Program-made: the position numbers and the translations under genes
Notes under the pieces: model-generated
Seen by the model: only the letters and a program-made list of their open reading frames with translations
What the model was told of the DNA's origin: nothing
Databases searched by the model: none
From: Patescibacteria group bacterium
GTDB taxonomy: Bacteria; Patescibacteriota; Patescibacteriia; Magasanikbacterales; UBA922
DNA length: 64,000 bases
NCBI GenBank assembly: GCA_018823045.1
Contig: JAHJIX010000024.1
Location: 2,677-66,676, forward strand
Reading direction: 5' to 3'
Part shown: one piece after another, positions 1 through 64,000 of the stretch
How the letters are laid out: each line of letters starts with the position of its first letter
How positions within the stretch are numbered: position 1 is the first letter of the stretch

Positions 1-1
1 T

Positions 2-3000
2 TGTAAGAACTGGTGTTATTTTTTGACCAATACGTCCATTACTATCATACACAAATTGTGTTTCATTCCCATTAGCGTCTGTTTCTTTTACCAGTCGCCC
101 TAAATTATCATAATCTTTACCCATGATAATATCTGCCAACGTTGTTCCGATACGTCGTGTTTCTAACAAACTCGCAGAAATATCTGTGGCATAAATAAAT
201 TCAGTGCGTTGATTCTTTTCATTCACCATCGCTGTTTTATGTCCTTCAATATCGTATTCGTAGGTTTTTGTTCCATTCAGTGGATTTGTTTCTGTTAATA
301 CATGCCCTTGGTTATCGTAGGTGTATGTATATACCTCACCCATTTGGTCAGTATAGCTTGTACGATTACCAAACGCATCATAGGTATATGATGTAGAAAT
401 AACTTGTTCTGTATTATCAGGAAGATACACTGTTTTTGTTTCTGATAACAAATAATTTCCATTTGCATCATAACTATATGTTGTCAGAGAACCTCGTGCA
501 TCAACATGAGTAAGTACATTTCCATAATTGTCATATGTAAACGATTGCGTTTGATTTAATGGATCAGTCACTGATAATATATTTCCATCACTCGGATCAA
601 TCGTATAGCTTGTAACGCGCTCAATAGCAGCAGCTTGAGGATCTGTCAAATCTGTTACGACTTGCTTTTCTTCTGTCACTCGATTAAAAGCGCCATAAGT
701 ATATAACACTTCAGTATGCCATGTATCAGTATCAGGCAGAATCATTTTTGTTACTCGACGATCAGCATCATATTCGTATTGTGTTGTCTTATTATTTTGA
801 TCAGTACTCGCAGTAACCATACCTTCTGCATTACGAGTTTCTACAATACTATTTCCACTCGTATCAGATTGATACACTTTTAAATGATCACTATTGTAAC
901 AATACTTTTCTGAATAAAAATCTACTTCGTCTTCATAATTTTTAATAAGCGTACAATAACTATCTCCAACAACAGTTGCATCTTCACCAAGATATGCTAA
1001 TTCCCAAACAAATCGTTTTGCACCCACAGCATCAACCATTGGATTATGCTCATATTGCTCCGTCGTTCTTCCTTCTGCGTCATATGTATTGTAGAGAATT
1101 GTTCCTCGTGCATCGGTATAGGTATACAAACGATACACATCGCCACCCGCATATTTTGCATAGGTAAATGTATCTGTTTTTGTCGTTGTTACCCCATCTG
1201 TAACAATAGTTTTTTGTACTTCTTTCAGTACTGGGATCTCACTATCTAGTGTTTCATACACATAATCAATAGTAGCACTATTATTTGGGTCAGCTATATT
1301 ATAATTCAATTGAACAATTTTATCCCAACGCTTATCATCATCGATACTTCCATAGCTTAATGACACAACTCGCCCAGAAGAATCAACAACAGATGAAAGC
1401 ATATCAACATCTCTTCGAGCAGTGTATGTAAATGCGGTTTCATTACCATTGGTGTCAAGGATACGCTCAAGCAAACCCATATTATCCGTGAGCTTGAGTG
1501 AGTAGTAATACTTTACCCCAGATAATTTTTCTAAAATTAAATATGTTTGTGTCGCATCTTCATACAATTTATCTGTTTGTCCTGCAGAAACATATTCACC
1601 ATTATCTAATTCAAAGATATTAGCAATATTTCCACCTTTGTATACAACAACTTTTCCGCTTGTTGGATCTTTATAATAATATTGATTATATGAATATTTC
1701 CATCCTAAACCAAACCGGGCGTTCTTTTCTGTTTTACTATTGTAATAACGAGTAAAATCAATATTTTCTCCACGACCTGGTAAACGCAAATCAATTTGTG
1801 TTAATTCAAATGAGCCTGTTCGTGCATCAATAGGATCTCCTACAGGAGTAATCGGCCCATTTGCATTTTCATTATTTTGACTATTATCCGTTGGATTTGT
1901 ATTTGGTACAACATCCGTATTTCCTTCTGTAGCTTCCCCTTTTTCTGTCACACCATCTCCATCATTATCTTGTGTACCACAAGCACTGCCACAAGTACTT
2001 CCACCACTTGCAGCCGGCTGTGCTTTTGTATCAAAATACCAAACACTTCCAGAAAAGGTCCCTTCTGCCCCTAAATCATCTTTTGCTCTCACTCGCCAAT
2101 AATACCGAGTTGAATAATTTAAATTACTTGCCCAAAAAATAGAATTGGCATTACCAGTCCATCCCGCATAGACAGGAGAAGAAAAATCTGAGTTATTATC
2201 AATTTCTACTCGGTAGTCGGCAATACCATTATCAGGATCTGAACATGCCCAATCGAGATTCAACGAGAGCTCTGTATTTGATGTTCCATTTGTAGGTGAA
2301 ACAAGTGTACAAGTGTTTGGTGCTTGATTAAAAGTATATTCTATTTTTGAAAAAAATCCATTACTATCATCATTTTCTGCAAGTTGATTTAAATCACTAT
2401 CATATAACCACATACGAGTATCTGGCTCTCCATTAGTAGGACCAGATGTCTCAATCGTCACAGCACTATTAACTCTCGAAAAAGAAAGATGGTATACTCC
2501 TATTTGATCTGGATTGAATCCATGCACTTTAATATAATAGCTCTGACTATTATATATAAAACGATACCAATCTTCATCACTATCAGTTAAATATGCATCA
2601 TTTCTTGTATAACTTGTTCCAGCCCCCAAATATTCAGCTGTACCACTTGTATCATTTGGTTCATATGGATCATATGTCACTGGTTCACTAATCGTTACTT
2701 GTTCATACACAACATTGTTTGTTTCATTAGATTCTCCAACAGCAGCCTCTCGATCTGCTCGAAATAAAATATAATATGTTCCAGGCCCATTATATGTCGA
2801 ATTAGCATTCAAAAAAGCTTCAGAAAATGTTATGTTTGCATATTCATCATTATATCCTCCCTGAGGAGATAACGCTGCGACTCCATCAGTTGCAATCAAA
2901 TAATCTAATGGATCCCACTGTGTATCTCGAGATAAATAATAACCCACCGAAGAAGCTGCACTAGCAGCACTTCCTTGATTAAGAATACGTACATCTAATC

Positions 3001-4720
3001 GTACTTGATCTCCAACAGTAATCGTATTATCACTAACTGATCGTGTACTAGGAATTAAATCCACGGTTGTTGCGGTAAGTTCTACTCGAATATATGGAGC
3101 ATAATCACCCGCTTCTTCTTTGGCATTAAATACCAATAATCGATCTTTCCAACTGGCTGGCGGTGTATTACCTGATGACCAATTTGCACTTGGCTCTAAC
3201 ATGACACCCCAATTAATTGCCCCTGCTTTCCACTGCTGTACTGAATCTGTTACATCAAAATCAACCCATCTCTGTGTATTAAAACTATCAAAAAATTCTT
3301 TCCAGGCATTTTCTCTCACCAAATCACCACGAAAATAATCATATGATAGTGCTGGAATATTATATGGAGGCCATGCTTTCGTTACACGCTTTGCTTCTAA
3401 ATTAACATATTGATCTGTTCCATTACCTAAATTATAATAATACATTTTTAATTGTGCATTATCAACATTTCCAGGTAAATTTGCATAATCAGCATCCGTG
3501 GTAACAATCAGATGTCGTGTATAATCATTCACACCACTTTCCCATAAACCAGTGTATAATCTACCGCCATTATGTTCTTCTGCAGAAGGACTTTGTGCAC
3601 CACCATTTAGCGCACGAAGATAAAAATCAAATTGATTACATGCTAAATAGTATGCTCCGCTATAATTTTCTTTACATGGATAATACACTGGGTCAATTAC
3701 TACAGGATACACTCGTTCTTTTGCAGCTAAATATGCTCCAGGCACTTTTAATCCAATTCGCATATGCCGTTCATCATAATTAACCTCCACAATTTGATCT
3801 AAACCAATATGAGATAATTCTCGATACATATCTGTATCTTCTTGGGAATCAAACATAATTGCTCCACTAATACGCAGCTCACTTTGATCTGGAAGCATAA
3901 TACGAACAACTTCATTATTCTCTAATACAGTTGTGCCATTAATCATGTCTTCACCAACCAAAACGTCACTCCCTTTTGGTAAATCATATTCTTCCCAAAA
4001 AATAATGGTTTCTTCTGGAGAAATATCCTCTAGTTTTGATTGAATAATAATTTTTCTTTCTCGAGTGAATGTTTTGTCATGAAAGACAACATCAATGCCT
4101 GGATATAGATTATTAATTGTAGAAATAGAAGTAAAAGCATTTTTTGTATGACGTACATCACCAGCTGATGGTTTTTGAGTTGTGTCCCCTGCTTCTGTCA
4201 CAATATCTAATTCCCCTGCACTAATACTGACAAAATACCCATCTTCTGATGAAGGAGTACTATATTGATAGCCAATATGTTTTTCTACTGATGTAAAGCG
4301 TGAACTATCTGTCTGTTGAAACAAATTCCATCCTTTTGGTTGAAGCTGCGTTTTTCCTGTTTTTTCATCAACAAATACTGGCCGTGGTGTTTGATAAATA
4401 TTCCATACTTGATTTCCATTTTCTTTATATGCAACATCCCGTACACTATCTACAACCAAAAACTCTAAATTTTCTTCCAATTTTTCTTCTATTACTTGCG
4501 CAACAAACAAACTTTTTACCGGATCAACCACAGTATCTTTAACAAATGTACTGGCAGTAGATAAAAAAGATGTTACCCCCTCCATAATTGGATGAGATTC
4601 TTCTTCCACTTTTTCTACTGGAATATACGGTTCTGCTGTTTGTGCAAAGACAGACAATGTTGGAAATAGGGCAAATTGAACTGCAAGACTAAAAATAATG
4701 ATTTTTTTGAATGTATTCAT
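2..4720 (-). CDS. RHS/YD-repeat family secreted protein, N-terminal ~1573 aa; the C-terminal end lies beyond the window start
   Basis: Hand translation of the minus strand from an ATG at 4720. It is preceded by an in-frame TGA and lies 11 nt after the stop of the upstream gene. The frame stays open to position 2; the last codons give QFVYDSNGRIGQKITPVLT. The ORF track omits it because there is no stop in the window. Features read: signal peptide MNTFKKIIIFSLAVQFALFPTLSVFAQ; two CARDB-like modules ending in the E.NE.NN motif (GESNETNNVVYEQ); a PPC-like motif EPNDT...DSDEDWYRF; an FN3-like segment; then classic YD repeats (YTYDAFGNRTSY, YTYDNQGHVL, YEYDIEGHKTAM, VYDSNGRIG) and an N-terminal RHS block GLGWKYSYNQYYY. 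Confidence 0.7.
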   Translation of the reverse strand, partial: MNTFKKIIIFSLAVQFALFPTLSVFAQTAEPYIPVEKVEEESHPIMEGVTSFLSTASTFVKDTVVDPVKSLFVAQVIEEKLEENLEFLVVDSVRDVAYKENGNQVWNIYQTPRPVFVDEKTGKTQLQPKGWNLFQQTDSSRFTSVEKHIGYQYSTPSSEDGYFVSISAGELDIVTEAGDTTQKPSAGDVRHTKNAFTSISTINNLYPGIDVVFHDKTFTRERKIIIQSKLEDISPEETIIFWEEYDLPKGSDVLVGEDMINGTTVLENNEVVRIMLPDQSELRISGAIMFDSQEDTDMYRELSHIGLDQIVEVNYDERHMRIGLKVPGAYLAAKERVYPVVIDPVYYPCKENYSGAYYLACNQFDFYLRALNGGAQSPSAEEHNGGRLYTGLWESGVNDYTRHLIVTTDADYANLPGNVDNAQLKMYYYNLGNGTDQYVNLEAKRVTKAWPPYNIPALSYDYFRGDLVRENAWKEFFDSFNTQRWVDFDVTDSVQQWKAGAINWGVMLEPSANWSSGNTPPASWKDRLLVFNAKEEAGDYAPYIRVELTATTVDLIPSTRSVSDNTITVGDQVRLDVRILNQGSAASAASSVGYYLSRDTQWDPLDYLIATDGVAALSPQGGYNDEYANITFSEAFLNANSTYNGPGTYYILFRADREAAVGESNETNNVVYEQVTISEPVTYDPYEPNDTSGTAEYLGAGTSYTRNDAYLTDSDEDWYRFIYNSQSYYIKVHGFNPDQIGVYHLSFSRVNSAVTIETSGPTNGEPDTRMWLYDSDLNQLAENDDSNGFFSKIEYTFNQAPNTCTLVSPTNGTSNTELSLNLDWACSDPDNGIADYRVEIDNNSDFSSPVYAGWTGNANSIFWASNLNYSTRYYWRVRAKDDLGAEGTFSGSVWYFDTKAQPAASGGSTCGSACGTQDNDGDGVTEKGEATEGNTDVVPNTNPTDNSQNNENANGPITPVGDPIDARTGSFELTQIDLRLPGRGENIDFTRYYNSKTEKNARFGLGWKYSYNQYYYKDPTSGKVVVYKGGNIANIFELDNGEYVSAGQTDKLYEDATQTYLILEKLSGVKYYYSLKLTDNMGLLERILDTNGNETAFTYTARRDVDMLSSVVDSSGRVVSLSYGSIDDDKRWDKIVQLNYNIADPNNSATIDYVYETLDSEIPVLKEVQKTIVTDGVTTTKTDTFTYAKYAGGDVYRLYTYTDARGTILYNTYDAEGRTTEQYEHNPMVDAVGAKRFVWELAYLGEDATVVGDSYCTLIKNYEDEVDFYSEKYCYNSDHLKVYQSDTSGNSIVETRNAEGMVTASTDQNNKTTQYEYDADRRVTKMILPDTDTWHTEVLYTYGAFNRVTEEKQVVTDLTDPQAAAIERVTSYTIDPSDGNILSVTDPLNQTQSFTYDNYGNVLTHVDARGSLTTYSYDANGNYLLSETKTVYLPDNTEQVISTSYTYDAFGNRTSYTDQMGEVYTYTYDNQGHVLTETNPLNGTKTYEYDIEGHKTAMVNEKNQRTEFIYATDISASLLETRRIGTTLADIIMGKDYDNLGRLVKETDANGNETQFVYDSNGRIGQKITPVLT

Positions 4721-4731
4721 ATTATTGATGA

Positions 4732-7467
4732 TTATTGGATAATTTCAGTAACGATAATGTCATCAATAAAGGCCTGCCCTTCACCAAGACTAAATCGGAG
4801 GATTGGATTATCAGTAGTAAATGCAGCTCCATCAATCATGAAGAAATGCTCGCGCCATTCTCCATCTGTTGCATATGATTTTTTCTGAGGAATTCCACTT
4901 ACTGGTCCATTTGCACTATTATCTCCAATAATTGCATACAATGTTCCTGTATTTACTTTATACCAAAATGACAGTTCATAATCTTTGTCTGCATCAAATC
5001 GAAGTCCTTCTTGCAATACACCACCACTACTATTATCTATACCGCCAATTTCAAGTGATTGTACTCCACCATGCATATCAAGAACACTTTTACGCCAGTT
5101 TGTATTGCCACCCCATCCACGCCAATCATCTGTACCAATTTTTTCCATATCTCCATCAACAATTGAAGGTAAGACTTCTATTTCTGTTACTTCAATATCA
5201 TCAACAAATACTTGTCCGTCTCGCATACTCATACGAAATATTGGATTATTTGATACAAACCATGCACCATCAACAATAAATGTATGTTGTTTCCATGTGG
5301 CATCCGCATTTCCTGTCACAAAAGAAGTACCACTATTCACTGCAGCATTTGCACTATTGTCACCAATAATAGCATAAAATTTCCCTGCATTAAGCTTATA
5401 CCAAAATGAAACTTGATATTTCTTTGTCTTCTCAAATTTGAGGCCATCTTGAAGCACACCAGAACTACCATGCAATGCATCACCCACTTCTAAGGATTGA
5501 CTGCCTCCATGTACTTCTGCAACACTTTTACGCCAGTTTGTATTTCCACCCCATCCACGCCAATCATCTGTACCAATTTTTTCTAGATCAGCATCTTTCA
5601 ATACATCAACTACTGCAATTTCTTCAATTTGTATATCATCGATATATGCTTCACCAGACAACACACTTAATCTCACCCTAAAATCTTCTACAAAGTCAGC
5701 AGGGACAGTAAATTGTCTTTCATATACTTGCCAATCAGCACTGACTTGTGTCAACGCGTCAGGCGCAATTTCCATATCGGCATTTGAACTCCGAATCCCT
5801 AATATACTATATAATTCCCCTGACAACAATTTATATTTAAATCGAAATACGTATGTACCACCTGCTTGCACAGGCACATTTACTTGTTGAATTCCTGCAT
5901 GCACTGCGCCTTGTGAATCAATATATGATGAATACTCACCCTGATACGCTTCAACTGTTGTTTTAAATAAATAATCAACATTATTTGGTCGTCCCCAACG
6001 ACGCCACTCATTATTCATATCTTCCATATCGCCATCTACCACAATATTTCTTTGTGGCTCTCCGGTTAAAGTAACTGTATATACTCCAGTATCAGGGTCA
6101 TTACTCTCTACCACAACATCAATACTTATCGGTAATGCACTGTCTGTTGGTGTTAACTCAAGAGTAATGACTTCTTTGGCACCTACATCAAGACTGTCTA
6201 CTTGATGACTAAGCGTACAACTAGTATTTACGAGATTAATACAACGTATACTATCAATAGATAAGTCTACATTTCCATTATTTTGAAGCGTGATACTCTT
6301 TTGCCCCGCGCCAAGATCATCTATATACACATAACCTATATCAACACTTGTTCCAGAGGCAACGTCAACCATATCTACTTGAATTGCCATATTTGGCTCA
6401 ACGTCAGTCACCACCATGGTAATATAGCTCCAAATTGACCTCACTGTTTTCTTTATTCCATTCCACAAAGAAAATCCTGTATTATTTTCTGTTGAAAATA
6501 CTTGCCCTTCATACATATCCGCTGCGGGAAGATCCATTGAAACAAAAGATTGTTCATCTGAAATTGTTTCAATAATTTGTCCATCTTGACTGATCACATA
6601 TTGTTGTTTTTTTGCACCTGGTACAATAATTTCTTTTCCTACATGTTCTTCTGAAATATCAAGTAACAACGGTTGAGCAAGTGGCATATCATCAATATCA
6701 ACAGGAAACCCCGCAATCATCACTCCATTTTGTGTATTAAATGCAACAATATCGCCATTACGATCTACACCATAAATACGATCATTCCCGTTATCTACCA
6801 ATGGATAAATAACTGCCGTATCAATAATAAAAGTATTTGACAACGTCCATGTTTGTTCTTGTGTTTGTGTATAGACCTCTATTTTTTGTAACTCAGGATA
6901 TGAGACGAATATATCTTGTGTTCCTGCCATATACCCAAGTGTTGCAGGATTTCCAAGAGTGAGTACGCTTGTTACTCCTAAACTTCCAGCATTCCATACC
7001 ACCTGATACACAACACCAGCAGTATCTACAATCAACAGTGATTCTTCAGTAGTAGCAAACCCATCAATAACGATTGGATCATAATAAATATCAGTATTTC
7101 CAAGCACTATTCGATCAAGTTCTTGTGCTCTACTATCAAATAATGCTACGGCATATTGCCCGTTACTTTGCTTTACAACGACAGCAATTTCATTATATGC
7201 ATCACCCTGCATATTTGCGAGTATAGGTGAGCTTACATACGTTTCATCAACTAACAGTAGAGGAAAATCACTCATAATATTTCCATCATAACTCCAAAGC
7301 TCTAGCACTCCATCTTCAGTCACTATTGCTCGCTCCGGTCCTTGTGTGAGCGGAGTTGTATCTCCAAGTGCTGGAGAAAACTGTGCATGCCGTGCATATA
7401 CAGGCAAAGCTGTCAGTAAAACACCCAAAGTAAGCATCACACCAAACAATGTTTTTTTCTTATACAT
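4732..7467 (-). CDS. secreted protein with three tandem CBM4/9-like beta-sandwich modules at the C-terminus; paralog of 44648..46156
   Basis: ORF track 4732..7515. The start is more likely the internal ATG at 7467, which gives the signal peptide MYKKKTLFGVMLTLGVLLTALPVYA. Three ~150-aa repeats begin VVDGDMEDMNNEWRRWG / GTDDWRGWGGNTNWRKS and end in DDI.V.EI, the typical CBM_4_9 pattern. These share long identical stretches with the 502-aa protein at 44648..46156. Confidence 0.6.
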   Translation of the reverse strand: MYKKKTLFGVMLTLGVLLTALPVYARHAQFSPALGDTTPLTQGPERAIVTEDGVLELWSYDGNIMSDFPLLLVDETYVSSPILANMQGDAYNEIAVVVKQSNGQYAVALFDSRAQELDRIVLGNTDIYYDPIVIDGFATTEESLLIVDTAGVVYQVVWNAGSLGVTSVLTLGNPATLGYMAGTQDIFVSYPELQKIEVYTQTQEQTWTLSNTFIIDTAVIYPLVDNGNDRIYGVDRNGDIVAFNTQNGVMIAGFPVDIDDMPLAQPLLLDISEEHVGKEIIVPGAKKQQYVISQDGQIIETISDEQSFVSMDLPAADMYEGQVFSTENNTGFSLWNGIKKTVRSIWSYITMVVTDVEPNMAIQVDMVDVASGTSVDIGYVYIDDLGAGQKSITLQNNGNVDLSIDSIRCINLVNTSCTLSHQVDSLDVGAKEVITLELTPTDSALPISIDVVVESNDPDTGVYTVTLTGEPQRNIVVDGDMEDMNNEWRRWGRPNNVDYLFKTTVEAYQGEYSSYIDSQGAVHAGIQQVNVPVQAGGTYVFRFKYKLLSGELYSILGIRSSNADMEIAPDALTQVSADWQVYERQFTVPADFVEDFRVRLSVLSGEAYIDDIQIEEIAVVDVLKDADLEKIGTDDWRGWGGNTNWRKSVAEVHGGSQSLEVGDALHGSSGVLQDGLKFEKTKKYQVSFWYKLNAGKFYAIIGDNSANAAVNSGTSFVTGNADATWKQHTFIVDGAWFVSNNPIFRMSMRDGQVFVDDIEVTEIEVLPSIVDGDMEKIGTDDWRGWGGNTNWRKSVLDMHGGVQSLEIGGIDNSSGGVLQEGLRFDADKDYELSFWYKVNTGTLYAIIGDNSANGPVSGIPQKKSYATDGEWREHFFMIDGAAFTTDNPILRFSLGEGQAFIDDIIVTEIIQ

Positions 7468-7613
7468 AGAGCAAGAAATTAAAAAAAACGCAAAATAAAG
7501 CGTCTTTGTGAACAAAAATTAGATACAGGCTGATAGATTGTTACCCCTCGATAAATCATCCTATTGTATTATATCGTATTTAGTGTATCATACTTTAAAA
7601 AAAGGTCAAGAAA

Positions 7614-7646
7614 AACAAAAAAATAAGCAATAATACTTATTTTTTC
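7614..7646. terminator. hairpin with T-runs on both strands, placed after tRNA-Ser(GCU)
   Basis: aataag-caataata-cttatt followed by tttttt on the plus strand. On the minus strand the complement reads aaaaaataagtattattgcttattttttt directly after the tRNA 3' end. Confidence 0.5.
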
Positions 7647-7649
7647 TCT

Positions 7650-7738
7650 GCGGAGAGGGCGGGATTCGAACCCGCGGTCCGGTTTGACCCAGACAACACA
7701 TTAGCAGTGTGCCACTTTCGGCCTCTCAGTCACCTCTC
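7650..7738 (-). tRNA. tRNA-Ser(GCU), type II with long variable arm; CCA not encoded
   Basis: The reverse complement reads GGAGAGGTGACTGAGAGGCCGAAAGTGGCACACTGCTAATGTGTTGTCTGGGTCAAACCGGACCGCGGGTTCGAATCCCGCCCTCTCCG. Acceptor stem is GGAGAGG/CCTCTCC. Anticodon stem is GCACA/TGTGT with loop CTGCTAA, giving anticodon GCT. The variable stem-loop is long. T stem is GCGGG/CCCGC with loop TTCGAAT. Confidence 0.8.
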
Positions 7739-7801
7739 CATTAATTGTATACACGGATGGATTTTTTCACTCTAATAGGCCTACAATACTGCCTTTTTTG
7801 T

Positions 7802-7891
7802 GTGGCGGAGAGACAGGGATTCGAACCCTGGGAAGGCTTTCACCTTCAACGGTTTTCAAGACCGCCGCCTTCAACCGCTCAGCCATCTCTC
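7802..7891 (-). tRNA. tRNA-Ser(UGA), type II; CCA encoded
   Basis: The reverse complement reads GGAGAGATGGCTGAGCGGTTGAAGGCGGCGGTCTTGAAAACCGTTGAAGGTGAAAGCCTTCCCAGGGTTCGAATCCCTGTCTCTCCGCCA. The anticodon loop is CTTGAAA, giving anticodon TGA. There is a long variable arm, and the T stem is CAGGG/CCCTG. Confidence 0.8.
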
Positions 7892-7943
7892 CATATATAT
7901 TTAGTTGTTACGAGGGTCATTATATACTATTTTTAAATATTCG

Positions 7944-8678
7944 TCAATATCTTCTCTTTTTACTCCTCAATACCCCCCGAGCAACACTAAACCCCCATAC
8001 ACTATGCCCTTGCTCCTTTAATACTCGCGCAGCCTCCTGCATAGTTGCTCCAGTCGTATATACATCATCAACCAATAGTATATTTTCCCCAACGTGTTCT
8101 TGTGAAATATAAGCAAAAGCATCTTTTACATTTAACAAACGATCTTCTTTATTACACAGTGCTTGCTGTTTTGTCTGACGAGTACGTTGTAATAATTTTT
8201 GCTGTGAAATATTCAATTGCTTAGCTAAAATACTCGCAATATACTCTGATTGGTTAAATCCACGCTCTGCATAACGTTTTTTATGTAATGGAATAGCCAC
8301 CACAACATCAATTTTTTCATATACTTCTGGATATTTTTCCAACAACTGTTTAATACCTTCTTCTACGTATTGTATGCAGTCTTCTTCAAACTGATATTTC
8401 ACTCGATCAATAGCTTGAACCAAGACCAAATCCATATCATACGGGCACAGTGCAATATGTTGCTTTAAGTTTGACAAAGCCCGACAAGAAATACACACTT
8501 GTCCAAATTCTTGATCTATCTGACATATTGGACACAAAAACATCTCTTGAATCGAGATGTTTTGTTTACATGTTTTACAACAAACATTTCCCTCTTTTTT
8601 ACAGACTAAACAATAACTAGGAAATAATGCATCCAGACAACACTGTATGGCTCGCTTCCCCCATCTTGCGAGCAGCAT
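7944..8678 (-). CDS. comFC: ComF/ComFC-family competence protein (double zinc-ribbon N-terminus plus phosphoribosyltransferase domain)
   Basis: N-terminal Cys pairs CLVCKK..CCKTC...CPICQ...CISC. The PRTase signature ILLVDDVYTTGATMQEAARVL is present, with an RGFNQSEYIA...QQALCNKEDRLLNVKDAF middle block typical of ComF. Its ATG at 8678 lies 2 nt from the stop of the upstream gene (8681), so it appears to be in the same operon. Confidence 0.8.
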   Translation of the reverse strand: MLLARWGKRAIQCCLDALFPSYCLVCKKEGNVCCKTCKQNISIQEMFLCPICQIDQEFGQVCISCRALSNLKQHIALCPYDMDLVLVQAIDRVKYQFEEDCIQYVEEGIKQLLEKYPEVYEKIDVVVAIPLHKKRYAERGFNQSEYIASILAKQLNISQQKLLQRTRQTKQQALCNKEDRLLNVKDAFAYISQEHVGENILLVDDVYTTGATMQEAARVLKEQGHSVWGFSVARGVLRSKKRRY

Positions 8679-8680
8679 AG

Positions 8681-9256
8681 CTATTCTGTTTTATCCCAAT
8701 AAAATCCGTCAATCTTCCACTCTCCATTTACTTTTACTAATTCAACACGCCCATCTTTTTGTGTTATTTCTTGCTCATCCATGCTTTCTTTTATTTGTTG
8801 TGTATTTACTATTACAATCGCAGTGCTTTCATCCATTTCTTGCAATTGACTTGCAATTACTTGTGTTGAAACTCCCTCATACTCACGTGTATTTACTTCA
8901 CGCTGCGTTTCTAACCATGCGGCCATCGCAGGCATGACCATCGGTAGTACGTCATCAATATGTCGATTGTCATTTTGTGTTGATTCACTTGCAAAACGTT
9001 CAACAAAGATACGAGAAACTTGGCGTACATAACGCTCTCCCATATCTTCTGTCAACGGTGGCACCACTACTTCTTGCTGTACTGCTCTTGTCTGATTTAA
9101 ATCAACAACAGGTTCACCTTCATCTACAATAGTATCAGGAAGGACATCCACAACAACAGGCTCTCTTTTTTGAAATAAATAGAACAAAATAAACACTAAA
9201 ATAATACCAATAACAACACTGATAATGATAAAAAGTCTTTTTCGGAGATCTAACAT
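8681..9256 (-). CDS. hypothetical bitopic membrane protein (N-terminal TM, ~160-aa extracytoplasmic domain) within the T4SS-like operon
   Basis: A single TM helix at FIIISVVIGIILVFILFYLF sits near the N-terminus. It is tightly packed between the VirB4-like gene and comFC. The size and topology are compatible with VirB8/TcpC-like components, but no motif was recognised. Confidence 0.45.
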   Translation of the reverse strand: MLDLRKRLFIIISVVIGIILVFILFYLFQKREPVVVDVLPDTIVDEGEPVVDLNQTRAVQQEVVVPPLTEDMGERYVRQVSRIFVERFASESTQNDNRHIDDVLPMVMPAMAAWLETQREVNTREYEGVSTQVIASQLQEMDESTAIVIVNTQQIKESMDEQEITQKDGRVELVKVNGEWKIDGFYWDKTE

Positions 9257-9282
9257 ATAATATATATTACTTAAACAAGAAA

Positions 9283-11196
9283 CTAATATCCTTGCGGCGA
9301 TTGCCCGGTTTGTTGTACAAAATCTTTTTTCGCTTCTTCAATTTCGAGTAACTGTCGCGGATCTGAGGTAATCAACTGATCTTCTGTATATGATGCGACG
9401 ATCTTAATAGCAGCATGCTTGAGTCCTGCAAAGAAAATCCCTTCTCCTACCCCACTTTCAAGCAACAAATAGCGCTCCCCTTCTGTTAACATAAATGTTT
9501 TTTGAATCATATCAATCGCTGCAGGAGACTGACGCAATAGTAATTGAAGTGCTGAATTCGTTACAATTGCTTTTCCATAAGAAGAACCCAAAAAGTCATT
9601 CACATCTTGTGTAATCGTTGTTACTCCTAAATAATATTTACGACAACGTTTCACTAATGCATAGATAAACTTTGCAGAATCTTCATGCATCATTAACCAC
9701 CAGGCCTCGTCAATAATAAGCAAGCGTTTTTTCCTTTCGCTACGAACAATATTCCAAATATAGTTAATCAAAGTATAAATTGACATTGGACGAAGCTCAT
9801 CTTCTAAGTCACGTACACTAAACACCACCAACTGATTACTCATATTTACATTTGTTGGCGCATTAAAGAGTCCCGCAAATGTTCCATCTGTATACTTTCG
9901 TAATTTTAATACCAAATTTTCTGCCCCTTGCATTCCTTCTAAGACATCTAAAAAATCTTGCATAATTGGTGCCTCAACGGTCGCCAAATTTGATGAAGGA
10001 GTAATGTCTTTTTTTGCATATGTCTCAAGCAATGCCCGATCAACAATAGAATCCTCTTGCGGGGTCATACTACCAAACATGATCCGAACCAAACCTTTGA
10101 GAGTAATGACGGCACTGCGAATAATATCTTCTGTTGAAATTTGTTCTCCCCCGAGTGGTCGTGGTAAATCAAATGGATTAACATTACTTTCTGACGCCAA
10201 AGAAATGTTAATGTACGTTCCACCCACAGCTTCACTTAAATGTTCGTATTCTTTTTCTGGATCAATAATAATAACATCAATTCCCATCATCAAACTACGA
10301 AGTACCTCTAATTTAACGGCATAAGACTTCCCTGCACCAGAAGTCGCAAACACCACCATATTTGCATTTTGCAATGAAAAACGATCAAACAAGACTAAAC
10401 TATTATTATGGCGATTAATCCCATACAAAATACCATTATCACTCGTTAACTCAGAAGAAATAAACGGAAATGACGATGCAATCGGCGATGAATTCATGTT
10501 AAACGGAATATTCAAATCATCAATCCCGAGTGGTAATGTTGATGTAAACCCTTGCTCAGCCTGATACAACACATGTTTGGTATAAATCAATTTTGACCCA
10601 AACATATTTTCAACATCTTCGGTTACCTTATCTAGCTCTTTTTGTGAAGAAGCATACAGGGTAACATAAAATGCAAACTGAAAAAAATGCTCAATCCCTT
10701 GGGTTAAATCATCTCGTAATTGCTCAATATCTCTAAGAGCAGTTTCACGAATCGGATCACGAGGAGCTCCTTTTTCTGCATCGGCTGACAACTGTGCTTG
10801 AATTGCTCCTACTTTTTTCTTTAATTGTTTTAAAATAATCGTTGACTTGACCGGATAAAAAAACATGCTCAAATCCATGGTCACATTAATATTTAAAATT
10901 GGGGCGCTCCAACCAACAGAAATATAGCGAGGATAAGACACGACAAAAATTGTCCGTAAAAATGTCTCCCCTAATTGAATAAACGTTGATTCAACCCGAA
11001 AGGCTGCTGGCGCAATTAAATCTCTTATCGCAACGGTTCCCTCTCGATAAATACGCTCTTCTTTTAGCGTCACCAATTCTTCTTTTGTTTGTGTTGTATC
11101 ATGTTTTTTCAAAAAAAATCCACGCCGTTGTTTTTCTGGCGTTTGTTGTTTTTTTGGAGCAGAACCCTGCCCGTTTGTCATTGGACTAAATGGCAT
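9283..11196 (-). CDS. VirB4/TrbE/CagE-family conjugal-transfer-type ATPase
   Basis: Walker A is VVFATSGAGKSYAVK. Walker B carries the family-typical DEAW signature (RLLIIDEAWWLMM). A C-terminal GxGxGIFF-like block (ESGVGEGIFF) is present. The ORF is 637 aa. Confidence 0.75.
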   Translation of the reverse strand: MPFSPMTNGQGSAPKKQQTPEKQRRGFFLKKHDTTQTKEELVTLKEERIYREGTVAIRDLIAPAAFRVESTFIQLGETFLRTIFVVSYPRYISVGWSAPILNINVTMDLSMFFYPVKSTIILKQLKKKVGAIQAQLSADAEKGAPRDPIRETALRDIEQLRDDLTQGIEHFFQFAFYVTLYASSQKELDKVTEDVENMFGSKLIYTKHVLYQAEQGFTSTLPLGIDDLNIPFNMNSSPIASSFPFISSELTSDNGILYGINRHNNSLVLFDRFSLQNANMVVFATSGAGKSYAVKLEVLRSLMMGIDVIIIDPEKEYEHLSEAVGGTYINISLASESNVNPFDLPRPLGGEQISTEDIIRSAVITLKGLVRIMFGSMTPQEDSIVDRALLETYAKKDITPSSNLATVEAPIMQDFLDVLEGMQGAENLVLKLRKYTDGTFAGLFNAPTNVNMSNQLVVFSVRDLEDELRPMSIYTLINYIWNIVRSERKKRLLIIDEAWWLMMHEDSAKFIYALVKRCRKYYLGVTTITQDVNDFLGSSYGKAIVTNSALQLLLRQSPAAIDMIQKTFMLTEGERYLLLESGVGEGIFFAGLKHAAIKIVASYTEDQLITSDPRQLLEIEEAKKDFVQQTGQSPQGY

Positions 11197-11199
11197 AAA

Positions 11200-11874
11200 C
11201 TATATGTTTTCAACTTGCAATTGATCAATCGGCTTGAGCTGTTCGATAAATGAAATATCTGGATTATAGGTATTGTAAAACAATTCAATAACGGCTTGTG
11301 TATCAAGTGGTGCAACATATAAACCCATACTGGTAAGTCCACCAATAACTTGACGAACACGACTATCTAAATCTTGTTTTCTTTTTTGAAACTTTTCATC
11401 TTTTAATTTTACCGTTATTGCTGGATGAAATATTTCCTTCGCACGAGACCAAAAACTTTTCTTTTTGTTTGACAATGGATCATATGGCACCACAATATAA
11501 AATTGCTTCGTCATAATTTCTCCAATGTCAACAAGCTCTTTAATAAATGCCCGATAGTCCGCAATCTGAATTTGTAATAACTCATTTGTCTGATCTTTTT
11601 CTATCTTTCGCAAATTATCTAAATATGGCTGAATTTGTAATCGCCGTGATTGCACAATAATTTGTAATGGAAAATCAAGAGAATTCAAAAAACCTACATA
11701 AGAAGAAATCAAGGCAGTTTGCTCATCTTCTGATTTTAATGCAAAATTAATACTGGACGTAATCATCACACTCCGAAGCGTTCCATCTTTAAGAACAACA
11801 ATACCCTCTTTAATTTCTGAAATAGGTAAATGAGCCTGTGTTGAAGGGCGATTGTTTTTTTTCTTTTGTGCCAT
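11200..11874 (-). CDS. hypothetical protein, possible VirB4 N-terminal-domain-like component
   Basis: It is 3 nt upstream of the VirB4-like gene. The sequence pattern ISEIKEGIVVLKDGTLRSVMITSSINFALKSEDEQ..FLNSL..QIIV resembles the N-terminal substrate/membrane domain of Gram-positive VirB4-family proteins. This is inference only. Confidence 0.4.
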   Translation of the reverse strand: MAQKKKNNRPSTQAHLPISEIKEGIVVLKDGTLRSVMITSSINFALKSEDEQTALISSYVGFLNSLDFPLQIIVQSRRLQIQPYLDNLRKIEKDQTNELLQIQIADYRAFIKELVDIGEIMTKQFYIVVPYDPLSNKKKSFWSRAKEIFHPAITVKLKDEKFQKRKQDLDSRVRQVIGGLTSMGLYVAPLDTQAVIELFYNTYNPDISFIEQLKPIDQLQVENI

Positions 11875-11901
11875 AATGACATGAGCTACTATATATACCT
11901 A

Positions 11902-12333
11902 TTATACATCATCTGCCTTATAATAACCACCAGTATTTACAAGCAAAGATAAATCATGAATATGCTTTCTCTTTACTGTTTTTTGTTCAATAGCGACCTC
12001 TTCTTTTTTATCGATACCGAGCTCCATGAAATACTGCAATTCTTTATCTGTATATGACTTTTTCCAAATACGTAAACTAGGTTTTTTTAATGATTCAGAA
12101 ATATTTAACATAAAATAATGAAATGATTGACCATTTACTTTTGCAAATGCCAAAATAAGCGAAAAACCACCAATAAAAAATGTTAATATAATAAACAAGG
12201 TAAAATCAACAAAACGATTCAACAAAAAAATAATCATGCCAGTAACCAACAATATTAAAAATTGCCGAGTAGTCACTGGCCCAAAAATTTTATCTTCAAC
12301 ATCAATAAATTGTGGAACAACGAACTGTTGCAT
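11902..12333 (-). CDS. small membrane protein with two TM helices (VirB3-like position and topology)
   Basis: The hydrophobic hairpin is FLILLVTGMIIFLLNRFVDFTLFIILTFFIGGFSLILAF. It lies upstream of the VirB4-like module, matching the canonical VirB3-VirB4 gene order. Confidence 0.4.
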   Translation of the reverse strand: MQQFVVPQFIDVEDKIFGPVTTRQFLILLVTGMIIFLLNRFVDFTLFIILTFFIGGFSLILAFAKVNGQSFHYFMLNISESLKKPSLRIWKKSYTDKELQYFMELGIDKKEEVAIEQKTVKRKHIHDLSLLVNTGGYYKADDV

Positions 12334-12431
12334 AGCTATTATCTTATTTCTGTATCAAGTATTTTTTGACTTTTTGATGCGTTTAATTTCAGTTGTCCGA
12401 TTTTTTCGGACAACTAAACACATACAATATA

Positions 12432-14036
12432 CTACCCCAAAACAGTTCTATTAATACGAACAATAGCATCAAATTCTTCTTGGCTTAACTGCTGATACTG
12501 TGCCAATATTTGAACAATTGGCAATTGTTGCCGAATTGCATCAGCCACAACATCTTGATACAAACGAAATAATGGACTAGAACGCCAAGCATCTTGCGCA
12601 TCTAAAAACAATATATAACTTTCTTTTTGCAACCGTTGCATTTTTTCAACAATTTTACTTACTTGCGCGTCAGCATGATCACTTAAACGACGAAATTCTT
12701 CAAGCGTATACCCAGCTAACTCTTCTACTGGCCCAACAGCTTTACGTGTATAGTTTGGGGCAACAACATCTTGCACAAGTGGTTTTTGTGGCATACTCGG
12801 TCGTTGTGGAGCAATCGGTACAGTATAGGGAATATCTCGAGCAGGTTCCTCAGGAATGATATTTGGTTTTGGAGCAACAACTTCTTTTGGTACTTCTTTA
12901 GCAGAATCAATCGCAGGAAGTTCATCAACTTCTTGCGTAGACACTTGATGCATTTCTTCCATTATTTTTGCAGCAACAGTCGCATCAAGTCCCAATCCTC
13001 CTTGATCTACTGCCTGTAATAAATAATTTAATACTTCTCTACGTGTTCGGATTCCTTTTAAAAATGATACTGCTAAAGCCGCAAAACGATCTTCTAATTC
13101 TTGAGGAATACTTCCTTTTACCGCAGCAATCATATGCATTTTTTTCTGCACAAGCTCTTCATCTAGTGAAGAAACTCCCCCACCTTCTTCCAATGAATCA
13201 TCTTCTTCCAAAAGTGAAGAATAATCTTCGTTCCCCCACTCAACTTGTTTTTTTTCTTCTTTCTTTGGCACACGCACACCCAAATCATCAAATTGCACTT
13301 TTTCTTTCACCATTGCTTCTGCTTCGTTAACAAATGCATGTGCTACGGGTGTTGTTGTTGCCAACTCATGCGCTGCCTCTACCATAAGCTCTTTTGCCTC
13401 TGGCACAATACCAAACATTTCATCAGTGACCTTAAAATCATCTTCCTCTTCATCAAAATCAGGAAGATCTGACAAATCAAACAATCGATCATCGTCATTA
13501 TCTACAACAGGATCAATATCTGGTAAATCACTTAAATCAAACAATATTTCCCCGTCGTCTGCATCATCTACTGGGATCGGTGTTTTATCTTCCACTTTTT
13601 TTTGCTTATCTAAGACAAACACAATATCATCACTATTATCTACCGCTCCTGGCAACATATCTGCATCAATATACGGAATTTTTTCTTTTTGCTCTTCAAT
13701 CTTTTTCGCAACCGGTACGGTTGTCTGTGTGGTTACTTTATTTTTTCTACGACGACGTCGTTTTTTCTTTACAGGCAAAGAAGCCAGATCTTTTATTTCA
13801 TTATTATTGTCTTTCACTTGAACAACAGCAGGTTTATGTGAAGACGTAACTTTCGTGTTTTGAACAACAGGTTTGCTTGGCACAACTTTAGTGGAACTGG
13901 ACTTGTCAGGCGCAACTTTAGTGGAGCCTGAAGCACGAAGCTCAGCCAATGTCATACGAACAGAAGTTCCATCTTTTTTCTTTACCAAAATACTAGGTTG
14001 TGATGTAGTTTTTTGATCCATACTTATATATTCCAT
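12432..14036 (-). CDS. highly acidic, low-complexity (D/E-rich) protein with a KKKRRRRRKNK patch; hypothetical T4SS-operon component
   Basis: A 534-aa ORF. Long D/E runs (DDADDGEILFDLSDLPDIDPVVDNDDD) are repeated with an FDLSDLPD motif. Its start overlaps the upstream gene by 13 nt, which suggests translational coupling. Confidence 0.5.
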   Translation of the reverse strand: MEYISMDQKTTSQPSILVKKKDGTSVRMTLAELRASGSTKVAPDKSSSTKVVPSKPVVQNTKVTSSHKPAVVQVKDNNNEIKDLASLPVKKKRRRRRKNKVTTQTTVPVAKKIEEQKEKIPYIDADMLPGAVDNSDDIVFVLDKQKKVEDKTPIPVDDADDGEILFDLSDLPDIDPVVDNDDDRLFDLSDLPDFDEEEDDFKVTDEMFGIVPEAKELMVEAAHELATTTPVAHAFVNEAEAMVKEKVQFDDLGVRVPKKEEKKQVEWGNEDYSSLLEEDDSLEEGGGVSSLDEELVQKKMHMIAAVKGSIPQELEDRFAALAVSFLKGIRTRREVLNYLLQAVDQGGLGLDATVAAKIMEEMHQVSTQEVDELPAIDSAKEVPKEVVAPKPNIIPEEPARDIPYTVPIAPQRPSMPQKPLVQDVVAPNYTRKAVGPVEELAGYTLEEFRRLSDHADAQVSKIVEKMQRLQKESYILFLDAQDAWRSSPLFRLYQDVVADAIRQQLPIVQILAQYQQLSQEEFDAIVRINRTVLG

Positions 14037-15151
14037 TGAAAAGAGGTTGTTGTTTCATCAAAAAAGATTAAGTCAGGCTCAGTATAGCCTTGTGATTGAA
14101 ACCAGGTATCTAAATCGAGTAATTTTTGAATATGCTCTTCTGTTAATTGCAACATTTGTTTTTTTAATTCTTTTGCAACGCTTTGTTTTGCTTGTTTTTT
14201 ATCTTTATCTTGAGCCCAGGTTAAAAATGCACTTTTTCCTTCATCACTTTGCATCCATGCTAGTGGGGTTTTGTTTGTTTGCAATTGATTGAGAAAATTT
14301 GGTTTTTTTGGAGTGGCAACTTCTTGAATTATTTCAGTAGTTTTAGGAAAAACATCAGAAATTGGTTGATTAGAAAATTCATGCGGCGTTAACACAATAT
14401 CTGCTTGACCTGAATTTTTCAATTCTTGGACAACCCGTTCTTGATCTTTTTCTAATAATTCATACCAATCATCATGCTCTAAATGAAGTAATATATCGGG
14501 CAAATCGTTTTTTTTAGTATCTTGAAAAAAGGTAACAACATCAATAAAATTATTGACACATTCTTCTGAAGAAAAAAATGGAAAATGCTGCACCACGGCC
14601 TGATACGCAGTAGGTACACCCACAAAATTTACTAATTCTTTATATAACTGACTCCGGCCAAAACTATCCATTTTTTTATTGTTCATTCGTGTAACGATAT
14701 CTTTAATGGTATAAACTTTTCCATTTATCTCTCCTAAATACGCACTTGATTCTAACAAAGATTTTTTACAAAATGAAAATAATTCCATTGATTCTTCATC
14801 TGTATTTGACCATTGAATACAATAAGAGAGCAACTTATCAATTGGATCAAAACCTAACTGAATAGCAAGCCAAATTTGACGTTCAAAGGCATCTACAATT
14901 TCTACTCGTTTAAGTAATTGCCATTTTTGCCAAGTTAACTGTGTATACCAACGAAGATAACTATGTAAAACAATACGATCATTTTGTTTATCTTGTGTTG
15001 AAAAGTATTTTAACCACTCAAGCCAGAGTTGATCTCGCTGTGCAGGATCATCATATGCAATCCAAAAGGCGTCTTCGAGTTGTTTAAACTCCGAAGGATT
15101 TTGAATGATATGTACTTGTAATAATTTTTGATCCATACTATTATTATGCAT
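14024..15151 (-). CDS. hypothetical protein (T4SS-like operon)
   Basis: A 375-aa ORF. It is 3 nt downstream of the VirB6-like gene and overlaps the next gene. No recognisable motif. Confidence 0.5.
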   Translation of the reverse strand: MHNNSMDQKLLQVHIIQNPSEFKQLEDAFWIAYDDPAQRDQLWLEWLKYFSTQDKQNDRIVLHSYLRWYTQLTWQKWQLLKRVEIVDAFERQIWLAIQLGFDPIDKLLSYCIQWSNTDEESMELFSFCKKSLLESSAYLGEINGKVYTIKDIVTRMNNKKMDSFGRSQLYKELVNFVGVPTAYQAVVQHFPFFSSEECVNNFIDVVTFFQDTKKNDLPDILLHLEHDDWYELLEKDQERVVQELKNSGQADIVLTPHEFSNQPISDVFPKTTEIIQEVATPKKPNFLNQLQTNKTPLAWMQSDEGKSAFLTWAQDKDKKQAKQSVAKELKKQMLQLTEEHIQKLLDLDTWFQSQGYTEPDLIFFDETTTSFQWNI

Positions 15152-15154
15152 TTA

Positions 15155-18100
15155 TTATGGGTTTCCTCCTTGAGGAGTTGGTGATGGATTTTGAGGTGGT
15201 CGTGGAGGTAAAAGGGGAATACCTAAACTTCTATGTAAATCAGCAGTACGTTCTTGAAAAAGTACTTTTGCATTATGATCAGTAAATCCATCAACAATAC
15301 TCCTTAATAACTTTTCTATATTACCCTTAGCTGCATCATCCATTCCTTCAATCTTAATTCCATTAATTGACTTCCATAAAGAAGACTGCACTTGAGTTGC
15401 CAAAGTATTAGCATTTTTACCTTCAAATAAACTAGTAACTGTCTGTATTTGCGCATTACTTATGCCAGTGACTCCTAATTTTTTCACTTTCTTCTTTATA
15501 TCATTGCCATTAGCATCTTTCTTTGGTTGCCCACTGTCATCTGTATCCACAACTTCTACTTCAACTTGCCCCATTGTCATTAAACTACCAATTTCATCAA
15601 CGGTATTTAACTTTATACGCCCAGCATAATAATCAAGGGTATCTTGATCTAATGTTTGTTGTCTACTTTGTTTTTGTGTTTCTGCTGTTACAGGATCTTC
15701 TTTTACTCCCCAAGTAGCTACATGTTTTTTTGTATCATGATCATAATAATTTCCAGAACCAAACGAAAGTTTCAACTCACCAGGCTGGTCATCCTTACCT
15801 CTTGTAACTCCTTCTGAAACAATCCCAATATTATTGGTATCTCCTAACATAGCTGCCGTCTTTTGAGATTTTAATAATTGTCTCATAACAGCTTGTCTTG
15901 CTTCGTCACCTCCATATGCATTATTAAATTCTATCATGGCTTCTTCCATTCCTCCGTCATTGTTTTCGACAACCCTTCCAAGTAAACGAGATAAATGTGC
16001 ACGAACACGATTTTTTTCATTTAATTCAACATCTTCAGGATTTGATTGATCGGCCCAACCAATTGTATTTAAACCAACAGTTAATCCATCACGAGCTGAT
16101 TCAAGATCAGCGGTATTATTGATAGTTGTTAAAGAAGTCTTTTGACGAATTAACGCATCACGTAATTTAGCTTGTTCTCGTGTAGCTGTACCTCCAGAGT
16201 GTCTAATTTCATCTTGAACTTTTTTCAAAGCTCTCCCCAACTGCGCTTCTGTTTGCATTCTTTCAGCATAATTTAAAGAACCAAATACCTCGGCATCTTT
16301 TTTAGCCCAAGTATCTTCAAACATTCGTAAAGCAGCTGTAGCACGAGGAATATCTCCTGCAGCAGCATAGTCATCGGCTGTAGCTCTTGCAATTTTTCTT
16401 TCTGTTTCTCGTTGAATGTCAAGAGCAATACGTGCACTACCAGCACTCTCAAGTGCCGCCTTAATAGTTCCTTCATATTCAAGTGCTCTATCTCCTCTCT
16501 TACCAATTTCATCAGCAACAGTTCCTTTTTTCTTTTTTTGTTCACCACCTTTAATTCGTCCTCCCATTAATAATTCTTGTTGACCAAAAGATTGAAATTC
16601 TCTATCTTTTTCTGCTTTTCTTTTTTTCTCTCCTTGCATAACACCTTCTAAAAACCTATCACGAGGAAGACCTGCTAAATCACTTAAATCAATACGGTTT
16701 TCAGGACTAATATTATAAGTTCCGTCATCATTTCTTAATGCCGCTACTTCCTCTTTTTTTAAGATTCTGCCTTCTTTATTATAAGCAGCAACTCTATTAC
16801 CATCTTGATCAGTATAGACATGTTTTTGTTCAATCACGACAGTAGCCTTACCATCTTTATGTGCTAATCCTTTTATTTCATGGCCATCTCGATCTCGTTC
16901 ATTAAACTGATATGTCATTAACATACCTGTTTGTGCTTCAGTTCTTGTATATACTAATGACTCTTCCATTTTTGCGGCACCCTCCATTTTTTTCCATCTT
17001 TTTTGTCTATCCACATAACCACGCACACCACGCCCAATAAATTTTTGTATTCCTCCCATAGAAGGATCTCCCTCTGCCACACGACGCCCTAATGACCACA
17101 TATGTGCTTTTGCCGCATATCCTTCAGCTTTTAATCTATCCATAGGAATAGATGCCGCTAATTTACCAATCCCCTTAGCCACACCAACAGTCTTACCACC
17201 CAACCATCTCCCAGCAGCAACACCACTCGCGATTGTTCCAACTTTTTTTCCAAATTCTTTTGCATTTGAGACCATGCCACTTCCCATAGTTCCTAATTTG
17301 GACACTTGATCAATACCAACATACAAAAAGGCAAGGGCTACTGCAAAATTCGCTAAATTATCCCAACTCCCAGCAGCATTTAACGATACACCGGGTTTTG
17401 CCTGAGTAACTTCATCAATTTTTGTTAAATCAACATTTGCTTTTAATGGATGATTTGTCTGTAAATGCCCATATGCTCCTGACTCTCCACCCAGTGTCGC
17501 AAAGGCGAGCCACATGAAAAACACCATAATTGGCGCTGCAACGAGATAATTGAAAAATTCTTTCCAAAATTGATCACCGTATGATTTTGTATTTGGCAGT
17601 ACAGCAAGTAAAAATGCTAATGGAGACAAAATCATTGCCGTCCAAAGTGCAACCATACGCGCAAGTGCCACAACAACATAAGCGAGTATCATCATCATCG
17701 CCATACCAGCAATGACAATAGCCATGACACTCGCCCCAAAGACTTCAATATCTACCCGTTCCCCTTGATATCCATTACCACCTAAAGCAATTTCTAGTAC
17801 TTTATCAAAAGAAAATAATTGTATTAAGTTACCACCCGCAGTGGCTGCAATAGCATTTAAAAACGTAATCGTAAAGACTTGCACGACGTCAATCATGAGC
17901 TGCAAGATCATGTTACTAAAATTAACCAATACCGCAGCAATAACTAATTTTACTAATGTTTTTCTCCACTCATATTGCTCTATTCCTAATATTGTTCCAA
18001 AGGCAATGGCCATGAGTATAACAATAAAAAACATATTGACCACATCACGCACCATATTCCACCCAAGCTTTACCACAGGCGCATCGATATAGTTATTATA

Positions 18101-18358
18101 CCCAGTAACTAAGATGAAAAATTTTAAAAAGAAAATGGTCATCTGAATAAATAAGCGAGCAATCATTAAAATTAATTTACTCACTGCATTTAAAATGCCA
18201 TCAGTAACGGTTGTTAAATCAAAGGCAGCATATACTGGCTCAACAAAAAACAATACACCAAGCATTACAGCGCTTAAACCAAAGAATACTGCCACGCTTT
18301 TCCGGCCAGTTATTTTTATTTTTTTTAGCTTTTGATACATCCTTTTTATCGGGTTCAT
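15155..18358 (-). CDS. VirB6/TrbL-like polytopic membrane protein with long hydrophilic C-terminal extension
   Basis: An N-terminal ~400 aa carries at least six predicted TM helices (VAVFFGLSAVMLGVLFFV, IFFLKFFILVTGY, FFIVILMAIAFGTILGI, LVIAAVLVNFSNMILQLMIDVV, VMAIVIAGMAMMMILAYVVVALARMVALWTAMILSPLAFLLAVL, LVAAPIMVFFMWLAFATLG). A charged C-terminal half of ~600 aa follows. This is the typical architecture of Gram-positive and CPR VirB6-like proteins. Confidence 0.6.
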   Translation of the reverse strand: MNPIKRMYQKLKKIKITGRKSVAVFFGLSAVMLGVLFFVEPVYAAFDLTTVTDGILNAVSKLILMIARLFIQMTIFFLKFFILVTGYNNYIDAPVVKLGWNMVRDVVNMFFIVILMAIAFGTILGIEQYEWRKTLVKLVIAAVLVNFSNMILQLMIDVVQVFTITFLNAIAATAGGNLIQLFSFDKVLEIALGGNGYQGERVDIEVFGASVMAIVIAGMAMMMILAYVVVALARMVALWTAMILSPLAFLLAVLPNTKSYGDQFWKEFFNYLVAAPIMVFFMWLAFATLGGESGAYGHLQTNHPLKANVDLTKIDEVTQAKPGVSLNAAGSWDNLANFAVALAFLYVGIDQVSKLGTMGSGMVSNAKEFGKKVGTIASGVAAGRWLGGKTVGVAKGIGKLAASIPMDRLKAEGYAAKAHMWSLGRRVAEGDPSMGGIQKFIGRGVRGYVDRQKRWKKMEGAAKMEESLVYTRTEAQTGMLMTYQFNERDRDGHEIKGLAHKDGKATVVIEQKHVYTDQDGNRVAAYNKEGRILKKEEVAALRNDDGTYNISPENRIDLSDLAGLPRDRFLEGVMQGEKKRKAEKDREFQSFGQQELLMGGRIKGGEQKKKKGTVADEIGKRGDRALEYEGTIKAALESAGSARIALDIQRETERKIARATADDYAAAGDIPRATAALRMFEDTWAKKDAEVFGSLNYAERMQTEAQLGRALKKVQDEIRHSGGTATREQAKLRDALIRQKTSLTTINNTADLESARDGLTVGLNTIGWADQSNPEDVELNEKNRVRAHLSRLLGRVVENNDGGMEEAMIEFNNAYGGDEARQAVMRQLLKSQKTAAMLGDTNNIGIVSEGVTRGKDDQPGELKLSFGSGNYYDHDTKKHVATWGVKEDPVTAETQKQSRQQTLDQDTLDYYAGRIKLNTVDEIGSLMTMGQVEVEVVDTDDSGQPKKDANGNDIKKKVKKLGVTGISNAQIQTVTSLFEGKNANTLATQVQSSLWKSINGIKIEGMDDAAKGNIEKLLRSIVDGFTDHNAKVLFQERTADLHRSLGIPLLPPRPPQNPSPTPQGGNP

Positions 18359-18441
18359 GGAAAATAGTATTATGTACCCATATGTGGATATATTATACCA
18401 TATTATTTGATCTATGTGAAAGGATGCTTTCTACGATGTTG

Positions 18442-19494
18442 TTATACCCTAAAATAATGATGTACAGCAAATTCAAATTGTTTTTTAAATAATTCTTTAA
18501 AATAAGAAATATTTTGTTGCTCATAAAAAAGAACAACTGCTTTTTTATATTCAGCATTTTCTACTCCTCTAAATGATAGCGGGCAAATATCATAAGCAAA
18601 TAAGAGCGCATTGCCCATTAATCGGCTCGTCCGTTTATTTCCATCTTCAAATGCTTGAATATATGCAATGCACACCATAAGTAATACCACCTTATCAAAT
18701 GGGTTTTTTGCTTTGTTTACTAATACACAAGTTTTTTCTAATGCTTCACGTATCTGAAATTCATTATCAAGTGGCAAATACTCTGTCCCCACAATCCGCA
18801 CCATTGTCTTTCGCAAATTTCGAGAAATACCCAAATCCTTGGTCAATAATGAATGAACATCTTCAACCTTTGCAACAGAAATATCTTTAAATATATCTGC
18901 ATTTTTTTGAATATACTCTAAAGCAAATTTATGATTTAATAACATTACACTTTCACTATGACTATGATTTGGTGCTTCTTTTGCTTCTTTAAGTAATACC
19001 TCTGTATCAAGCAAAGAGTAAGTATTCCCCTCTAATTGAGAAGATTTCCAACTCAGCTCAATCATAAGTCGTTCATATTCCTTTTGCAATAATGTAGAAG
19101 AAAGCTGTTGTTTATGTTTTCTATATGTAGTATTTAATGCTTCTAACTCTATTATCTCATCTTCATTAAATATGTTAGTTTCCATATCAAACACAGAAAA
19201 ATCAAATTGCTGATTTATTTTTCTTTGATCAAATTCCGTTTGAAAATACTCCTCAACATTAACAGGATATAACACCTTATACGTTGCAGATAATATATAT
19301 ACCAAAGCCCTTCCCTTTCCTTTTTTCTCTAGATATTTCAAATCAAGAAGAACATTTATATCTCTATTTACCGTAATCTTTGAAATGTTTTCCTCAGTAT
19401 TTTGTAAAAAAGACAATAAATCAGAAATAGATCCTTCATTATGTTCTTTTATATATGCAAGAATATACTCTTGTCTCTTATTTATTTTGATCAT
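18442..19494 (-). CDS. Fic/DOC-family protein with N-terminal DeoR-like winged helix; catalytic His of the Fic motif replaced (QAFEDGNKRTSR)
   Basis: The N-terminus MIKINKRQEYILAYIKEHNEGSISDLLSFL is DeoR-like. The conserved Fic block SSQLEGNTYS is present. The region aligning to HPFx[DE]GNGRxxR reads IQAFEDGNKRTSRL. The start is ambiguous: in-frame candidates are ATG 19494 (chosen, best for the HTH domain boundary), ATG 19515 and GTG 19530. Confidence 0.6.
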   Translation of the reverse strand: MIKINKRQEYILAYIKEHNEGSISDLLSFLQNTEENISKITVNRDINVLLDLKYLEKKGKGRALVYILSATYKVLYPVNVEEYFQTEFDQRKINQQFDFSVFDMETNIFNEDEIIELEALNTTYRKHKQQLSSTLLQKEYERLMIELSWKSSQLEGNTYSLLDTEVLLKEAKEAPNHSHSESVMLLNHKFALEYIQKNADIFKDISVAKVEDVHSLLTKDLGISRNLRKTMVRIVGTEYLPLDNEFQIREALEKTCVLVNKAKNPFDKVVLLMVCIAYIQAFEDGNKRTSRLMGNALLFAYDICPLSFRGVENAEYKKAVVLFYEQQNISYFKELFKKQFEFAVHHYFRV

Positions 19495-19503
19495 AAAAAA
19501 GTT

Positions 19504-19593
19504 TAATCGTATCATTTTTAAGTAAAACACTCCTCTAATCGTATCATAAATGATACGATTAAGCTACTTTTTAGGCCTAAAATGATACGATTA
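19504..19593. promoter_or_regulatory. operator-like array: four copies of the 12-mer TAATCGTATCAT, two direct and two inverted, including a perfect 26-bp palindrome
   Basis: TAATCGTATCAT occurs at 19504-19515 and 19536-19547. Its reverse complement ATGATACGATTA occurs at 19550-19561 and 19582-19593. The central pair forms TAATCGTATCAT-AA-ATGATACGATTA. The outer copies are each 32 bp away. The array is immediately upstream of, and overlapping, the start region of the wHTH-Fic gene. Confidence 0.5.
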
Positions 19594-19761
19594 GTGCTTG
19601 AAATATTATTTTTTAGCTTATTTAAGCTATTTTTTAAAATCACTACAAAACCTTATATTTATTGCTTTTTATCACCATTTTTTACAGTAAATAACCAAAA
19701 TACAACACAAGCAAATAAAAAGATATACACAGGAACTTATCCACAAATACCCCTTAGCAGT

Positions 19762-19790
19762 TGACAAAATGATAAATATGTACTATAGTC
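19762..19790 (+). promoter_or_regulatory. sigma70-like promoter (TTGACA-17 bp-TATAGT)
   Basis: ttgacaaaatgataaatatgtactatagt. Consensus -35, a 17-nt spacer, and a 5/6 match at -10. It points toward the plus-strand gene at 20004. Confidence 0.4.
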
Positions 19791-20003
19791 GGGATATAAG
19801 GCTATATAGTATTTAGAATAAAATATTTTATTATAGTATAATATAAGCAAAGTGTCAAATGTTACATTGTGGATAAAAATTAATCCTTAGGGAATATACA
19901 GAGTGAGCACTGACAATCTGTCAGTGAGTACGCTAGATGTTCCTTAATCCTAGGGGACATCACAACCATTGCGCTACTTGCAGGAGTAGCTAAGGAGTTC
20001 CCG

Positions 20004-20378
20004 ATGCGCAGCATCAACCCCGCGCTCCTCTTGAGCGCAATTCTGTTCCTTTTCCCGATCTTCTTCGGGGCTTGCGCCGAAGAAGAGGACTTCCCCACAA
20101 CAGATGAGACTTTCACAGAGTCTCACCACCAAAATCCCCCCATCGTCGACAAGGCGGACTCCCCTCTGGAGTACCCGCAAGAAGACGCGGGTGTCGAAGA
20201 TGAACCACCACCTGACGATAAAATTGATTATACCTGTGCTACAGCAACAGGCAGGTATGATGGAGAGTATTGCCCAGGCTTAGACTCAACACTTCACTAT
20301 GATTATACTACATGTCGATATACCTGTGCAGGTGATCCTGGATTACCTGAAGAATTAGTAGACCATGTATGTAATTAA
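20004..20378 (+). CDS. small secreted, possibly lipidated, cysteine-rich acidic protein
   Basis: A strong SD (taaggagttcccgATG) precedes the start. The signal peptide is MRSINPALLLSAILFLFPIFFGAC. An acidic linker follows. The C-terminal domain has 6 Cys (CATATGRYDGEYCPGL...CRYTCAGDPG...HVCN). The local GC content is visibly higher than the flanks. Confidence 0.55.
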   Translation: MRSINPALLLSAILFLFPIFFGACAEEEDFPTTDETFTESHHQNPPIVDKADSPLEYPQEDAGVEDEPPPDDKIDYTCATATGRYDGEYCPGLDSTLHYDYTTCRYTCAGDPGLPEELVDHVCN

Positions 20379-20459
20379 TCACCCTAACGGAGCTATGCCG
20401 TTTACCCTCCTACATAGCAAATCCCTGAAGTAAAGCAACCATTGATTTATTTCAGAGAT

Positions 20460-20491
20460 AAAAACAACCTATAATATATAGGTTGTTTTTA
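20460..20491. terminator. bidirectional rho-independent terminator between convergent genes
   Basis: aaaacaacctata-ata-tataggttgtttt. A perfect 13-bp stem is flanked by A-run/T-run. It sits between the plus-strand stop at 20378 and the minus-strand stop at 20511. Confidence 0.65.
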
Positions 20492-20510
20492 TTTATGTAT
20501 ACTACCGCGC

Positions 20511-23500
20511 TTAAGGAATCACAATTACCTTTCCAGCATAATCTGTCCACGGATAAATATCCTTTGCGATTTCCGCAGTTTTATTAGCAGGAGAACATTG
20601 TGAAATATTATAATTACTTACACTTGTTTCGACACTTTCATAACAACCCTTTAATAGACTACCTACAGGATCAACATCAGAACTTCCACCATACTCCCCG
20701 ACACACTCACCATTACACCAACCCCAATTATCTACCACTGTTACTCGTGGAGTGTAGACACAAACGTAATCATCTAAAGAAAGCCCTTGTGCAAGTAATC
20801 GTGAAGTATCATCAGGTAAACTTTTTACTTGTTTTACATAATAAGGAAGTACATAATTAGGATTTTCTGCTTTTTCTGCAGCAAGAATATTAATCTTTCC
20901 TTTTTCACAATGATACTCATGCATAAACTCAAAGTACTCCTCTGTACAAGCTCGAGGTAAATCACCAAAATGTTTCGGTTCACCAAAGAATTTAGTACAA
21001 ACACCTGTAGGACAAGCCTCTTCAGAGTCAAGCGCTAAATCACAAGCTAAATCATTATAAATATTCTTACCATTCACATTATCGACACAATAGCCCACAG
21101 TCATATCACCTGCATCATCACTTTCTTCACAGACTGGTTTTCTATTTTTATATGACCCCGATCTATTTGCATTGGTTTTTTTGCTATTATCTGCCCAATC
21201 AACAGTTACCCGACTAATTGGCATATGATTATGATCAGCAATTGCAAAGAATTTGAGTGTTGCAACATAACTTGTTTTTGCAATAATGGCATCAGCTTTC
21301 CCGTCTCTATTAAAATCTTCATCAGGGAGACCATCACCATTGTAGTCAGTCAATGTCTGATTTCTATCTCCAACAGTTATATTATGTAATTCCCCCGCCG
21401 TACAATTACTTGTTTCATTACAGGTATATGGATTAATTGAGTATATTTGTGGAATTTTAGATCGAATTTCCTCACTACCGTTATCAAAAGATGTATCAAC
21501 TTCAACATTCACTTCAGGAACCCCCATACCAGAAGCAGAAATAATATCTACATTATTTCCTTGGCCATAAGTTACTCTCCCTAACTTATAAAATTTAGAA
21601 AATAATTCATGAAGGTTATCATATGCAGTATTAATATTATCAACACTCGATATTTCATTCTTTAACTCATCCTCAATACCAGGGAGATCTAACGTCCCAC
21701 ATTTTTGAGGAATAGTACCACTAATTTTGATAGGAGTATTACCAAGCAAATTTGAACCCAACCAATCTGACACACAACTATATGGAATACCAGGATGAAC
21801 ACCTGCAGTAAGTCCAAATCCATATGAACTTAAAGCATCTTTATTTTCTGATGTTATTGCATTTCCTGATAAAGATAATGAACCAAATGGAGCATTCAAA
21901 ATATCTTTTGAAAGACTTGGATAGTTTGTTAAACTATAACTTTTAGCATTTTTCCATACACGATCGGTCCATGCCTTATTACTATGCACTAATTGATTAC
22001 CACCATTATTATATACTTGAGTAAACTCAGTACAGCGATCAGCGACTTCAGCAACAACAGCATAACGAGAAAACATTACCCCACTTGCATATTGACCCTG
22101 ACTACACCACCTACTAATATACCCTAAAAACTCACCTTCTTTATTAAAATCTAAACCAATAGCTAACCATGGTGAATGTGTCAAATTAACAGTATCATCT
22201 ATAGAAGGATAAGCAGTACAATCTTCTAAGATAAATGGATCATACATTTCTGGATTTAATCTAGTAGTAGAATCAATCTGCTTTCTTGGAACTAAAGCTC
22301 TAAAATCAGAACCCTGTAAACCTGAATTATCATTAACTACTTCCCAAAAATTAGCAAAATTTGGCATGTATCTACCTTCATCAGTAAATTCAGATCTTCC
22401 TGTAGATAATATAAACATATACCGCTTGTCTATATTATTTCTTTCAGAAACATCTACATTACCCACACTATCATAATCAATATAAGAAAAATCTCCTAAT
22501 AATTCTCCTCGTTTTAACATATATGTAAATATTTGCCAACGAGTATTACCACTTGGTCGTATTGCAGAATTCACTTGCGCAGCTAAAATAGGACTTTCTA
22601 TAGCACCTTCTCTTAACGCAGCAAAATCAATATACGCATCATTAGAGTGCTTATCATTCCCCGCAAAAATTCCTTCATATAACGGAACAAAATACAACTT
22701 ATTTATATCTTGTTCACGAATAATATTTTCAAATGGTGAACGATAGAGACTCTCATCTATACCAAAAATATCAGTATAAATTTCTCCAGGTGCATTAGCC
22801 CCTAAATGAATATTACGAGTATACAAATTATTATCAATTGCTTGAACAGATACAGGATTTTCGTTATCTAAATCAAAAATGGGTGGGTGCATTATTGTAC
22901 GACCAAAAATTTCTTCTGCGTTTTCAGTATTTGGCGCAAAACTTACTGGTGAAAAGTCTTGATTACCCATTCCAGAATTTTGGATATTAACACTCTCTGA
23001 ACGCTCAAAACGTAATATAACATTATTAGCAGGCTCCTCTTCAGTTCTAAACTCATGCCAAAGCATACTATACAAACCTGTATATATATCTTCTTTTGTA
23101 AAAGAATATCTTCCACCATTAAATTTACTATAAACATCCTCAATAGTATTATCTAACTCCTTAAATACTAACATATCTTCATCATACGGCCCTAACCCAG
23201 CATTACTTGCCTGTGTACAATACACCTCTCCACCATCTCTATACTCACCTCCATTTGCATCAAGACTCACGGCGTCTTCATCCGGATAATATCCTGCACG
23301 TGGATCTAAGTTATAAATATCAATAGGACTAGCAGACATTTGAATTGGTAACCAAGTAAGACAAGTACGCCCTTCACCATACGGAATAGGACGACTATCG
23401 TCATACTCTAAACAATACCCACTGAATCCTAAAAATGTTTCTTTTTTTTGTGCCCGTGAACAAACCCCCGGTATATCATTATCACCTGGAGAATCAATAT

Positions 23501-26500
23501 CAGGTCTATATTCTGTACACCCACCATCATCAACACAGGGCTTACCGTCATATTTTCCACCAAGACAAACACCATCAGGAACAGTGACACCATTATCAAA
23601 GTAATCAACAATATTATCTTTATATGTTACCTTTGTATAATCACAAGCACAACCACCTTCACTTTGGCAAACATTTGCCCCTTCATAATCTCTAATAGCA
23701 ATAGTACTCTTTCGTCTTTTTACCGCATTATGCCCCGTAATCGTTTCATTATTGTCTTGAAGCACTTCTGTACTATATGGCGCATCAACTTCTGCATAGC
23801 CTTTACAACTTGTTGGCTGTAAATAACTGATTAATGATAAGATATTATCAACCTGCTGTTGTTCTGTATGAGAATCAAGCACGGTTAAGTCCCCTGGAAA
23901 ATTTCCATCCATAGGGAAAATACATTGCTCATTATAACAACGACCACCAGCGGTAAATCCACACATACGCCAATCGGTATTTTGATCAAGATCTAATACA
24001 TCAATATAACAATCTAAATCTTCTTCACCGACATGTTCAAAAATTTCATTATTTAATACCCGTGCTAAAAATGATTGATTTTCTATTGCTTTGATGTTTC
24101 TTTGTGTTGATGTTGCTAAATTATCTAGCTCATAATCTTCACTCAAATCAAATGATATATAATCAAACTCTCCTATTGGATATCTATTAAAAAGTGAATA
24201 ACCCGTATACTCTTCATCATGCCAAGAAATACCACGCGTCACATATTTTTTATAATCAAGTGGACGAAGTGCCTGATTTCTTACTGTCACATCAGAAGAA
24301 AGGACTTCTTCAAAATCATCGGCCCATCTACCACAAGAAGAAAAGCCTTCACCAACTTCTTCACAGGCTTTATATTCATAACACACATGATTTTTATTTC
24401 CAGAGTCATCTGTATATGGCATATAGGTAGAACAAGCAAGCCACTCACTACATTGGCGATCTCTTGTAACCTCAATAATAATGTTACTATCATTATATTG
24501 TGTTGATGCTGGCGTTACTTTTCCGTACGGTGGTTCTACATTTTCACTATTTTCATATGTTTGTGCTGCATCAAAATATTTATTTGGAATAGCGGTTTGA
24601 TCAAATAATACACAACCTTCAATTAAACTCACAGCACCATCACATTTTTCTGCACCAATATGTTGTTTTAATCGATCATTATATAAGTAATAATACGGTT
24701 TTCCGTTTGGATATTCTTCTGAAATATCAATCCTATCAACAAACTCACTACATTGATTATATTCTGCCGGGCATACCCCAACAAACCCTTCATATTGGTC
24801 TGAAGCACTACTCCAAATGTCATATAACCCACCACTTCGTTGATAATCAGCATAACACGGAACGTTTCCTATATCATTACAGGTATTCCCATCACCACAG
24901 TTCGCATCTTCTCTACAACTGAGTGTCCCATCTTGACTACACTGTCCAACACCTTCACGATACCAACCATAGCCATCAACATCAGCATTTGGCTCTTTAT
25001 AATAACAAATGGTTTGCCCAGTAAGTGCAGGGTCTTTAAAGTATGCTTGTCCCCCACTCATGCCATACGCACTACAAGCAACAACTTCTTCATGACAAAG
25101 AATTTGATCATACACACGTGGATCATTTTTTATCATGACATCATTATAGCGATAAATCGTACTCGTTGCTTCTCCTGGCAGAAATTGATCTTCTTGCCCA
25201 ACAAGTTCACAGCCCATGGTATCCACACCATTATCACAACGTGCTTCTTTATTATTTGTTAAATACAATGGTGCATCCACTGCAGTATCCGCTGGAATAA
25301 ATACTGTTGAAGGAACAACAAAATCTTGAATATAGTCTAAGCCCTTTCCTTCAGGGAGGGTCACGTGATCTACATAACATCCGGTGCCATTTCTTGGCAC
25401 AATACATGAATCGCCTAAACTATTACCACCTACAGTAATCGTACAATTTTCTTCGTCATTTCCTTCACACCAAAGCATATATGCTTCTGCTTTTGTATTG
25501 TTTAATGTATTATATGTATCCCACATTGGCATACAACCCACTGCACTTGCACGACAAAGTTGTTCAAACTCGGTTGCATAACGCAATTGATTATCTCCAT
25601 CGGTATATGCCTCACAGCCTAAATATGCGCCAGGAAGACCATCTTGTGGCGTTGCATCACAAGATAAAGGTGTATTCCATGAATCTTTAATTAAATACGC
25701 TAAACCATCCCACCTGCTTAATGACACATGATCAATAAAATATGGGATATCTGTATTATTTTGTCTACGCAAAACTAACAGTAATGGTTGTGTTGTATCA
25801 ATATCAGTTATTTCTAGCGGCCCAAATTCATAATTATTCCAATTACTACTCAAAGATACTTCAGAAACAAATTCTCCAACAATATTATTGCCTTGTTGCA
25901 ATTGAATCGTTAATTGATGATCAACTCCTTTTGCCCAAAATGCTAATTGAAATACATTATTATCTTTAAATGTTGCGATCGTTGATGTAGAAATTGTTCG
26001 TAAAATACGAGAAGATTCCACTTGCAAAGAATGGAGACCTAAGTCAGTCGCTTCCCCACTTACACGAAGACTTCCATCATTATCATTGTGGCTCCAATCA
26101 CTCATCGCTTCTACTAATGCTTCAGGACTATCGTTTGTTGGCTCAAAATCATCTTCTGGTTCAAAAAGATATGCAACATTTCCGGCTTGATTCCCAGTAA
26201 ACGCACGACAACCATTTTCTTGTTGAGTACATGTTGGTGACGCCCCAGGTAATGTCTGATAAACACATGCACCATCAAGATATTCACCATTATTTTCACA
26301 TTGAATACATTGATCATTTGCGGCATCCCATGTTCCACGGCGCCCTGAACAATATGCCCCTGGCACATCAACTGCTAAAATTTCTGATTCTGTTTTTCTT
26401 ACCGCATAACAATCTTCAGACACCCACACCGTTTCTGTCAGTAATCGATAATAGGTATTCCCTTCATCATCGTAGAGTAAATGGCAGGTTGTTGGTGCAG

Positions 26501-29300
26501 CCTCAGCATTGTATGGATCATCAATCTTTAATACATAACTGTCTTCATTACATAAATCATTATTTTCAATTAATGATTCAGCGATATCATTTGCATACAC
26601 GGGAGACCCTTCAGGGAAAGCCGCTAATACTGCTGACGCTTCTGCACCAACATAGAGCCGATCTTCTGCAGAAACAACACGCAATTGCATAGTTTGTAAA
26701 TTATACCCACCACTTAACGATCCTTCCCAAGTATAATATGTTTTTTGATTATTTTCTGTAGGCAATTCACAATGACGAATATCCGTATAGTATTCTAACT
26801 GCTCTCCACCAGCAGGAACAGAACCTAAATTGGTAAACTCACTACAACCAACCGCTTCTGCAGTACAAGTATTTGCGGTATCTGGAATAAAGTATACAGG
26901 AAATTCAGCTGCTTCAAATGCACTTGCTTCTTGTTTAAATGAATCATAGCCCACACATGCAGATGGACAAGCATTTGCTGAACCAATAATTGCCGGAACA
27001 GTCAAGCCACCATTTACCGGAGTAAATGAATCACAACCCACTTCTTCTTCAACACAAACATGCGCATAGTCATTACACTGATCATTACTTAACACTAACT
27101 GCTGCGCTTGTGTTTTTGTCTCTGGCCAATTTATTTCTGGAGAGTCAAGCGCTGTATTTGTATCATAACACCCTAAATACTCTGGTGCTTTTTTAATAAA
27201 TATATATCCCTCACTTGATGGATTACTCGTATAGTCTCCATTACCATCAATCGTTGATGGAATAAAGGCATGACAACCGTCATCTGCACTCGTACAGCTA
27301 TTATCATTTTGTGATTTAATATATTCTACAGGATTTCTGCCTACTGCTTGATATGCAAAGAGGTCACCCTCAAACGTATCAAGAGAAACCCACTCTCCCC
27401 CTTGCTTTTCTGCAGAATACGCCCGACATCCAACACTGTCTTCATTGCACTCAGCACTATCAACAGTACGAGATAAATATGACGCTACTTTATTTGTACC
27501 ACTTTGTACATAGGTTTTACAGGTATTATATTCACTCGGGCAGGCATCACCATCAATACGCCAAACATTTTCTTCTTTTGTACAATAGCCAAAATCAAGA
27601 CAATTACCATTATCATCTTTTCGTAAACACGTAGAAATATCTACACACTCTTCTCGCCGTGTTGCAATTTGGCTATTTTCTAAAAATGGTCCAGGAACTT
27701 CCATTTCACAACGTGCATCTGGCGCCATAATAATCCAATTTGGATTAATTAAGTGACAAAATTCTTTATTTGCACTCACAATAACTTTTGTTGGATCATT
27801 TTCATCGTAAATACAATCATCAAAACCGTACACAACATCTTGCAATGTCCACGGATTATCAGGATCAGAATTTAGTACTGCAACCTCAAATCCAAGAGGC
27901 AATATACGTAATTTTCTTAATTTTTGAATATTTGAATAACAATAATAATCATTTTGACAAGCCTCAATATCGCTATGAGCAATATGTGTTGGCGGAATAA
28001 GTGGATTATCGCCTAAAAGTCCTATATCAAGTGCTTCTTGTATTGTTAATGGTTCACCAACATTTGCCTGTGCTAACAACTGTTGCAAATTATTATCAAT
28101 AATACAATTATTTGTCCCGGGATTATCAGGACAAATAGACAACTCAGAAATGACATTAAAAGACTTTTGTGTATGAATTTTTGGAATAGTGGTAAACAAA
28201 AAGTTAAATGCACGCTCTACTTTTTTTCTACTCGTAAATGTCCCCGCATAAAAATCACTTAAAGAATCCGAACCCGCTCCCGAACCATCCTTATTTTCTC
28301 CCCTCTCTGGGAATAACCCTTCTGTAAGAACTCTTGATAATAATTGTGTTGTTAACGTATTTAAAAATACAGAACCAGCCATGGGCAAAATCTGTGAAGC
28401 ACCACTGCCATAAATACCTGCAACTTGTGTCGCAGAGAGTGTTCCTTGATGTTTTGCCGTCAACGCAGTTGTTTCTTCTTTTATAATCTGCGCTGGTGTT
28501 TTGACATCACCTGCAATAGCTGAAGTAAGTGACTTAAAGCCATTTCCTTCTAAACGCTCAGCCTTTGCTGATTCTTTTTTTTCTTCTCGTAGACGATCGA
28601 CTTGTGCAATTGCACCTAATGCAACACCTAAACTAGAGTTAGATACTGAAATCGTTTGACTAAATGTTCGATCAAGCCCTTCTGTTGTACCATAACGCTC
28701 TGTCCAAGCATCTGGATCAAAAATACCACCGTTTTTTAAATCTTGCCATTGACAATTTGGCTGCGGTCCAGAACCTGGATATAATTGTGGAATACCAATT
28801 TGTAAAAATATATTAAATTGTGCGTCTGGTACAGCACATAAATTTAAACCAAAAGGCTTCCCCAATTCTCCTAAACCATCAGCCATAGATTGATATACTT
28901 CATGTTCTAAATAACTTCCAAACCCATCCTGAAAGACTAAAGCACTTTGCCCTTTTCCACCGTGAGCTACATAGTTTGCTGTATCATACGCTAATTTTCG
29001 AGCAAAATATGATGATGCATGTATCAGAGAACCTAACCCTGCGGCAAGAAGAGAATTGTAAAATTCTTGCCGCGCTCTTTCTTCTGCAGCAAGAGCCATC
29101 CTTTGTGCCTGAGCAGCAGCAGCAGCTACAGTGGCTTTAGCTGCCGCAGTAATATTAACCCCAATAGAAGAAACATCAATAACAGGAGCCCCTTGAGCTG
29201 AAACATTTTCAGGAATACCCAAACCAAATAGTACCTCAACACTCAGCACAATCGCAATCAATGGAATAATCAAAAATTTTGGGAGACGAGATGAAAACAT
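20511..29300 (-). CDS. giant (~2929 aa) cysteine-rich secreted/surface protein
   Basis: The ORF track gives 20511..29360. The ATG at 29300 lies 1 nt after the stop of the upstream gene and gives MFSSRLPKFLIIPLIAIVLSVEVLFGLGIPENVSA, a signal/anchor. Hundreds of Cys residues are present. There is a DGDGLPDEDFNRDGKAD calcium-binding-like motif. An internal CBM4/9-like module reads LRVSGEATDLGLHSLQ...FWAKG...YFIDHVSLSRW. There are no internal stops over 8.8 kb. Confidence 0.7.
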   Translation of the reverse strand: MFSSRLPKFLIIPLIAIVLSVEVLFGLGIPENVSAQGAPVIDVSSIGVNITAAAKATVAAAAAQAQRMALAAEERARQEFYNSLLAAGLGSLIHASSYFARKLAYDTANYVAHGGKGQSALVFQDGFGSYLEHEVYQSMADGLGELGKPFGLNLCAVPDAQFNIFLQIGIPQLYPGSGPQPNCQWQDLKNGGIFDPDAWTERYGTTEGLDRTFSQTISVSNSSLGVALGAIAQVDRLREEKKESAKAERLEGNGFKSLTSAIAGDVKTPAQIIKEETTALTAKHQGTLSATQVAGIYGSGASQILPMAGSVFLNTLTTQLLSRVLTEGLFPERGENKDGSGAGSDSLSDFYAGTFTSRKKVERAFNFLFTTIPKIHTQKSFNVISELSICPDNPGTNNCIIDNNLQQLLAQANVGEPLTIQEALDIGLLGDNPLIPPTHIAHSDIEACQNDYYCYSNIQKLRKLRILPLGFEVAVLNSDPDNPWTLQDVVYGFDDCIYDENDPTKVIVSANKEFCHLINPNWIIMAPDARCEMEVPGPFLENSQIATRREECVDISTCLRKDDNGNCLDFGYCTKEENVWRIDGDACPSEYNTCKTYVQSGTNKVASYLSRTVDSAECNEDSVGCRAYSAEKQGGEWVSLDTFEGDLFAYQAVGRNPVEYIKSQNDNSCTSADDGCHAFIPSTIDGNGDYTSNPSSEGYIFIKKAPEYLGCYDTNTALDSPEINWPETKTQAQQLVLSNDQCNDYAHVCVEEEVGCDSFTPVNGGLTVPAIIGSANACPSACVGYDSFKQEASAFEAAEFPVYFIPDTANTCTAEAVGCSEFTNLGSVPAGGEQLEYYTDIRHCELPTENNQKTYYTWEGSLSGGYNLQTMQLRVVSAEDRLYVGAEASAVLAAFPEGSPVYANDIAESLIENNDLCNEDSYVLKIDDPYNAEAAPTTCHLLYDDEGNTYYRLLTETVWVSEDCYAVRKTESEILAVDVPGAYCSGRRGTWDAANDQCIQCENNGEYLDGACVYQTLPGASPTCTQQENGCRAFTGNQAGNVAYLFEPEDDFEPTNDSPEALVEAMSDWSHNDNDGSLRVSGEATDLGLHSLQVESSRILRTISTSTIATFKDNNVFQLAFWAKGVDHQLTIQLQQGNNIVGEFVSEVSLSSNWNNYEFGPLEITDIDTTQPLLLVLRRQNNTDIPYFIDHVSLSRWDGLAYLIKDSWNTPLSCDATPQDGLPGAYLGCEAYTDGDNQLRYATEFEQLCRASAVGCMPMWDTYNTLNNTKAEAYMLWCEGNDEENCTITVGGNSLGDSCIVPRNGTGCYVDHVTLPEGKGLDYIQDFVVPSTVFIPADTAVDAPLYLTNNKEARCDNGVDTMGCELVGQEDQFLPGEATSTIYRYNDVMIKNDPRVYDQILCHEEVVACSAYGMSGGQAYFKDPALTGQTICYYKEPNADVDGYGWYREGVGQCSQDGTLSCREDANCGDGNTCNDIGNVPCYADYQRSGGLYDIWSSASDQYEGFVGVCPAEYNQCSEFVDRIDISEEYPNGKPYYYLYNDRLKQHIGAEKCDGAVSLIEGCVLFDQTAIPNKYFDAAQTYENSENVEPPYGKVTPASTQYNDSNIIIEVTRDRQCSEWLACSTYMPYTDDSGNKNHVCYEYKACEEVGEGFSSCGRWADDFEEVLSSDVTVRNQALRPLDYKKYVTRGISWHDEEYTGYSLFNRYPIGEFDYISFDLSEDYELDNLATSTQRNIKAIENQSFLARVLNNEIFEHVGEEDLDCYIDVLDLDQNTDWRMCGFTAGGRCYNEQCIFPMDGNFPGDLTVLDSHTEQQQVDNILSLISYLQPTSCKGYAEVDAPYSTEVLQDNNETITGHNAVKRRKSTIAIRDYEGANVCQSEGGCACDYTKVTYKDNIVDYFDNGVTVPDGVCLGGKYDGKPCVDDGGCTEYRPDIDSPGDNDIPGVCSRAQKKETFLGFSGYCLEYDDSRPIPYGEGRTCLTWLPIQMSASPIDIYNLDPRAGYYPDEDAVSLDANGGEYRDGGEVYCTQASNAGLGPYDEDMLVFKELDNTIEDVYSKFNGGRYSFTKEDIYTGLYSMLWHEFRTEEEPANNVILRFERSESVNIQNSGMGNQDFSPVSFAPNTENAEEIFGRTIMHPPIFDLDNENPVSVQAIDNNLYTRNIHLGANAPGEIYTDIFGIDESLYRSPFENIIREQDINKLYFVPLYEGIFAGNDKHSNDAYIDFAALREGAIESPILAAQVNSAIRPSGNTRWQIFTYMLKRGELLGDFSYIDYDSVGNVDVSERNNIDKRYMFILSTGRSEFTDEGRYMPNFANFWEVVNDNSGLQGSDFRALVPRKQIDSTTRLNPEMYDPFILEDCTAYPSIDDTVNLTHSPWLAIGLDFNKEGEFLGYISRWCSQGQYASGVMFSRYAVVAEVADRCTEFTQVYNNGGNQLVHSNKAWTDRVWKNAKSYSLTNYPSLSKDILNAPFGSLSLSGNAITSENKDALSSYGFGLTAGVHPGIPYSCVSDWLGSNLLGNTPIKISGTIPQKCGTLDLPGIEDELKNEISSVDNINTAYDNLHELFSKFYKLGRVTYGQGNNVDIISASGMGVPEVNVEVDTSFDNGSEEIRSKIPQIYSINPYTCNETSNCTAGELHNITVGDRNQTLTDYNGDGLPDEDFNRDGKADAIIAKTSYVATLKFFAIADHNHMPISRVTVDWADNSKKTNANRSGSYKNRKPVCEESDDAGDMTVGYCVDNVNGKNIYNDLACDLALDSEEACPTGVCTKFFGEPKHFGDLPRACTEEYFEFMHEYHCEKGKINILAAEKAENPNYVLPYYVKQVKSLPDDTSRLLAQGLSLDDYVCVYTPRVTVVDNWGWCNGECVGEYGGSSDVDPVGSLLKGCYESVETSVSNYNISQCSPANKTAEIAKDIYPWTDYAGKVIVIP

Positions 29301-29301
29301 A

Positions 29302-29925
29302 TTATTGAGATAATGAATCTTCTTGCAACACATCTTGCACCAACAACAATAAATCGTCATTGCTAATGGTGTCTAACTGTTCTTGCGTAATACCCCCACT
29401 TTGTAAGAGTAATGCTCTAATTTGCTCAGGATCTTGCACAACGGCATTCACATCCAATTCGACTTCTTCAGGTACTTGTGGAATAAGACTATCAATAGCC
29501 GCTGTGGTTTCTTCATTTATCCCATTAAATTCAAATACTTCTTCTTCAATAGAAGCTTCTTCACTTCTTATACAATCTTGCCCTGCAGGACAAAGCGGAT
29601 CTTGACCGGCATCTAATTCTTCTTTATCTGTGACTCCATCTGAATCGGTATCTGGTAAATATGGACTTGTTTCGTAAAAATATAATTCTTCATAATTATT
29701 TAACCCATCTTGATCAGTATCAATGGATTGCAAACGCACCGTTTCATCTTCATATAATACTGATCCATCTCGCTCAGCACTTGCGGGTCGCACAACAAAT
29801 GGCCCATACAATGTATTTCTCATTTGTAAAAATCCAAGCCCAACAGCTAACACACAAAAAACAAGCAATAAAACAAATCCTGTTTTTTGCTCTTGCGTTA
29901 ATGGTGATGCGGGATGTTGTCGCAT
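29302..29925 (-). CDS. membrane-anchored protein with thrombospondin-type-3-like Ca-binding repeats
   Basis: A TM helix at GFVLLLVFCVLAVGLGFL is followed by DTDQDGLNNYEELYFYETSPYLPDTDSDGVTDKEELDAGQD (DxDxDG repeats) and an acidic tail. It is translationally coupled to the giant gene downstream. Confidence 0.55.
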   Translation of the reverse strand: MRQHPASPLTQEQKTGFVLLLVFCVLAVGLGFLQMRNTLYGPFVVRPASAERDGSVLYEDETVRLQSIDTDQDGLNNYEELYFYETSPYLPDTDSDGVTDKEELDAGQDPLCPAGQDCIRSEEASIEEEVFEFNGINEETTAAIDSLIPQVPEEVELDVNAVVQDPEQIRALLLQSGGITQEQLDTISNDDLLLLVQDVLQEDSLSQ

Positions 29926-29980
29926 AGATTATTGCAACTCAATAGTCCTCACCGAGTATAAAAATATGATGAGTCCTATT

Positions 29981-30009
29981 AGTATACCATAATAAAAAAC
30001 AAGAGACAA
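29981..30009 (-). promoter_or_regulatory. candidate promoter for the TSP3-anchor/giant-protein operon (TTGTCT-17-TGgTATACT on the minus strand)
   Basis: The minus strand reads ttgtctcttgttttttattatggtatact, an extended -10. It lies about 55 nt upstream of the ATG at 29925. Confidence 0.35.
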
Positions 30010-30058
30010 TTAATTATCCCTTGTGGATACATGAAGTGTTCACAGTCTTTTTTTATTC

Positions 30059-30469
30059 TTATTTTTTACGAGATGGAATGTTTTTTTCAAACGCACACTT
30101 ATCACCATAATTCATAAATTTTTCATGATGACTTGGTTGATGAAAGCCTTTCTTTTCTTTATGCTTAATACCACACCAATACGCTTCTGTTGCACCACAA
30201 ATAGCAGAAAAATACGCAGCAAAGCCATTTGCATAACTACAATAAAAACAATTTACCCGATCAAATATATTTAAATATGATAAACGATAGCGATCAAACA
30301 CAATATACTTTGATCGCTTAATATATGGAATATGATAAATAGGAAAACAAATACGATGATACACCTCTGTAAACAGATCAAGCATAATCATTGGCACAAC
30401 AACAATATAAATAAATGGTGTACTAATGATATGCAATAGCCTCCTATTTGGATGTTTCTTTACTTCCAT
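30059..30469 (-). CDS. hypothetical membrane protein with a Cys/aromatic-rich C-terminal half
   Basis: The ORF track gives 30059..30523. The internal ATG at 30469 (MEVKKHPNRR...) avoids overlap with the upstream gene. A hydrophobic segment FIYIVVVPMIMLDLF is present, and the C-terminal motif is CFYCSYANGFAAYFSAICGATEAYWCG. Confidence 0.4.
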   Translation of the reverse strand: MEVKKHPNRRLLHIISTPFIYIVVVPMIMLDLFTEVYHRICFPIYHIPYIKRSKYIVFDRYRLSYLNIFDRVNCFYCSYANGFAAYFSAICGATEAYWCGIKHKEKKGFHQPSHHEKFMNYGDKCAFEKNIPSRKK

Positions 30470-30476
30470 ACTATTA

Positions 30477-30884
30477 TTATTTCTTTTTTTTATAAATACA
30501 CACTGCTCCAACAACAACACCACCCATCAATCCCATAAACATATCCCCCATAGTGTCAGCTAAACCCATTTGCATATGAGTTCCGAAGAAATAATCTCCT
30601 AAAAATTCAGCAAACTCCCATATAACCGTGGTAAACACCACCCAAAATGTTATGAGTATCCACTGTACTATGCGCTGTGGAATAACAACATTTAATTCTT
30701 TTTGTGCATAACATAACATCAAATACCCAGTCAATCCCATCGCTATGCCACCAAGTATGTGCATTGGGATATCAAAGACAGGAAAGCGTTGATACATATG
30801 AAATATTTGATCGCAAATCAAATGAAATGTAAATACCATTATTGGTGGGTAAAATAAGTGAACAAAACGTTTAATGAAAGACAT
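30477..30884 (-). CDS. hypothetical polytopic membrane protein
   Basis: A 135-aa ORF with 3-4 predicted TM helices and a K-rich C-terminus. No motif recognised. Confidence 0.4.
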   Translation of the reverse strand: MSFIKRFVHLFYPPIMVFTFHLICDQIFHMYQRFPVFDIPMHILGGIAMGLTGYLMLCYAQKELNVVIPQRIVQWILITFWVVFTTVIWEFAEFLGDYFFGTHMQMGLADTMGDMFMGLMGGVVVGAVCIYKKKK

Positions 30885-30952
30885 AGCTTAAAAACAAAAT
30901 TAACACATATGGTGTTCTTCACCTATAATCAATGAATGATTTGAATTAAATA

Positions 30953-31046
30953 CGTCATTGCGAGGTGGCGCTAGCACACCGCGGCAATCTCATAGTTTAA
31001 TGCACGAAACAATGGGATTGCTTCGTTGTACCTTCTTGCAATGACG
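30953..31046. repeat. GC-rich palindromic intergenic element, degenerate copy (copy A); see the intact copy B at 56161..56282
   Basis: cgtcattgcgaggtggcgctagcacaccgcggcaatc...gggattgc...cttgcaatgacg. The left arm is ~36/40 identical to the reverse complement of the right arm of copy B. The terminal inverted repeats are cgtcattgcgag and cttgcaatgacg. Confidence 0.55.
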
Positions 31047-31094
31047 TGATTATGTATCATTACATACCACTCGTTAATTAATAAAAAAGCAACA

Positions 31095-31925
31095 CTATTT
31101 TTTTAATAAAACGGCAATACGCTTCCACTCTTCAATATCAATCTCTTGTGCACGTACTTTTTCATTTTGCACAACTTCTTGTAACACTGCACGAATTTTT
31201 TCTTCTGACGATGGCAAACCATTTTTTAAATTTTTAACCACTTGTTTTCGTTTATTTGAAAAACCAGCACGCACAACAGTAAAAAACCAATCATCTTCTT
31301 TTGTATTTTTTTTAATTTTTTCAATAGCAAGCACTGCTGAATCCACTTTTGGTGCTGGCCAAAATGACCCTCTAGCTACACGAGTAACTATACGGGGGAC
31401 ACCATAATATTGTACAGACACGGCGAGCAAACTCAAATCACCCTTTTTTGCACAAATGCGCTCAGCCACTTCTTTTTGTACCATGACTACCATAATTGAC
31501 GGTTTATCTGCTAACTCAAGCACAGTACGCAAAATAAACGAAGTAATTTGATATGGCAAATTAGCCACTACTTTATACGCATGACCTTTTGATATATGAG
31601 ATGGGAGTGTATGCAAGGCATTGCCCCAAATAATTTGTAAACTCGGAAATTCTTTTTGCCGCCCTTCCCAATACGCTTGTAATTTTTTTTCAATTTCAAA
31701 AGCCAATACATGATCTGTGTGATCAAGTATTGCACAAGTAAGCACGCCAAAACCTGGCCCTATCTCTACTACAATATCATCTGCTTGAATGTGAGCAGCT
31801 TCAATCATTTTAAGAATTGGCCCTGGTTGAACTAAATAATTTTGACCGTATGTTTTTGATGGTTGTAAATCGCAGTCCTGACACAATTTTTTTAATTCTT
31901 CTGGTAACAACAATTTCTTATCCAT
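31095..31925 (-). CDS. rsmA: 16S rRNA (adenine1518/1519-N6)-dimethyltransferase
   Basis: YGQNYLVQPGPILKMIEAAHIQADDIVVEIGPGFGVLT matches the KsgA N-terminal SAM-binding signature. The length is 276 aa. Confidence 0.8.
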   Translation of the reverse strand: MDKKLLLPEELKKLCQDCDLQPSKTYGQNYLVQPGPILKMIEAAHIQADDIVVEIGPGFGVLTCAILDHTDHVLAFEIEKKLQAYWEGRQKEFPSLQIIWGNALHTLPSHISKGHAYKVVANLPYQITSFILRTVLELADKPSIMVVMVQKEVAERICAKKGDLSLLAVSVQYYGVPRIVTRVARGSFWPAPKVDSAVLAIEKIKKNTKEDDWFFTVVRAGFSNKRKQVVKNLKNGLPSSEEKIRAVLQEVVQNEKVRAQEIDIEEWKRIAVLLKK

Positions 31926-32017
31926 AGTCTGCCTACTTTATTAATTTTTCTCCTACTTTATTTCCTTCGACAAACCCCACCTAACCTCCCCTCATAGGGG
32001 AGGAAAATATTATCTAA

Positions 32018-34121
<2,104 letters not shown>

Positions 34122-34140
34122 AATAGTTATGCTAAATAAA

Positions 34141-35334
34141 TTAAATATGTTTTTTTTGTAATACCGCTATTCCAGGAAGTATTTCTCCTCCTAAATATTG
34201 AAGCATGGCTCCTCCACCAGTAGAAACTAAATCAATAGAATCTTTTAATCCAAGTATTTCCATAACTTGCAAGGTTTCTCCTCCACCAATCACTCCATAA
34301 GCACCCCCTTTTGAACGCTCTGCCACTAATTCTGCTATGGCAAATGTTCCAATTTGATATGGCTTTTGTTCAAAATAACCCAAAGCGCCATTCCATGCAA
34401 TCATTTTTGCTTTTTGAATATATGTTGAAAACAACTCAATTGTTTTAGGTCCAATATCAAGTATAGCTTCTCCTAAACCACAAATTTGATGCGGATCAGA
34501 TTGAATTTCAACAACTCGTGTATGTTTTCCTTTAAAATCTCCAACGATCACATCTACAGGCATAATTACTTTCTTTTTCTTACCATAATGCACAGCTAAT
34601 CGTTTCATATCCATGTCAACAACTGAATCTCCTGTGCCATAACCCATACCACGCAAATAGGTATTACACAATCCTCCACCCACAAGTACAACATCAGCAT
34701 TAGGCAATAATTGTTTAATAACGGGAATTTTAGTTTCAATTTTTATTCCTCCCATAATAACAACAAATGGAGATTTAGGATGTTTTAAAATAGTATCAAG
34801 TCCTTTTATTTCTTTTTGTAATAATAATCCTGCATATGATGGCATGTGTGGCGCTACTCCAACAATAGAAGCATCATTTCTATGCGCAACAGCAAAACCA
34901 TCTAATACAAAAATGTCTGCTAATGCGGCTAATCGTTTTCCTAAATCCCCTGCATTATCTTTTTCATGTGCGTCAAAACGAATATTTTCAAGCAAAATAA
35001 TACCACCTGGTTCTAGTTCTTTAATAGCACGCACAGCAACAGATCCCCCAGAAACACCAATACTATATATCGGTTGCTTTAATAACTCACTTAAACACTC
35101 CCCAACCGTTTGCACTTGCAAAGATTTTACTACTTTACCTTGTGGTCGCCCGAGATGCGTTACCAAAATAACTTTTGCTTTTTTCTCTACTAAATACTGA
35201 ATGGTTGGAAGTGACGCACGTAATTTTGCATCATCGAGTACAACTTTTCTTTTAAGCGGAACATTAAAATCGACCCGAACCATAACGCGCTTCCCTTCAA
35301 TGGATTGTAATCGCTTTATAGATACACACTTCAT
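34141..35334 (-). CDS. pgk: phosphoglycerate kinase
   Basis: KRVMVRVDFNVPLK at the N-terminus, the hinge and C-terminal domain blocks GGGLCNTYL and GGGAMLQYLGG. The length is 397 aa. Confidence 0.9.
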   Translation of the reverse strand: MKCVSIKRLQSIEGKRVMVRVDFNVPLKRKVVLDDAKLRASLPTIQYLVEKKAKVILVTHLGRPQGKVVKSLQVQTVGECLSELLKQPIYSIGVSGGSVAVRAIKELEPGGIILLENIRFDAHEKDNAGDLGKRLAALADIFVLDGFAVAHRNDASIVGVAPHMPSYAGLLLQKEIKGLDTILKHPKSPFVVIMGGIKIETKIPVIKQLLPNADVVLVGGGLCNTYLRGMGYGTGDSVVDMDMKRLAVHYGKKKKVIMPVDVIVGDFKGKHTRVVEIQSDPHQICGLGEAILDIGPKTIELFSTYIQKAKMIAWNGALGYFEQKPYQIGTFAIAELVAERSKGGAYGVIGGGETLQVMEILGLKDSIDLVSTGGGAMLQYLGGEILPGIAVLQKKHI

Positions 35335-35348
35335 AAAATAATCACTAT

Positions 35349-36350
35349 TTACGCTTCAAAACTTGCAACAATTTGTGCCATTTCTACTAAACGGTTTGCA
35401 TACCCCCATTCATTGTCATACCACGCAATAATTTTTACGAGTCGTCCACCAACAACCATAGTTAAATCGAGATCTACAATAGACGAATGTGGATTACCAA
35501 TAAAATCAGTTGAAACAAGTGGTTTATCTGTTGTGGCAAGTACTCCTGCAAATGCTCCCGCCTCAGCTTCTTTAAATACTTCATTTAATTCTTCTTTGTT
35601 CGTTTCCTTTTTTAATAGAACATTTATATCACTCAATGATCCTGTAATTGTTGGCACACGAACGGCTAATCCATCAAATGATCCTGACAGAGATGGAATA
35701 ACCTGCGCTGTTGCTATAGCAGCACCTGTTGAGGTCGGAACAATATTTTGAGCAGCAGCACGCGCACGACGCAAATCTTTATGCGGCCCATCTTGTAGAT
35801 TTTGATCAGCAGTATATGAATGAATCGTCGTCAATAACGCATGTTCTATCCCAAAGTTTTTTTCAAGTACTTGCATAACAGGGGCCGTACAATTTGTTGT
35901 GCATGATGCATTATTAATAATAGCTTCTCCTGCATAATTTGCACAATTAATTCCACGCACATAGGTTGGAACATTTTCCTCTTTTGCTGGTGCAGAAATG
36001 ATAACCTTCTTTGCTCCAGCATCCCTATGTAACTGTGCTCCTTCTTTTGTTCGAAACACTCCGGTACATTCAAGCACAACGTCAACATGCAATTCACCCC
36101 ATGGTAATTCCGCTGGATTTTTTTGACTAAATACAGGAATTTCTTTTCCATCAATAATTAATCCTTTTTCTGTTGCTTGTACAGCTAAACCGCGTTCTGG
36201 ATATGCAGTATCATACTGAAGCAAATGTGCCAAACTTGTATTATCTGCCAAATCGTTAATTGCGACAATTTCCATATCACTTCGTGCATGAGCCACAGCA
36301 AACGCATGGCGACCAATGCGCCCAAATCCATTAATTGCAATCTTAAACAT
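35349..36350 (-). CDS. gap: glyceraldehyde-3-phosphate dehydrogenase
   Basis: MFKIAINGFGRIGR and the active-site SCTTNC. The ORF track extends to 36404, but the ATG at 36350 gives the canonical N-terminus. Confidence 0.9.
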   Translation of the reverse strand: MFKIAINGFGRIGRHAFAVAHARSDMEIVAINDLADNTSLAHLLQYDTAYPERGLAVQATEKGLIIDGKEIPVFSQKNPAELPWGELHVDVVLECTGVFRTKEGAQLHRDAGAKKVIISAPAKEENVPTYVRGINCANYAGEAIINNASCTTNCTAPVMQVLEKNFGIEHALLTTIHSYTADQNLQDGPHKDLRRARAAAQNIVPTSTGAAIATAQVIPSLSGSFDGLAVRVPTITGSLSDINVLLKKETNKEELNEVFKEAEAGAFAGVLATTDKPLVSTDFIGNPHSSIVDLDLTMVVGGRLVKIIAWYDNEWGYANRLVEMAQIVASFEA

Positions 36351-36494
36351 AATATTAATATAAAAAATAGAGGCTATTATTCTTCTAAATACCTGATAAA
36401 GCACAAGACAAAAAGAAGTACTCTTATTGTACCATGACCATGTTGCATTGTCTATAAAAAAAAGGTCATCTTGCCCAATAAGATAACCTTTCGC

Positions 36495-37208
36495 TTATAT
36501 AATCCCTCCAATAAAATACGCATAACTATACATTGCAATTGATGAAGCAAATGGAATAAAAAAATTATCAAATCTTCCACTCCATACTTCAGTCAACATG
36601 CCAACAAAAGCACCAATGCTTACCATAATGAATGTTTTTGTTCCTCCCAAAGGATAAAACAAAAAATAATCATTCAGTAAAACAGATGCAGATGCGGCAA
36701 CAATCCCCAATGTGAAAAAACCAATAAATGATCCTTCAAGACTCTTATTCCCCCACCAAGGATATTTTTTCCCTTTCAAAGAAATACCAACAAATCGAGC
36801 TGCTGGATCTCCAAAGGCAAGAAGCATCAGTGCAGGAACAACAATCCATGGTGGAAATACTAAATAGGTTACATACACACCCACTATATACCATAAACTA
36901 GCTGTTGGGCTTCCTAGTTCATGATCTCGCAATATTCCATACTTTTGTGAAGTCTTAACAAACCATGTATGTTTTTGATACCACCAACAAAATAACCGAT
37001 TTGAACATGTTTGCCCATCTCGTTTTTCCCAATAGTAATGACCAATCAAACGTAAAATTTCGACAAAGCTCACATATAGAGCAACACCGACATGTAACAT
37101 CCAATCAATAATACTTGTTGAGAGATGTAACATCTGCAACAAGACTACTGATAATGGTCCCACAGGAATATGAAACATCATGCGTTTCCACGCAATGCGG
37201 CTAAGCAT
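36495..37208 (-). CDS. polytopic membrane protein, possibly CTP-transferase/dolichol-kinase (CdsA-like) superfamily
   Basis: Multiple TM helices are present. A conserved-looking block reads LLAFGDPAARFVGISLKGKKYPWWGNKSLEGSFIGFFTL. The family assignment is tentative. Confidence 0.35.
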   Translation of the reverse strand: MLSRIAWKRMMFHIPVGPLSVVLLQMLHLSTSIIDWMLHVGVALYVSFVEILRLIGHYYWEKRDGQTCSNRLFCWWYQKHTWFVKTSQKYGILRDHELGSPTASLWYIVGVYVTYLVFPPWIVVPALMLLAFGDPAARFVGISLKGKKYPWWGNKSLEGSFIGFFTLGIVAASASVLLNDYFLFYPLGGTKTFIMVSIGAFVGMLTEVWSGRFDNFFIPFASSIAMYSYAYFIGGII

Positions 37209-37339
37209 TTTTTCTCCTTTTTTATGTATAGGCTACCACTGTTGTACCTGATTTATATAAAAAAAACAAGAGATCGCCTTGACAATACTATCTAACTATG
37301 CAACAGTACAGGTACAACCCATTTACCATACGGAGGAAC

Positions 37340-37627
37340 ATGATGGGCAAACATGTCATTCTCATCTTGTTGCTCCTGTTTGGGTGCAACGTAGATGATA
37401 ATTTTGATGAAGATGCTAATATGACTGATGCATCTTCTATCACCGAAACAAATACCGATCGCTCTTGCGATCCAACTGAACAAACATATCGTTGTGCAAA
37501 CGACCGATTTATAGAAAGCTGCTTGATTCGTCAAGGAGTATACACATGGGGGCAAGCAATCCGCTGCCCATGCGAGGGTGTTTGCATAACAAAAGAAGAG
37601 GAATCCTACTGTCTCAGTGATTGTTAA
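37340..37627 (+). CDS. small secreted cysteine-rich protein (possible lipoprotein)
   Basis: The ORF track starts at 37298. ATG-ATG at 37340/37343 has the SD ggagg 5 nt upstream. The signal peptide is MMGKHVILILLLLFGC. A C-terminal domain with 9 Cys follows. The local GC content is elevated. Confidence 0.5.
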   Translation: MMGKHVILILLLLFGCNVDDNFDEDANMTDASSITETNTDRSCDPTEQTYRCANDRFIESCLIRQGVYTWGQAIRCPCEGVCITKEEESYCLSDC

Positions 37628-37655
37628 CCATGAGCAGAACAGGTTCCTTGTACTA

Positions 37656-37688
37656 GGCACCCCCTCTTGGCGGTGCTTATTTTTTTTG
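37656..37688 (+). terminator. rho-independent terminator of the plus-strand small gene
   Basis: ggcacc-ccctcttggc-ggtgc followed by ttattttttttt. Confidence 0.5.
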
Positions 37689-37691
37689 GCA

Positions 37692-37724
37692 AAAAAAAAT
37701 AGCGACTCTCCCAAGTCCGCTATC
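37692..37724 (-). terminator. rho-independent terminator of the convergent minus-strand gene (37825..)
   Basis: The minus strand reads atagcggacttgggagagtcgctat followed by T9. Confidence 0.6.
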
Positions 37725-37824
37725 CTGCCCAGGCTGTACATGAAGTACAACCATCTCCTTATCTTCCTCCTGCCCTCTTACTTATCTCCTTCTGTCGTTT
37801 CACTTACGTTCTTTTTTTGTTTAC

Positions 37825-40071
37825 TTACGGTAGTGACAAATATACTGGATTAATCCCATAGGGATTATAGTCATATTCACCAGGAGAACCTACATAAAAG
37901 CCAATGTCTGGGGGAACTTGATCATCATCATAAACCCCTACAGCGCTTTCCGTCCTCCAAAACTGTCCATCAAAATACATTGTATGCACCAATGTTTCAG
38001 AACGATATGTATAAGTAACCTGATCATTATTATAAATGTGATGCCTTTCATACGTAGTAGTATCACCAGGAATTTTTAGTACCACAATACGTACAAGGTT
38101 CCTTCGATGACCACTAACAAATGGAGAAACCCACAAGCTATCTTCATCAACACTAGTGACCTTATCAACAGATATACCAACAGTATAATAGACCTTTCCC
38201 CCATAAGGACTCACCGTTTCCGTTACAAAAGCATTCCTATAGTCTACATCACTATAATAACGAACATAACTGCGTATGTGCGTATCCCCCTCAGGATTAT
38301 ACACTCCTGTTACTTCGTTATAATCCTTGTACTCAATAATCACCGGTCGATAGTCATTATAATAAGGGTGGTTAGAATCAGAGAGATCCGCCATAAAGTC
38401 CCTTACTCGAACAGCCACAACACCATAAGAAGGATATGCATTGCCTTCAGGATTGACATCAAGGTTATCTTGATCAGGCTGTGCTAGATGATTGCCAACC
38501 CAGGTCACCTCTAGACGACCATCCTTGGTATAATCTACCACAAGCTGATTATTATGATGATAGTTATTCCAAGACCTTGCGACAACTTCATCACAAGGCT
38601 CGTCATCAACAACATCATCATTACAATTATTATCTATACTATCACAAATTTCTACACCGCCATTTGACGGCACACATTGGATTTCAGCATCAACTTCTAC
38701 GTCAATCTCCGCATCTACGATAGCATCGATTTCAGCATCAACAGCTACATCAGGTGCAGAATCAATCTCTGCATCTACAACAGCGTCAACTGCAACGTCA
38801 GTTACGGCAAAGTCATTTTCCATAACATCAGGGGATGCATCAATCTCTGCATCTACAACAGCGTCAATTTCGGCATCAACAGTAACATCAGAAGGAAGAA
38901 CAACATCACCAGTTACGGCAAAGTCATTTTCCATGATGTCTAAGGTAGCGTCGATAGGTGGCGCAGCATCTGGGACGCCGGCATCCACTATCGCATCAGG
39001 AACTTGTGCGTCCACAACACCTAGGTCTACAACCGCGGCATCGGGAATTGGTGGGTTTTCATTAGGGATACACGGGTTGTTAGCTGACGTTTCATCAATG
39101 TCACCATCACAATCATCGTCAAGATTGTTATCACAAATTTCAAACCCTTGTGAGTTCACTTGCTCGCAGAGCAAACTAAAAATTTCTTCCCCATCTATGA
39201 AAATCGTTCCACAGACAAGAGCGCCCTCTTTGCAAATACCATGGACACCTTTCACGTCACATGTCATGCCTACAAAAACTTCATTATCGCCATCAATCCC
39301 ATCAATAATCGTTGAAGAAACTGGTGGACGACCTGGCAAAGTAGTCCCATCAATAACACCATCGCAATCATCATCATTGCCATTGCAACGCTCAAGTATG
39401 TCACCTGGAAAGGCAGCCCACTCACAAACAAATCCACTGCTCACTCCAGGATCAAAACAGTTCTTGCGCCCTTCAGCACAAAGACCTACGCGATGTTGCG
39501 CTTGCTCTGGATCCATATCACACCTAGCCTGCATTAACGTATACGATGGATGAGATTCATCATAGCAAATCTCCTCACCATTTACGCAATACATAGGATC
39601 TATGTCTTCATCAACTTCACCATCACAGTCATTGTCAATGCCATCACAACCATCAATGATTGGATAGTTATACTCATCCACTGTCAATGGCTCAAAATAA
39701 CAATAATCCACAGGGGTCCCATCAGGACCCGGAACACACATCGTAACAGCACCAATTGCACATGCCTCATTGATAAGCCCCGTGTTACAGGACTTATCCC
39801 CAGGGATGTCATCTATGACATCGTTACAATCATTATCAAGCCCGTCGCAGAGCTCCTCAGCGATGACACAAGACGCATCCACCTCAGCATCAGCCTCGGA
39901 GTCAACCGCATCCACATCGCTATTTGAAGGAACGTCCAAAGGAGTCCCCATATCGAGACCCGGGTAGACACCCGCTTCGCTGATATTGTCGATCAGCCGC
40001 TGGGTGTCTTCACACCCAACCAGTTGACCCAATGTCATTCCGAAGAACAACACAAAGAAGATGTTTCGCAC
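37825..40071 (-). CDS. large lipoprotein with repeated MopE-type CDGxDNDCDGxxDE metal-binding-like motifs and an acidic (VDAEID)n tandem repeat
   Basis: The ORF track gives 37825..40161. GTG at 40071 has the SD aagggggag 4 nt upstream and gives MRNIFFVLFFGMTLGQLVGC, a signal peptide with an LVGC lipobox. At least five repeats are present: CDGLDNDCNDVIDD, CDGIDNDCDGEVDED, CNGNDDDCDGVIDG, CDNNLDDDCDGDIDE and CDSIDNNCNDDVVDD. Confidence 0.6.
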   Translation of the reverse strand: MRNIFFVLFFGMTLGQLVGCEDTQRLIDNISEAGVYPGLDMGTPLDVPSNSDVDAVDSEADAEVDASCVIAEELCDGLDNDCNDVIDDIPGDKSCNTGLINEACAIGAVTMCVPGPDGTPVDYCYFEPLTVDEYNYPIIDGCDGIDNDCDGEVDEDIDPMYCVNGEEICYDESHPSYTLMQARCDMDPEQAQHRVGLCAEGRKNCFDPGVSSGFVCEWAAFPGDILERCNGNDDDCDGVIDGTTLPGRPPVSSTIIDGIDGDNEVFVGMTCDVKGVHGICKEGALVCGTIFIDGEEIFSLLCEQVNSQGFEICDNNLDDDCDGDIDETSANNPCIPNENPPIPDAAVVDLGVVDAQVPDAIVDAGVPDAAPPIDATLDIMENDFAVTGDVVLPSDVTVDAEIDAVVDAEIDASPDVMENDFAVTDVAVDAVVDAEIDSAPDVAVDAEIDAIVDAEIDVEVDAEIQCVPSNGGVEICDSIDNNCNDDVVDDEPCDEVVARSWNNYHHNNQLVVDYTKDGRLEVTWVGNHLAQPDQDNLDVNPEGNAYPSYGVVAVRVRDFMADLSDSNHPYYNDYRPVIIEYKDYNEVTGVYNPEGDTHIRSYVRYYSDVDYRNAFVTETVSPYGGKVYYTVGISVDKVTSVDEDSLWVSPFVSGHRRNLVRIVVLKIPGDTTTYERHHIYNNDQVTYTYRSETLVHTMYFDGQFWRTESAVGVYDDDQVPPDIGFYVGSPGEYDYNPYGINPVYLSLP
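38690..38950. repeat. in-frame tandem DNA repeats (units ~78-111 bp) encoding VDAEIDAxVDAEID acidic repeats
   Basis: atcaatctctgcatctacaacagcgtcaa occurs at 38761 and 38839. gttacggcaaagtcattttccat occurs at 38801 and 38912. Confidence 0.6.
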
Positions 40072-40284
40072 ATCTCCCCCTTTCTTGATTTGTAGACTTT
40101 CATCAAGTCTACAGTTGTGGTTATACAGTTGAACAATACTGCCCCCCTGTAAAAAAAACAAAAGAATAATATACTTATATCCTTTTCACAGAGAAACAGT
40201 TATTGCATGTTCTTAATTGTAAAAAACAAAAAAGTAAGTGGGACTATTAAATAACAAAAGCAAACTTTTGTCAAGAGATGTGAA

Positions 40285-41226
40285 AATTCAAGTTTAAATT
40301 AGTCCACCCCAGTCCTTTTGGAGTGCTTCGTATGGTGAAAGGTAATGTAAAGATTTTCTTGGGGTATTGTTCAGTATATCTTCTACGTATTGTATCTCAT
40401 CATCGGTATAGTTTGCAATATCTGTTCCTTTTGGTATATAGTATCTAAGTAAACCATTAGTGTTTTCTACTCCGCCTTTTTGCCATGGAGCGTACGGATC
40501 ACAGTGATATGTATCAATACCATAATCATTTCTGAGATCAGTATGTTTGGCAGATTCTTTTCCATTGTCAAATGTAATAGATTTAATCAGGTGGAGTGGA
40601 AAGCAATCAATGGTTTTTTGTATTGCAATACTTGTTTCTTCCGCAGTTACATTTAATACTCTATGTATTTTTGTTATTCTATACCTTCGTTCATACGGTA
40701 CAGATAGTGCTTGTTTACTGCCACTTTTCTTCCCTTCGACGGAATCACTTTCCCAATGTCCTGGTATAATATTTGCATCAATATCTGTAGGTCTTTGGTG
40801 GATAGATATTCTGCTAGGTATAGCAATATTTTTTGTTTTTCTCCTTTTATGTTTCTTTCTTTTGTTCTTAGCACGCTTTAAGTGTCTGTATAGACGAAGA
40901 TATCTTCCTTCTCCTTCGTAGATGAATAAATAAATGGATTCATGACTAATAGTCTTTCCTCCAATAAGATGTGCATCATGATACTTTAATCTTCCTGCAA
41001 TAACCGCTCTATACCATGTTCTATCCCTACTATGTGATTTAATCTCATAATTAATAACACTATGACTTCGACCTAAACTTCTGGCTATACCTCTATTACT
41101 TTTTCCCTGTCGTATGCCTATTTCTATGATCATACGCTCCATTATGCTGAGTGGTTTTTTCTTCATATCCGCTTAGTTTAGCCCTTTCTACCCTCCGATG
41201 CAAACTGGACTAATAGACTTTGAATT
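40285..41226 (-). mobile_element. IS30-family insertion sequence (complete; ~0.94 kb) with imperfect terminal inverted repeats
   Basis: The left end aattcaagtttaaattagtcca (40285-40306) matches the reverse complement of the right end tggactaatagactttgaattc (41205-41226). The arms share aattcaa...ttagtcca. The element encloses the transposase ORF. No clear target-site duplication was seen. Confidence 0.7.
40294..41166 (-). CDS. IS30-family DDE transposase
   Basis: An N-terminal HTH (IEIGIRQGKSNRGIARSLGRSHSVINYEI) is followed by the DDE core with GHWESDSV, ITFDNGKE and YHCDPYAPWQKGGVENTNGLLRYYIPKGTD. These are close to the IS30 consensus GHWEGD / DNG.EF / PW.RG.NEN.NGL.R.Y.PK. Confidence 0.85.
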   Translation of the reverse strand: MKKKPLSIMERMIIEIGIRQGKSNRGIARSLGRSHSVINYEIKSHSRDRTWYRAVIAGRLKYHDAHLIGGKTISHESIYLFIYEGEGRYLRLYRHLKRAKNKRKKHKRRKTKNIAIPSRISIHQRPTDIDANIIPGHWESDSVEGKKSGSKQALSVPYERRYRITKIHRVLNVTAEETSIAIQKTIDCFPLHLIKSITFDNGKESAKHTDLRNDYGIDTYHCDPYAPWQKGGVENTNGLLRYYIPKGTDIANYTDDEIQYVEDILNNTPRKSLHYLSPYEALQKDWGGLI

Positions 41227-41300
41227 CGGCTGCTGTACACAACACTTGACATTTTTACTTATTTATGCCATGTTATGGGTATAACAACCTAGGAGAACCC

Positions 41301-41918
41301 GTGAAAACCACATATTCCCTACTCGCCCTTTTCACAATCCAAACCCTCATCGCCTGTACTCAAAAAATTGAGGTTGGTGATCCACAAATAGAACTCTATA
41401 CACCAGGATCTGAAGACATCGAAGCGTTCAAACTCTGTTCTAAAGTCCTTGACGAACACAATAATTGGACAGAACAAGCGTTCTTTGAGTGCCTAGAACA
41501 CCGGTTAAAGATGGATCGAGACCTCGCTGAATGCATAACCTGCGAAACCTTTACTCCTGGTGGCTGCGCAACCAGCGAAAATGTTGCTTGCCTCGATGTT
41601 TTAGAGGAAGATGACTTAACTGTCATTCTCTGCTTCAGCAATCAACTTGTAAATGGAAATGTAGATTTTCTGCAATGTCTCACCCACCCAGAACAGTATG
41701 GTGAAAATACAGAAGAAGACACATCTCCCGAAGAAATTCCGTGTGAAAATCGAGCCAAACAACATGCCCGAGATCATTTCGAAACATGTCTCAATGCAGA
41801 CACATATGAAAATGGAGATGCCCCAACTGAACTTGAATGCTTAAATCAAGCAAGCGAAGTCTCTGATCGATATATTGAAATGTTCTGCAAAGATACAGAT
41901 GAATCGATGGAGGCATAA
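41301..41918 (+). CDS. cysteine-rich secreted lipoprotein
   Basis: GTG at 41301 follows the SD aggaga and gives MKTTYSLLALFTIQTLIAC (lipobox LIAC). The ORF track starts at 41265. There are 14 Cys in ~200 aa, and the protein is acidic. Confidence 0.5.
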   Translation: MKTTYSLLALFTIQTLIACTQKIEVGDPQIELYTPGSEDIEAFKLCSKVLDEHNNWTEQAFFECLEHRLKMDRDLAECITCETFTPGGCATSENVACLDVLEEDDLTVILCFSNQLVNGNVDFLQCLTHPEQYGENTEEDTSPEEIPCENRAKQHARDHFETCLNADTYENGDAPTELECLNQASEVSDRYIEMFCKDTDESMEA

Positions 41919-42505
41919 TGTATCGATTCACGTACATTCTCATATGGATTATGACATCAGCATGTACAATCTCTCCAGAAAATGAAACCACTTTTGCGTA
42001 TCGCATGGCTGATTATCAGGACTATGCGGCCTCACTCGGTTTCTGCCCCGTATGCATAGCCATGCCCAGTGACTGCGATGTAAAACTCGCCGTCATGTGC
42101 AACAAGTATGTCTATGGAATGAATCTAGAACTCGCTGTGTGTGTTGCAAACATCCGCTTTCTCACCACAGCAACCGATGAACTTGATGCGGTTAAGCAGT
42201 GCATTTCTCCTTATTTAGCTTCTCTCATTGAAGGTAAAGAAGAAATCATTTGTCTATCGCATGATCAAATTGAAGATGTCGTAGAGTGCATATACGACAT
42301 CAGATACGATGGTTTATTGGAAACACCTGAGGTAACAACTGAAGGAACCGCACCAGATAGAACAGCCCAAAACACACCACAAGAAAACTGCACCAAGATG
42401 CAAAATCTCTATATCACGCGCTGTCGCGAAGAAGGTGGGGTCGCAGTTGAGTGCTTCGAAGAAAGCGAAGAGCAATACGATCGATGCATCGATCTGCTCT
42501 TATAG
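41918..42505 (+). CDS. cysteine-rich secreted protein, translationally coupled to the upstream gene (TAATG overlap)
   Basis: MYRFTYILIWIMTSAC is a signal with a possible lipobox. About 14 Cys are present. Confidence 0.45.
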   Translation: MYRFTYILIWIMTSACTISPENETTFAYRMADYQDYAASLGFCPVCIAMPSDCDVKLAVMCNKYVYGMNLELAVCVANIRFLTTATDELDAVKQCISPYLASLIEGKEEIICLSHDQIEDVVECIYDIRYDGLLETPEVTTEGTAPDRTAQNTPQENCTKMQNLYITRCREEGGVAVECFEESEEQYDRCIDLLL

Positions 42506-42508
42506 CAT

Positions 42509-42552
42509 AACGAAACGACAAATTGGAGGTCACCGTTTCGTTATTTTTTTTT
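42509..42552 (+). terminator. rho-independent terminator
   Basis: aacgaaacg-(16-nt loop)-cgtttcgtt followed by atttttttttt. Confidence 0.5.
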
Positions 42553-42607
42553 GCCTAAAAAAACAAGCAGTATTTCTACCACTTGCTTTTAAATGTTTTG
42601 TATCGAA

Positions 42608-43675
42608 TTATTCTCCAAGTTGTTCTGCAACTTCTTGTGCTAAGTTACATGCTGCTTTTTCAATTCCTTCACCAACTTCATATTTGATGAATTCAACAAT
42701 TTCTGCTGTTCCACCAAGTTTTTTAGCTTCTACAGCTACTGCTTCAGCTACAGACATATTTTCATCCATAACATATCCTTGATCAAGCAAAGCTTGTTCG
42801 TTATCAAGTGATGTATTATCAGCCATAAAACGTTCCAGTTTCCCTGGAATAATATTATCCCAAATACTTTCAGGTTTTCCTTCAGCTTTTAATTCTTCTC
42901 GAATACGATTTTTTTCTGTTTCAAGTACTTCTTCAGTAATTTGAAGACGACTAATGTATTGTGGAATATTTTTAAGTGTTTTTCCTAGACGCCCTAACTC
43001 TTCATTTTCTTTCTTAATTGATTCGATACGTCCTTTTGTTTCTTCTTCTACAAATGCAGGATCAAAATCTTTATAGCTGAGTGTTGACGGTTTCATTGCC
43101 GCAATGTGCATTGCAACGTTCTTCAACATTGGAGCCATTTGTTCTGCTGTTTTTGCGCTGTCACACTTCGCTGCAACGAGTGCACCCACTCTTCCATTTG
43201 AATGGATGTATCCGTTTACAACACCATTTTCACCGGCATGTAATGTGACAAAACGTCTAATAACAATTTTTTCACCGATCTTTGCAACTTCTGTAGTAAA
43301 ATATTCAGAAAAAGTAGTACTTTCGCATGAAGTTTCTTGTAATTCTTCTACGGTACTCACTTCATTTGCAAATACTTGCCCTGTTGTTTTTTCAACTAAT
43401 GACACAAAACTATCATTTTTTGCAACAAAATCTGTTTCAGAATTAATTTCAACAATTGCAGCTGAGGCATAAGTATCGGCTACTTTAATGCCCAGTAATC
43501 CTTCTGCAGCAATTCTACTTGATTTTTTTGCTGCTTTAGTAATACCTTTTTCTTTTAAGTATGCAAGCGCTTTATCTATATCACCATTAGATTCATCTAA
43601 TGCTTTTTTACAATCAAGCATACCAGCGCCTGTTTTTGCACGAAGTGCTGCAACATCTTTTGCTGTAACCGCCAT
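42608..43675 (-). CDS. tsf: translation elongation factor Ts (long form)
   Basis: MAVTAKDVAALRAKTGAGMLDCKKALDESNGDIDKALAYLKEKG is the UBA-like N-terminus of EF-Ts. The ORF track start at 43714 adds a 13-aa hydrophobic extension, so the ATG at 43675 is preferred. Confidence 0.9.
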   Translation of the reverse strand: MAVTAKDVAALRAKTGAGMLDCKKALDESNGDIDKALAYLKEKGITKAAKKSSRIAAEGLLGIKVADTYASAAIVEINSETDFVAKNDSFVSLVEKTTGQVFANEVSTVEELQETSCESTTFSEYFTTEVAKIGEKIVIRRFVTLHAGENGVVNGYIHSNGRVGALVAAKCDSAKTAEQMAPMLKNVAMHIAAMKPSTLSYKDFDPAFVEEETKGRIESIKKENEELGRLGKTLKNIPQYISRLQITEEVLETEKNRIREELKAEGKPESIWDNIIPGKLERFMADNTSLDNEQALLDQGYVMDENMSVAEAVAVEAKKLGGTAEIVEFIKYEVGEGIEKAACNLAQEVAEQLGE

Positions 43676-43720
43676 AATAATGATAGTTAAAAAATAATAT
43701 TTATGTATACACAATTATTG

Positions 43721-44476
43721 TTACGCTTTTGCTTTAAACTTATTCATGTCAGCAGGAACAACTTCTTTTTTATCAAGTGTTTTCTTTTGTTCAAATTCTT
43801 TCTTCCCAGCTTCAATAGCATCACGCACAAGATTAACCATCATTTCAATAGATCGTACCGCATCATCGTTTGCAGGAATAACATGAGTAACGCGATTTGG
43901 ATTTGCATTTGTATCACAAACACCAATAACCGTAACTCCTGTACGGTTTGCTTCAGTCACTGCTGTTTTTTCACGTTGCACTGCTGGAACAAAAATTGCA
44001 TCTGGCATTGCTTTTAAGTCAGCAAGTCCAGAAAGATATGTATCCATTTTTTCAATTTGTTTGCCAATAGCAACACGCTCTTTTTTTGTATATTTTTCAA
44101 GCTCTCCGTTTGCTTGTTGCTCTTTTAGCGAATTATATTTTTTAATCAATTTTTTAATTTCGGCAAAGTTGGTAAGCATACCACCAAGCCATCGTTCTGT
44201 TAAATATGGCATACCACAGGCTTCTGCGGCTTGTTTTACTACTGCTCTTGCTTGTGGTTTTGTACTCACAAACACAATTTGTTTCCCCTCAGCTGCCATT
44301 TTTTGCACTGCTGGCAATACTTCTGCCAATTGTGCTTGTGTTTTTTCTAAATCTAAAATATGGACGCCATGACGTTCAGTAAAAATATATTGGTCCATTT
44401 TTGGATGCCAACGAAATTTTTGATGTCCAAAATGGACACCAGCCTTAAGCATCTCTATGAGTGTAGGTGTTTGCAT
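43721..44476 (-). CDS. rpsB: 30S ribosomal protein S2
   Basis: MLKAGVHFGHQKFRWHPKM and the classic rpsB-tsf gene order. The SD aggagg is upstream. Confidence 0.9.
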   Translation of the reverse strand: MQTPTLIEMLKAGVHFGHQKFRWHPKMDQYIFTERHGVHILDLEKTQAQLAEVLPAVQKMAAEGKQIVFVSTKPQARAVVKQAAEACGMPYLTERWLGGMLTNFAEIKKLIKKYNSLKEQQANGELEKYTKKERVAIGKQIEKMDTYLSGLADLKAMPDAIFVPAVQREKTAVTEANRTGVTVIGVCDTNANPNRVTHVIPANDDAVRSIEMMVNLVRDAIEAGKKEFEQKKTLDKKEVVPADMNKFKAKA

Positions 44477-44572
44477 AGTATTATTCCTTTTAACCTCCTT
44501 TTACTGTTCACCCTTTGAGTGGTCAAAGAGAGGAATATATATAGTAAAAGTGAGGGATAAATATATGACAAA

Positions 44573-44601
44573 AGTATACTATATCTAGCATAGAATGTCA
44601 A
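44573..44601 (-). promoter_or_regulatory. near-consensus sigma70 promoter for the rpsB-tsf operon (TTGACA-17-TATACT on the minus strand)
   Basis: The minus strand reads ttgacattctatgctagatatagtatact. The ~90-nt leader contains the hairpin ctttgagtggtcaaag. Confidence 0.45.
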
Positions 44602-44647
44602 CTATTCTATCCCCCACTATATACAAACTTCCTAATTTAAATGATAT

Positions 44648-46156
44648 TTACACGCCAGAACCTACTACAATACTCACATCATCTATCCACATTTCTCCAT
44701 TACCGACAAAAGTATGATGAGGTGCATCATACCACACTCCTTCATAAAAAACAGGCTCAGTTCCATCCACATACCAATTTTGCAATCGGAAGACTAATCG
44801 GAAATCACCCACAAAATCTTGTGGTACGGTAAATGTTCGTGTATATGATGCCCATTCTTGTGTAGGGTCGAGCTCAACAATATCCATTTCTGTTAATTCA
44901 AAATCATTATTTGAGTCATTTATACCCAAACGTGGCACTAATGAACCGTTTACTTTATATTGAAATGATAATGTATATGTTTCTCCAGGAAGAACTGAAA
45001 TATATCTATATTGTGCTCCACCTAAATTATAACTACCAGTATTCGCCGTTTGCGCATATAAAGATTGTAGACCTTCTTGCGCTGTTGCTGCTGTTTTTTC
45101 TAGAGTAATAGAACGAGCATAATTTTCCCAGTTTGTTAACCCGTCTGATTCCATATCACCATCAACAACCAAAATTTCTTCTATATGTACATCATCTACC
45201 CAAGCCATACCATTTCTTGTACTCAAACGCAAGATAACATTTGAGGTATTAAACACACTACCAGAAATAACACGGGTATATTCTTTCCACACTCCAGAGG
45301 TATTCCAAAAATATGATGGCAATCCTTCCACATCACTATTTGCATCAGAATCACCAATAATTACATTGAGTGACCCATTTTTAACTTTATATCTAAATGA
45401 AACTCGATATGTTTTTTCTGCTTCTAATGGAATATGACTTTGATACACACCACCACCAATTCTCTCTGCATTCCCTATTTCTAAAGATTGAACACCTTCA
45501 AATGCTGTCGCATTCGTCTTTCTCCAATTGGTATTCCCCCCCCACCCGCTCCAACTGTCTGTATCTAAAGACTCAAAATCTCCATCACGAACAATTGTTA
45601 AAGATGGAATTTGTTCTATAGTAATATCATCAATATATGCTTCACCCAATAACACACTTACACGCACTCTAAAATCATCAACAAAATCACTTGGCACAAT
45701 AAAATCTCTCTCATAATATTGCCAAGTATTATTTGTAGAGGCTAATGAAACATACTTTTGCTGATAATCTGAATTAGAACTTCCTATCCCAAGTATTGGA
45801 AGGACATTACCTACCGTACTTTTATATCTAAATGAAAATGTATATGATCTACCAGCTTCTACAGGAATATCTACCTCTTGAATTCCAGCATGAACGCCAG
45901 TTGAATTAATATACGTAGAATACAATCCACCAAACTGTTCATCCTGTGTTTTATTCCATGCAACCGGCTGCCCCCAACGTAACCAATTATTTGTTGGGTC
46001 TTCCATATCCCCATCTACCACATGATTAGCCAAGCCCTTATTCACTGACGTTACACCCGTTTCTTCTACAGCAGAAGCACTCATTTGAGGAGTTAGCCCA
46101 AAAAACACCATAACAATCACCATATATATGGTAAAAAATCTTGTATATTGTTTCAT
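44648..46156 (-). CDS. secreted protein made of three CBM4/9-like modules; paralog of the C-terminus of 4732..7467
   Basis: The signal peptide is MKQYTRFFTIYMVIVMVFFGLTPQMSASA. The modules begin VVDGDMEDPTNNWLRWGQP, VRDGDFESLDTDSWSGWGGNTNWRKT and VVDGDMESDGLTNWENY. These are near-identical to motifs in the 927-aa protein. Confidence 0.6.
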   Translation of the reverse strand: MKQYTRFFTIYMVIVMVFFGLTPQMSASAVEETGVTSVNKGLANHVVDGDMEDPTNNWLRWGQPVAWNKTQDEQFGGLYSTYINSTGVHAGIQEVDIPVEAGRSYTFSFRYKSTVGNVLPILGIGSSNSDYQQKYVSLASTNNTWQYYERDFIVPSDFVDDFRVRVSVLLGEAYIDDITIEQIPSLTIVRDGDFESLDTDSWSGWGGNTNWRKTNATAFEGVQSLEIGNAERIGGGVYQSHIPLEAEKTYRVSFRYKVKNGSLNVIIGDSDANSDVEGLPSYFWNTSGVWKEYTRVISGSVFNTSNVILRLSTRNGMAWVDDVHIEEILVVDGDMESDGLTNWENYARSITLEKTAATAQEGLQSLYAQTANTGSYNLGGAQYRYISVLPGETYTLSFQYKVNGSLVPRLGINDSNNDFELTEMDIVELDPTQEWASYTRTFTVPQDFVGDFRLVFRLQNWYVDGTEPVFYEGVWYDAPHHTFVGNGEMWIDDVSIVVGSGV

Positions 46157-46456
46157 ATGATATTGCGTTACTTAAATTATAAACATCAATTATATTCAAT
46201 CCTCCATAAATAGTATCCCCTCGCTATGTTTCTCTGTATATGTAATTTACCTATGTTCTTACTACATACGCTTATAAAAAATATGTTTGCATATTAAGTA
46301 TTATTAATAAAAAAAATGTTCTTTTAATTTATCTGATAAAATTTTTCCATGCATACCTCCTTATGTTTTATATAAGAAATGCCTCTATTTTTATACTAGC
46401 ACATATTATTTAACAGAACAAATCAATATATAAACAAATACTCCCCGGAATTCCTG

Positions 46457-46483
46457 TTGACAAAGCTAAAATTATGCTATACT
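46457..46483 (+). promoter_or_regulatory. candidate promoter (TTGACA-15-TGcTATACT) for the dsbA-like gene
   Basis: ttgacaaagctaaaattatgctatact. The spacer is short but there is an extended -10. Confidence 0.3.
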
Positions 46484-46508
46484 ATAGTCATTCTCATAAC
46501 AAACAGTT

Positions 46509-47252
46509 ATGTACAACACAAACAATCAAAAAACAACGCACATTTTCCTCTCTGGACTAAGTCTTTTAGCACTGACCGCTTTTTTAACATTTTTAGCGCT
46601 ATTTGGCTATTATCTTTGGATAGAAGTCATGGGCTCCCCAGAAGAAAAACAAGAGATCTTTCAACAATTTTCAACACAATTTAGAGAAATACCAGAAAAT
46701 ATTGCATATAATGGTGAATCCCTCAGCACGGACGAAGTTGAGGCACTTATTTACAACAATACTCCTGTGCTTGGTATTGCAAATGCCCCGGTAACAATTG
46801 TTATGTTTATCGACTTTCATTGTCCATATTGCATACAATCATACGAGACACTCAAGTCAGTACAAGAACAATATGGTCCTGTTCTTCGTGTCGTATTTAA
46901 ACACTTCCCGGTTGATGCACTCGATGCTGATGCCACACAAACGGCAATTGCAGCACAATGTGCACAACAATCTGGACAATTTTGGCCTTATTATAGCAAA
47001 ATATTTGAATCCGAAGCGCGAGACAGCACCACGCTCACCGCATATGCACATGCACTTGGTATTCCTTTAGACACATTTCAATACTGTATACAAACAGAAC
47101 AAAGTAAAGCGCATATTTTAGCAGACATTGAAGATGGAGTTGATGTAGAAATTCGGGGTACCCCAACCTATATAGTTAATGGACAAAAAATTGAAGGAGC
47201 CATTACACGAGAACAATGGGATACACTGATTATTCAATCACTCAAACAATAA
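46509..47252 (+). CDS. DsbA-family thiol:disulfide oxidoreductase, membrane-anchored
   Basis: An N-terminal TM is followed by a thioredoxin fold with the active site FHCPYC and the surrounding pattern (VTIVMFIDFHCPYCIQ...GTPTYIVNGQ). Confidence 0.7.
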   Translation: MYNTNNQKTTHIFLSGLSLLALTAFLTFLALFGYYLWIEVMGSPEEKQEIFQQFSTQFREIPENIAYNGESLSTDEVEALIYNNTPVLGIANAPVTIVMFIDFHCPYCIQSYETLKSVQEQYGPVLRVVFKHFPVDALDADATQTAIAAQCAQQSGQFWPYYSKIFESEARDSTTLTAYAHALGIPLDTFQYCIQTEQSKAHILADIEDGVDVEIRGTPTYIVNGQKIEGAITREQWDTLIIQSLKQ

Positions 47253-47264
47253 CATCTTGATTCT

Positions 47265-48716
47265 ATGAAAAAAAGTATCAAATATCTGTGTCTTATAGCT
47301 CTTGCACTTCTGGCAATTCCAGGAATTGCATCTGCAGAACTCGACCCTAAATGTTGGACTGAAGAAGAATGTGTCTCAGCACGTATGGGTGCATTTGAAA
47401 TGACTAAAGCTGAAGCACTCAAAGGATTTTATGATCGACCAGAAGCAACAAGTAGATGTGGCACCTACCAATTAGGAAATGAAACAAAAGTACGAGGCTA
47501 CTGTCTGCCGGTTGGACAAACTGTCACAAAAATATCTTTTGGTGGCAAAACGACGTTTAGCAACATGGGTGAATTTATTCAAATCATGTATCGATACGGT
47601 CTCCAAATAGCAGGAATCCTTGCTGTCATTATGATTATTGTCGGCGGATTTCAATGGACCATGTCTGGTGGCAATGCTTCAATCATTGGCGAAGCAAAAA
47701 AACGTATTACTGGTGCCGTCATTGGTCTGGTTATTGCAGCGCTTTCCTTTACCATTCTTCAAACGATCAATCCGCAAACAACGAGCTTTCGACTCCCTTC
47801 TGTATGGATGATTAACCCAACACACTTAGGGTCAGAATACTGCATGGACATTAAAGATAAAAATGTTGTCTATGCCCTCTTCAAAAAAGATCATGATAAG
47901 AAAACAGATGGAGAAAAAGCAAGTGCCCTTGAAGCTGCCAATAGATTTTCTAAATTTACTATCAAACAAGAAGATACAAGCTGTGGCTCAGAATATTTTA
48001 TAGGAAATACTAATGGACAAGTGTGTTCAGGAACAATGTGTAGCCCTGGGAAATTATGTTATTACCCTACTAAGACAGGCAATATTGCTGATCAACGAAC
48101 ATGTATACCAGCAGTTATTGGAGGAAATATACAGGGAGTTGCAAATATTATTGGTTCAAAAGGAAGTTTACATAATCCTATTGATCAAGTTGACCTCATT
48201 GTTATATGTAACGATGGAACTTTAGGAAAGATTCTACCAAAACCACCTACAGAAAGTACAAAAAAAGACACGTATCAATTTACAATTACAAAAACAGGAA
48301 TAGACAAAATATCAAATTACTGTTCTTCACATAGTGGTGTTGCAGGGTATTATCTAGGGGCAGAAACAAATGATAGTGATAACTTAATAGGTACAGGAAT
48401 CGATGATTGGCATGCTATTGGAAAAAACAGTGCAGATAGCCATGAATGTTCTATTAATTTAGGGGCAATTGGCTTTGGATTATTAAATAATCGCTCTCCT
48501 AATTGTAGCAATGAAATAGAAGCCGCTAAAGAATGTTCATGTGCAACTATTAACAAAAGAGGTGACATGCAAAAATTATTGAAAAATCCTGATTTTACCC
48601 AACATTTAATTACAGAAGATGATTTAAAACAAGGATTTTTATGTAATATTAAAGTAGCACGATCAGTTTTTCCTCATTTAGACGGAACACAATATTGTAC
48701 AGAAAAAAGAAATTAA
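47265..48716 (+). CDS. cysteine-rich membrane protein with a central two-helix hydrophobic hairpin
   Basis: The signal peptide is MKKSIKYLCLIALALLAIPGIASA. A hairpin LQIAGILAVIMIIVGGFQW-TMSGGNASIIGEAKKRITG-AVIGLVIAALSFTIL follows. Then comes a ~300-aa Cys-rich domain. Confidence 0.45.
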   Translation: MKKSIKYLCLIALALLAIPGIASAELDPKCWTEEECVSARMGAFEMTKAEALKGFYDRPEATSRCGTYQLGNETKVRGYCLPVGQTVTKISFGGKTTFSNMGEFIQIMYRYGLQIAGILAVIMIIVGGFQWTMSGGNASIIGEAKKRITGAVIGLVIAALSFTILQTINPQTTSFRLPSVWMINPTHLGSEYCMDIKDKNVVYALFKKDHDKKTDGEKASALEAANRFSKFTIKQEDTSCGSEYFIGNTNGQVCSGTMCSPGKLCYYPTKTGNIADQRTCIPAVIGGNIQGVANIIGSKGSLHNPIDQVDLIVICNDGTLGKILPKPPTESTKKDTYQFTITKTGIDKISNYCSSHSGVAGYYLGAETNDSDNLIGTGIDDWHAIGKNSADSHECSINLGAIGFGLLNNRSPNCSNEIEAAKECSCATINKRGDMQKLLKNPDFTQHLITEDDLKQGFLCNIKVARSVFPHLDGTQYCTEKRN

Positions 48717-48741
48717 TTATACATAAACTATTTGATGTTGT

Positions 48742-51576
48742 ATGACAGAAAAACAGATTCAGATTACTGGCGCGCGGGTTCATAACCTCAAAGATGTATC
48801 ACTCTCAATTCCAAAAAACAAATTTATTGTTATTACCGGTCTATCAGGATCTGGAAAATCAAGTCTTGCCTTTGACACCATTTATGCAGAAGGGCAACGT
48901 CGTTATGCAGAAAGTTTATCAGCATACGCCCGTCAATTCATGGACATTCAAGACAAACCTGATGTTGATGAAATTAAAGGACTCTCCCCAACAATTGCCA
49001 TTGACCAAAAAAATGTTTCACAAAATCCACGGTCAACGGTGGGAACTGTTACGGAAATATATGATTATCTTCGTTTGCTTTTTGCACGCTTAGGAACACA
49101 ATTTGACCCAGAAAGTAATACTCCCGTCAAACAATACAGCAGTGGAGAAATCATTGAAATTGCAAAAAGATTTCTTGACAATGCAGAAGAAATGACCATT
49201 TTGGCACCACTGAGCATCCAAAAATCGGTCAAACCAAAAGGCATCATTGCAAATATTGAACAATCTGGTTACGAACGAGTGCGTATTAATGGTGTGACCA
49301 TGTCACTCAAAGACATTAAAAAACAACGCTTTGACAAAGATAAAACATACGAAATCGATGTCGTCATTGGTACACTTGATCAGGGCAGAAAACTAAACCT
49401 CTCTCTTATGATTGATAAAGCCCTTGATCTTTCAAATGGCTTTGTTACATTACTCAATGAGGATAATGGTGATGAAATTCTCTACTCGACTCTTCCCTAC
49501 TCTGAAGAGACCAGTACTATCTTTCAACAAATTGAATCACGAAGCTTTAGTTTTAATAGCCCGTATGGGGCATGTACACGCTGTACAGGGCTTGGATATA
49601 CCTTAGATGTTGTACCAGAGCTTGTTATTCCTAATCCTCGTCTAACACTTGCTGAAGGGGCAATACAACCATGGACCCGTATTGTCGGAAACCAAAGTCA
49701 ATATAAAAAATTATTACGCGCAGTAGCAAAAAAACATAAATTTTCTGTTGACATTCCCGTACAGGAATTACCACAAAATGCTATGGACATCATTTATTAC
49801 GGTACAGGAGAAGAAGTCTATGCTATTGATGAAAAGAAACTTCCATTTGAAGGAGTCGTTCCTAATTTAGTAAACCGACACGCAACGACTGACTCTGAAT
49901 ATGTTCGCAAAGAAATTGAACAATACATGCGAGAAAAAATCTGTCCCACTTGTGAAGGAAAACGCTTGAAAAAAGAATCACTCTTTGTACGAATTGGTGA
50001 ATACAGTATTGCCGACATGGTCAGTATGAGTATTGCAGAAGCCTGTGAGTTTTTTGCTATTGATAAACAAGGAAAACATGCACTTTCTGCATATATTCCA
50101 ACAAAAGAACAAAAAATTGCTGACCCCATTATTCATGAGATTCATTCACGACTATACAATCTACATTCAGTGGGCCTCCCCTACTTAACGCTTGATCGTT
50201 CAGTAACAACACTCTCTGGTGGGGAGGCACAACGTATTCGTCTTTCAACACAATTATCTACCGGACTCACTGATGTGATCTACATTTTAGATGAACCATC
50301 TATTGGCCTCCATTCAAAAGATAATAAAAAACTGATTGAAACCCTCAAACACCTTCGTGATATTGGTAACACCGTTATCGTTGTTGAGCATGATACAGAA
50401 ACAATGCTTGCTGCAGATTTAGTGATTGATGTCGGGCCTGGTGCCGGATCAAAAGGTGGAAAGATTATTGCAACAGGTACCCCTGAAGAAATTCAAAAAA
50501 ATACAAAATCAATTACAGGACAATACCTCGCCGGGAAAAAACAAATTGAACTGCCAAAAAAATATAGAAAAGGAAATGGACAACATATTGAAATTATTGG
50601 AGCAACCGGAAACAACTTACAAAATGTACAAGTGAAGTTTCCACTCGGAACCTTTATTTCAGTCACCGGTGTATCTGGATCAGGAAAATCAACACTGATT
50701 ATTGATACGCTCGCAAAAGCACTGGCAAAGAAATTTTATCGAGCAAAATCTGAACCAGCCACACACAAAGAAATTAAAGGACTTGAACATATTGATAAAG
50801 TGATTTCTATTAATCAAGCACCAATTGGCCGAACACCACGAAGTAATCCTGCAACATACACAGGACTCTTCACTCTTATTCGTGATCTATTTGCTAAACA
50901 ACCTGAGGCAAAAATGCGTGGATATGATTCAGGAATGTTTAGCTTTAATGTAAAAGGTGGTGGGCGATGTGAAGCCTGTTCAGGTGAAGGATACCGTCGC
51001 ATTCCTATGCAATTCTTACCAGATGTCTTTGTTGAATGTAGCGAGTGTGAAGGAAGACGCTACAACAAAGATGCACGAGAAATACATTATCGTGGATATG
51101 ACATTGCAGACATCCTTGATATGACGGTTGATGAAGGATTTAAATTTTTCAATGATATTCCAAATATTTCAGAAAAACTACGCCTTCTTCGTGAAGTTGG
51201 GTTAGGCTATGTTCATCTCGGACAATCTGCAACAACGCTTTCTGGTGGTGAAGCCCAACGAATTAAACTGGCAACTGAGCTCTCTCGCCGTTCAACTGGT
51301 AAAACACTCTATATTTTAGACGAACCAACAACAGGTCTTCATTTTGAAGATATTACTCGTCTACTTCATGTCTTACAAAAATTAGTTGATAAAGGGAACA
51401 CTATTTTGACCATTGAACATAATTTAGATATTATTAAAAATGCTGATTGGATTATTGATCTTGGGCCAGAAGGCGGTTCAAAAGGTGGAAAAATTGTTGC
51501 AGAAGGAACACCTCTTGAGATTATCAAAGTAAAGAGCAGCCCAACAGCAATATTTTTAAAAGAAATGATGAAATAA
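48742..51576 (+). CDS. uvrA: excinuclease ABC subunit A
   Basis: MTEKQIQITGARVHNLKDVSLSIPKNKFIVITGLSGSGKSSLAFDTIYAEGQRRY. Two ABC modules (GVSGSGKSTL) and zinc fingers CxxC are present. The length is 944 aa. Confidence 0.92.
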   Translation: MTEKQIQITGARVHNLKDVSLSIPKNKFIVITGLSGSGKSSLAFDTIYAEGQRRYAESLSAYARQFMDIQDKPDVDEIKGLSPTIAIDQKNVSQNPRSTVGTVTEIYDYLRLLFARLGTQFDPESNTPVKQYSSGEIIEIAKRFLDNAEEMTILAPLSIQKSVKPKGIIANIEQSGYERVRINGVTMSLKDIKKQRFDKDKTYEIDVVIGTLDQGRKLNLSLMIDKALDLSNGFVTLLNEDNGDEILYSTLPYSEETSTIFQQIESRSFSFNSPYGACTRCTGLGYTLDVVPELVIPNPRLTLAEGAIQPWTRIVGNQSQYKKLLRAVAKKHKFSVDIPVQELPQNAMDIIYYGTGEEVYAIDEKKLPFEGVVPNLVNRHATTDSEYVRKEIEQYMREKICPTCEGKRLKKESLFVRIGEYSIADMVSMSIAEACEFFAIDKQGKHALSAYIPTKEQKIADPIIHEIHSRLYNLHSVGLPYLTLDRSVTTLSGGEAQRIRLSTQLSTGLTDVIYILDEPSIGLHSKDNKKLIETLKHLRDIGNTVIVVEHDTETMLAADLVIDVGPGAGSKGGKIIATGTPEEIQKNTKSITGQYLAGKKQIELPKKYRKGNGQHIEIIGATGNNLQNVQVKFPLGTFISVTGVSGSGKSTLIIDTLAKALAKKFYRAKSEPATHKEIKGLEHIDKVISINQAPIGRTPRSNPATYTGLFTLIRDLFAKQPEAKMRGYDSGMFSFNVKGGGRCEACSGEGYRRIPMQFLPDVFVECSECEGRRYNKDAREIHYRGYDIADILDMTVDEGFKFFNDIPNISEKLRLLREVGLGYVHLGQSATTLSGGEAQRIKLATELSRRSTGKTLYILDEPTTGLHFEDITRLLHVLQKLVDKGNTILTIEHNLDIIKNADWIIDLGPEGGSKGGKIVAEGTPLEIIKVKSSPTAIFLKEMMK

Positions 51577-51590
51577 TATTTCTTAACACA

Positions 51591-51625
51591 AAAAAATCCT
51601 CAGAAATTATTCTGAGGATTTTTAT
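51591..51625. terminator. bidirectional terminator between uvrA and rplS
   Basis: aaaaatcctcagaa-attat-tctgaggattttt. Confidence 0.65.
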
Positions 51626-51639
51626 TATAGGTATATATA

Positions 51640-52035
51640 TTACGCAGTTGTTTTTTCTTCAGTCTTTTCTTCTTTTGTCACTTCAACAGGTGCTTCTTCT
51701 ACAACTTTATTTGTTTTTTTGATTTCTTTTAATTTATTTTTATGTGATCTGAGATAATATGCACAAGCACGATTGACCTTCATTTGACGAAGTACCTCAA
51801 TTTTTGTCACAAGAGGAGAGTATATAGGAAATATTCTTTCTACACCAATACCATTTGATACTTTTCGAACGGTAAATGTTGCTCCTGATTCATTCCCATG
51901 CTTTACAACAAGGATAATTCCTTCAAATACTTGAACACGTTCTTTTTCTTCACCTTTTTTATTAATATCTTTAATTTTAAGGTGAACACGAACGATCATT
52001 CCTGGTTTCAAGTTAGAGCGGATATCTTTTTCCAT
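51640..52035 (-). CDS. rplS: 50S ribosomal protein L19 (with K/E-rich C-terminal extension)
   Basis: GMIVRVHLKIKDINKKGEEKERVQVFEGIILVVKHGNESGATFTVRKVSNGIGVERIFPIYSPLV matches L19. Confidence 0.85.
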   Translation of the reverse strand: MEKDIRSNLKPGMIVRVHLKIKDINKKGEEKERVQVFEGIILVVKHGNESGATFTVRKVSNGIGVERIFPIYSPLVTKIEVLRQMKVNRACAYYLRSHKNKLKEIKKTNKVVEEAPVEVTKEEKTEEKTTA

Positions 52036-52142
52036 ACATGTATAAATTTGGAGAGGTTAAATAGTCATTCCATCCCATATGGACCTACCCAACATCACGA
52101 TAATGATTAATGCAACCACTGTACACTATTTATATTTTTTTG

Positions 52143-52727
52143 TCAAGAGGATAACACACCTGTTTTTTCTTCTAAAAATTGAACAATTTGATTAATAGTT
52201 TCCTCTAATTCTCCTTCTTTATTCACTACAGGAAAATCATAGATTCCAGATGCTGCTACTTCTTGTTTAGCAATGACTAAACGTTCAGCAATCGAATCAG
52301 CAGTAGTCCCCCCACGTTTTTGGATTCGTTGCTTAAGAATTTCAAAATCTTCTGGAACAAGAAATATTGCAATATGAGGAACTTTCTGCTCATCTAAATG
52401 CTTTTTTCCATTCACTTCTGCTTGAGAAAATACCAACTCATATTCCTCTTGAGCCGTTTTCAAATGCACCCATTGTGTCCCATACAAGTTACCATCATAA
52501 TCATTATACTCCACAAATTCATCATGAACTAATTTTTCACGAAAAAGCTCTTTCGAAATAAAATGGTAATCAATACCATCTTTTTCACCAGGACGCTTAT
52601 GACGTGTGGTCGTTGTCACCAATTGCGTACTATTGTTAAAACGATTTAATAAGGCACGAATAGTTGCATTCTTTCCTCCACCTGACGGTGCTGAAACGAG
52701 CACCAATGTTCCTTGTTTCTTTTCCAT
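52143..52727 (-). CDS. gmk: guanylate kinase
   Basis: The P-loop is LVLVSAPSGGGKNAT. VTTTTRHKRPGEKDGIDYHF and YGTQ match Gmk. It ends with TGA. Confidence 0.8.
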   Translation of the reverse strand: MEKKQGTLVLVSAPSGGGKNATIRALLNRFNNSTQLVTTTTRHKRPGEKDGIDYHFISKELFREKLVHDEFVEYNDYDGNLYGTQWVHLKTAQEEYELVFSQAEVNGKKHLDEQKVPHIAIFLVPEDFEILKQRIQKRGGTTADSIAERLVIAKQEVAASGIYDFPVVNKEGELEETINQIVQFLEEKTGVLSS

Positions 52728-52730
52728 AAT

Positions 52731-53708
52731 TTATGCCGTTAATGTTTCTACATAATCAGAAATACTTTTATCTAAATCCACCTGAATATGCACAATCTCC
52801 CCAAACAAATCTGTAAATAATAATTCACACGCTTGTAAACACATACGTGGTGCATGATCTTTTCGTTTCATTTGTTGTTGCATATACAAGGAATCCCCAA
52901 CGACAGGATGATTATATGCAAAAAAATGAACGCGAATTTGATGTGTCCTCCCTGTATGAATTTGAACTTTTACTAAAGTATAATGATGAAACCTCTTTTG
53001 TACCCAAAACTCCGTTAATGCTTTTTTTCCTTTTTGAATTTTACGCACATCAGACAAGCGCTCTACTTGTAAATTTGGACGAGAAACCATTTTTCCACTC
53101 ACACCACGATTAATTAAAAAATCGATAATATCGTGTTCTTTTTCTACCTGCCCATGCACTAAAGCGTAATAATATTTTTTTACTTCTCGTTTTGCAAATT
53201 GTTCTTTTAATGAGTCAAACATGGCTTGCGTTTTAGCAATAACCATGACCCCTGTTGTCTCTCTATCTAGACGATGCACAATACCCGGACGCATAGCATC
53301 TTCACCAACAGTCGCAACCTCTGGATACTGTTGTACTGCCCAATCAACCAATGTCACTTTTTGCATTTCATTTGACGGATGCACGAGCAATCCATATGGT
53401 TTATGAACCACAACGTAATCAGCGGTATCAGCAAGAATCTTAATATCACCATATATTGATGTATCTTCTCTCTTCTCAATCATCTCTTCTGGCTCTGGCG
53501 GTAAAGGATGAACGGTTAGCTTCATTCCTTCTTTTAACATAACACCACCTTTTGTTAAGATCTTATTTGTTTCATCTTCTACGCAATCAGCCTTAATAAG
53601 CCGCAACACTGCTGTTCGACTTGTTTCTGTCACTTCTGCTAAAAATGTATCCAGGCGCTTTCCTGCATGATCAGCATCTACCGTGTATGTTGTTTTTAAT
53701 TTATTCAT
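52731..53708 (-). CDS. rluD: RluA-family 23S rRNA pseudouridine synthase (RluD-like) with N-terminal S4 domain
   Basis: The S4 block is RLDTFLAE. The catalytic motif is HRLDRETTGVMVIAK. The ORF track start at 53744 would overlap the tRNA found at 53712..53784. The ATG at 53708 (MNKLKTTY) is used instead. Confidence 0.7.
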   Translation of the reverse strand: MNKLKTTYTVDADHAGKRLDTFLAEVTETSRTAVLRLIKADCVEDETNKILTKGGVMLKEGMKLTVHPLPPEPEEMIEKREDTSIYGDIKILADTADYVVVHKPYGLLVHPSNEMQKVTLVDWAVQQYPEVATVGEDAMRPGIVHRLDRETTGVMVIAKTQAMFDSLKEQFAKREVKKYYYALVHGQVEKEHDIIDFLINRGVSGKMVSRPNLQVERLSDVRKIQKGKKALTEFWVQKRFHHYTLVKVQIHTGRTHQIRVHFFAYNHPVVGDSLYMQQQMKRKDHAPRMCLQACELLFTDLFGEIVHIQVDLDKSISDYVETLTA

Positions 53709-53711
53709 ATG

Positions 53712-53784
53712 TGCGCCTAGATGGTCTTGAACCATCGACCCCAACGTTATAAGCGTTGTGCTCTAACCCCTGAGCTATAGGCGC
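53712..53784 (-). tRNA. tRNA with anticodon UAU (presumably tRNA-Ile decoding AUA); CCA not encoded
   Basis: The reverse complement reads GCGCCTATAGCTCAGGGGTTAGAGCACAACGCTTATAACGTTGGGGTCGATGGTTCAAGACCATCTAGGCGCA. Acceptor stem is GCGCCTA/TAGGCGC. D stem is GCTC/GAGC. Anticodon stem is CAACG/CGTTG with loop CTTATAA, giving anticodon TAT. T stem is GATGG/CCATC with loop TTCAAGA. Confidence 0.7.
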
Positions 53785-53907
53785 GTAATTATATACTCCT
53801 GCTTGCCCGCCGAAACTTTAGCATAGGCAGAAGCTATGGGCGCTTATGAAGCAATACATATATTTATAACATAGCTACTATAGCAAAATTACTCTGATTT
53901 TTCAAGT

Positions 53908-54285
53908 CTATAGAAGGGTATAAAAAAAATATCTATATATAAAGAATAAGATAAGTACATATACACAATAACGGACATTTTTAGGCGTACAGCCTTCTCC
54001 TTCAAACACATGCCCTAAATGAGCACCACAATTACTACATATACTTTCAACTCGAACTCCATCAACATCTAGTACACGAGTTATTGCTCCAGAAATTGCA
54101 TCATCAAAACTTGGTCAACCACAATGTGCATCAAATTTATTTTGAGATTGAAACAACGGAATAGCACAACATTTACACGTATACACACCATGTTCATTAT
54201 GTTCAACATATTTTCCTGAAAATGGTTTTTCTATTTGTTTATGAAGAATTATTTTTTCTTCTTCTGCTGTTAATAATTGATGCAT
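53908..54285 (-). pseudogene. msrB: peptide-methionine (R)-S-oxide reductase MsrB with in-frame TGA at the invariant Trp codon; a pseudogene, or a recoding or sequencing-error candidate
   Basis: Hand translation gives MHQLLTAEEEKIILHKQIEKPFSGKYVEHNEHGVYTCKCCAIPLFQSQNKFDAHCG-[TGA 54115-54117][51 protein letters not shown]... This matches the MsrB signature GCGWPSF...CxxCxxHLGHVF...RYC. It is absent from the ORF track because of the internal stop. The C-terminal 20 aa are atypical. Confidence 0.6.
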
Positions 54286-54604
54286 ATATTTTTATTACCA
54301 ATAACACATGTATTGTATGCAAACTATTTTTATTCGTCAAAAAATAAGAATGTACATTTAAGCGTACATATGAATTTTTCCAAAAGTTATGCACAGTTTT
54401 TTCTAAAAAAAATATGAAAAAAAACAAAAAAGAATTATACTATACACATATAGGTCGATTACATTTTTTGTATATACTTTTTTACATCGATGCTTGTCAT
54501 GTAAAAATATTTTTCATTATATTCGTTGTTCATTTGGTGTATACCATGGTGATATCAAAGACAATAATATATAATTATCTCACTCTGAAAGGAGGTGCCT
54601 AATT

Positions 54605-54820
54605 ATGCCTGCTAAGAAAAAACCTGCAGCTAAAAAGAAAGTTGCTGCTAAAAAACCTGCAGCTAAAAAACCTGCAGCTAAAAAACCTGCAGCTAAAAAG
54701 AAAGTTGCTGCTAAAAAACCTGCAGCTAAAAAGAAAGTTGCTAAGAAAAAACCTGCAGCTAAAAAGAAAGTTGCTAAGAAAAAACCTGCAGCTAAAAAGA
54801 AAGTTGCTAAGAAAAAATAG
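54605..54820 (+). CDS. histone H1-like Lys/Ala-rich basic protein (KKPAAKK repeats)
   Basis: A perfect SD (gaaaggaggtgcctaattATG) precedes the start. The 71-aa product is MPAKKKPAAKKKVAAKKPAAKK... The DNA carries a ~33-bp tandem repeat. The antisense ORF 54599..54838 is a repeat artefact. Confidence 0.65.
   Translation: MPAKKKPAAKKKVAAKKPAAKKPAAKKPAAKKKVAAKKPAAKKKVAKKKPAAKKKVAKKKPAAKKKVAKKK
54620..54817. repeat. tandem direct repeats (aaacctgcagctaaaaagaaagttgctaagaaa, about five units) inside the H1-like gene
   Basis: The repeats are visible directly in the sequence at 54620-54817. Confidence 0.7.
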
Positions 54821-54888
54821 TTTAATACAGTTGCACACAGAAAAATCCAGAGAAATACTCTGGGTTTTTTCTTTCTATATTTTTTCTG

Positions 54889-56136
54889 TCAATCTTTTTT
54901 ACCTTTACATACTGTTACTACCCCAAATTCTCCATCATACCCTGGACGGATATACACATTTCCCTCTCGCATGCGTTTAATCGCTCGTGCAATATCTTTT
55001 CCTGACACTTTTTTTATATCTGTGAGTGGTGCATCGAGTAAAATATGAAATTCAGTTCCTAATGCTTGTGTTAGTTCATCATAAGCACAAGAAACTTTTT
55101 TTGTACCCACTCCACAATCAAATACATTTGCTAAAATTTCTGTCAGTGGAATAATATTTTTAAATGGAACTTTTTCTTTTTGTGCATACTCCTCTCCTTC
55201 TTTTTTTGTTCTGTCAGCGAGTTCATGGACACGATTTTCTACCCCAATAATTAATGGCTTGTTGCAACGCGGACATGTATTATCTAATCTTTTACTTTCT
55301 TTAGGAGAACAAAAGAACTGACAATCCCTATGCCCATCTGCATGATACTTTCCTTCTTCTGGATAAAACTCAATCGTATGTAAAAACTTTTCTTTATCTT
55401 CTTCACGCAAAATGCGCATGATTTCATCATACGTCACATCTGCATCGTTTTCAAACTGCATCACATTTGCTTCTCGCCCAAGTTTTGCTGGGCTATGTGC
55501 ATCTGAATTTGAGATAAGTGTAATATTATTTAAATGACTCCATTGCCAATTCATAAGTGGATCACTGGAGAGCCCTGTTTCAATTGCAAAAATATGTGGT
55601 GCCAGCTCATCAAAAGCTTCCTCAAGTGAATCATAGCCTCCTTTTGATCCAAAAATACCAAACCATGGCGTCCAAGCGTGCGCTGGAATCATCACCATAC
55701 GTGGGTCAACATTAAGCATCACTTGTAAAATATCTTTTGATGTCATTCCAAGAATTGGGCGCCCATCTGATTTTAGATTAAATCCTCCATCCGCTAATCG
55801 TTTATTAAATTGTTCAGCTACCTCAAGAGTTGGTGCATATAAACATAAATGCACGCGCCGTGTTTTTTCTTTATGTTTTTTAATACTCGCAACTTCTGTT
55901 CCAATAATAAATTTCGTTTTGCTCTCTCCACTTTTTAATTTGTACATTCCTGGCGTATCTTCTACCAAACATTCTTTCATATGCGCAAACCATGCAGGAT
56001 GCGTAAAGTCTCCAGTGGCGACAATATCAATACCACGAATCTCACACACACGTGCAATCTCTGGTAATTCCAAATGCTTTGAGCATGCACGAGAGTACTT
56101 TGAATGAATATGTAAATCTAAAATTTGTTTGATCAT
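54889..56136 (-). CDS. PHP-domain (polymerase/histidinol-phosphatase-like) phosphoesterase
   Basis: MIKQILDLHIHSKYS is the PHP motif I, with further His-rich motifs (PAHAWTPWFG, NSDAHSPAKLG). The ORF track start at 56196 reaches into the palindromic repeat; the ATG at 56136 is preferred. Confidence 0.6.
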   Translation of the reverse strand: MIKQILDLHIHSKYSRACSKHLELPEIARVCEIRGIDIVATGDFTHPAWFAHMKECLVEDTPGMYKLKSGESKTKFIIGTEVASIKKHKEKTRRVHLCLYAPTLEVAEQFNKRLADGGFNLKSDGRPILGMTSKDILQVMLNVDPRMVMIPAHAWTPWFGIFGSKGGYDSLEEAFDELAPHIFAIETGLSSDPLMNWQWSHLNNITLISNSDAHSPAKLGREANVMQFENDADVTYDEIMRILREEDKEKFLHTIEFYPEEGKYHADGHRDCQFFCSPKESKRLDNTCPRCNKPLIIGVENRVHELADRTKKEGEEYAQKEKVPFKNIIPLTEILANVFDCGVGTKKVSCAYDELTQALGTEFHILLDAPLTDIKKVSGKDIARAIKRMREGNVYIRPGYDGEFGVVTVCKGKKD

Positions 56137-56160
56137 AAAAAATATACAGCCAATCAAATA

Positions 56161-56282
56161 CATCATTGCGAGCTGCCAATCGGGACAGCGCGGCAATCCC
56201 TTCGTTCAAAACGATAAATGATTGATTCAAGTATATAAACAAAGGGATTGCCGCGCTGTGCTATCGCCAGCTCGCAATGACG
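56161..56282. repeat. GC-rich palindromic intergenic element, intact copy (copy B): ~40-bp imperfect inverted arms around a ~42-nt AT-rich loop
   Basis: catcattgcgagctgccaatcgggacagcgcggcaatccctt...aagggattgccgcgctgtgctatcgccagctcgcaatgacg. It is related to copy A at 30953..31046. Confidence 0.6.
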
Positions 56283-56303
56283 TTATAAAAATAAAAAATT
56301 AAT

Positions 56304-57083
56304 TTATTTTCCAACATATTCAATATGATCTTGTGACATCCGACGAATTCCCACATCATTTGTTTGCTCTTCATATACTTGCCCCACAAGCCCTGGCATG
56401 CGTGCAATAATAAAAAGTCCTTTCATCATTGCGCTATCAAATCCCATATCAGACAAAATCGCAGCCATAGATCCATCAATATTTAAAGCAAGTGGTTTTG
56501 AACTTATTGCATTCAGCGCTGTATGCACATCTTTGGCAACACGACAATGTACTCCAGTAATTCCCAACTCTTCTGCTTTTACAAAAAGAACATCACTGCG
56601 TTCATCATGACTTAAAAATGGATGGCCAAATCCTGGAATACGTACTTTTTTTGCTTTTAAGTCTGCAACAATGCCTGCAATATTTTCTTCATCTTTATGA
56701 TCAACAAAAAATTGAGCAGCTCCTTCAATAGCACTTCCATGACGCTCACCCATGGCAAGAATACCTGCTGCAAGGGCTGTATGCATACTGTTTTTAGCGC
56801 TCGCAACAATGCGAGCAGTTTGTGCAGAAGCAGTGCCTGGTCCATGGTCAATTGCAGCAACAAACAACGCATTCATCATCTCTTTATGTGCTGAACTTGG
56901 TAATTCTCCACGAAGAAGTAAATAAATAACTTCTACAAATGATTTATCTTGAATTAAAGAAGAAAGTGCCTCCCCACGGATATATTCTTTATTTTCTTTT
57001 ATATCTGTAATTGCTGTTTTTATCTTCATATATAATCGCTTTAATAGTTTTTTAAGTGTACCAAGCTTTGGGGGAATATACAA
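56304..57083 (-). CDS. citrate-synthase-family small protein (citryl-CoA lyase / ACL C-terminal-like)
   Basis: AAIDHGPGTASAQTARIVASA...GERHGSAIEGA and VRIPGFGHPFLSHDERSDVL align to the citrate-synthase blocks ADHE.NASTSTVR / GPLHGGA / GFGHRVY. The ~241-259-aa size matches the short CCL-type homologues. The ORF track start at 57083 is TTG, and ATG 57029 is an alternative. Confidence 0.55.
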   Translation of the reverse strand: MYIPPKLGTLKKLLKRLYMKIKTAITDIKENKEYIRGEALSSLIQDKSFVEVIYLLLRGELPSSAHKEMMNALFVAAIDHGPGTASAQTARIVASAKNSMHTALAAGILAMGERHGSAIEGAAQFFVDHKDEENIAGIVADLKAKKVRIPGFGHPFLSHDERSDVLFVKAEELGITGVHCRVAKDVHTALNAISSKPLALNIDGSMAAILSDMGFDSAMMKGLFIIARMPGLVGQVYEEQTNDVGIRRMSQDHIEYVGK

Positions 57084-57135
57084 ATATAGCTAACATAAAG
57101 AAGGCCTAAAAAAGCCTTCTTGAATAGAGTAAAAT

Positions 57136-58026
57136 TTAAACAAAAGGCGTAACTAACTCTACTAACTCATCATAGGTATTAGCAATAAGCGCTCCAACAT
57201 CTTGGAGTGCTTTTTCTTTTTCCTCTGCACTCTGTCCTCTACTCACAATTGCACCAGCGTGCCCAATGTTCATTCCTTCGGGGAGTACATTTGCAAATTT
57301 TCCACCGATGTAAATTGCCAAAGGCTTTGTGAACAATTTTTTATTCATCATCTCGACAATATCAAATTCATAACTACCCCCATGTTCACCAAATATGATC
57401 ACGGCTTTTGTTTGTTCGTCTTTTTCAAATAATGCAAGTAAATCTGCGTATGTTGTCCCCATAAGTAAGTCCCCTCCAACATGCACGGCAGTACTTTGGC
57501 CTAAGCCTGCTTTGCGTACTTGCCAACTGAGTTCATTGGTCATACCACCAGAACGAGAAATGATGCCAACAGACCCTGGAGTAAAGATATCTTCTACTTG
57601 CTGCCCACCGACAACACCAATACGCCCGACACCTGGCGTGATAAACCCAAGAGAGCTTGGTCCAATGAGCTGAATGCCTTTTTCTTTTGCAGCAGCTAAA
57701 AAATACGCCGTATCTTGGATTGGAATACGCTCAATAATTGTATTAATGATTGGAATCCCCGCATCAATAGCTTCCATGATTGCTTGTTTTGCTGCAAATG
57801 GAGGAACATATATAGTGGTAATATCAATCTGCCCTAATGCTTCTTTTGCTTCTGCAACCGTATTAAACACTGGGAGTCCTAATATTTCTTCTCCCCCTTT
57901 ACCAGGACGAACGCCCCCAACAACATTTGTACCATAATCAATCATGGCTTGCGTTGCTTTTTGTCCTTCTTTGCCAGTGATCCCCTGCACGAGGACACGC
58001 ATGTTTTCTTTCAGTAAAATTCCCAT
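57136..58026 (-). CDS. sucD: succinyl-CoA synthetase alpha-subunit homologue (CoA-binding plus catalytic His)
   Basis: VLVQGITGKEGQ, GIISRSGGMTNEL and the phosphohistidine loop NIGHAGAIV. The length is 296 aa. Confidence 0.8.
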   Translation of the reverse strand: MGILLKENMRVLVQGITGKEGQKATQAMIDYGTNVVGGVRPGKGGEEILGLPVFNTVAEAKEALGQIDITTIYVPPFAAKQAIMEAIDAGIPIINTIIERIPIQDTAYFLAAAKEKGIQLIGPSSLGFITPGVGRIGVVGGQQVEDIFTPGSVGIISRSGGMTNELSWQVRKAGLGQSTAVHVGGDLLMGTTYADLLALFEKDEQTKAVIIFGEHGGSYEFDIVEMMNKKLFTKPLAIYIGGKFANVLPEGMNIGHAGAIVSRGQSAEEKEKALQDVGALIANTYDELVELVTPFV

Positions 58027-58027
58027 A

Positions 58028-58585
58028 TTATTCTGTCATTAAAGATGTAATGTACACATGGGCGCGTAAAATAAGCACGGCTGAAATACTCATCGTAATT
58101 TCTCCTCGATATGCCATATCGACTGCTTCGATAAATGGCACACGAATGCATTCCATGACTTCTTCTGGTGAATCAAGAACAATCTCTGGGACTTCTTGTA
58201 GTTCTGCCAAAAACAAATATTCTCGATGTGCAATATTACTTGTTAATCCAGAAGTAAACGATAGTGGAATAAGTCTCTCTGCCTTAATACCCAACTCTTC
58301 AAATAATTCTCTTTTCCCCGCTTCTTCTGGTGTTTCTCCTGCATCAATTTTTCCACCTGGAGTTTCTATACTATATCCACCATATCCTTGGCGATATTGT
58401 TTAACCAGATAAACATAACCTTCACTATCAATTGGAAGTACCGATGAACCAGTTCCTAAATCAGTGACGACAAATTGGTGTTCTTCTCCACGTTCATTAA
58501 TAATTGTATCTTCACGAATGCTTAAAAATTTATTTGTAAGAATCTCTTTGGATTTTTTTGTTTTCCATCCAGTTAATTTTGTCAT
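58028..58585 (-). CDS. Nudix hydrolase
   Basis: The Nudix box is GGKIDAGETPEEAGKRELFEELGI. It overlaps the upstream sucC-like gene by 4 nt and is 1 nt from sucD. Confidence 0.7.
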   Translation of the reverse strand: MTKLTGWKTKKSKEILTNKFLSIREDTIINERGEEHQFVVTDLGTGSSVLPIDSEGYVYLVKQYRQGYGGYSIETPGGKIDAGETPEEAGKRELFEELGIKAERLIPLSFTSGLTSNIAHREYLFLAELQEVPEIVLDSPEEVMECIRVPFIEAVDMAYRGEITMSISAVLILRAHVYITSLMTE

Positions 58586-59736
58586 ACAGTTGCGTTTACT
58601 TGTTCTGCTAATACTTTGGCACTCTCTGTCATACTCATTTCTTTACCAAAGAGTTGCATAGTTAAATTATTTCTTTTTGCACAATCTTCCATGAGTTGCA
58701 TACCTTCTTTTTCAAATGGGCCTGCACGACGCACAACAATTGGATATGTTGGTTTTACTTCATCAAGTGCGTCAACAATGCCTTGGAAGGTTTCTTTGAC
58801 ATTAGTGAAATTTGCTACTCCCCCTGCAATCCATAATCCTTTTAATCCTGGTTTTGATAAGACAATTTTTGCCAGTTGATGCACTTTTTCTCTTGGAGGA
58901 TTGCCTGAATATTCTGTATAATTTGCAGGCTTCAAACCTTGTTTAATGAGCGCATCCATATTTGCGATGCTTGCTCCCCCACCAGAAAATAAAATAGCGA
59001 TATCTCCATCCATTTCAATATATTTGCCAGCTGTTCCTTGATAATATTTTTCTCCTTGATCAATAGCTTCAACAGCAATCTCTCGCTCTGTTGGTGGGCG
59101 CCCCATCATGGTTCGTGATTCATAATGTACCCAATCTTCTTTGTGTCTAAATGAGGCATCATCATCAAGTGCAATTTTTGCGTCAGCTGCAATCCACTGT
59201 CCATCTTTTGTTTTTACAAGTGGATTAATTTCTACCAAACGCGCATCTTCTTCTAAAAAGCAATGCCACAGTTCATTTGCAAATGGAATATCTACATCAA
59301 TATCTTTTTGACGGATATCAAGTGCATGTCGTTCAATATGATCATCTGCTACATCTTCAATATCTACTCCACCTTGTTGGCTAAAAACCAGTACAGGTTG
59401 ATTGGTTTTTGTATCATAGGTAATAGAGAGATACGCTTCTGTAGCGATATCAAGCGCTTCTTCAACATAAACACTGGCAACGTACTGTCCATTAATTTGT
59501 GCCGTAAATAATTGCTCAACTGCAGCAACAACTTCTTTTTGGTTATTGCAAAAAAGAATGCCATTATTTTTTCCACGTTTACCCGAAAGCACTTGCGCTT
59601 TTACGACCACACGCTCGACCACTAAATCGTCATAGGCCAAAGCGATGTCCTCTCCACGATAAATAAGCACTGCTTTTGGAATAGCAATGCCTTGTTTTTT
59701 ATATAATTGTTTTCCTTCGTGTTCGTATAAATTCAT
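58582..59736 (-). CDS. sucC: succinyl-CoA synthetase beta-subunit homologue (ATP-grasp)
   Basis: MNLYEHEGKQLYKKQGIAIPK...VVKAQVLSGKRGKNNGI matches the SucC N-terminus. The length is 384 aa. Confidence 0.8.
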   Translation of the reverse strand: MNLYEHEGKQLYKKQGIAIPKAVLIYRGEDIALAYDDLVVERVVVKAQVLSGKRGKNNGILFCNNQKEVVAAVEQLFTAQINGQYVASVYVEEALDIATEAYLSITYDTKTNQPVLVFSQQGGVDIEDVADDHIERHALDIRQKDIDVDIPFANELWHCFLEEDARLVEINPLVKTKDGQWIAADAKIALDDDASFRHKEDWVHYESRTMMGRPPTEREIAVEAIDQGEKYYQGTAGKYIEMDGDIAILFSGGGASIANMDALIKQGLKPANYTEYSGNPPREKVHQLAKIVLSKPGLKGLWIAGGVANFTNVKETFQGIVDALDEVKPTYPIVVRRAGPFEKEGMQLMEDCAKRNNLTMQLFGKEMSMTESAKVLAEQVNATV

Positions 59737-59745
59737 AGACTTTTT

Positions 59746-60078
59746 TTAAAAATTCATACGGAACTCTTTTCCGTAATCAACAAAACCACTTTTTTCATAC
59801 CATGCATGAATTGCGGTTCTTTCATAGCGACTTGTTGCTACTAATTTATAACAACCAGCTTCTTTTGCTTCTTGAATTGCTCGTGTAAGTAACTGACCCC
59901 CATACCCTTTTCCACGACAAGTTTCTTCTACAAATAAATCTTCAATATATCCAAATGGTTCATCATGCAAATCATTATACATAATATAGACGGTAATTCG
60001 CCCAACTACCTGCTCTTGTTCGTGAGCAAGACATTTAATCGCATAATTACGTTGTTCTTTTTTTATTTGTATCTCCAT
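59746..60078 (-). CDS. GNAT-family N-acetyltransferase
   Basis: The acetyl-CoA binding motif is CRGKGYGGQLLTRAIQEAKEAG. The length is 110 aa. Confidence 0.6.
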   Translation of the reverse strand: MEIQIKKEQRNYAIKCLAHEQEQVVGRITVYIMYNDLHDEPFGYIEDLFVEETCRGKGYGGQLLTRAIQEAKEAGCYKLVATSRYERTAIHAWYEKSGFVDYGKEFRMNF

Positions 60079-60079
60079 A

Positions 60080-61063
60080 TTATTTTGATTGAATCACATC
60101 GTATAAAATTTGTGATAATTTTTTTGAACTCAAATCACCATCAGCGTGCTCAAATGACCTATTGATGATTGTATATCCTTCTAATTTTTCTCCATCATGC
60201 TTAATTAACGCACAATGATTTTTTTTATATAATTCCATTCTTCTTTTTGTACGACGTGCACTATTAAATACAACTGTATCAATTTTTCTTGGAAGATACG
60301 ATTCAAGTGTATGCACAAAGCCACTGAGCGTCGTAGGACCGGTTTCTTTTATTAAAGAATGGATGTTACCAGGAACGTGCACTAAACGTGCAGAAGACGC
60401 TTCAATAGCCTCATAAATGCCCTTTGGTAAAAGAGATGCAATCACACTCGTATGCAAACTCCCTGGTGAAAAAAAGATAACATCAGCTTCGCGAATAAGT
60501 GGTAAAATTTCTGGATACGCTTTTACTTCTGGCATAAGAGAAAGTCGTTTAATTTTTATCTGTCGATCATAATCAGGCTCATCAATATGATGCTCGCCTT
60601 TTATCACATCTCCATTAGATAATTCAGCCACCAAATGTGTTGGTTCAAGTGACACAGGATATGTTTTTCCTCCAGCTTCTACAGCGTGTTCGAGTAAACG
60701 AACAGCGGAAACAAAGTCTCCGCAATATTGTTCTGCAAGCACTAAAAATAAATTTCCCAAATTATGTCCTGCACAATTACCCATTTCTTTTGGAAAACGA
60801 TTCTTATAAAATATGTTTTTCATTCCCCCTTGTTTATATCCATATTGAGACAATGAAATAGCCGCACGCATAATATCTCCTGTCGGGAGCGTATTAAATT
60901 CTTCTCGCAATTTTCCTGAAGACCCACCAGAATCACTCATAGTAACCATTGCAGAAATATTTAATATATCTGCATGCTGTTTGAGTGCACGAAGAGTAAG
61001 CGCACTTCCATTTCCTCCCCCAAATACAACGACATTTAATTTTTTATTATCCATATTATTCAA
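60080..61063 (-). CDS. YvcK/CofD-family (UPF0052, gluconeogenesis-factor-like) protein
   Basis: VVVFGGGNGSALTLRALKQ and GSLHTSVIASLL. The length is 327 aa. It overlaps glmS by 8 nt. Confidence 0.65.
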   Translation of the reverse strand: MNNMDNKKLNVVVFGGGNGSALTLRALKQHADILNISAMVTMSDSGGSSGKLREEFNTLPTGDIMRAAISLSQYGYKQGGMKNIFYKNRFPKEMGNCAGHNLGNLFLVLAEQYCGDFVSAVRLLEHAVEAGGKTYPVSLEPTHLVAELSNGDVIKGEHHIDEPDYDRQIKIKRLSLMPEVKAYPEILPLIREADVIFFSPGSLHTSVIASLLPKGIYEAIEASSARLVHVPGNIHSLIKETGPTTLSGFVHTLESYLPRKIDTVVFNSARRTKRRMELYKKNHCALIKHDGEKLEGYTIINRSFEHADGDLSSKKLSQILYDVIQSK

Positions 61064-62903
61064 CAGTTACACTCTTTGCTAAATTTCGTGGACGATCGAC
61101 ATCACGCCCAAGAGCCACTGCCATATGATATGAAAACAATTGCAATGGAATATGATTTAAGAGTGGTTCAACTAATTCCATAGTTTCTGGCACAAAAATA
61201 ACATCATCAGCTAATTCATGTGCTCGATCATCTCCTTCTGTTGCAATCACAATCACTTTTCCTTTTCGTGCACGAATTTCTTCGATGTTACTTCTCATTT
61301 TATCATAAAGTTGATTTTTGGTCATGACAGCAATCGTTGGAAATGATTCATCAACAAGTGCCAAAGACCCATGCTTCATTTCTCCGCCAGGATACGCTTC
61401 ACTATGGCGGTAGGTAATTTCTTTTAATTTGAGTGATCCTTCAAGTGCAGTTGGATAATTAATTCCTCGACCAATGACAAAGAAATCTTCGTAATCTTTA
61501 TATGTTTCAGCTATGACTTTAATTGCATCACTTTGCTCTAAAATACGATTCATTTTTTGTGGTAACTCTAATAGTGCGTTTAACAATCTTTGGCCAGTGG
61601 CTAACGTTGTACGTTGCGCACGCCCAAATTGAAGTGCATACAGTAAAATAATTGCGACCATGTTCGTATATGCTTTGGTAGAAGCCACTGCCAACTCTGG
61701 CCCTGCATGAATGTATGTTCCACCATCAGTTTCACGAGCAATGGTAGAGCCAACACTATTGACAATACCACGAACAAACGCACCTTTTCTTTTTGCTTCA
61801 CGAAGGGCTGCTAATGTATCTGCTGTTTCTCCAGATTGAGAAATACCAAATACTAGCGTATGCTCATCAATGACTGCATCGCGATAGCGAAATTCACTCG
61901 CAACATCTACTTCTGTTGGGATGCCTGCCAAACGCTCAAATGCATATTTCCCGACCATACCTGCATGACTAGCAGTTCCGCACGCAATAAAAATGACACG
62001 ACGAACTTGCTTGATTTCATCATCAGTCATATTAAGACCACCTAATTTTCCTACACCTTCTTCTACATCATAGCGACCCCGAATCGCATCCTCAAATACG
62101 GTTGGTTGATCAAAAATTTCTTTCAGCATAAAATCTGCATAGCCTTGTTTCTCAGCTTCTTCTGCACTCCACTCAATTTCTTCAACTTCTTTTTCAATTA
62201 ACTCATGTGCTAATGTTTGTATTTCAATGGCATCTTGTGTAAGAATTGCAATTTCTCCATCATCTAAAAACATCATTTTTTTTGTGTAAGGTAAAATTGG
62301 CGTTGCATCACTTGCAATATAGTGCTCACCATCTCCGACACCCACAACAAGCGGACTCCCCATTCGTGCCGCGATAAGACAATTTGGGATATCTTTATGT
62401 AAAACAACAATTCCATAGGTTCCACGAACTTGCTTCAATGCTTCTTCTACTGCTTTAAGCAAATGTTCTTTTGTGTATGGTGCTGTTGATTCTAATAAGT
62501 GTTCACCAATCAAATGTGCCAAAATTTCAGAATCGGTCTCTGAGTTATATATGTGTTCACTCCCTAACTGTTCTTTTATTTCTCGATAATTTTCAATAAT
62601 TCCATTGTGCACTAACACTAACTTTTGTGATTGATCTGTATGTGGGTGTGCATTTTCTTCTGTTACTCCCCCATGTGTTGCCCAACGGGTATGCGCAATT
62701 CCAACTCCCCCAGGAAGATCTTCTGTTGCTGCCCGAGCAGCTAAATTTTCAATTTTTCCAACTGATCGCACACGCGCAAGAGTATCTCCATCTTGAATTG
62801 CAAGACCCGCACTATCATATCCACGATATTCTAAACGTCGAAGCCCTTGAAGTAAAATTGGGGCGGCTTCTTTTGAACCAATATAGCCAATAATTCCACA
62901 CAT
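61056..62903 (-). CDS. glmS: glutamine--fructose-6-phosphate aminotransferase
   Basis: MCGIIGYIG has the N-terminal nucleophile Cys2. There are two SIS domains, and the protein ends ...SVTVE. The length is 615 aa. Confidence 0.9.
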   Translation of the reverse strand: MCGIIGYIGSKEAAPILLQGLRRLEYRGYDSAGLAIQDGDTLARVRSVGKIENLAARAATEDLPGGVGIAHTRWATHGGVTEENAHPHTDQSQKLVLVHNGIIENYREIKEQLGSEHIYNSETDSEILAHLIGEHLLESTAPYTKEHLLKAVEEALKQVRGTYGIVVLHKDIPNCLIAARMGSPLVVGVGDGEHYIASDATPILPYTKKMMFLDDGEIAILTQDAIEIQTLAHELIEKEVEEIEWSAEEAEKQGYADFMLKEIFDQPTVFEDAIRGRYDVEEGVGKLGGLNMTDDEIKQVRRVIFIACGTASHAGMVGKYAFERLAGIPTEVDVASEFRYRDAVIDEHTLVFGISQSGETADTLAALREAKRKGAFVRGIVNSVGSTIARETDGGTYIHAGPELAVASTKAYTNMVAIILLYALQFGRAQRTTLATGQRLLNALLELPQKMNRILEQSDAIKVIAETYKDYEDFFVIGRGINYPTALEGSLKLKEITYRHSEAYPGGEMKHGSLALVDESFPTIAVMTKNQLYDKMRSNIEEIRARKGKVIVIATEGDDRAHELADDVIFVPETMELVEPLLNHIPLQLFSYHMAVALGRDVDRPRNLAKSVTVE

Positions 62904-62951
62904 ATATTTTGAAAATTATGAAGTATGAATGATAAATTATAAATGAAATCT

Positions 62952-63446
62952 TTATGACAGGTTCATGTGTAACCCAGCTTCAAATGATTTTTTATTTTCC
63001 TCCCATCCAGCTTTTTTAGAAAGCATGTTTTCTAACAGTATCAAAACAGCATCTTTTGTGATACCAATATTTTCTTTTTCTAATACTGTTGTCAACACTC
63101 CTAAGAAAAAAATATTTTGACTTCGTCTTGGTACTTGTGCCTCTTTGATCACTTCAGCATAATCAGCAATATCGATGACAATTGTATTATCACCCACAAA
63201 TTGTATTGTTCTCTCCCGTGCTTGAGGTGACAAAATGAGTAATAGATCTGCCGTTTTAAATTTTGGATATACAATAGGTGCCTCATCAATTTGAATAAAA
63301 TTAAGTGACACACCACCACGTTGTTCTAAACCATAATTTGGAATAGAGGTAACATGTTGTTCTGCATCAAATGCAACGGAACAAAGAATCTTTGCAATTA
63401 ATTGCACTCCTTGCCCGCCATCTCCTGAAAGTAATATGTTTTTCAT
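62952..63446 (-). CDS. 2-oxoacid:ferredoxin oxidoreductase gamma-subunit-like protein (stand-alone)
   Basis: ILLSGDGGQGVQLIAKIL...EQRGGVSLNFIQIDEAPIVYPKFKTADLLLIL matches the POR gamma pattern. No alpha/beta/delta partners are adjacent. Confidence 0.5.
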   Translation of the reverse strand: MKNILLSGDGGQGVQLIAKILCSVAFDAEQHVTSIPNYGLEQRGGVSLNFIQIDEAPIVYPKFKTADLLLILSPQARERTIQFVGDNTIVIDIADYAEVIKEAQVPRRSQNIFFLGVLTTVLEKENIGITKDAVLILLENMLSKKAGWEENKKSFEAGLHMNLS

Positions 63447-64000
63447 AGATTTAAAAAATATGTTGTTAGCTTTTCAAAAGAATTAAACTTAGCGACATAC
63501 TGTTCGGCATCACCAAAGCCATATGACACATACATAAAATCAATGCCCGCATTTTTTGCAGATAATTCATCTCCTGCAGTATCTCCCACATACACAGGAT
63601 GTTGTAAATCATACTTTTCTTTCATACGTATAAGCATTTGATCCTTTGGTAATCCTGACAAGCCATTACAATCCATACCAGAAATATATTGCACGATATC
63701 ACAATGTTCTAAAAATGTAGACAAATACCAATCTTGGCAATTACTTACCAAATAAATATCATACTTTTTTGCAAGTGCTTCAATTCCTGTCTTTACTCCC
63801 ACATAACAATCTCCACCTTCTTTTTTTATCACATTTAATTCACAAGCACTTACAGTATCAAGTAATGTCGGATGATTTTTTTGTAAACCAGGATAGGTAT
63901 ACTCTACACAAATTTCAAACGGAGCCCCTGCAACTTTTTTAACATCCTTATCCGTTACTTTTTTCTTAATCCCTAAAGATTTTGTTGCCTTGTTCCACCC
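63443..64000 (-). CDS. HAD-superfamily hydrolase, C-terminal part; the N-terminus lies beyond the window end
   Basis: The frame is open from 64000, with no stop. HAD motif III/IV reads YVGDTAGDELSAKNAGIDFMYVSYGFGD. The ORF track lists only the part from the internal GTG at 63832. Confidence 0.5.
   Translation of the reverse strand, partial: GWNKATKSLGIKKKVTDKDVKKVAGAPFEICVEYTYPGLQKNHPTLLDTVSACELNVIKKEGGDCYVGVKTGIEALAKKYDIYLVSNCQDWYLSTFLEHCDIVQYISGMDCNGLSGLPKDQMLIRMKEKYDLQHPVYVGDTAGDELSAKNAGIDFMYVSYGFGDAEQYVAKFNSFEKLTTYFLNL

Follow-up and report, generated by a model that had tools for sequence, protein, structure and literature searches.

The locus described here very probably represents a chromosomal, relaxase-free monoderm T4SS of Patescibacteria, which is derived from the MPF-FATA type and carries comFC as its conserved last gene (probability about 0.85). 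It lies in the 64-kb stretch of DNA that was analysed (the window), which comes from a Candidatus Magasanikbacteria chromosome (Patescibacteria, class ABY1). All nine minus-strand ORFs of the preliminary description were found at their positions, and eight of them form the unit. These eight minus-strand genes extend from 18358 to 7944 and encode a VirB6-like protein, a 375-aa protein, a 534-aa protein, PrgI/VirB3, a TrsD-like protein, the VirB4 ATPase, a VirB8-like protein and ComFC, and very likely specify a monoderm-type translocon of the cytoplasmic membrane. The VirB6-like, PrgI/VirB3, split VirB4, VirB8-like and ComFC assignments are supported by HMMs and fold searches.

The VirB4-family ATPase (637 aa; 9283..11196, minus strand) contains the Walker A motif GAGKS at residues 287-291 and the Walker B motif DEAW at residues 496-499, and no variation in the motif residues was seen among 27 sequences. 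The earlier recognition of this ATPase is confirmed by its matches to the CD1110 family NF045971 (E 6.8e-104, 348.6 bits, cut-off 325) and to the VirB4 structure 4ag5 in the PDB (1.3e-43); PF19044 was matched as well. Its sequence identity is 100% to a 'Patescibacteria group bacterium' protein at NCBI, 80-91% to proteins of Magasanikbacteria and 69-91% across ABY1 genomes, and its assignment to the Patescibacteria type was made by HMM score and protein identity. The 224-aa TrsD-like protein (11200..11874, minus strand) is the separately encoded equivalent of the VirB4 N-terminal domain. The earlier reading of it as a VirB4 N-domain-like protein is borne out by TrsD-like matches of about 1e-8 to 4e-8, namely to positions 96-236 of NF045975 VirB4_plasma (E 1.2e-8) and to NF041427 TrsD/TraD (E 4.4e-8, under the curated cut-off), and positions 11-105 of NF045971 were also matched (E 1.7e-6). 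In 77/77 loci the TrsD-like part has an ORF of its own, about 228 aa long, which rules out a frameshift or a pseudogene and makes the split ancestral. The 143-aa PrgI/VirB3-like protein (11902..12333, minus strand), which had correctly been described as a two-TM protein, has its hydrophobic segments at residues 19-67, matches PF12666 PrgI (E 1e-6, 29.6 bits, cut-off 27) and was found in all 77 loci. Both the TrsD-like and the PrgI/VirB3 genes adjoin virB4 in every one of these loci.

The 1067-aa protein (15155..18358, minus strand) is an extended polytopic protein with about seven hydrophobic segments between residues 19 and 291, followed by a hydrophilic C-terminal region of about 700 aa. A medium-confidence model (pLDDT 66) and sub-threshold HMM matches in homologues suggest that it is VirB6-like, in agreement with the original proposal. 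Neither half matched any Pfam or NCBIfam family even at E-values up to 5-10, and a sequence-profile search of the PDB with the family returned low-complexity matches only. The 191-aa protein (8681..9256, minus strand) has the features of a VirB8 protein: it is bitopic with its N-terminus inside, a TM helix being followed by a disordered linker and an extracytoplasmic NTF2-like domain, and its gene lies in a T4SS operon. The sequence-profile search of the PDB with this family gave no meaningful match. A word-indexed search found nine homologues of the 191-aa protein and 13 of the VirB6-like protein, so that the AF2 alignments for both were shallow.

The 191-aa protein is thus one of the membrane proteins that had been announced without an assignment. 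The 534-aa and 375-aa proteins do not belong there, since both are without TM or other hydrophobic segments. In the 534-aa protein (12432..14036, minus strand), the acidic N-terminal half is disordered and carries a K/R patch, and residues ~212-533 are conserved. Its gene lies immediately upstream of PrgI in 70/70 loci, and its family has 2053 representatives at E<=1e-3; the family is the universal soluble component of the block. Neither the sequence nor a profile of 44 sequences matched anything in Pfam or the PDB, and no Pfam or NCBIfam family came up even at E-values up to 5-10; a sequence-profile search of the PDB with the C-terminal domain found nothing meaningful. The 375-aa protein (14024..15151, minus strand) is encoded in the slot between the VirB6-like and 534-aa genes and has no counterpart in Pfam or NCBIfam, even at E-values up to 5-10. 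An accessory confined to certain lineages, it was found in only 19 related loci and always in the same slot, which is occupied elsewhere by another family (cluster 15).

The unit ends with comFC (244 aa; 7944..8678, minus strand), the ATG of which is 2 nt past the stop codon of the VirB8-like gene. Its identification stands: the protein matches TIGR00201 over its full length (E 1.6e-26, under the subfamily cut-off) and combines an N-terminal four-Cys zinc finger of the ribbon type with a phosphoribosyltransferase (PRT)-type domain that contains the PRPP-loop motif, as is typical of the ComF family. Further matches are PRK11595 GntX (2.4e-25), PF00156 and DZR_2; a search of the PDB with the single sequence gave no meaningful match. 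Among 63 sequences, C23, C26, C34 and C37 are 100% conserved, as are D204, D205, T208, G210 and T212, with V206 at 95% and T209 at 87%. As the zinc-finger and PRT motifs are invariant, ComFC is predicted to be functional.

The genes of the unit are closely packed. The gaps are 2 nt between comFC and the 191-aa gene, 26 nt between the latter and VirB4, 3 nt between VirB4 and the TrsD-like gene, 27 nt between this gene and PrgI, 98 nt between PrgI and the 534-aa gene, -13 nt between the 534-aa and 375-aa genes and 3 nt between the 375-aa and 1067-aa genes. The 98-nt gap had been taken as the only large one; a second, of 83 nt, separates the 1067-aa gene from the Fic gene and had been overlooked. 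Since almost all genes of the window lie on the minus strand, close spacing and a shared orientation are nothing unusual by themselves; the block is regarded as a unit because its synteny is conserved across relatives. A promoter-like site, TTCACA-17-TG-TATAAT (18392..18420, minus strand; 11/12 matches plus the extended -10 TG), is the second-best of the region and falls within the 83 nt that follow the Fic stop codon and precede the start of the VirB6-like gene. It is likely to be the start of the T4SS transcript, and is offered as a lead only, because the number of such sites in the region is at chance (49 found, 49.1 expected). Shuffled controls yielded as many hits as the real sequence in both the promoter and the terminator scans. 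The gene gaps together with the synteny point to a single transcript from the T4SS genes to comFC.

The Fic gene, which the preliminary description had placed first in a nine-gene operon, shares the strand of the other eight genes and does not belong to the unit. Its Fic and wHTH domains were confirmed, and its ORF starts at 19530, not at 19593. The gene sits in a patch of low GC content and occurs in 0/47 related loci; it is a later insertion. A role as regulator or effector of the operon was rejected, there being no conservation in related loci.

The synteny was studied in 80 species-level genomes of one clade with VirB4 at least 69% identical, and since all 80 loci belong to this clade, the counts do not represent independent events; more than 358 further VirB4 loci lie outside the sample. 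Across the 80 genomes, seven families keep their order and strand: VirB6-like, 534-aa, VirB3, TrsD, VirB4, VirB8-like and comFC. Synteny is lost immediately on both flanks, the commonest family right after comFC being found in only 8/59 loci and that right before the VirB6-like gene in 6/39. The gene comFC lies directly downstream of the block in 62/67 loci, where the median distance is 18 nt; in 33/55 loci no more than 30 nt separate it from the VirB8-like gene. The synteny check proposed earlier has thus found comFC to be recurrently the last gene. Mere background synteny was rejected as the reason for this adjacency, as synteny stops exactly at comFC. The gene is missing from its slot in five of the 67 loci, and in three of those five pilin-domain genes lie no more than about 1.5 kb past the VirB8-like gene.

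Two genes of the window outside the unit may belong to the same machine. A secreted protein of 483 aa that combines a VirB2-type T4SS_pilin domain (PF18895, E 5.3e-7) with a Cys-rich tail is encoded at 47265..48716 on the plus strand, next to a DsbA-like gene (46509-47252) and 28 kb from the T4SS unit. Homologues (E down to 8e-23) are found less than 10 kb from the T4SS block in eight related loci, and the protein is probably an unlinked component of the same T4SS. A giant 2949-aa protein (20511..29360, minus strand) has an N-terminal TM or signal segment, no Pfam/NCBIfam family even at E-values up to 5-10 and no meaningful PDB profile match. Homologues of its C-terminal ~500 aa are encoded upstream of the VirB6-like gene in 16/47 loci by tblastn and in 21 loci by HMM; this association is weak, and the protein is possibly a T4SS-associated surface protein.

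The machine itself is not undescribed, as had been thought when the locus was called the best candidate for a new system. Quiñonero-Coronel et al. (2025) reported a Patescibacteria T4SS that consists of VirB4, TrsD, PrgI/VirB3, VirB6 and, rarely, VirB8, the homologues of which are mostly found in ABY1, and that lacks a relaxase (PMC12102498). They also described comF, recG and radA as common in the T4SS loci of class ABY1; the T4SS is phylum-wide, whereas the comF linkage is given for ABY1 only. The alternative in the preliminary description, a minimal VirB4/VirB6 system as in episymbiotic small-genome bacteria, was therefore the correct filing. The locus has a VirB4 of the MPF-FATA-like Patescibacteria clade with TrsD-like and PrgI/VirB3 genes beside it and a VirB6-like gene near virB4, it has neither relaxase nor coupling protein, it lies on the chromosome among housekeeping genes (ksgA, eno, pgk, gap, tsf and rpsB), and it shares with the published system the ABY1-specific comF neighbourhood and a genome that encodes a pilin-domain protein of the VirB2 type. 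The published association with recG, radA and pilin genes was recovered in related loci, where recG is near the block in 11 and radA in 10 of the more distant loci, within 10 kb; neither gene is in the 64-kb window. The locus of Saccharimonadia, known from S. epibionticum as SEML1_0006-0019 (Wang et al. 2023; PMC10633639), contains an array of pilin genes as well as genes for lysozyme or peptidase. The operon described here has neither; instead it has comFC as terminal cistron, a VirB8-like protein and the universal 534-aa soluble protein, with the 2949-aa protein encoded upstream.

The system derives from the conjugation machinery of Gram-positive bacteria. It shares with the MPF-FATA systems (pCF10 Prg, pIP501 Tra, pGO1 Trs and C. 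difficile CTn2 CD1110) a CD1110-family VirB4, a PrgI-type VirB3, a separate TrsD-type N-domain protein, an NTF2-fold VirB8-like bitopic protein comparable to PrgL, TraM and TraH, and the lack of an outer-membrane core. In contrast to them, it lacks a relaxase and a coupling protein as well as a VirB1-type hydrolase and a PrgB-type adhesin, it consists of chromosomal core genes passed on vertically and is not a mobile element, the genome encodes a pilin-domain protein, and comFC is part of the operon. Pfam scans detected no relaxase or T4CP domain in any ORF of at least 120 aa in the 64-kb window, as had been stated from the outset, and no VirB1-type peptidoglycan hydrolase is encoded near the block; the window thus does not hold the combination of relaxase, T4CP and such a hydrolase on a mobile element that marks a conjugative MPF-FATA system. 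That the block is nevertheless a conjugative element (an ICE or a module of plasmid origin), or the decaying remains of one, inserted beside the two tRNA-Ser genes just downstream of comFC, is very improbable and already largely refuted. The conjugative family of the VirB4 (NF045971) would agree with it, as would the tRNA genes, which are common integration sites. However, the block has a chromosome-like GC content and no integrase in or beside it, and while the flanks vary among genomes it is never accompanied by mobility genes. Its presence in at least 80 species, with VirB4 at 69-91% identity and motifs intact, argues for vertical inheritance under strong purifying selection.

A resemblance to the Helicobacter pylori ComB system had also been put forward. 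ComB is likewise a T4SS-derived apparatus without relaxase or T4CP that is genetically or functionally connected with ComFC, and the only point in favour of true homology is that VirB3, VirB4, VirB6 and VirB8 homologues occur here together with a competence gene. ComB is a diderm MPF-T system of ComB2-4 and ComB6-10, including the VirB7/9/10 core, and brings dsDNA into the periplasm for ComEC; to our knowledge, comFC is not located within the Helicobacter comB operons. The host of the present locus is a monoderm, no ORF matches VirB7, VirB9 or VirB10, and the VirB4 belongs to a different clade, scoring 119.7 bits against VirB4_CagE (TIGR00929, cut-off 643) compared with its 349 bits against CD1110, and it is split with a TrsD-like part as in the pGO1-type Gram-positive systems. 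A true homologue of ComB is thus refuted by HMM scores and the missing outer-membrane core and has almost no probability left, and ComB is a possible analogy only for DNA import by this T4SS. The archaeal Ced system (CedA/CedB) also imports DNA with a VirB4/HerA-superfamily ATPase in a cell without an outer membrane; the ATPase here reaches 46.6 bits against CedB (NF041017, cut-off 700), in the P-loop region only, and no CedA-like protein was found.

In the relaxase-free T4SS preferred here, a VirB4 hexamer would dock on VirB3, VirB6 and VirB8 and energise an envelope-spanning conduit or pilus at contact with the host cell. This role is modelled on the Saccharibacteria homologue required for epibiotic growth, the T4SS being essential in S. 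epibionticum (PMC10633639), and is extrapolated from another class, Saccharimonadia, which has a different T4SS locus. ComFC would be made whenever the T4SS is made, because the two are presumably co-transcribed, and there is about an even chance that its role is to tie the regulation of DNA uptake and handling to that of host contact. We know of no cultivated representative of ABY1, and some members may not be epibionts.

The main alternative, which is tentative, is that DNA imported by the T4SS is delivered directly to ComFC. Likewise tentatively, the channel would take up DNA either from the host cell to which the bacterium is attached or from the environment, and ComFC at the cytoplasmic face would receive a single strand and pass it to recombination or salvage, the whole being a functional analogue of Helicobacter ComB with ComEC/ComFC, or of archaeal Ced, and a member of neither. 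The position of comFC inside a conserved block with variable flanks, usually translationally close to the VirB8-like gene, speaks for such a link, as do the invariant motifs of a predicted functional ComFC, the recG and radA neighbours and the lack of a relaxase and T4CP, neither of which import needs. Furthermore, ComFC is membrane-associated and binds and acts on ssDNA at the membrane (PMC9005727), Patescibacteria lack de novo nucleotide synthesis (PMC10633639), and 'functional coordination' has been suggested (PMC12102498). Against it, the comFC linkage is reported for ABY1 alone, comFC is not in its slot in every locus, and operons of reduced genomes often hold functionally unrelated passengers. 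In S. epibionticum, moreover, the T4SS is essential, in contrast to ComEC, ComF and DprA, and transformation requires ComEC (PMC10633639). It is rather unlikely that in ABY1 the T4SS and ComFC constitute a single machine for DNA import, in which VirB4/TrsD would pull DNA through a VirB6/VirB8 channel during host contact and ComFC, possibly with the 534-aa K/R-patch protein, would take the single strand, supplementing or replacing the ComEC/ComFA route and feeding recombination and nucleotide salvage.

The locus thus represents no new kind of system, and adds to the published one the 191-aa VirB8-like protein, the 534-aa universal soluble component and the placement of Fic outside the unit. Few machines have been shown to be indispensable for the epibiotic life of these ultra-small bacteria, and the Patescibacteria T4SS is one of them. 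A mechanistic link between it and ComFC in DNA import is possible. As comFC lies in a conserved block around which nothing else is conserved, the ABY1 arrangement is the clearest genomic hint that this T4SS may handle DNA, and it yields a concrete hypothesis, namely that ComFC interacts with the T4SS.

The nine minus-strand open reading frames claimed in the preliminary description are all present. In order of coordinates these are comFC (7944-8678), the genes for proteins of 191 aa (8681-9256), 637 aa (9283-11196), 224 aa (11200-11874), 143 aa (11902-12333), 534 aa (12432-14036), 375 aa (14024-15151) and 1067 aa (15155-18358), the last of these VirB6-like, and a Fic gene (18442-19530). From comFC to the 1067-aa gene the intergenic gaps are 2, 26, 3, 27, 98, -13 and 3 nt. 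The 98-nt gap had been recognised earlier; an 83-nt gap separating the Fic gene from the 1067-aa gene had been missed. As the minus strand carries nearly all genes of the window and the GC skew is negative throughout, compactness and co-orientation alone are weak evidence for a unit. The block is surrounded by chromosomal housekeeping genes (ksgA, enolase, pgk, gapdh, tsf, rpsB, rplS, gmk, uvrA), and two tRNA-Ser genes lie downstream of comFC.

Profile searches, which had been proposed as a check, support the VirB4, TrsD-like, PrgI/VirB3 and ComF assignments. The 637-aa protein is VirB4: it matches NF045971 (CD1110-family VirB4; E 6.8e-104, 348.6 bits, exceeding the cut-off) and PF19044, and in the PDB 4ag5 at 1.3e-43 and TrwK at 6.5e-6. 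Its Walker A and DEAW motifs are invariant. It shares 100% identity with an NCBI entry from a 'Patescibacteria group bacterium' and 80-91% with over 100 cluster representatives; many of the latter bear the name Candidatus Magasanikbacteria, a group included in class ABY1 (PMC12577380). The 224-aa protein matches TrsD/TraD and the N-terminal part of VirB4 models (1e-8 to 4e-8), and its gene is a separate ORF in 77/77 related loci; it is the TrsD-like protein reported as the most frequent T4SS component of Patescibacteria (PMC12102498). The 143-aa protein is PrgI/VirB3 (PF12666, exceeding the cut-off). ComFC matches the whole of TIGR00201 and of GntX at about 1e-26, and its four zinc-finger cysteines and core PRT-loop residues are invariant among 63 orthologues. 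The 534-aa and 375-aa proteins have no hydrophobic segments and match no known family.

In the Patescibacteria T4SS the VirB4 proteins are monophyletic and related to MPF-FATA, with TrsD, PrgI/VirB3 and VirB6 encoded near virB4, VirB2-like pilins, relaxases almost absent, VirB8 homologues rare and almost confined to ABY1, and ksgA, dnaA and similar genes as neighbours (PMC12102498, 2025; reviewed in PMC12857230). The present locus is the ABY1 form of this known system. The T4SS-like cluster with comFC had thus been correctly recognised, and it is real and strongly conserved; the published system already covers what had been taken for an undescribed one (PMC12102498). The suggested ComB-type membership is contradicted by HMM scores and by the absence of core genes. 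Membership of the Ced or the conjugative MPF-FATA systems is likewise contradicted by their defining features (HMM scores; core or mobility genes absent). Relaxase, T4CP and hydrolase are absent from the locus, confirming the earlier statement on relaxase and coupling protein. Together, VirB3, VirB4 with TrsD, VirB6 and VirB8 make up an inner translocon of the monoderm type.

A scan for VirB4 loci, with one genome per species, gave at least 438 loci. The best 80, at 69-85% identity and with names from Magasanikbacteria, Uhrbacteria and Falkowbacteria, were compared together with 10 kb on either side. By tblastn the genes stand on one strand in the order VirB6-like, an optional position for the 375-aa gene, 534-aa, PrgI, TrsD, VirB4, VirB8-like and comFC. 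Among loci with enough sequence, all from one clade, so that the counts are not independent events, TrsD and PrgI are each present in 77/77, the 534-aa gene in 70/70, the VirB6-like gene in 47/51, the VirB8-like gene in 57/67, and the 375-aa gene in 10/64 (19 loci with an iterated HMM). The recurrence of comFC as last gene, for which a synteny check had been proposed, is seen in 62/67; the median gap between it and the VirB8-like gene is 18 nt, with 30 nt or less in 33/55 loci. Clustering of all locus genes gives a conserved block of exactly seven families, which is under strong purifying selection and has comFC as its conserved terminal gene. The position after comFC is variable (commonest family in 8/59 loci), as is that before the VirB6-like gene (6/39). 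Since the flanking families vary between loci, background synteny is ruled out as the cause of the adjacency. The analysis adds to the published system that comFC belongs to the conserved unit, inside a block whose flanks are not conserved, that the 191-aa product is VirB8-like and present in most ABY1 loci, and that the 534-aa family (2053 representatives) is a universal soluble block component.

Three of the five loci without comFC after the VirB8-like gene (L049, L055, L077) have pilin-domain genes within about 0.6-1.5 kb downstream instead. Many larger block gaps in related genomes are due to inserted genes for 23S_rRNA_IVP-type four-helix-bundle proteins, of which 21 copies are scattered among different gaps (for example L068:8427-8798; five copies in L077). 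The PrgI/534-aa gap, 98 nt in the window, is one such position.

The Fic gene had been taken as the first gene of the operon. It is absent from all related loci (tblastn, 0/47), it lies within a GC 0.30 patch, and the 83 nt before the VirB6-like gene hold a promoter-like site (11/12 match with an extended -10). Operator-like repeats straddle the Fic start codon: the 12-nt motif TAATCGTATCAT occurs there four times, twice per orientation, with 32-nt spacing. For these reasons the Fic gene is an insertion unrelated to the T4SS unit, a further point of the present analysis. At 19858-19830 (minus) there is a perfect TTGACA-17-TATAAT site, and the Fic-wHTH region (18442-19900, minus) looks like an autoregulated, recently inserted module. 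Between it and the gene for a 2949-aa protein, the sole plus-strand gene of the stretch (20004-20378) encodes 124 aa with a signal peptide, a Cys-rich mature part and no family.

The 2949-aa protein (20511-29360, minus) matches nothing in Pfam or the PDB and begins with a TM/signal segment. In 16-21 related loci the gene immediately upstream of the VirB6-like one encodes a homologue of its C-terminal ~500 aa; the protein may be a surface component associated with the T4SS, or a substrate of it. At 46509-48716 (plus) a DsbA-like thioredoxin gene precedes a gene (47265-48716) whose 483-aa product combines a VirB2-type T4SS_pilin domain (PF18895) with a Cys-rich tail. In 8 related genomes homologues are found next to the T4SS block, in some cases as multiple copies.

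Elsewhere in the window, 2-7515 (minus) encodes a secreted protein of 927 aa carrying three CBM_4_9 domains, then an RHS-repeat/CARDB/DUF6531 protein, a possible polymorphic toxin or adhesin, which is 1573 aa or longer and extends past the left end. At 37825-41166, a gene that lies in a GC 0.44 patch and encodes 778 aa with MopE-type metal-binding motifs adjoins an IS30-like transposase gene (HTH_38 + rve; 40294-41166), and may have been acquired horizontally. The tRNA-Ile at 53711-53784 (minus) has the anticodon TAT (UAU), unusual among bacteria, in which AUA is normally decoded by a lysidine-modified CAU tRNA. A gene run at 56304-59736 (minus), with citrate synthase C-domain, CoA-binding/ligase and ATP-grasp_2 plus Citrate_bind domains, resembles ATP-citrate lyase or citryl-CoA synthetase/lyase; a CPR genome with its reduced metabolism would not be expected to carry it.

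ComFC is a membrane-associated, ssDNA-binding protein connecting transport with recombination (PMC9005727). A direct coupling of ComFC to the T4SS in DNA import would agree with the inclusion of comFC in the block, with the absence of export-specific proteins, and with recG and radA, which, like VirB2-type pilin-domain genes, occur within 10 kb of the block in more distant related loci. Such coupling is the less likely of two readings. In S. epibionticum the T4SS is essential for epibiotic growth; ComEC, ComF and DprA are non-essential, and transformation requires ComEC (PMC10633639). Because of these Saccharibacteria genetics, and because the linkage of T4SS and comFC is restricted to one class, co-regulation or a passenger role of comFC is favoured, with a probability of about 0.5. 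A single transcript probably spans the interval between about 18.4 and 7.9 kb, ComFC is probably co-expressed with the T4SS, and VirB4 would energise a host-contact conduit.

Follow-up and report, generated by a model that had tools for sequence, protein, structure and literature searches.

Organization of the locus

The window (the whole 64-kb stretch of DNA analyzed) carries on its reverse strand a gene for a 350-amino-acid protein in which a winged helix-turn-helix (wHTH) domain is followed, in the same polypeptide, by a Fic domain with Gln at the catalytic position, here called Fic(Gln) (Table 1). The protein is 100% identical over its full length to the NCBI entry "Fic family protein [Patescibacteria group bacterium]", and the gene has no paralogue within the window. 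The Pfam Fic profile (PF02661) matched residues 205 to 298 with 43.8 bits (gathering cutoff, 24), the N terminus matched winged-helix profiles weakly (Penicillinase_R, 8.8e-4; HTH_DeoR, 0.018), and none of the NCBIfam models matched the protein. We obtained an AF2 model with a pLDDT of 90.9 and a pTM of 0.85, in which DSSP assigned to the N-terminal domain helices at residues 6 to 18, 23 to 33, and 39 to 51 and strands at residues 55 to 58 and 65 to 68. With this model, Foldseek returned FICD, BT_2513, SoFic, and CdFic at a probability of 1.00 (TM, ~0.55 to 0.6 over ~250 columns), and CccR and CbFic2 were also among the structure and profile matches. A profile of the family reached FICD at 3e-14, the C-terminal wHTH of CbFic2 (8cil) at 0.003, and ArgR at 0.045. 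An earlier note on this DNA had recognized a winged-helix N terminus joined to a Fic domain, and the Pfam matches, the model, and the alignment with FICD described below all bear this out.

Table 1. Features of the wHTH-Fic(Gln) locus in window coordinates
Feature	Position	Strand	Basis or remark
CDS of the wHTH-Fic(Gln) protein, 350 aa from ATG	18442..19494	-	ORF list; stop codon at 18442-18444
N-terminal wHTH domain, ~residues 1-75	19270..19494	-	DSSP on the model, Pfam, family profile
Predicted recognition helix SKITVNRDIN, residues 38-47	19354..19383	-	I40 pairs with half-site base 4
Inhibitory-helix motif SSQLEGN ([ST]xxxE[GN], Glu155)	19024..19044	-	Aligned with FICD TVAIEGN containing E234
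Fic core motif, Gln/Lys form QAFEDGNKRTSR, residues 280-291	18622..18657	-	Aligned with FICD HPFIDGNGRTSR
Operator half-site 1 (outer, distal), TAATCGTATCAT on gene strand	19582..19593		Exact match; inverted arms of 15 nt shared with site 4
Operator half-site 2 (inner left)	19550..19561		Exact match; site 3 is its inverted partner across 2 nt
Operator half-site 3 (inner right), ATGATACGATTA on gene strand	19536..19547		Exact match
Extended -10-like TG-n-TACGAT in half-site 3	TG 19546-19545, hexamer 19543-19538		
Operator half-site 4 (outer, proximal)	19504..19515		Exact match; 9 nt before ATG
Distal sigma-70-type promoter-like site TTGACA-17-TATAAT, 12/12	19830..19858	-	Promoter scan; ~240 nt upstream of operator
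Promoter-like site TTCACA-17-TG-TATAAT, 11/12	18392..18420	-	Promoter scan; in 83-nt gap from Fic stop codon to TrbL-like gene

Four half-sites upstream of the gene

The 12-mer TAATCGTATCAT has exactly four exact copies in the 64-kb window, at 19504 and 19536 on the forward strand and at 19550 and 19582 on the reverse strand, against 0.01 expected, and none of 100 shuffles reached four. Read on the gene strand, the copies run direct, direct, inverted, inverted, with start-to-start spacings of 32, 14, and 32 bp about a center of symmetry at 19548.5, and the outer inverted arms extend to 15 nt. The exact-match search reproduced the earlier note's account of four 12-mers in this order with 32-bp spacing, and the only exact copies in the window all lie upstream of the Fic gene. 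The "perfect 26-bp palindrome" that had been described holds for the inverted 12-nt arms of the inner pair but not for the 2-nt spacer (TT/AA), which is not self-complementary. The repeats do, as had been proposed, overlap candidate start codons (an in-frame GTG at 19530 and an ATG at 19515), but the start that agrees with the homologues and with the NCBI model is the ATG at 19494, 9 nt from the last repeat.

When up to two mismatches were allowed, the window gave 18 matches against 9.7 expected, none of them notable apart from the four exact copies; the single near-matches at 3019, 23738, and 34597 look like chance. Rfam and tRNA scans found nothing in or near the operator, and no open reading frame of note lies between the operator and the distal promoter-like site.

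A phased operator overlaps the promoters of family genes

The window protein belongs to a family of at least 241 clusters at 50% identity (E ≤ 1e-30), which is carried by at least 492 GTDB species and is distributed over Patescibacteria, Bacteroidota, and other groups, plasmids included. We found the four-half-site layout, overlapping promoter boxes, upstream of family members in Patescibacteria, Bacteroidota, and others. The class A half-site, ATGATACrATTA, was enriched 75-fold in the 155 nt upstream of the gene relative to 1.1 Mb of flanks. In Bacteroidota the operator reads AGCTCA-22-AGCTCA-20-TGAGCT-22-TGAGCT, with 38-fold enrichment and the orientation string --++ in 20 of 39 loci (locus counts overstate the number of independent events, because the family sequences share ancestry); most homologues have three sites (-++). 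Neighboring sites of the same orientation were spaced by 22 bp in 24 of 25, 62 of 66, and 93 of 109 pairs in three sets, and, on the pairs counted, the sites keep strict phase with the turns of the helix. The equivalent of site 4 lies 22 bp from site 3 in the homologues but 32 bp from it in the window. Because the 32-bp spacing, with its one extra helical turn on each side, was seen in no other operator examined, the window copy could be altered in function.

At the sequence level, the symmetric operator overlaps the -35 and -10 elements of the family genes' own promoters. Of 94 homologous operators, 74 have a TTG (-35) that precedes the left inner half-site by 4 to 6 nt, which places TAC[GA]AT at the canonical 17-nt spacing. 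The -35 of the window gene is itself weak, the position beside the left inner site reading GTAGCT, a poor match, and in Bacteroidota a -7 box, TAnnTTT[GA], directly precedes site 4 in 27 of 32 cases. The idea that the half-sites are merely repeated -10 boxes was rejected, since the copies are inverted, a distinct -7 box lies between the sites in Bacteroidota, and half-site base 4 covaries with a residue of the protein.

Covariation of the recognition helix with the half-site

The recognition helix differs with operator class; T41, R44, and D45 within it are invariant in family alignment A1. Across 106 loci, the correspondence between residue 40 and base 4 of the half-site had no exception, Val, Ile, Pro, or Ala going with A (95/95), Met with T (7/7), Thr or Phe with C (3/3), and Gln with G (1/1), a test that in the metagenome loci asks only whether Met, Thr, Phe, and Gln are absent, because the metagenome scan fixed base 4 as A. 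The correspondence predicts mutants with swapped specificity.

That scan, which searched metagenomes for the palindrome by DNA sequence only, returned at least 120 sites. A family gene or remnant adjoined 78 of the 110 palindromes that were decidable; a full-length gene lay ~34 nt downstream of 69 of these, and partial genes or remnants accompanied the other 9. No family gene was present within 1.5 kb of the remaining 32, so the operator is not strictly private to the gene. Many of these 32 orphan operators have a third site at 22 bp, and their neighbors are unrelated genes, including AbiEi-like and nucleotidyltransferase genes. Further orphan neighbors, read from sequence alone, are Bro-N/DinD-like and XRE genes. 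Within 10 kb of 80 family genes, an extra operator cluster was found only once, at locus L029.

Comparison across the family establishes the predicted operator, its link to the gene, and recognition of the half-sites by the putative DNA-binding wHTH; we infer the oligomeric state of the protein and the direction of regulation (repression). Direct binding of the protein to the operator is predicted, with the covariation and the metagenome scan as indirect support. Predicted self-repression of the gene's own promoter is well supported, and the earlier suggestion that the protein may regulate itself through its own wHTH gains from the shared promoter-overlapping layout, the helical phasing, and the covariation of half-site and recognition helix.

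Gln at the catalytic position of the Fic domain

A phmmer search against the PDB aligned YIQAFEDGNKRTSRL of the query with YIHPFIDGNGRTSRL of FICD, and therefore the position of the catalytic His is Gln, that of the Pro is Ala, and that of the second Gly is Lys. Gln280 stands opposite FICD His363; the invariant catalytic His of the Fic core motif, HxFx[DE]GN[GK]R, is absent from the window protein, and the remaining F, D, G, N, K, R, and second R are present. Alignment with a known Fic protein, a check of the kind that the earlier note had proposed for its His-to-Gln reading, confirms that substitution together with the Pro and Gly changes. The same search paired SSQLEGNT with FICD TVAIEGNT. 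The "SSQLEGNTYS block" that the note had picked out is present as claimed and can now be named as the class II inhibitory-helix (alpha-inh) motif, [ST]xxxE[GN], lying N-terminal to the core and aligned with a known alpha-inh.

The His-to-Gln and Gly-to-Lys changes are family-wide, not private to the window protein. QPFxDGNKR was found in 119 of the 120 closest relatives, all 120 of which have Gln at the His position. When 150 representatives of the 50% clusters were searched with the motif pattern, 110 had Gln, 2 had Arg or Tyr, none had His, and 38 did not match; 14 of these 38 were aligned, giving Gln in 10 and Met or Ser in 2. The Pro-to-Ala change is unique among the 120 closest relatives, yet it occurs in 22 of the 150 representatives. 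The GTDB loci were retrieved partly by the pattern QPFxDGNKR and are for that reason biased toward Gln; the two protein-database searches are free of this bias. In family alignment A1, across phyla, Q280 and K287 are invariant, as are the F, D, G, N, and both Arg of the motif, the inhibitory Glu (E155), and, around the latter, S151, S152, G156, and N157.

Because the general-base His and the second anion-hole Gly are both replaced, it is plausible that the protein does not AMPylate, as the earlier note had supposed; no His of the kind required for His-dependent AMPylation toxicity occupies the catalytic position, and on its residues the Fic(Gln) domain is predicted to be incapable of canonical His-based AMPylation. 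The accompanying label of "pseudo-enzyme" is not established, Q280, K287, the other motif residues, and the inhibitory Glu being themselves invariant. The active-site pocket looks retuned rather than decayed, and it appears, together with the intramolecular inhibitory Glu, to be under strict selection, which makes it most likely that the domain still binds a nucleotide or phospho-ligand. His-less Fic proteins are on this evidence a large family whose active-site changes are fixed, not decaying.

Comparison with known systems

The Gln group was named in silico in 2015 as clade "D2", with the motif Qx[FY]x[DE][GV]NKR and Gln for the catalytic His (Khater & Mohanty, Sci Rep 5:10804, PMC4454073), and QAFEDGNKR of the window protein satisfies that definition. 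The clade was described as bacterial only, with 45 sequences that are usually single-domain and that were grouped with Doc (PMC4454073); a member on a plasmid of Aromatoleum aromaticum EbN1 has a Val variant, QPFEDVNKR. By contrast, the window family comprises at least 241 clusters, combines a wHTH at the N terminus with an inhibitory helix of class II, and matches FICD-type Fic proteins, not Doc, in profile and fold. HTH domains receive no mention in PMC4454073, and the literature searched yielded no functional study of the Gln clade and no paper on Fic proteins in Patescibacteria. A His-less Fic clade was thus already known in silico; the wHTH, the phased operator, and the size of the family are added here.

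The best sequence and structure matches are the class II AMPylases FICD/HYPE, BT_2513 (3cuc), SoFic (3eqx), and CbFic2 (8cil), with which the window protein shares the inhibitory helix [ST]xxxE[GN] before the core. The tail of its motif, ...GN-x-RTSR, exactly matches FICD's, and its wHTH resembles that of CbFic2. All of these enzymes, however, have HPFx[DE]GNGR, and their wHTH, where present, is C-terminal. To our knowledge, a four-site operator is known for none of the four.

AbiEi consists of an N-terminal wHTH and a second domain and binds cooperatively to repeated sites in its own promoter. The window protein is similar in its N-terminal wHTH fused to a second domain and in its repeated promoter sites, but the C-terminal domain is a different one, and AbiEi has a partner toxin, AbiEii; the PADLOC match to AbiEi was weak and covered the wHTH only (residues 7 to 101, 7.8e-4). 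Doc, a protein of ~125 amino acids, keeps the His, is without alpha-inh, and is neutralized and coregulated by a separate antitoxin, Phd. Its Lys is said, in work attributed to Castro-Roa et al. in 2013, to go with an inverted ATP orientation and kinase chemistry. Doc (motif HxFx[DN][AG]NKR, PMC2686095) has in common with the window protein the Lys for the second Gly (GNKR), but the family profile, run against structures, detected no Doc chain at E ≤ 1, and membership in Doc was rejected on that result. A Phd/Doc type of toxin-antitoxin system was likewise rejected, the family having no conserved neighbor (antitoxin) in 80 loci and so no conserved partner gene.

In CccR, a Fic-HTH protein of Yersinia pseudotuberculosis, a single chain likewise combines a DNA-binding HTH with a Fic domain that has an alpha-inh motif, and the protein acts as repressor of its own promoter by way of a palindrome located at the -35/-10 boxes (PMC9755527; PDB 7xux). 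The order of the domains is reversed, the Fic domain being N-terminal and the HTH C-terminal in CccR; its canonical His192, needed for toxicity and FtsZ AMPylation, contrasts with the Gln of the window protein (PMC9755527); and its operator has two half-sites 26 bp apart, whereas the window gene has four phased half-sites. CccR is a T6SS-secreted effector (PMC9755527).

Genomic context and alternative readings

The genes downstream are T4SS-like, as the earlier note had stated, and encode a TrbL/VirB6-like protein (PF19590/PF04610 in homologues), PrgI, and a CD1110-family VirB4-like ATPase. The same note had made the Fic gene a dedicated, autoregulated gatekeeper that controls this secretion operon from its operator, a role that we consider very unlikely. 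The gene does lie directly upstream of the TrbL-like gene on the same strand, a scan of that strand found no terminator-like site in the 83-nt gap, and read-through into the operon may occur in this genome. However, tblastn with all cluster proteins placed the TrbL-like gene, PrgI, or other cluster genes near homologues in 0 of 80 loci, the single VirB4 near a family gene (1/80) being on the opposite strand, and all-against-all clustering of neighbors revealed no conserved neighbor or partner (antitoxin or target), each neighbor family being common to at most 7 of the 80 loci. Four relatives keep the syntenic order of giant gene, variable small genes, TrbL-like, 375-aa, 534-aa, PrgI, and TraC-like, and in none of the four operons is there a Fic gene. 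The gap itself contains a strong promoter-like site (Table 1) that would permit independent transcription of the T4SS-like operon, the window has no operator copy beyond the four, and the GC content of the Fic gene is unlike that of the operon (29.4% versus 36.8% for the window). The Fic gene is most likely an insertion into a variable slot before the operon, with no dedicated regulatory link, and the reading of this genome is corrected to a Patescibacteria T4SS-like cluster that is not headed by a dedicated Fic regulator. Elsewhere, family members lie on plasmids and beside integrases; a phage origin was rejected, as 50,697 phage records held no full-length homologue and gave only partial Fic-domain matches.

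It is exceedingly improbable that the nested inverted repeats work through RNA structure (as a 5'-UTR hairpin or a terminator that would control transcription or translation) or as a DNA cruciform, rather than as protein sites, even though a 121-nt stretch folds to -32 kcal/mol (z = -5.2), a terminator scan flagged the inner palindrome on the + strand, and transcription from the consensus promoter-like site 240 nt upstream could run through the repeats. A stem predicts neither a fixed 22-bp spacing nor covariation with a protein residue; the three sites of most homologues would leave one arm unpaired; the half-sites of Bacteroidota have a length of just 6 nt and stand 20 bp apart; the spacers that separate the sites lack complementarity; Rfam gave no match; and the left arm would stay untranscribed where the -35 lies just before it, as in those 74 of 94 operators. 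Two other readings concern the output of the locus. The protein might be a pure transcription factor, with Fic(Gln) a dead sensor or oligomerization scaffold and the output a regulon of operator-bearing genes elsewhere. The loss of the general-base His and the Doc-like Lys speak against AMPylation, and 32 orphan operators stand beside unrelated genes, so that this is possible, but we doubt it: the invariance of seven canonical motif positions and of the inhibitory Glu holds across phyla and goes beyond what a scaffold needs, and extra operator clusters are absent from the window and near family genes but for the one at L029. An anti-phage defense or toxin module in a single gene, of the SoFic/PDC-S04 type, in which autorepression holds the effector low, seems unlikely. 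PADLOC matches to SoFic (3.5e-14) and to candidate system PDC-S04 (5.9e-14), a match to PHROG 11900 at 2e-28, island-like variable neighborhoods with nearby integrases, plasmid carriage, and the precedent of CccR favor it, but the PADLOC and PHROG matches extend over the generic Fic domain only, SoFic differs in its canonical His and C-terminal wHTH, and the phage records searched lack a full-length homologue.

A probable self-repressing, stand-alone gene

We favor, with a probability of roughly 0.7, the reading that the locus is a gene that stands alone, moves horizontally, and represses itself. On the operator, the protein would form an oligomer with two-fold symmetry, probably a dimer of dimers, whose four wHTH domains contact the four half-sites, all on the same face of the helix. 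The inner inverted pair would cover the spacer and extended -10 of the gene's own promoter, and the outer pair would sit an integral number of turns away, two in almost all relatives and three here; the outcome would be tight negative autoregulation. The Fic(Gln) domain would be the payload, acting either as a gated effector (compare CccR, a Fic toxin that represses itself) or as a sensor by which DNA binding is modulated, and it is from its conserved residues that we infer ligand binding and an effector or sensor role. A fuller proposal, which we put forward only tentatively, is that the domain is not dead but is a nucleotide-binding effector or sensor with noncanonical chemistry (no His, a Doc-like Lys, Glu-gated), that the gene is a self-contained toxin- or defense-like module of one polypeptide, which the four-site operator keeps silent and which spreads horizontally across Patescibacteria, Bacteroidota, and plasmids, and that through the orphan operators further genes of such islands are controlled in trans.

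Proteins of the Gln-type Fic family are predicted to bind DNA, and their promoters carry a conserved operator of four phased sites. Cultured carriers in which genetics could be done include Neolewinella maritima CECT 8419, a Cyclobacterium strain, and Aromatoleum aromaticum EbN1, which has a family gene on plasmid 2.

The operator in the window

Exactly four copies of the 12-mer TAATCGTATCAT are present in the 64-kb window, all of them within the operator listed in the table below (0.01 copies were expected by chance, and four copies were reached in 0 of 100 shuffles). On the gene strand, the copies lie in the order direct, direct, inverted, inverted, with half-site spacings of 32/14/32 bp around one dyad, so that the number, order and 32-bp outer spacing are as the earlier note had described them. 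Two of its details needed correction. What had been called a perfect 26-bp palindrome is an inner element of 12 + 2 + 12 nt with a noncomplementary center, and the likely start codon, thought to overlap the repeats, follows the last of them with 9 nt between. This ATG agrees with the N termini of homologues, and the predicted product is identical over its full length to the NCBI entry "Fic family protein [Patescibacteria group bacterium]." The proximal −35 element of the gene is weak. Two intergenic promoter-like sites lie back to back farther upstream; the minus-strand site, 240 nt from the operator with no ORF between the two, may drive a long leader for the Fic gene or a small RNA.

Features of the window discussed in the text
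Feature	Position	Strand	Description
wHTH-Fic CDS	stop codon 18442-18444, likeliest start ATG 19494	-	350 aa
Four-site operator	19504-19593		four copies of the 12-mer
Promoter-like site	19761-19789	+	TTGACA-17-TATAGT, near-perfect sigma-70 type
Promoter-like site	19830-19858	-	TTGACA-17-TATAAT, consensus sigma-70 type
Promoter-like site	83-nt gap before TrbL-like gene		TTCACA-17-TG-TATAAT
Lipoprotein-like ORF	20004-20378	+	124 aa
Giant gene	20511-29360	-	2949 aa, secreted or surface type
ComFC-like gene	7650-8678	-	phosphoribosyltransferase + double zinc ribbon
tRNA-Ile	53711-53784	-	anticodon TAT (UAU)

The operator is conserved and covaries with the recognition helix

The predicted N-terminal extensions of homologues (MIRL..., MIRF...) proved to be translated ATGATACGATT, which pointed to the DNA element itself as the conserved entity. 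Outside the Bacteroidota, the upstream layout of the family (the Gln-motif relatives of the window protein) is TTGAC-[TAATyGTATCAw]-1 or 2 nt-[ATGATACrATTA]-10 nt-[ATGATACrATTr]-start, and in some members a fourth site lies another 22 bp upstream. A position-weight model showed half-sites to be enriched 75-fold in the 155 nt preceding the gene when compared with 1.1 Mb of flanking sequence. A TTG lies 4 to 6 nt ahead of the left inner site in 74 of 94 operators, so that TG-n-TAC[GA]AT, within the right inner site, falls at the position of a canonical extended −10 element. The Bacteroidota operator, AGCTCA-22-AGCTCA-20-TGAGCT-22-TGAGCT, has the same topology with a different half-site; the orientation string "--++" was found in 20 of 39 loci, and TAnnTTT[GA], which matches the Bacteroidota −7 promoter box, abuts the last site upstream in 27 of 32 operators. 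Neighbors of the same orientation are 22 bp apart in 24 of 25, 62 of 66 and 93 of 109 pairs. Because the 32-bp spacing was found in none of the other operators examined, the copy in the window has been lengthened by one helical turn (10 bp) on either side of the dyad. One locus (L029, ~9660 to 10000) carries a single family gene with two extra operator clusters, at about −340/−300 and at −174/−161/−139, besides the sites at −57/−44/−22.

The recognition helix varies with operator class: S[KR][IVM]T[IV]xRD[LI] accompanies ATGATAC-type (class A) half-sites, SYAT[VL]KR[IT]L accompanies TGAGCT, and SxPTLNRDL accompanies TGATAGGATT. Within class A, residue 40 pairs with base 4 of the half-site with zero exceptions in 106 loci; V, I, P or A goes with A (95/95), M with T (7/7), T or F with C (3/3) and Q with G (1/1). 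On plasmid 2 of Aromatoleum aromaticum EbN1 (L202, ~3900 to 3970), the repeat GCGCGCCACATAAAA / CGCGCCA...TGGCGCG stands directly ahead of the start codon of a distant, 464-aa member (QPFEDVNKR) that adjoins a partial integrase gene, suggesting that the autoregulatory design reaches the proteobacterial branch, where the half-site differs again.

The best-supported reading is that the protein represses its own gene through its wHTH, and the earlier proposal that this domain binds the operator gains support from the family-wide phasing and from the covariation of residue 40 with base 4. The inner inverted pair would cover the promoter spacer and the −10 element. With base 4 read by the recognition helix, the two inner contacts would be about one helical turn apart and the outer sites two turns further out (three in the window) on the same DNA face; such one-face, whole-turn phasing of four sites points to a flexibly linked assembly, either a symmetric tetramer or a pair of cooperating dimers. 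We infer binding, repression and stoichiometry alike from sequence. The nested inverted repeats might instead act as an RNA hairpin, in line with a folding z of −5.2, but this reading is disfavored by the three-site layout of most homologues, by Bacteroidota half-sites of just 6 nt, by a −35 position that leaves the left arm outside the transcript and by the covariation of the half-site with a protein residue.

Orphan operators and gene remnants

Scanning metagenome contigs for the DNA pattern AATCGTATCA-N3/4-TGATACGATT alone, with an estimated chance occurrence of ~1, returned at least 120 palindrome sites. A full-length family gene was present at 69 of the 120 listed sites, its start most often 34 nt from the dyad, and partial or degenerate family genes were present at 9; another 10 were undecidable, lying at contig ends. 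The remaining class, class A operators with no family gene within 1.5 kb, comprises 32 of the 120 (among L081 to L200; e.g., L128, L171, L188, L105, L112, L173 and L197). Many of these orphan operators retain a third site at 22 bp, and they adjoin heterogeneous, unrelated genes: AbiEi-like, nucleotidyltransferase and, by sequence reading alone, Bro-N/DinD-like and XRE. They could constitute a trans-regulon or be relics after gene loss.

At one scan locus (L102), an operator at ~287 to 309 is followed by a 45-aa ORF that joins the family N terminus (MLTLNQK...) directly to the C terminus (...FMDQYAFATQNYAVK) and is therefore a family-gene remnant with an internal deletion. An annotated member on Bacteroides finegoldii plasmid 8 (L201, 3362 to 4273) has no wHTH; its start corresponds to approximately residue 44 of the window protein and is preceded by an in-frame stop codon, so that this copy is truncated. 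A site-specific integrase gene lies nearby.

Glutamine at the catalytic position is a family trait

Pfam recognized the Fic domain of the window protein (43.8 bits against a cutoff of 24) and gave weak winged-helix matches at the N terminus. When the protein was aligned with PDB sequences by phmmer, its YIQAFEDGNKRTSRL paired with YIHPFIDGNGRTSRL of FICD and its SSQLEGNT with TVAIEGNT. Gln therefore replaces the catalytic His, Ala the Pro and Lys the second Gly, confirming the substitutions described in the earlier note, and the "upstream block" SSQLEGNTYS represents the inhibitory-helix motif of class II Fic proteins, [ST]xxxE[GN]. An AlphaFold2 model with 30 homologues as input was confident (pLDDT 90.9, pTM 0.85), placing an H-H-H-beta-beta winged helix (residues ~6 to 68) before an all-helical Fic domain; Foldseek matched it to FICD, C. 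elegans Fic-1, BT_2513, SoFic, CdFic, CccR and CbFic2. The family profile retrieved FICD at 3e-14 and CccR, a self-repressing Fic-HTH protein of Yersinia pseudotuberculosis, at 1e-4, and matched the C-terminal wHTH of CbFic2 to the N terminus of the window protein at 0.003. A Doc/Phd module was rejected, since the profile retrieved no Doc chain at E ≤ 1 and no neighbor is conserved in 80 family loci (the top neighbor family is common to at most 7).

Gln occupies the His position in 120 of the 120 closest relatives (52 to 59% identity), 119 of which read QPFxDGNKR; the sequences counted here and elsewhere are kin, so that counts do not equal independent events. When 1.84 billion cluster representatives were searched exhaustively with HMMER, 241 clusters were found at E ≤ 1e-30. 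Among the best 150, the motif pattern was found with Q in 110 and with R or Y in two, H was seen at the catalytic position in none, and the pattern was unmatched in 38, mostly fragments or variant motifs (of 14 such representatives that were aligned, ten had Q and two M or S). QAF, the Pro-to-Ala form of the window, recurs in 22 of the 150. Judged from these sequences, Gln is a trait of the family and not a mutation private to the window protein. With one genome scanned for each GTDB species, the family was found in at least 492 species; outside the Patescibacteria, many Bacteroidota carry it (the cultured Neolewinella maritima and a Cyclobacterium strain are examples), and distant members occur on proteobacterial plasmids such as that of A. 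aromaticum. Some locus sets were retrieved by motif-based patterns and are biased accordingly.

In Doc, a Lys replacing the second Gly inverts the orientation of ATP. Because the Fic(Gln) domain cannot use the canonical general base and carries the Doc-like Lys, canonical AMPylation by it is unlikely. In a 30-sequence alignment, no variation was seen at Q280, F282, D284, G285, N286, K287, R288, R291 or the inhibitory Glu155; such invariance throughout the pocket, in the flap and at the inhibitory Glu speaks for a retuned site that still binds ligand, not a decayed one. Like CccR or SoFic, the domain might serve as a gated effector, or it might be a sensor modulating DNA binding. A regulator with itself as its only conserved target needs another output, which favors either a role as effector or a trans-regulon made up of the orphan operators.

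The window protein is a class II Fic by inhibitory helix and fold and a member of the Gln-type clade "D2" by that clade's defining motif. Khater & Mohanty 2015 (PMC4454073) described that clade from 45 sequences with the motif Qx[F|Y]x[D|E][G|V]NKR, recorded the His-to-Gln change, considered that D2 proteins may not be dead and portrayed them as usually single domain and Doc-like, a portrayal not borne out by the present results. The likeness to CccR lies in putative self-repression by an HTH-Fic protein, whereas domain order, catalytic residue and operator architecture differ. New relative to the literature searched are the wHTH fusion, the family-wide four-site operator with 22-bp phasing, the residue-base covariation, the much wider distribution, the orphan operators and the three-turn operator variant unique to the window.

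The T4SS-like neighborhood

The genes downstream of the Fic gene are T4SS-like (TrbL/VirB6-like, PrgI and VirB4 of the CD1110 family), and the Fic protein had been cast as gatekeeper of this secretion operon. The linkage is not conserved: a tblastn comparison of all cluster proteins with the 80 family loci gave one opposite-strand VirB4 as its sole match. Among TrbL-like homologues on usable contigs, the four closest all keep the order of the TrbL-like, 375-aa and 534-aa genes, with the giant gene upstream in three and with PrgI and TraC-like genes continuing the order, up to the contig or locus end, in three; a Fic gene in the variable slot before the TrbL-like gene was found in 0 of the 4. 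The gatekeeper role thus loses its footing, and identity as a T4SS component was rejected because the linkage is unconserved. Together with a promoter-like site in the gap before the TrbL-like gene and the GC content of the Fic CDS (29.4% versus 36.8% for the window), these comparisons lead us to conclude that the Fic gene is an insertion into a variable intergenic slot.

The giant gene adjoins the T4SS-like cluster, and in three relatives' loci (L203, L204 and L206) a ~3000-aa gene is followed by variable small genes and then the TrbL-like operon, a pairing kept in Magasanikbacteria-like relatives. The 124-aa ORF has a lipoprotein-like signal peptide, several Cys residues and 49% GC (versus 37% for the window), and none of the 4 syntenic relatives has a homologue. 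Like the Fic gene, this ORF looks foreign and occupies the variable slot. The ComFC-like gene and two tRNA-Ser genes close the cluster, a hint that it is tied to DNA uptake. In one relative's T4SS-like operon (L205, 6153 to 6533), a 23S_rRNA_IVP-family gene (PF05635) sits between PrgI and the TraC-like gene. The window also encodes a tRNA-Ile(UAU), which is uncommon in bacteria, where AUA is usually read by a lysidine-modified CAU tRNA.
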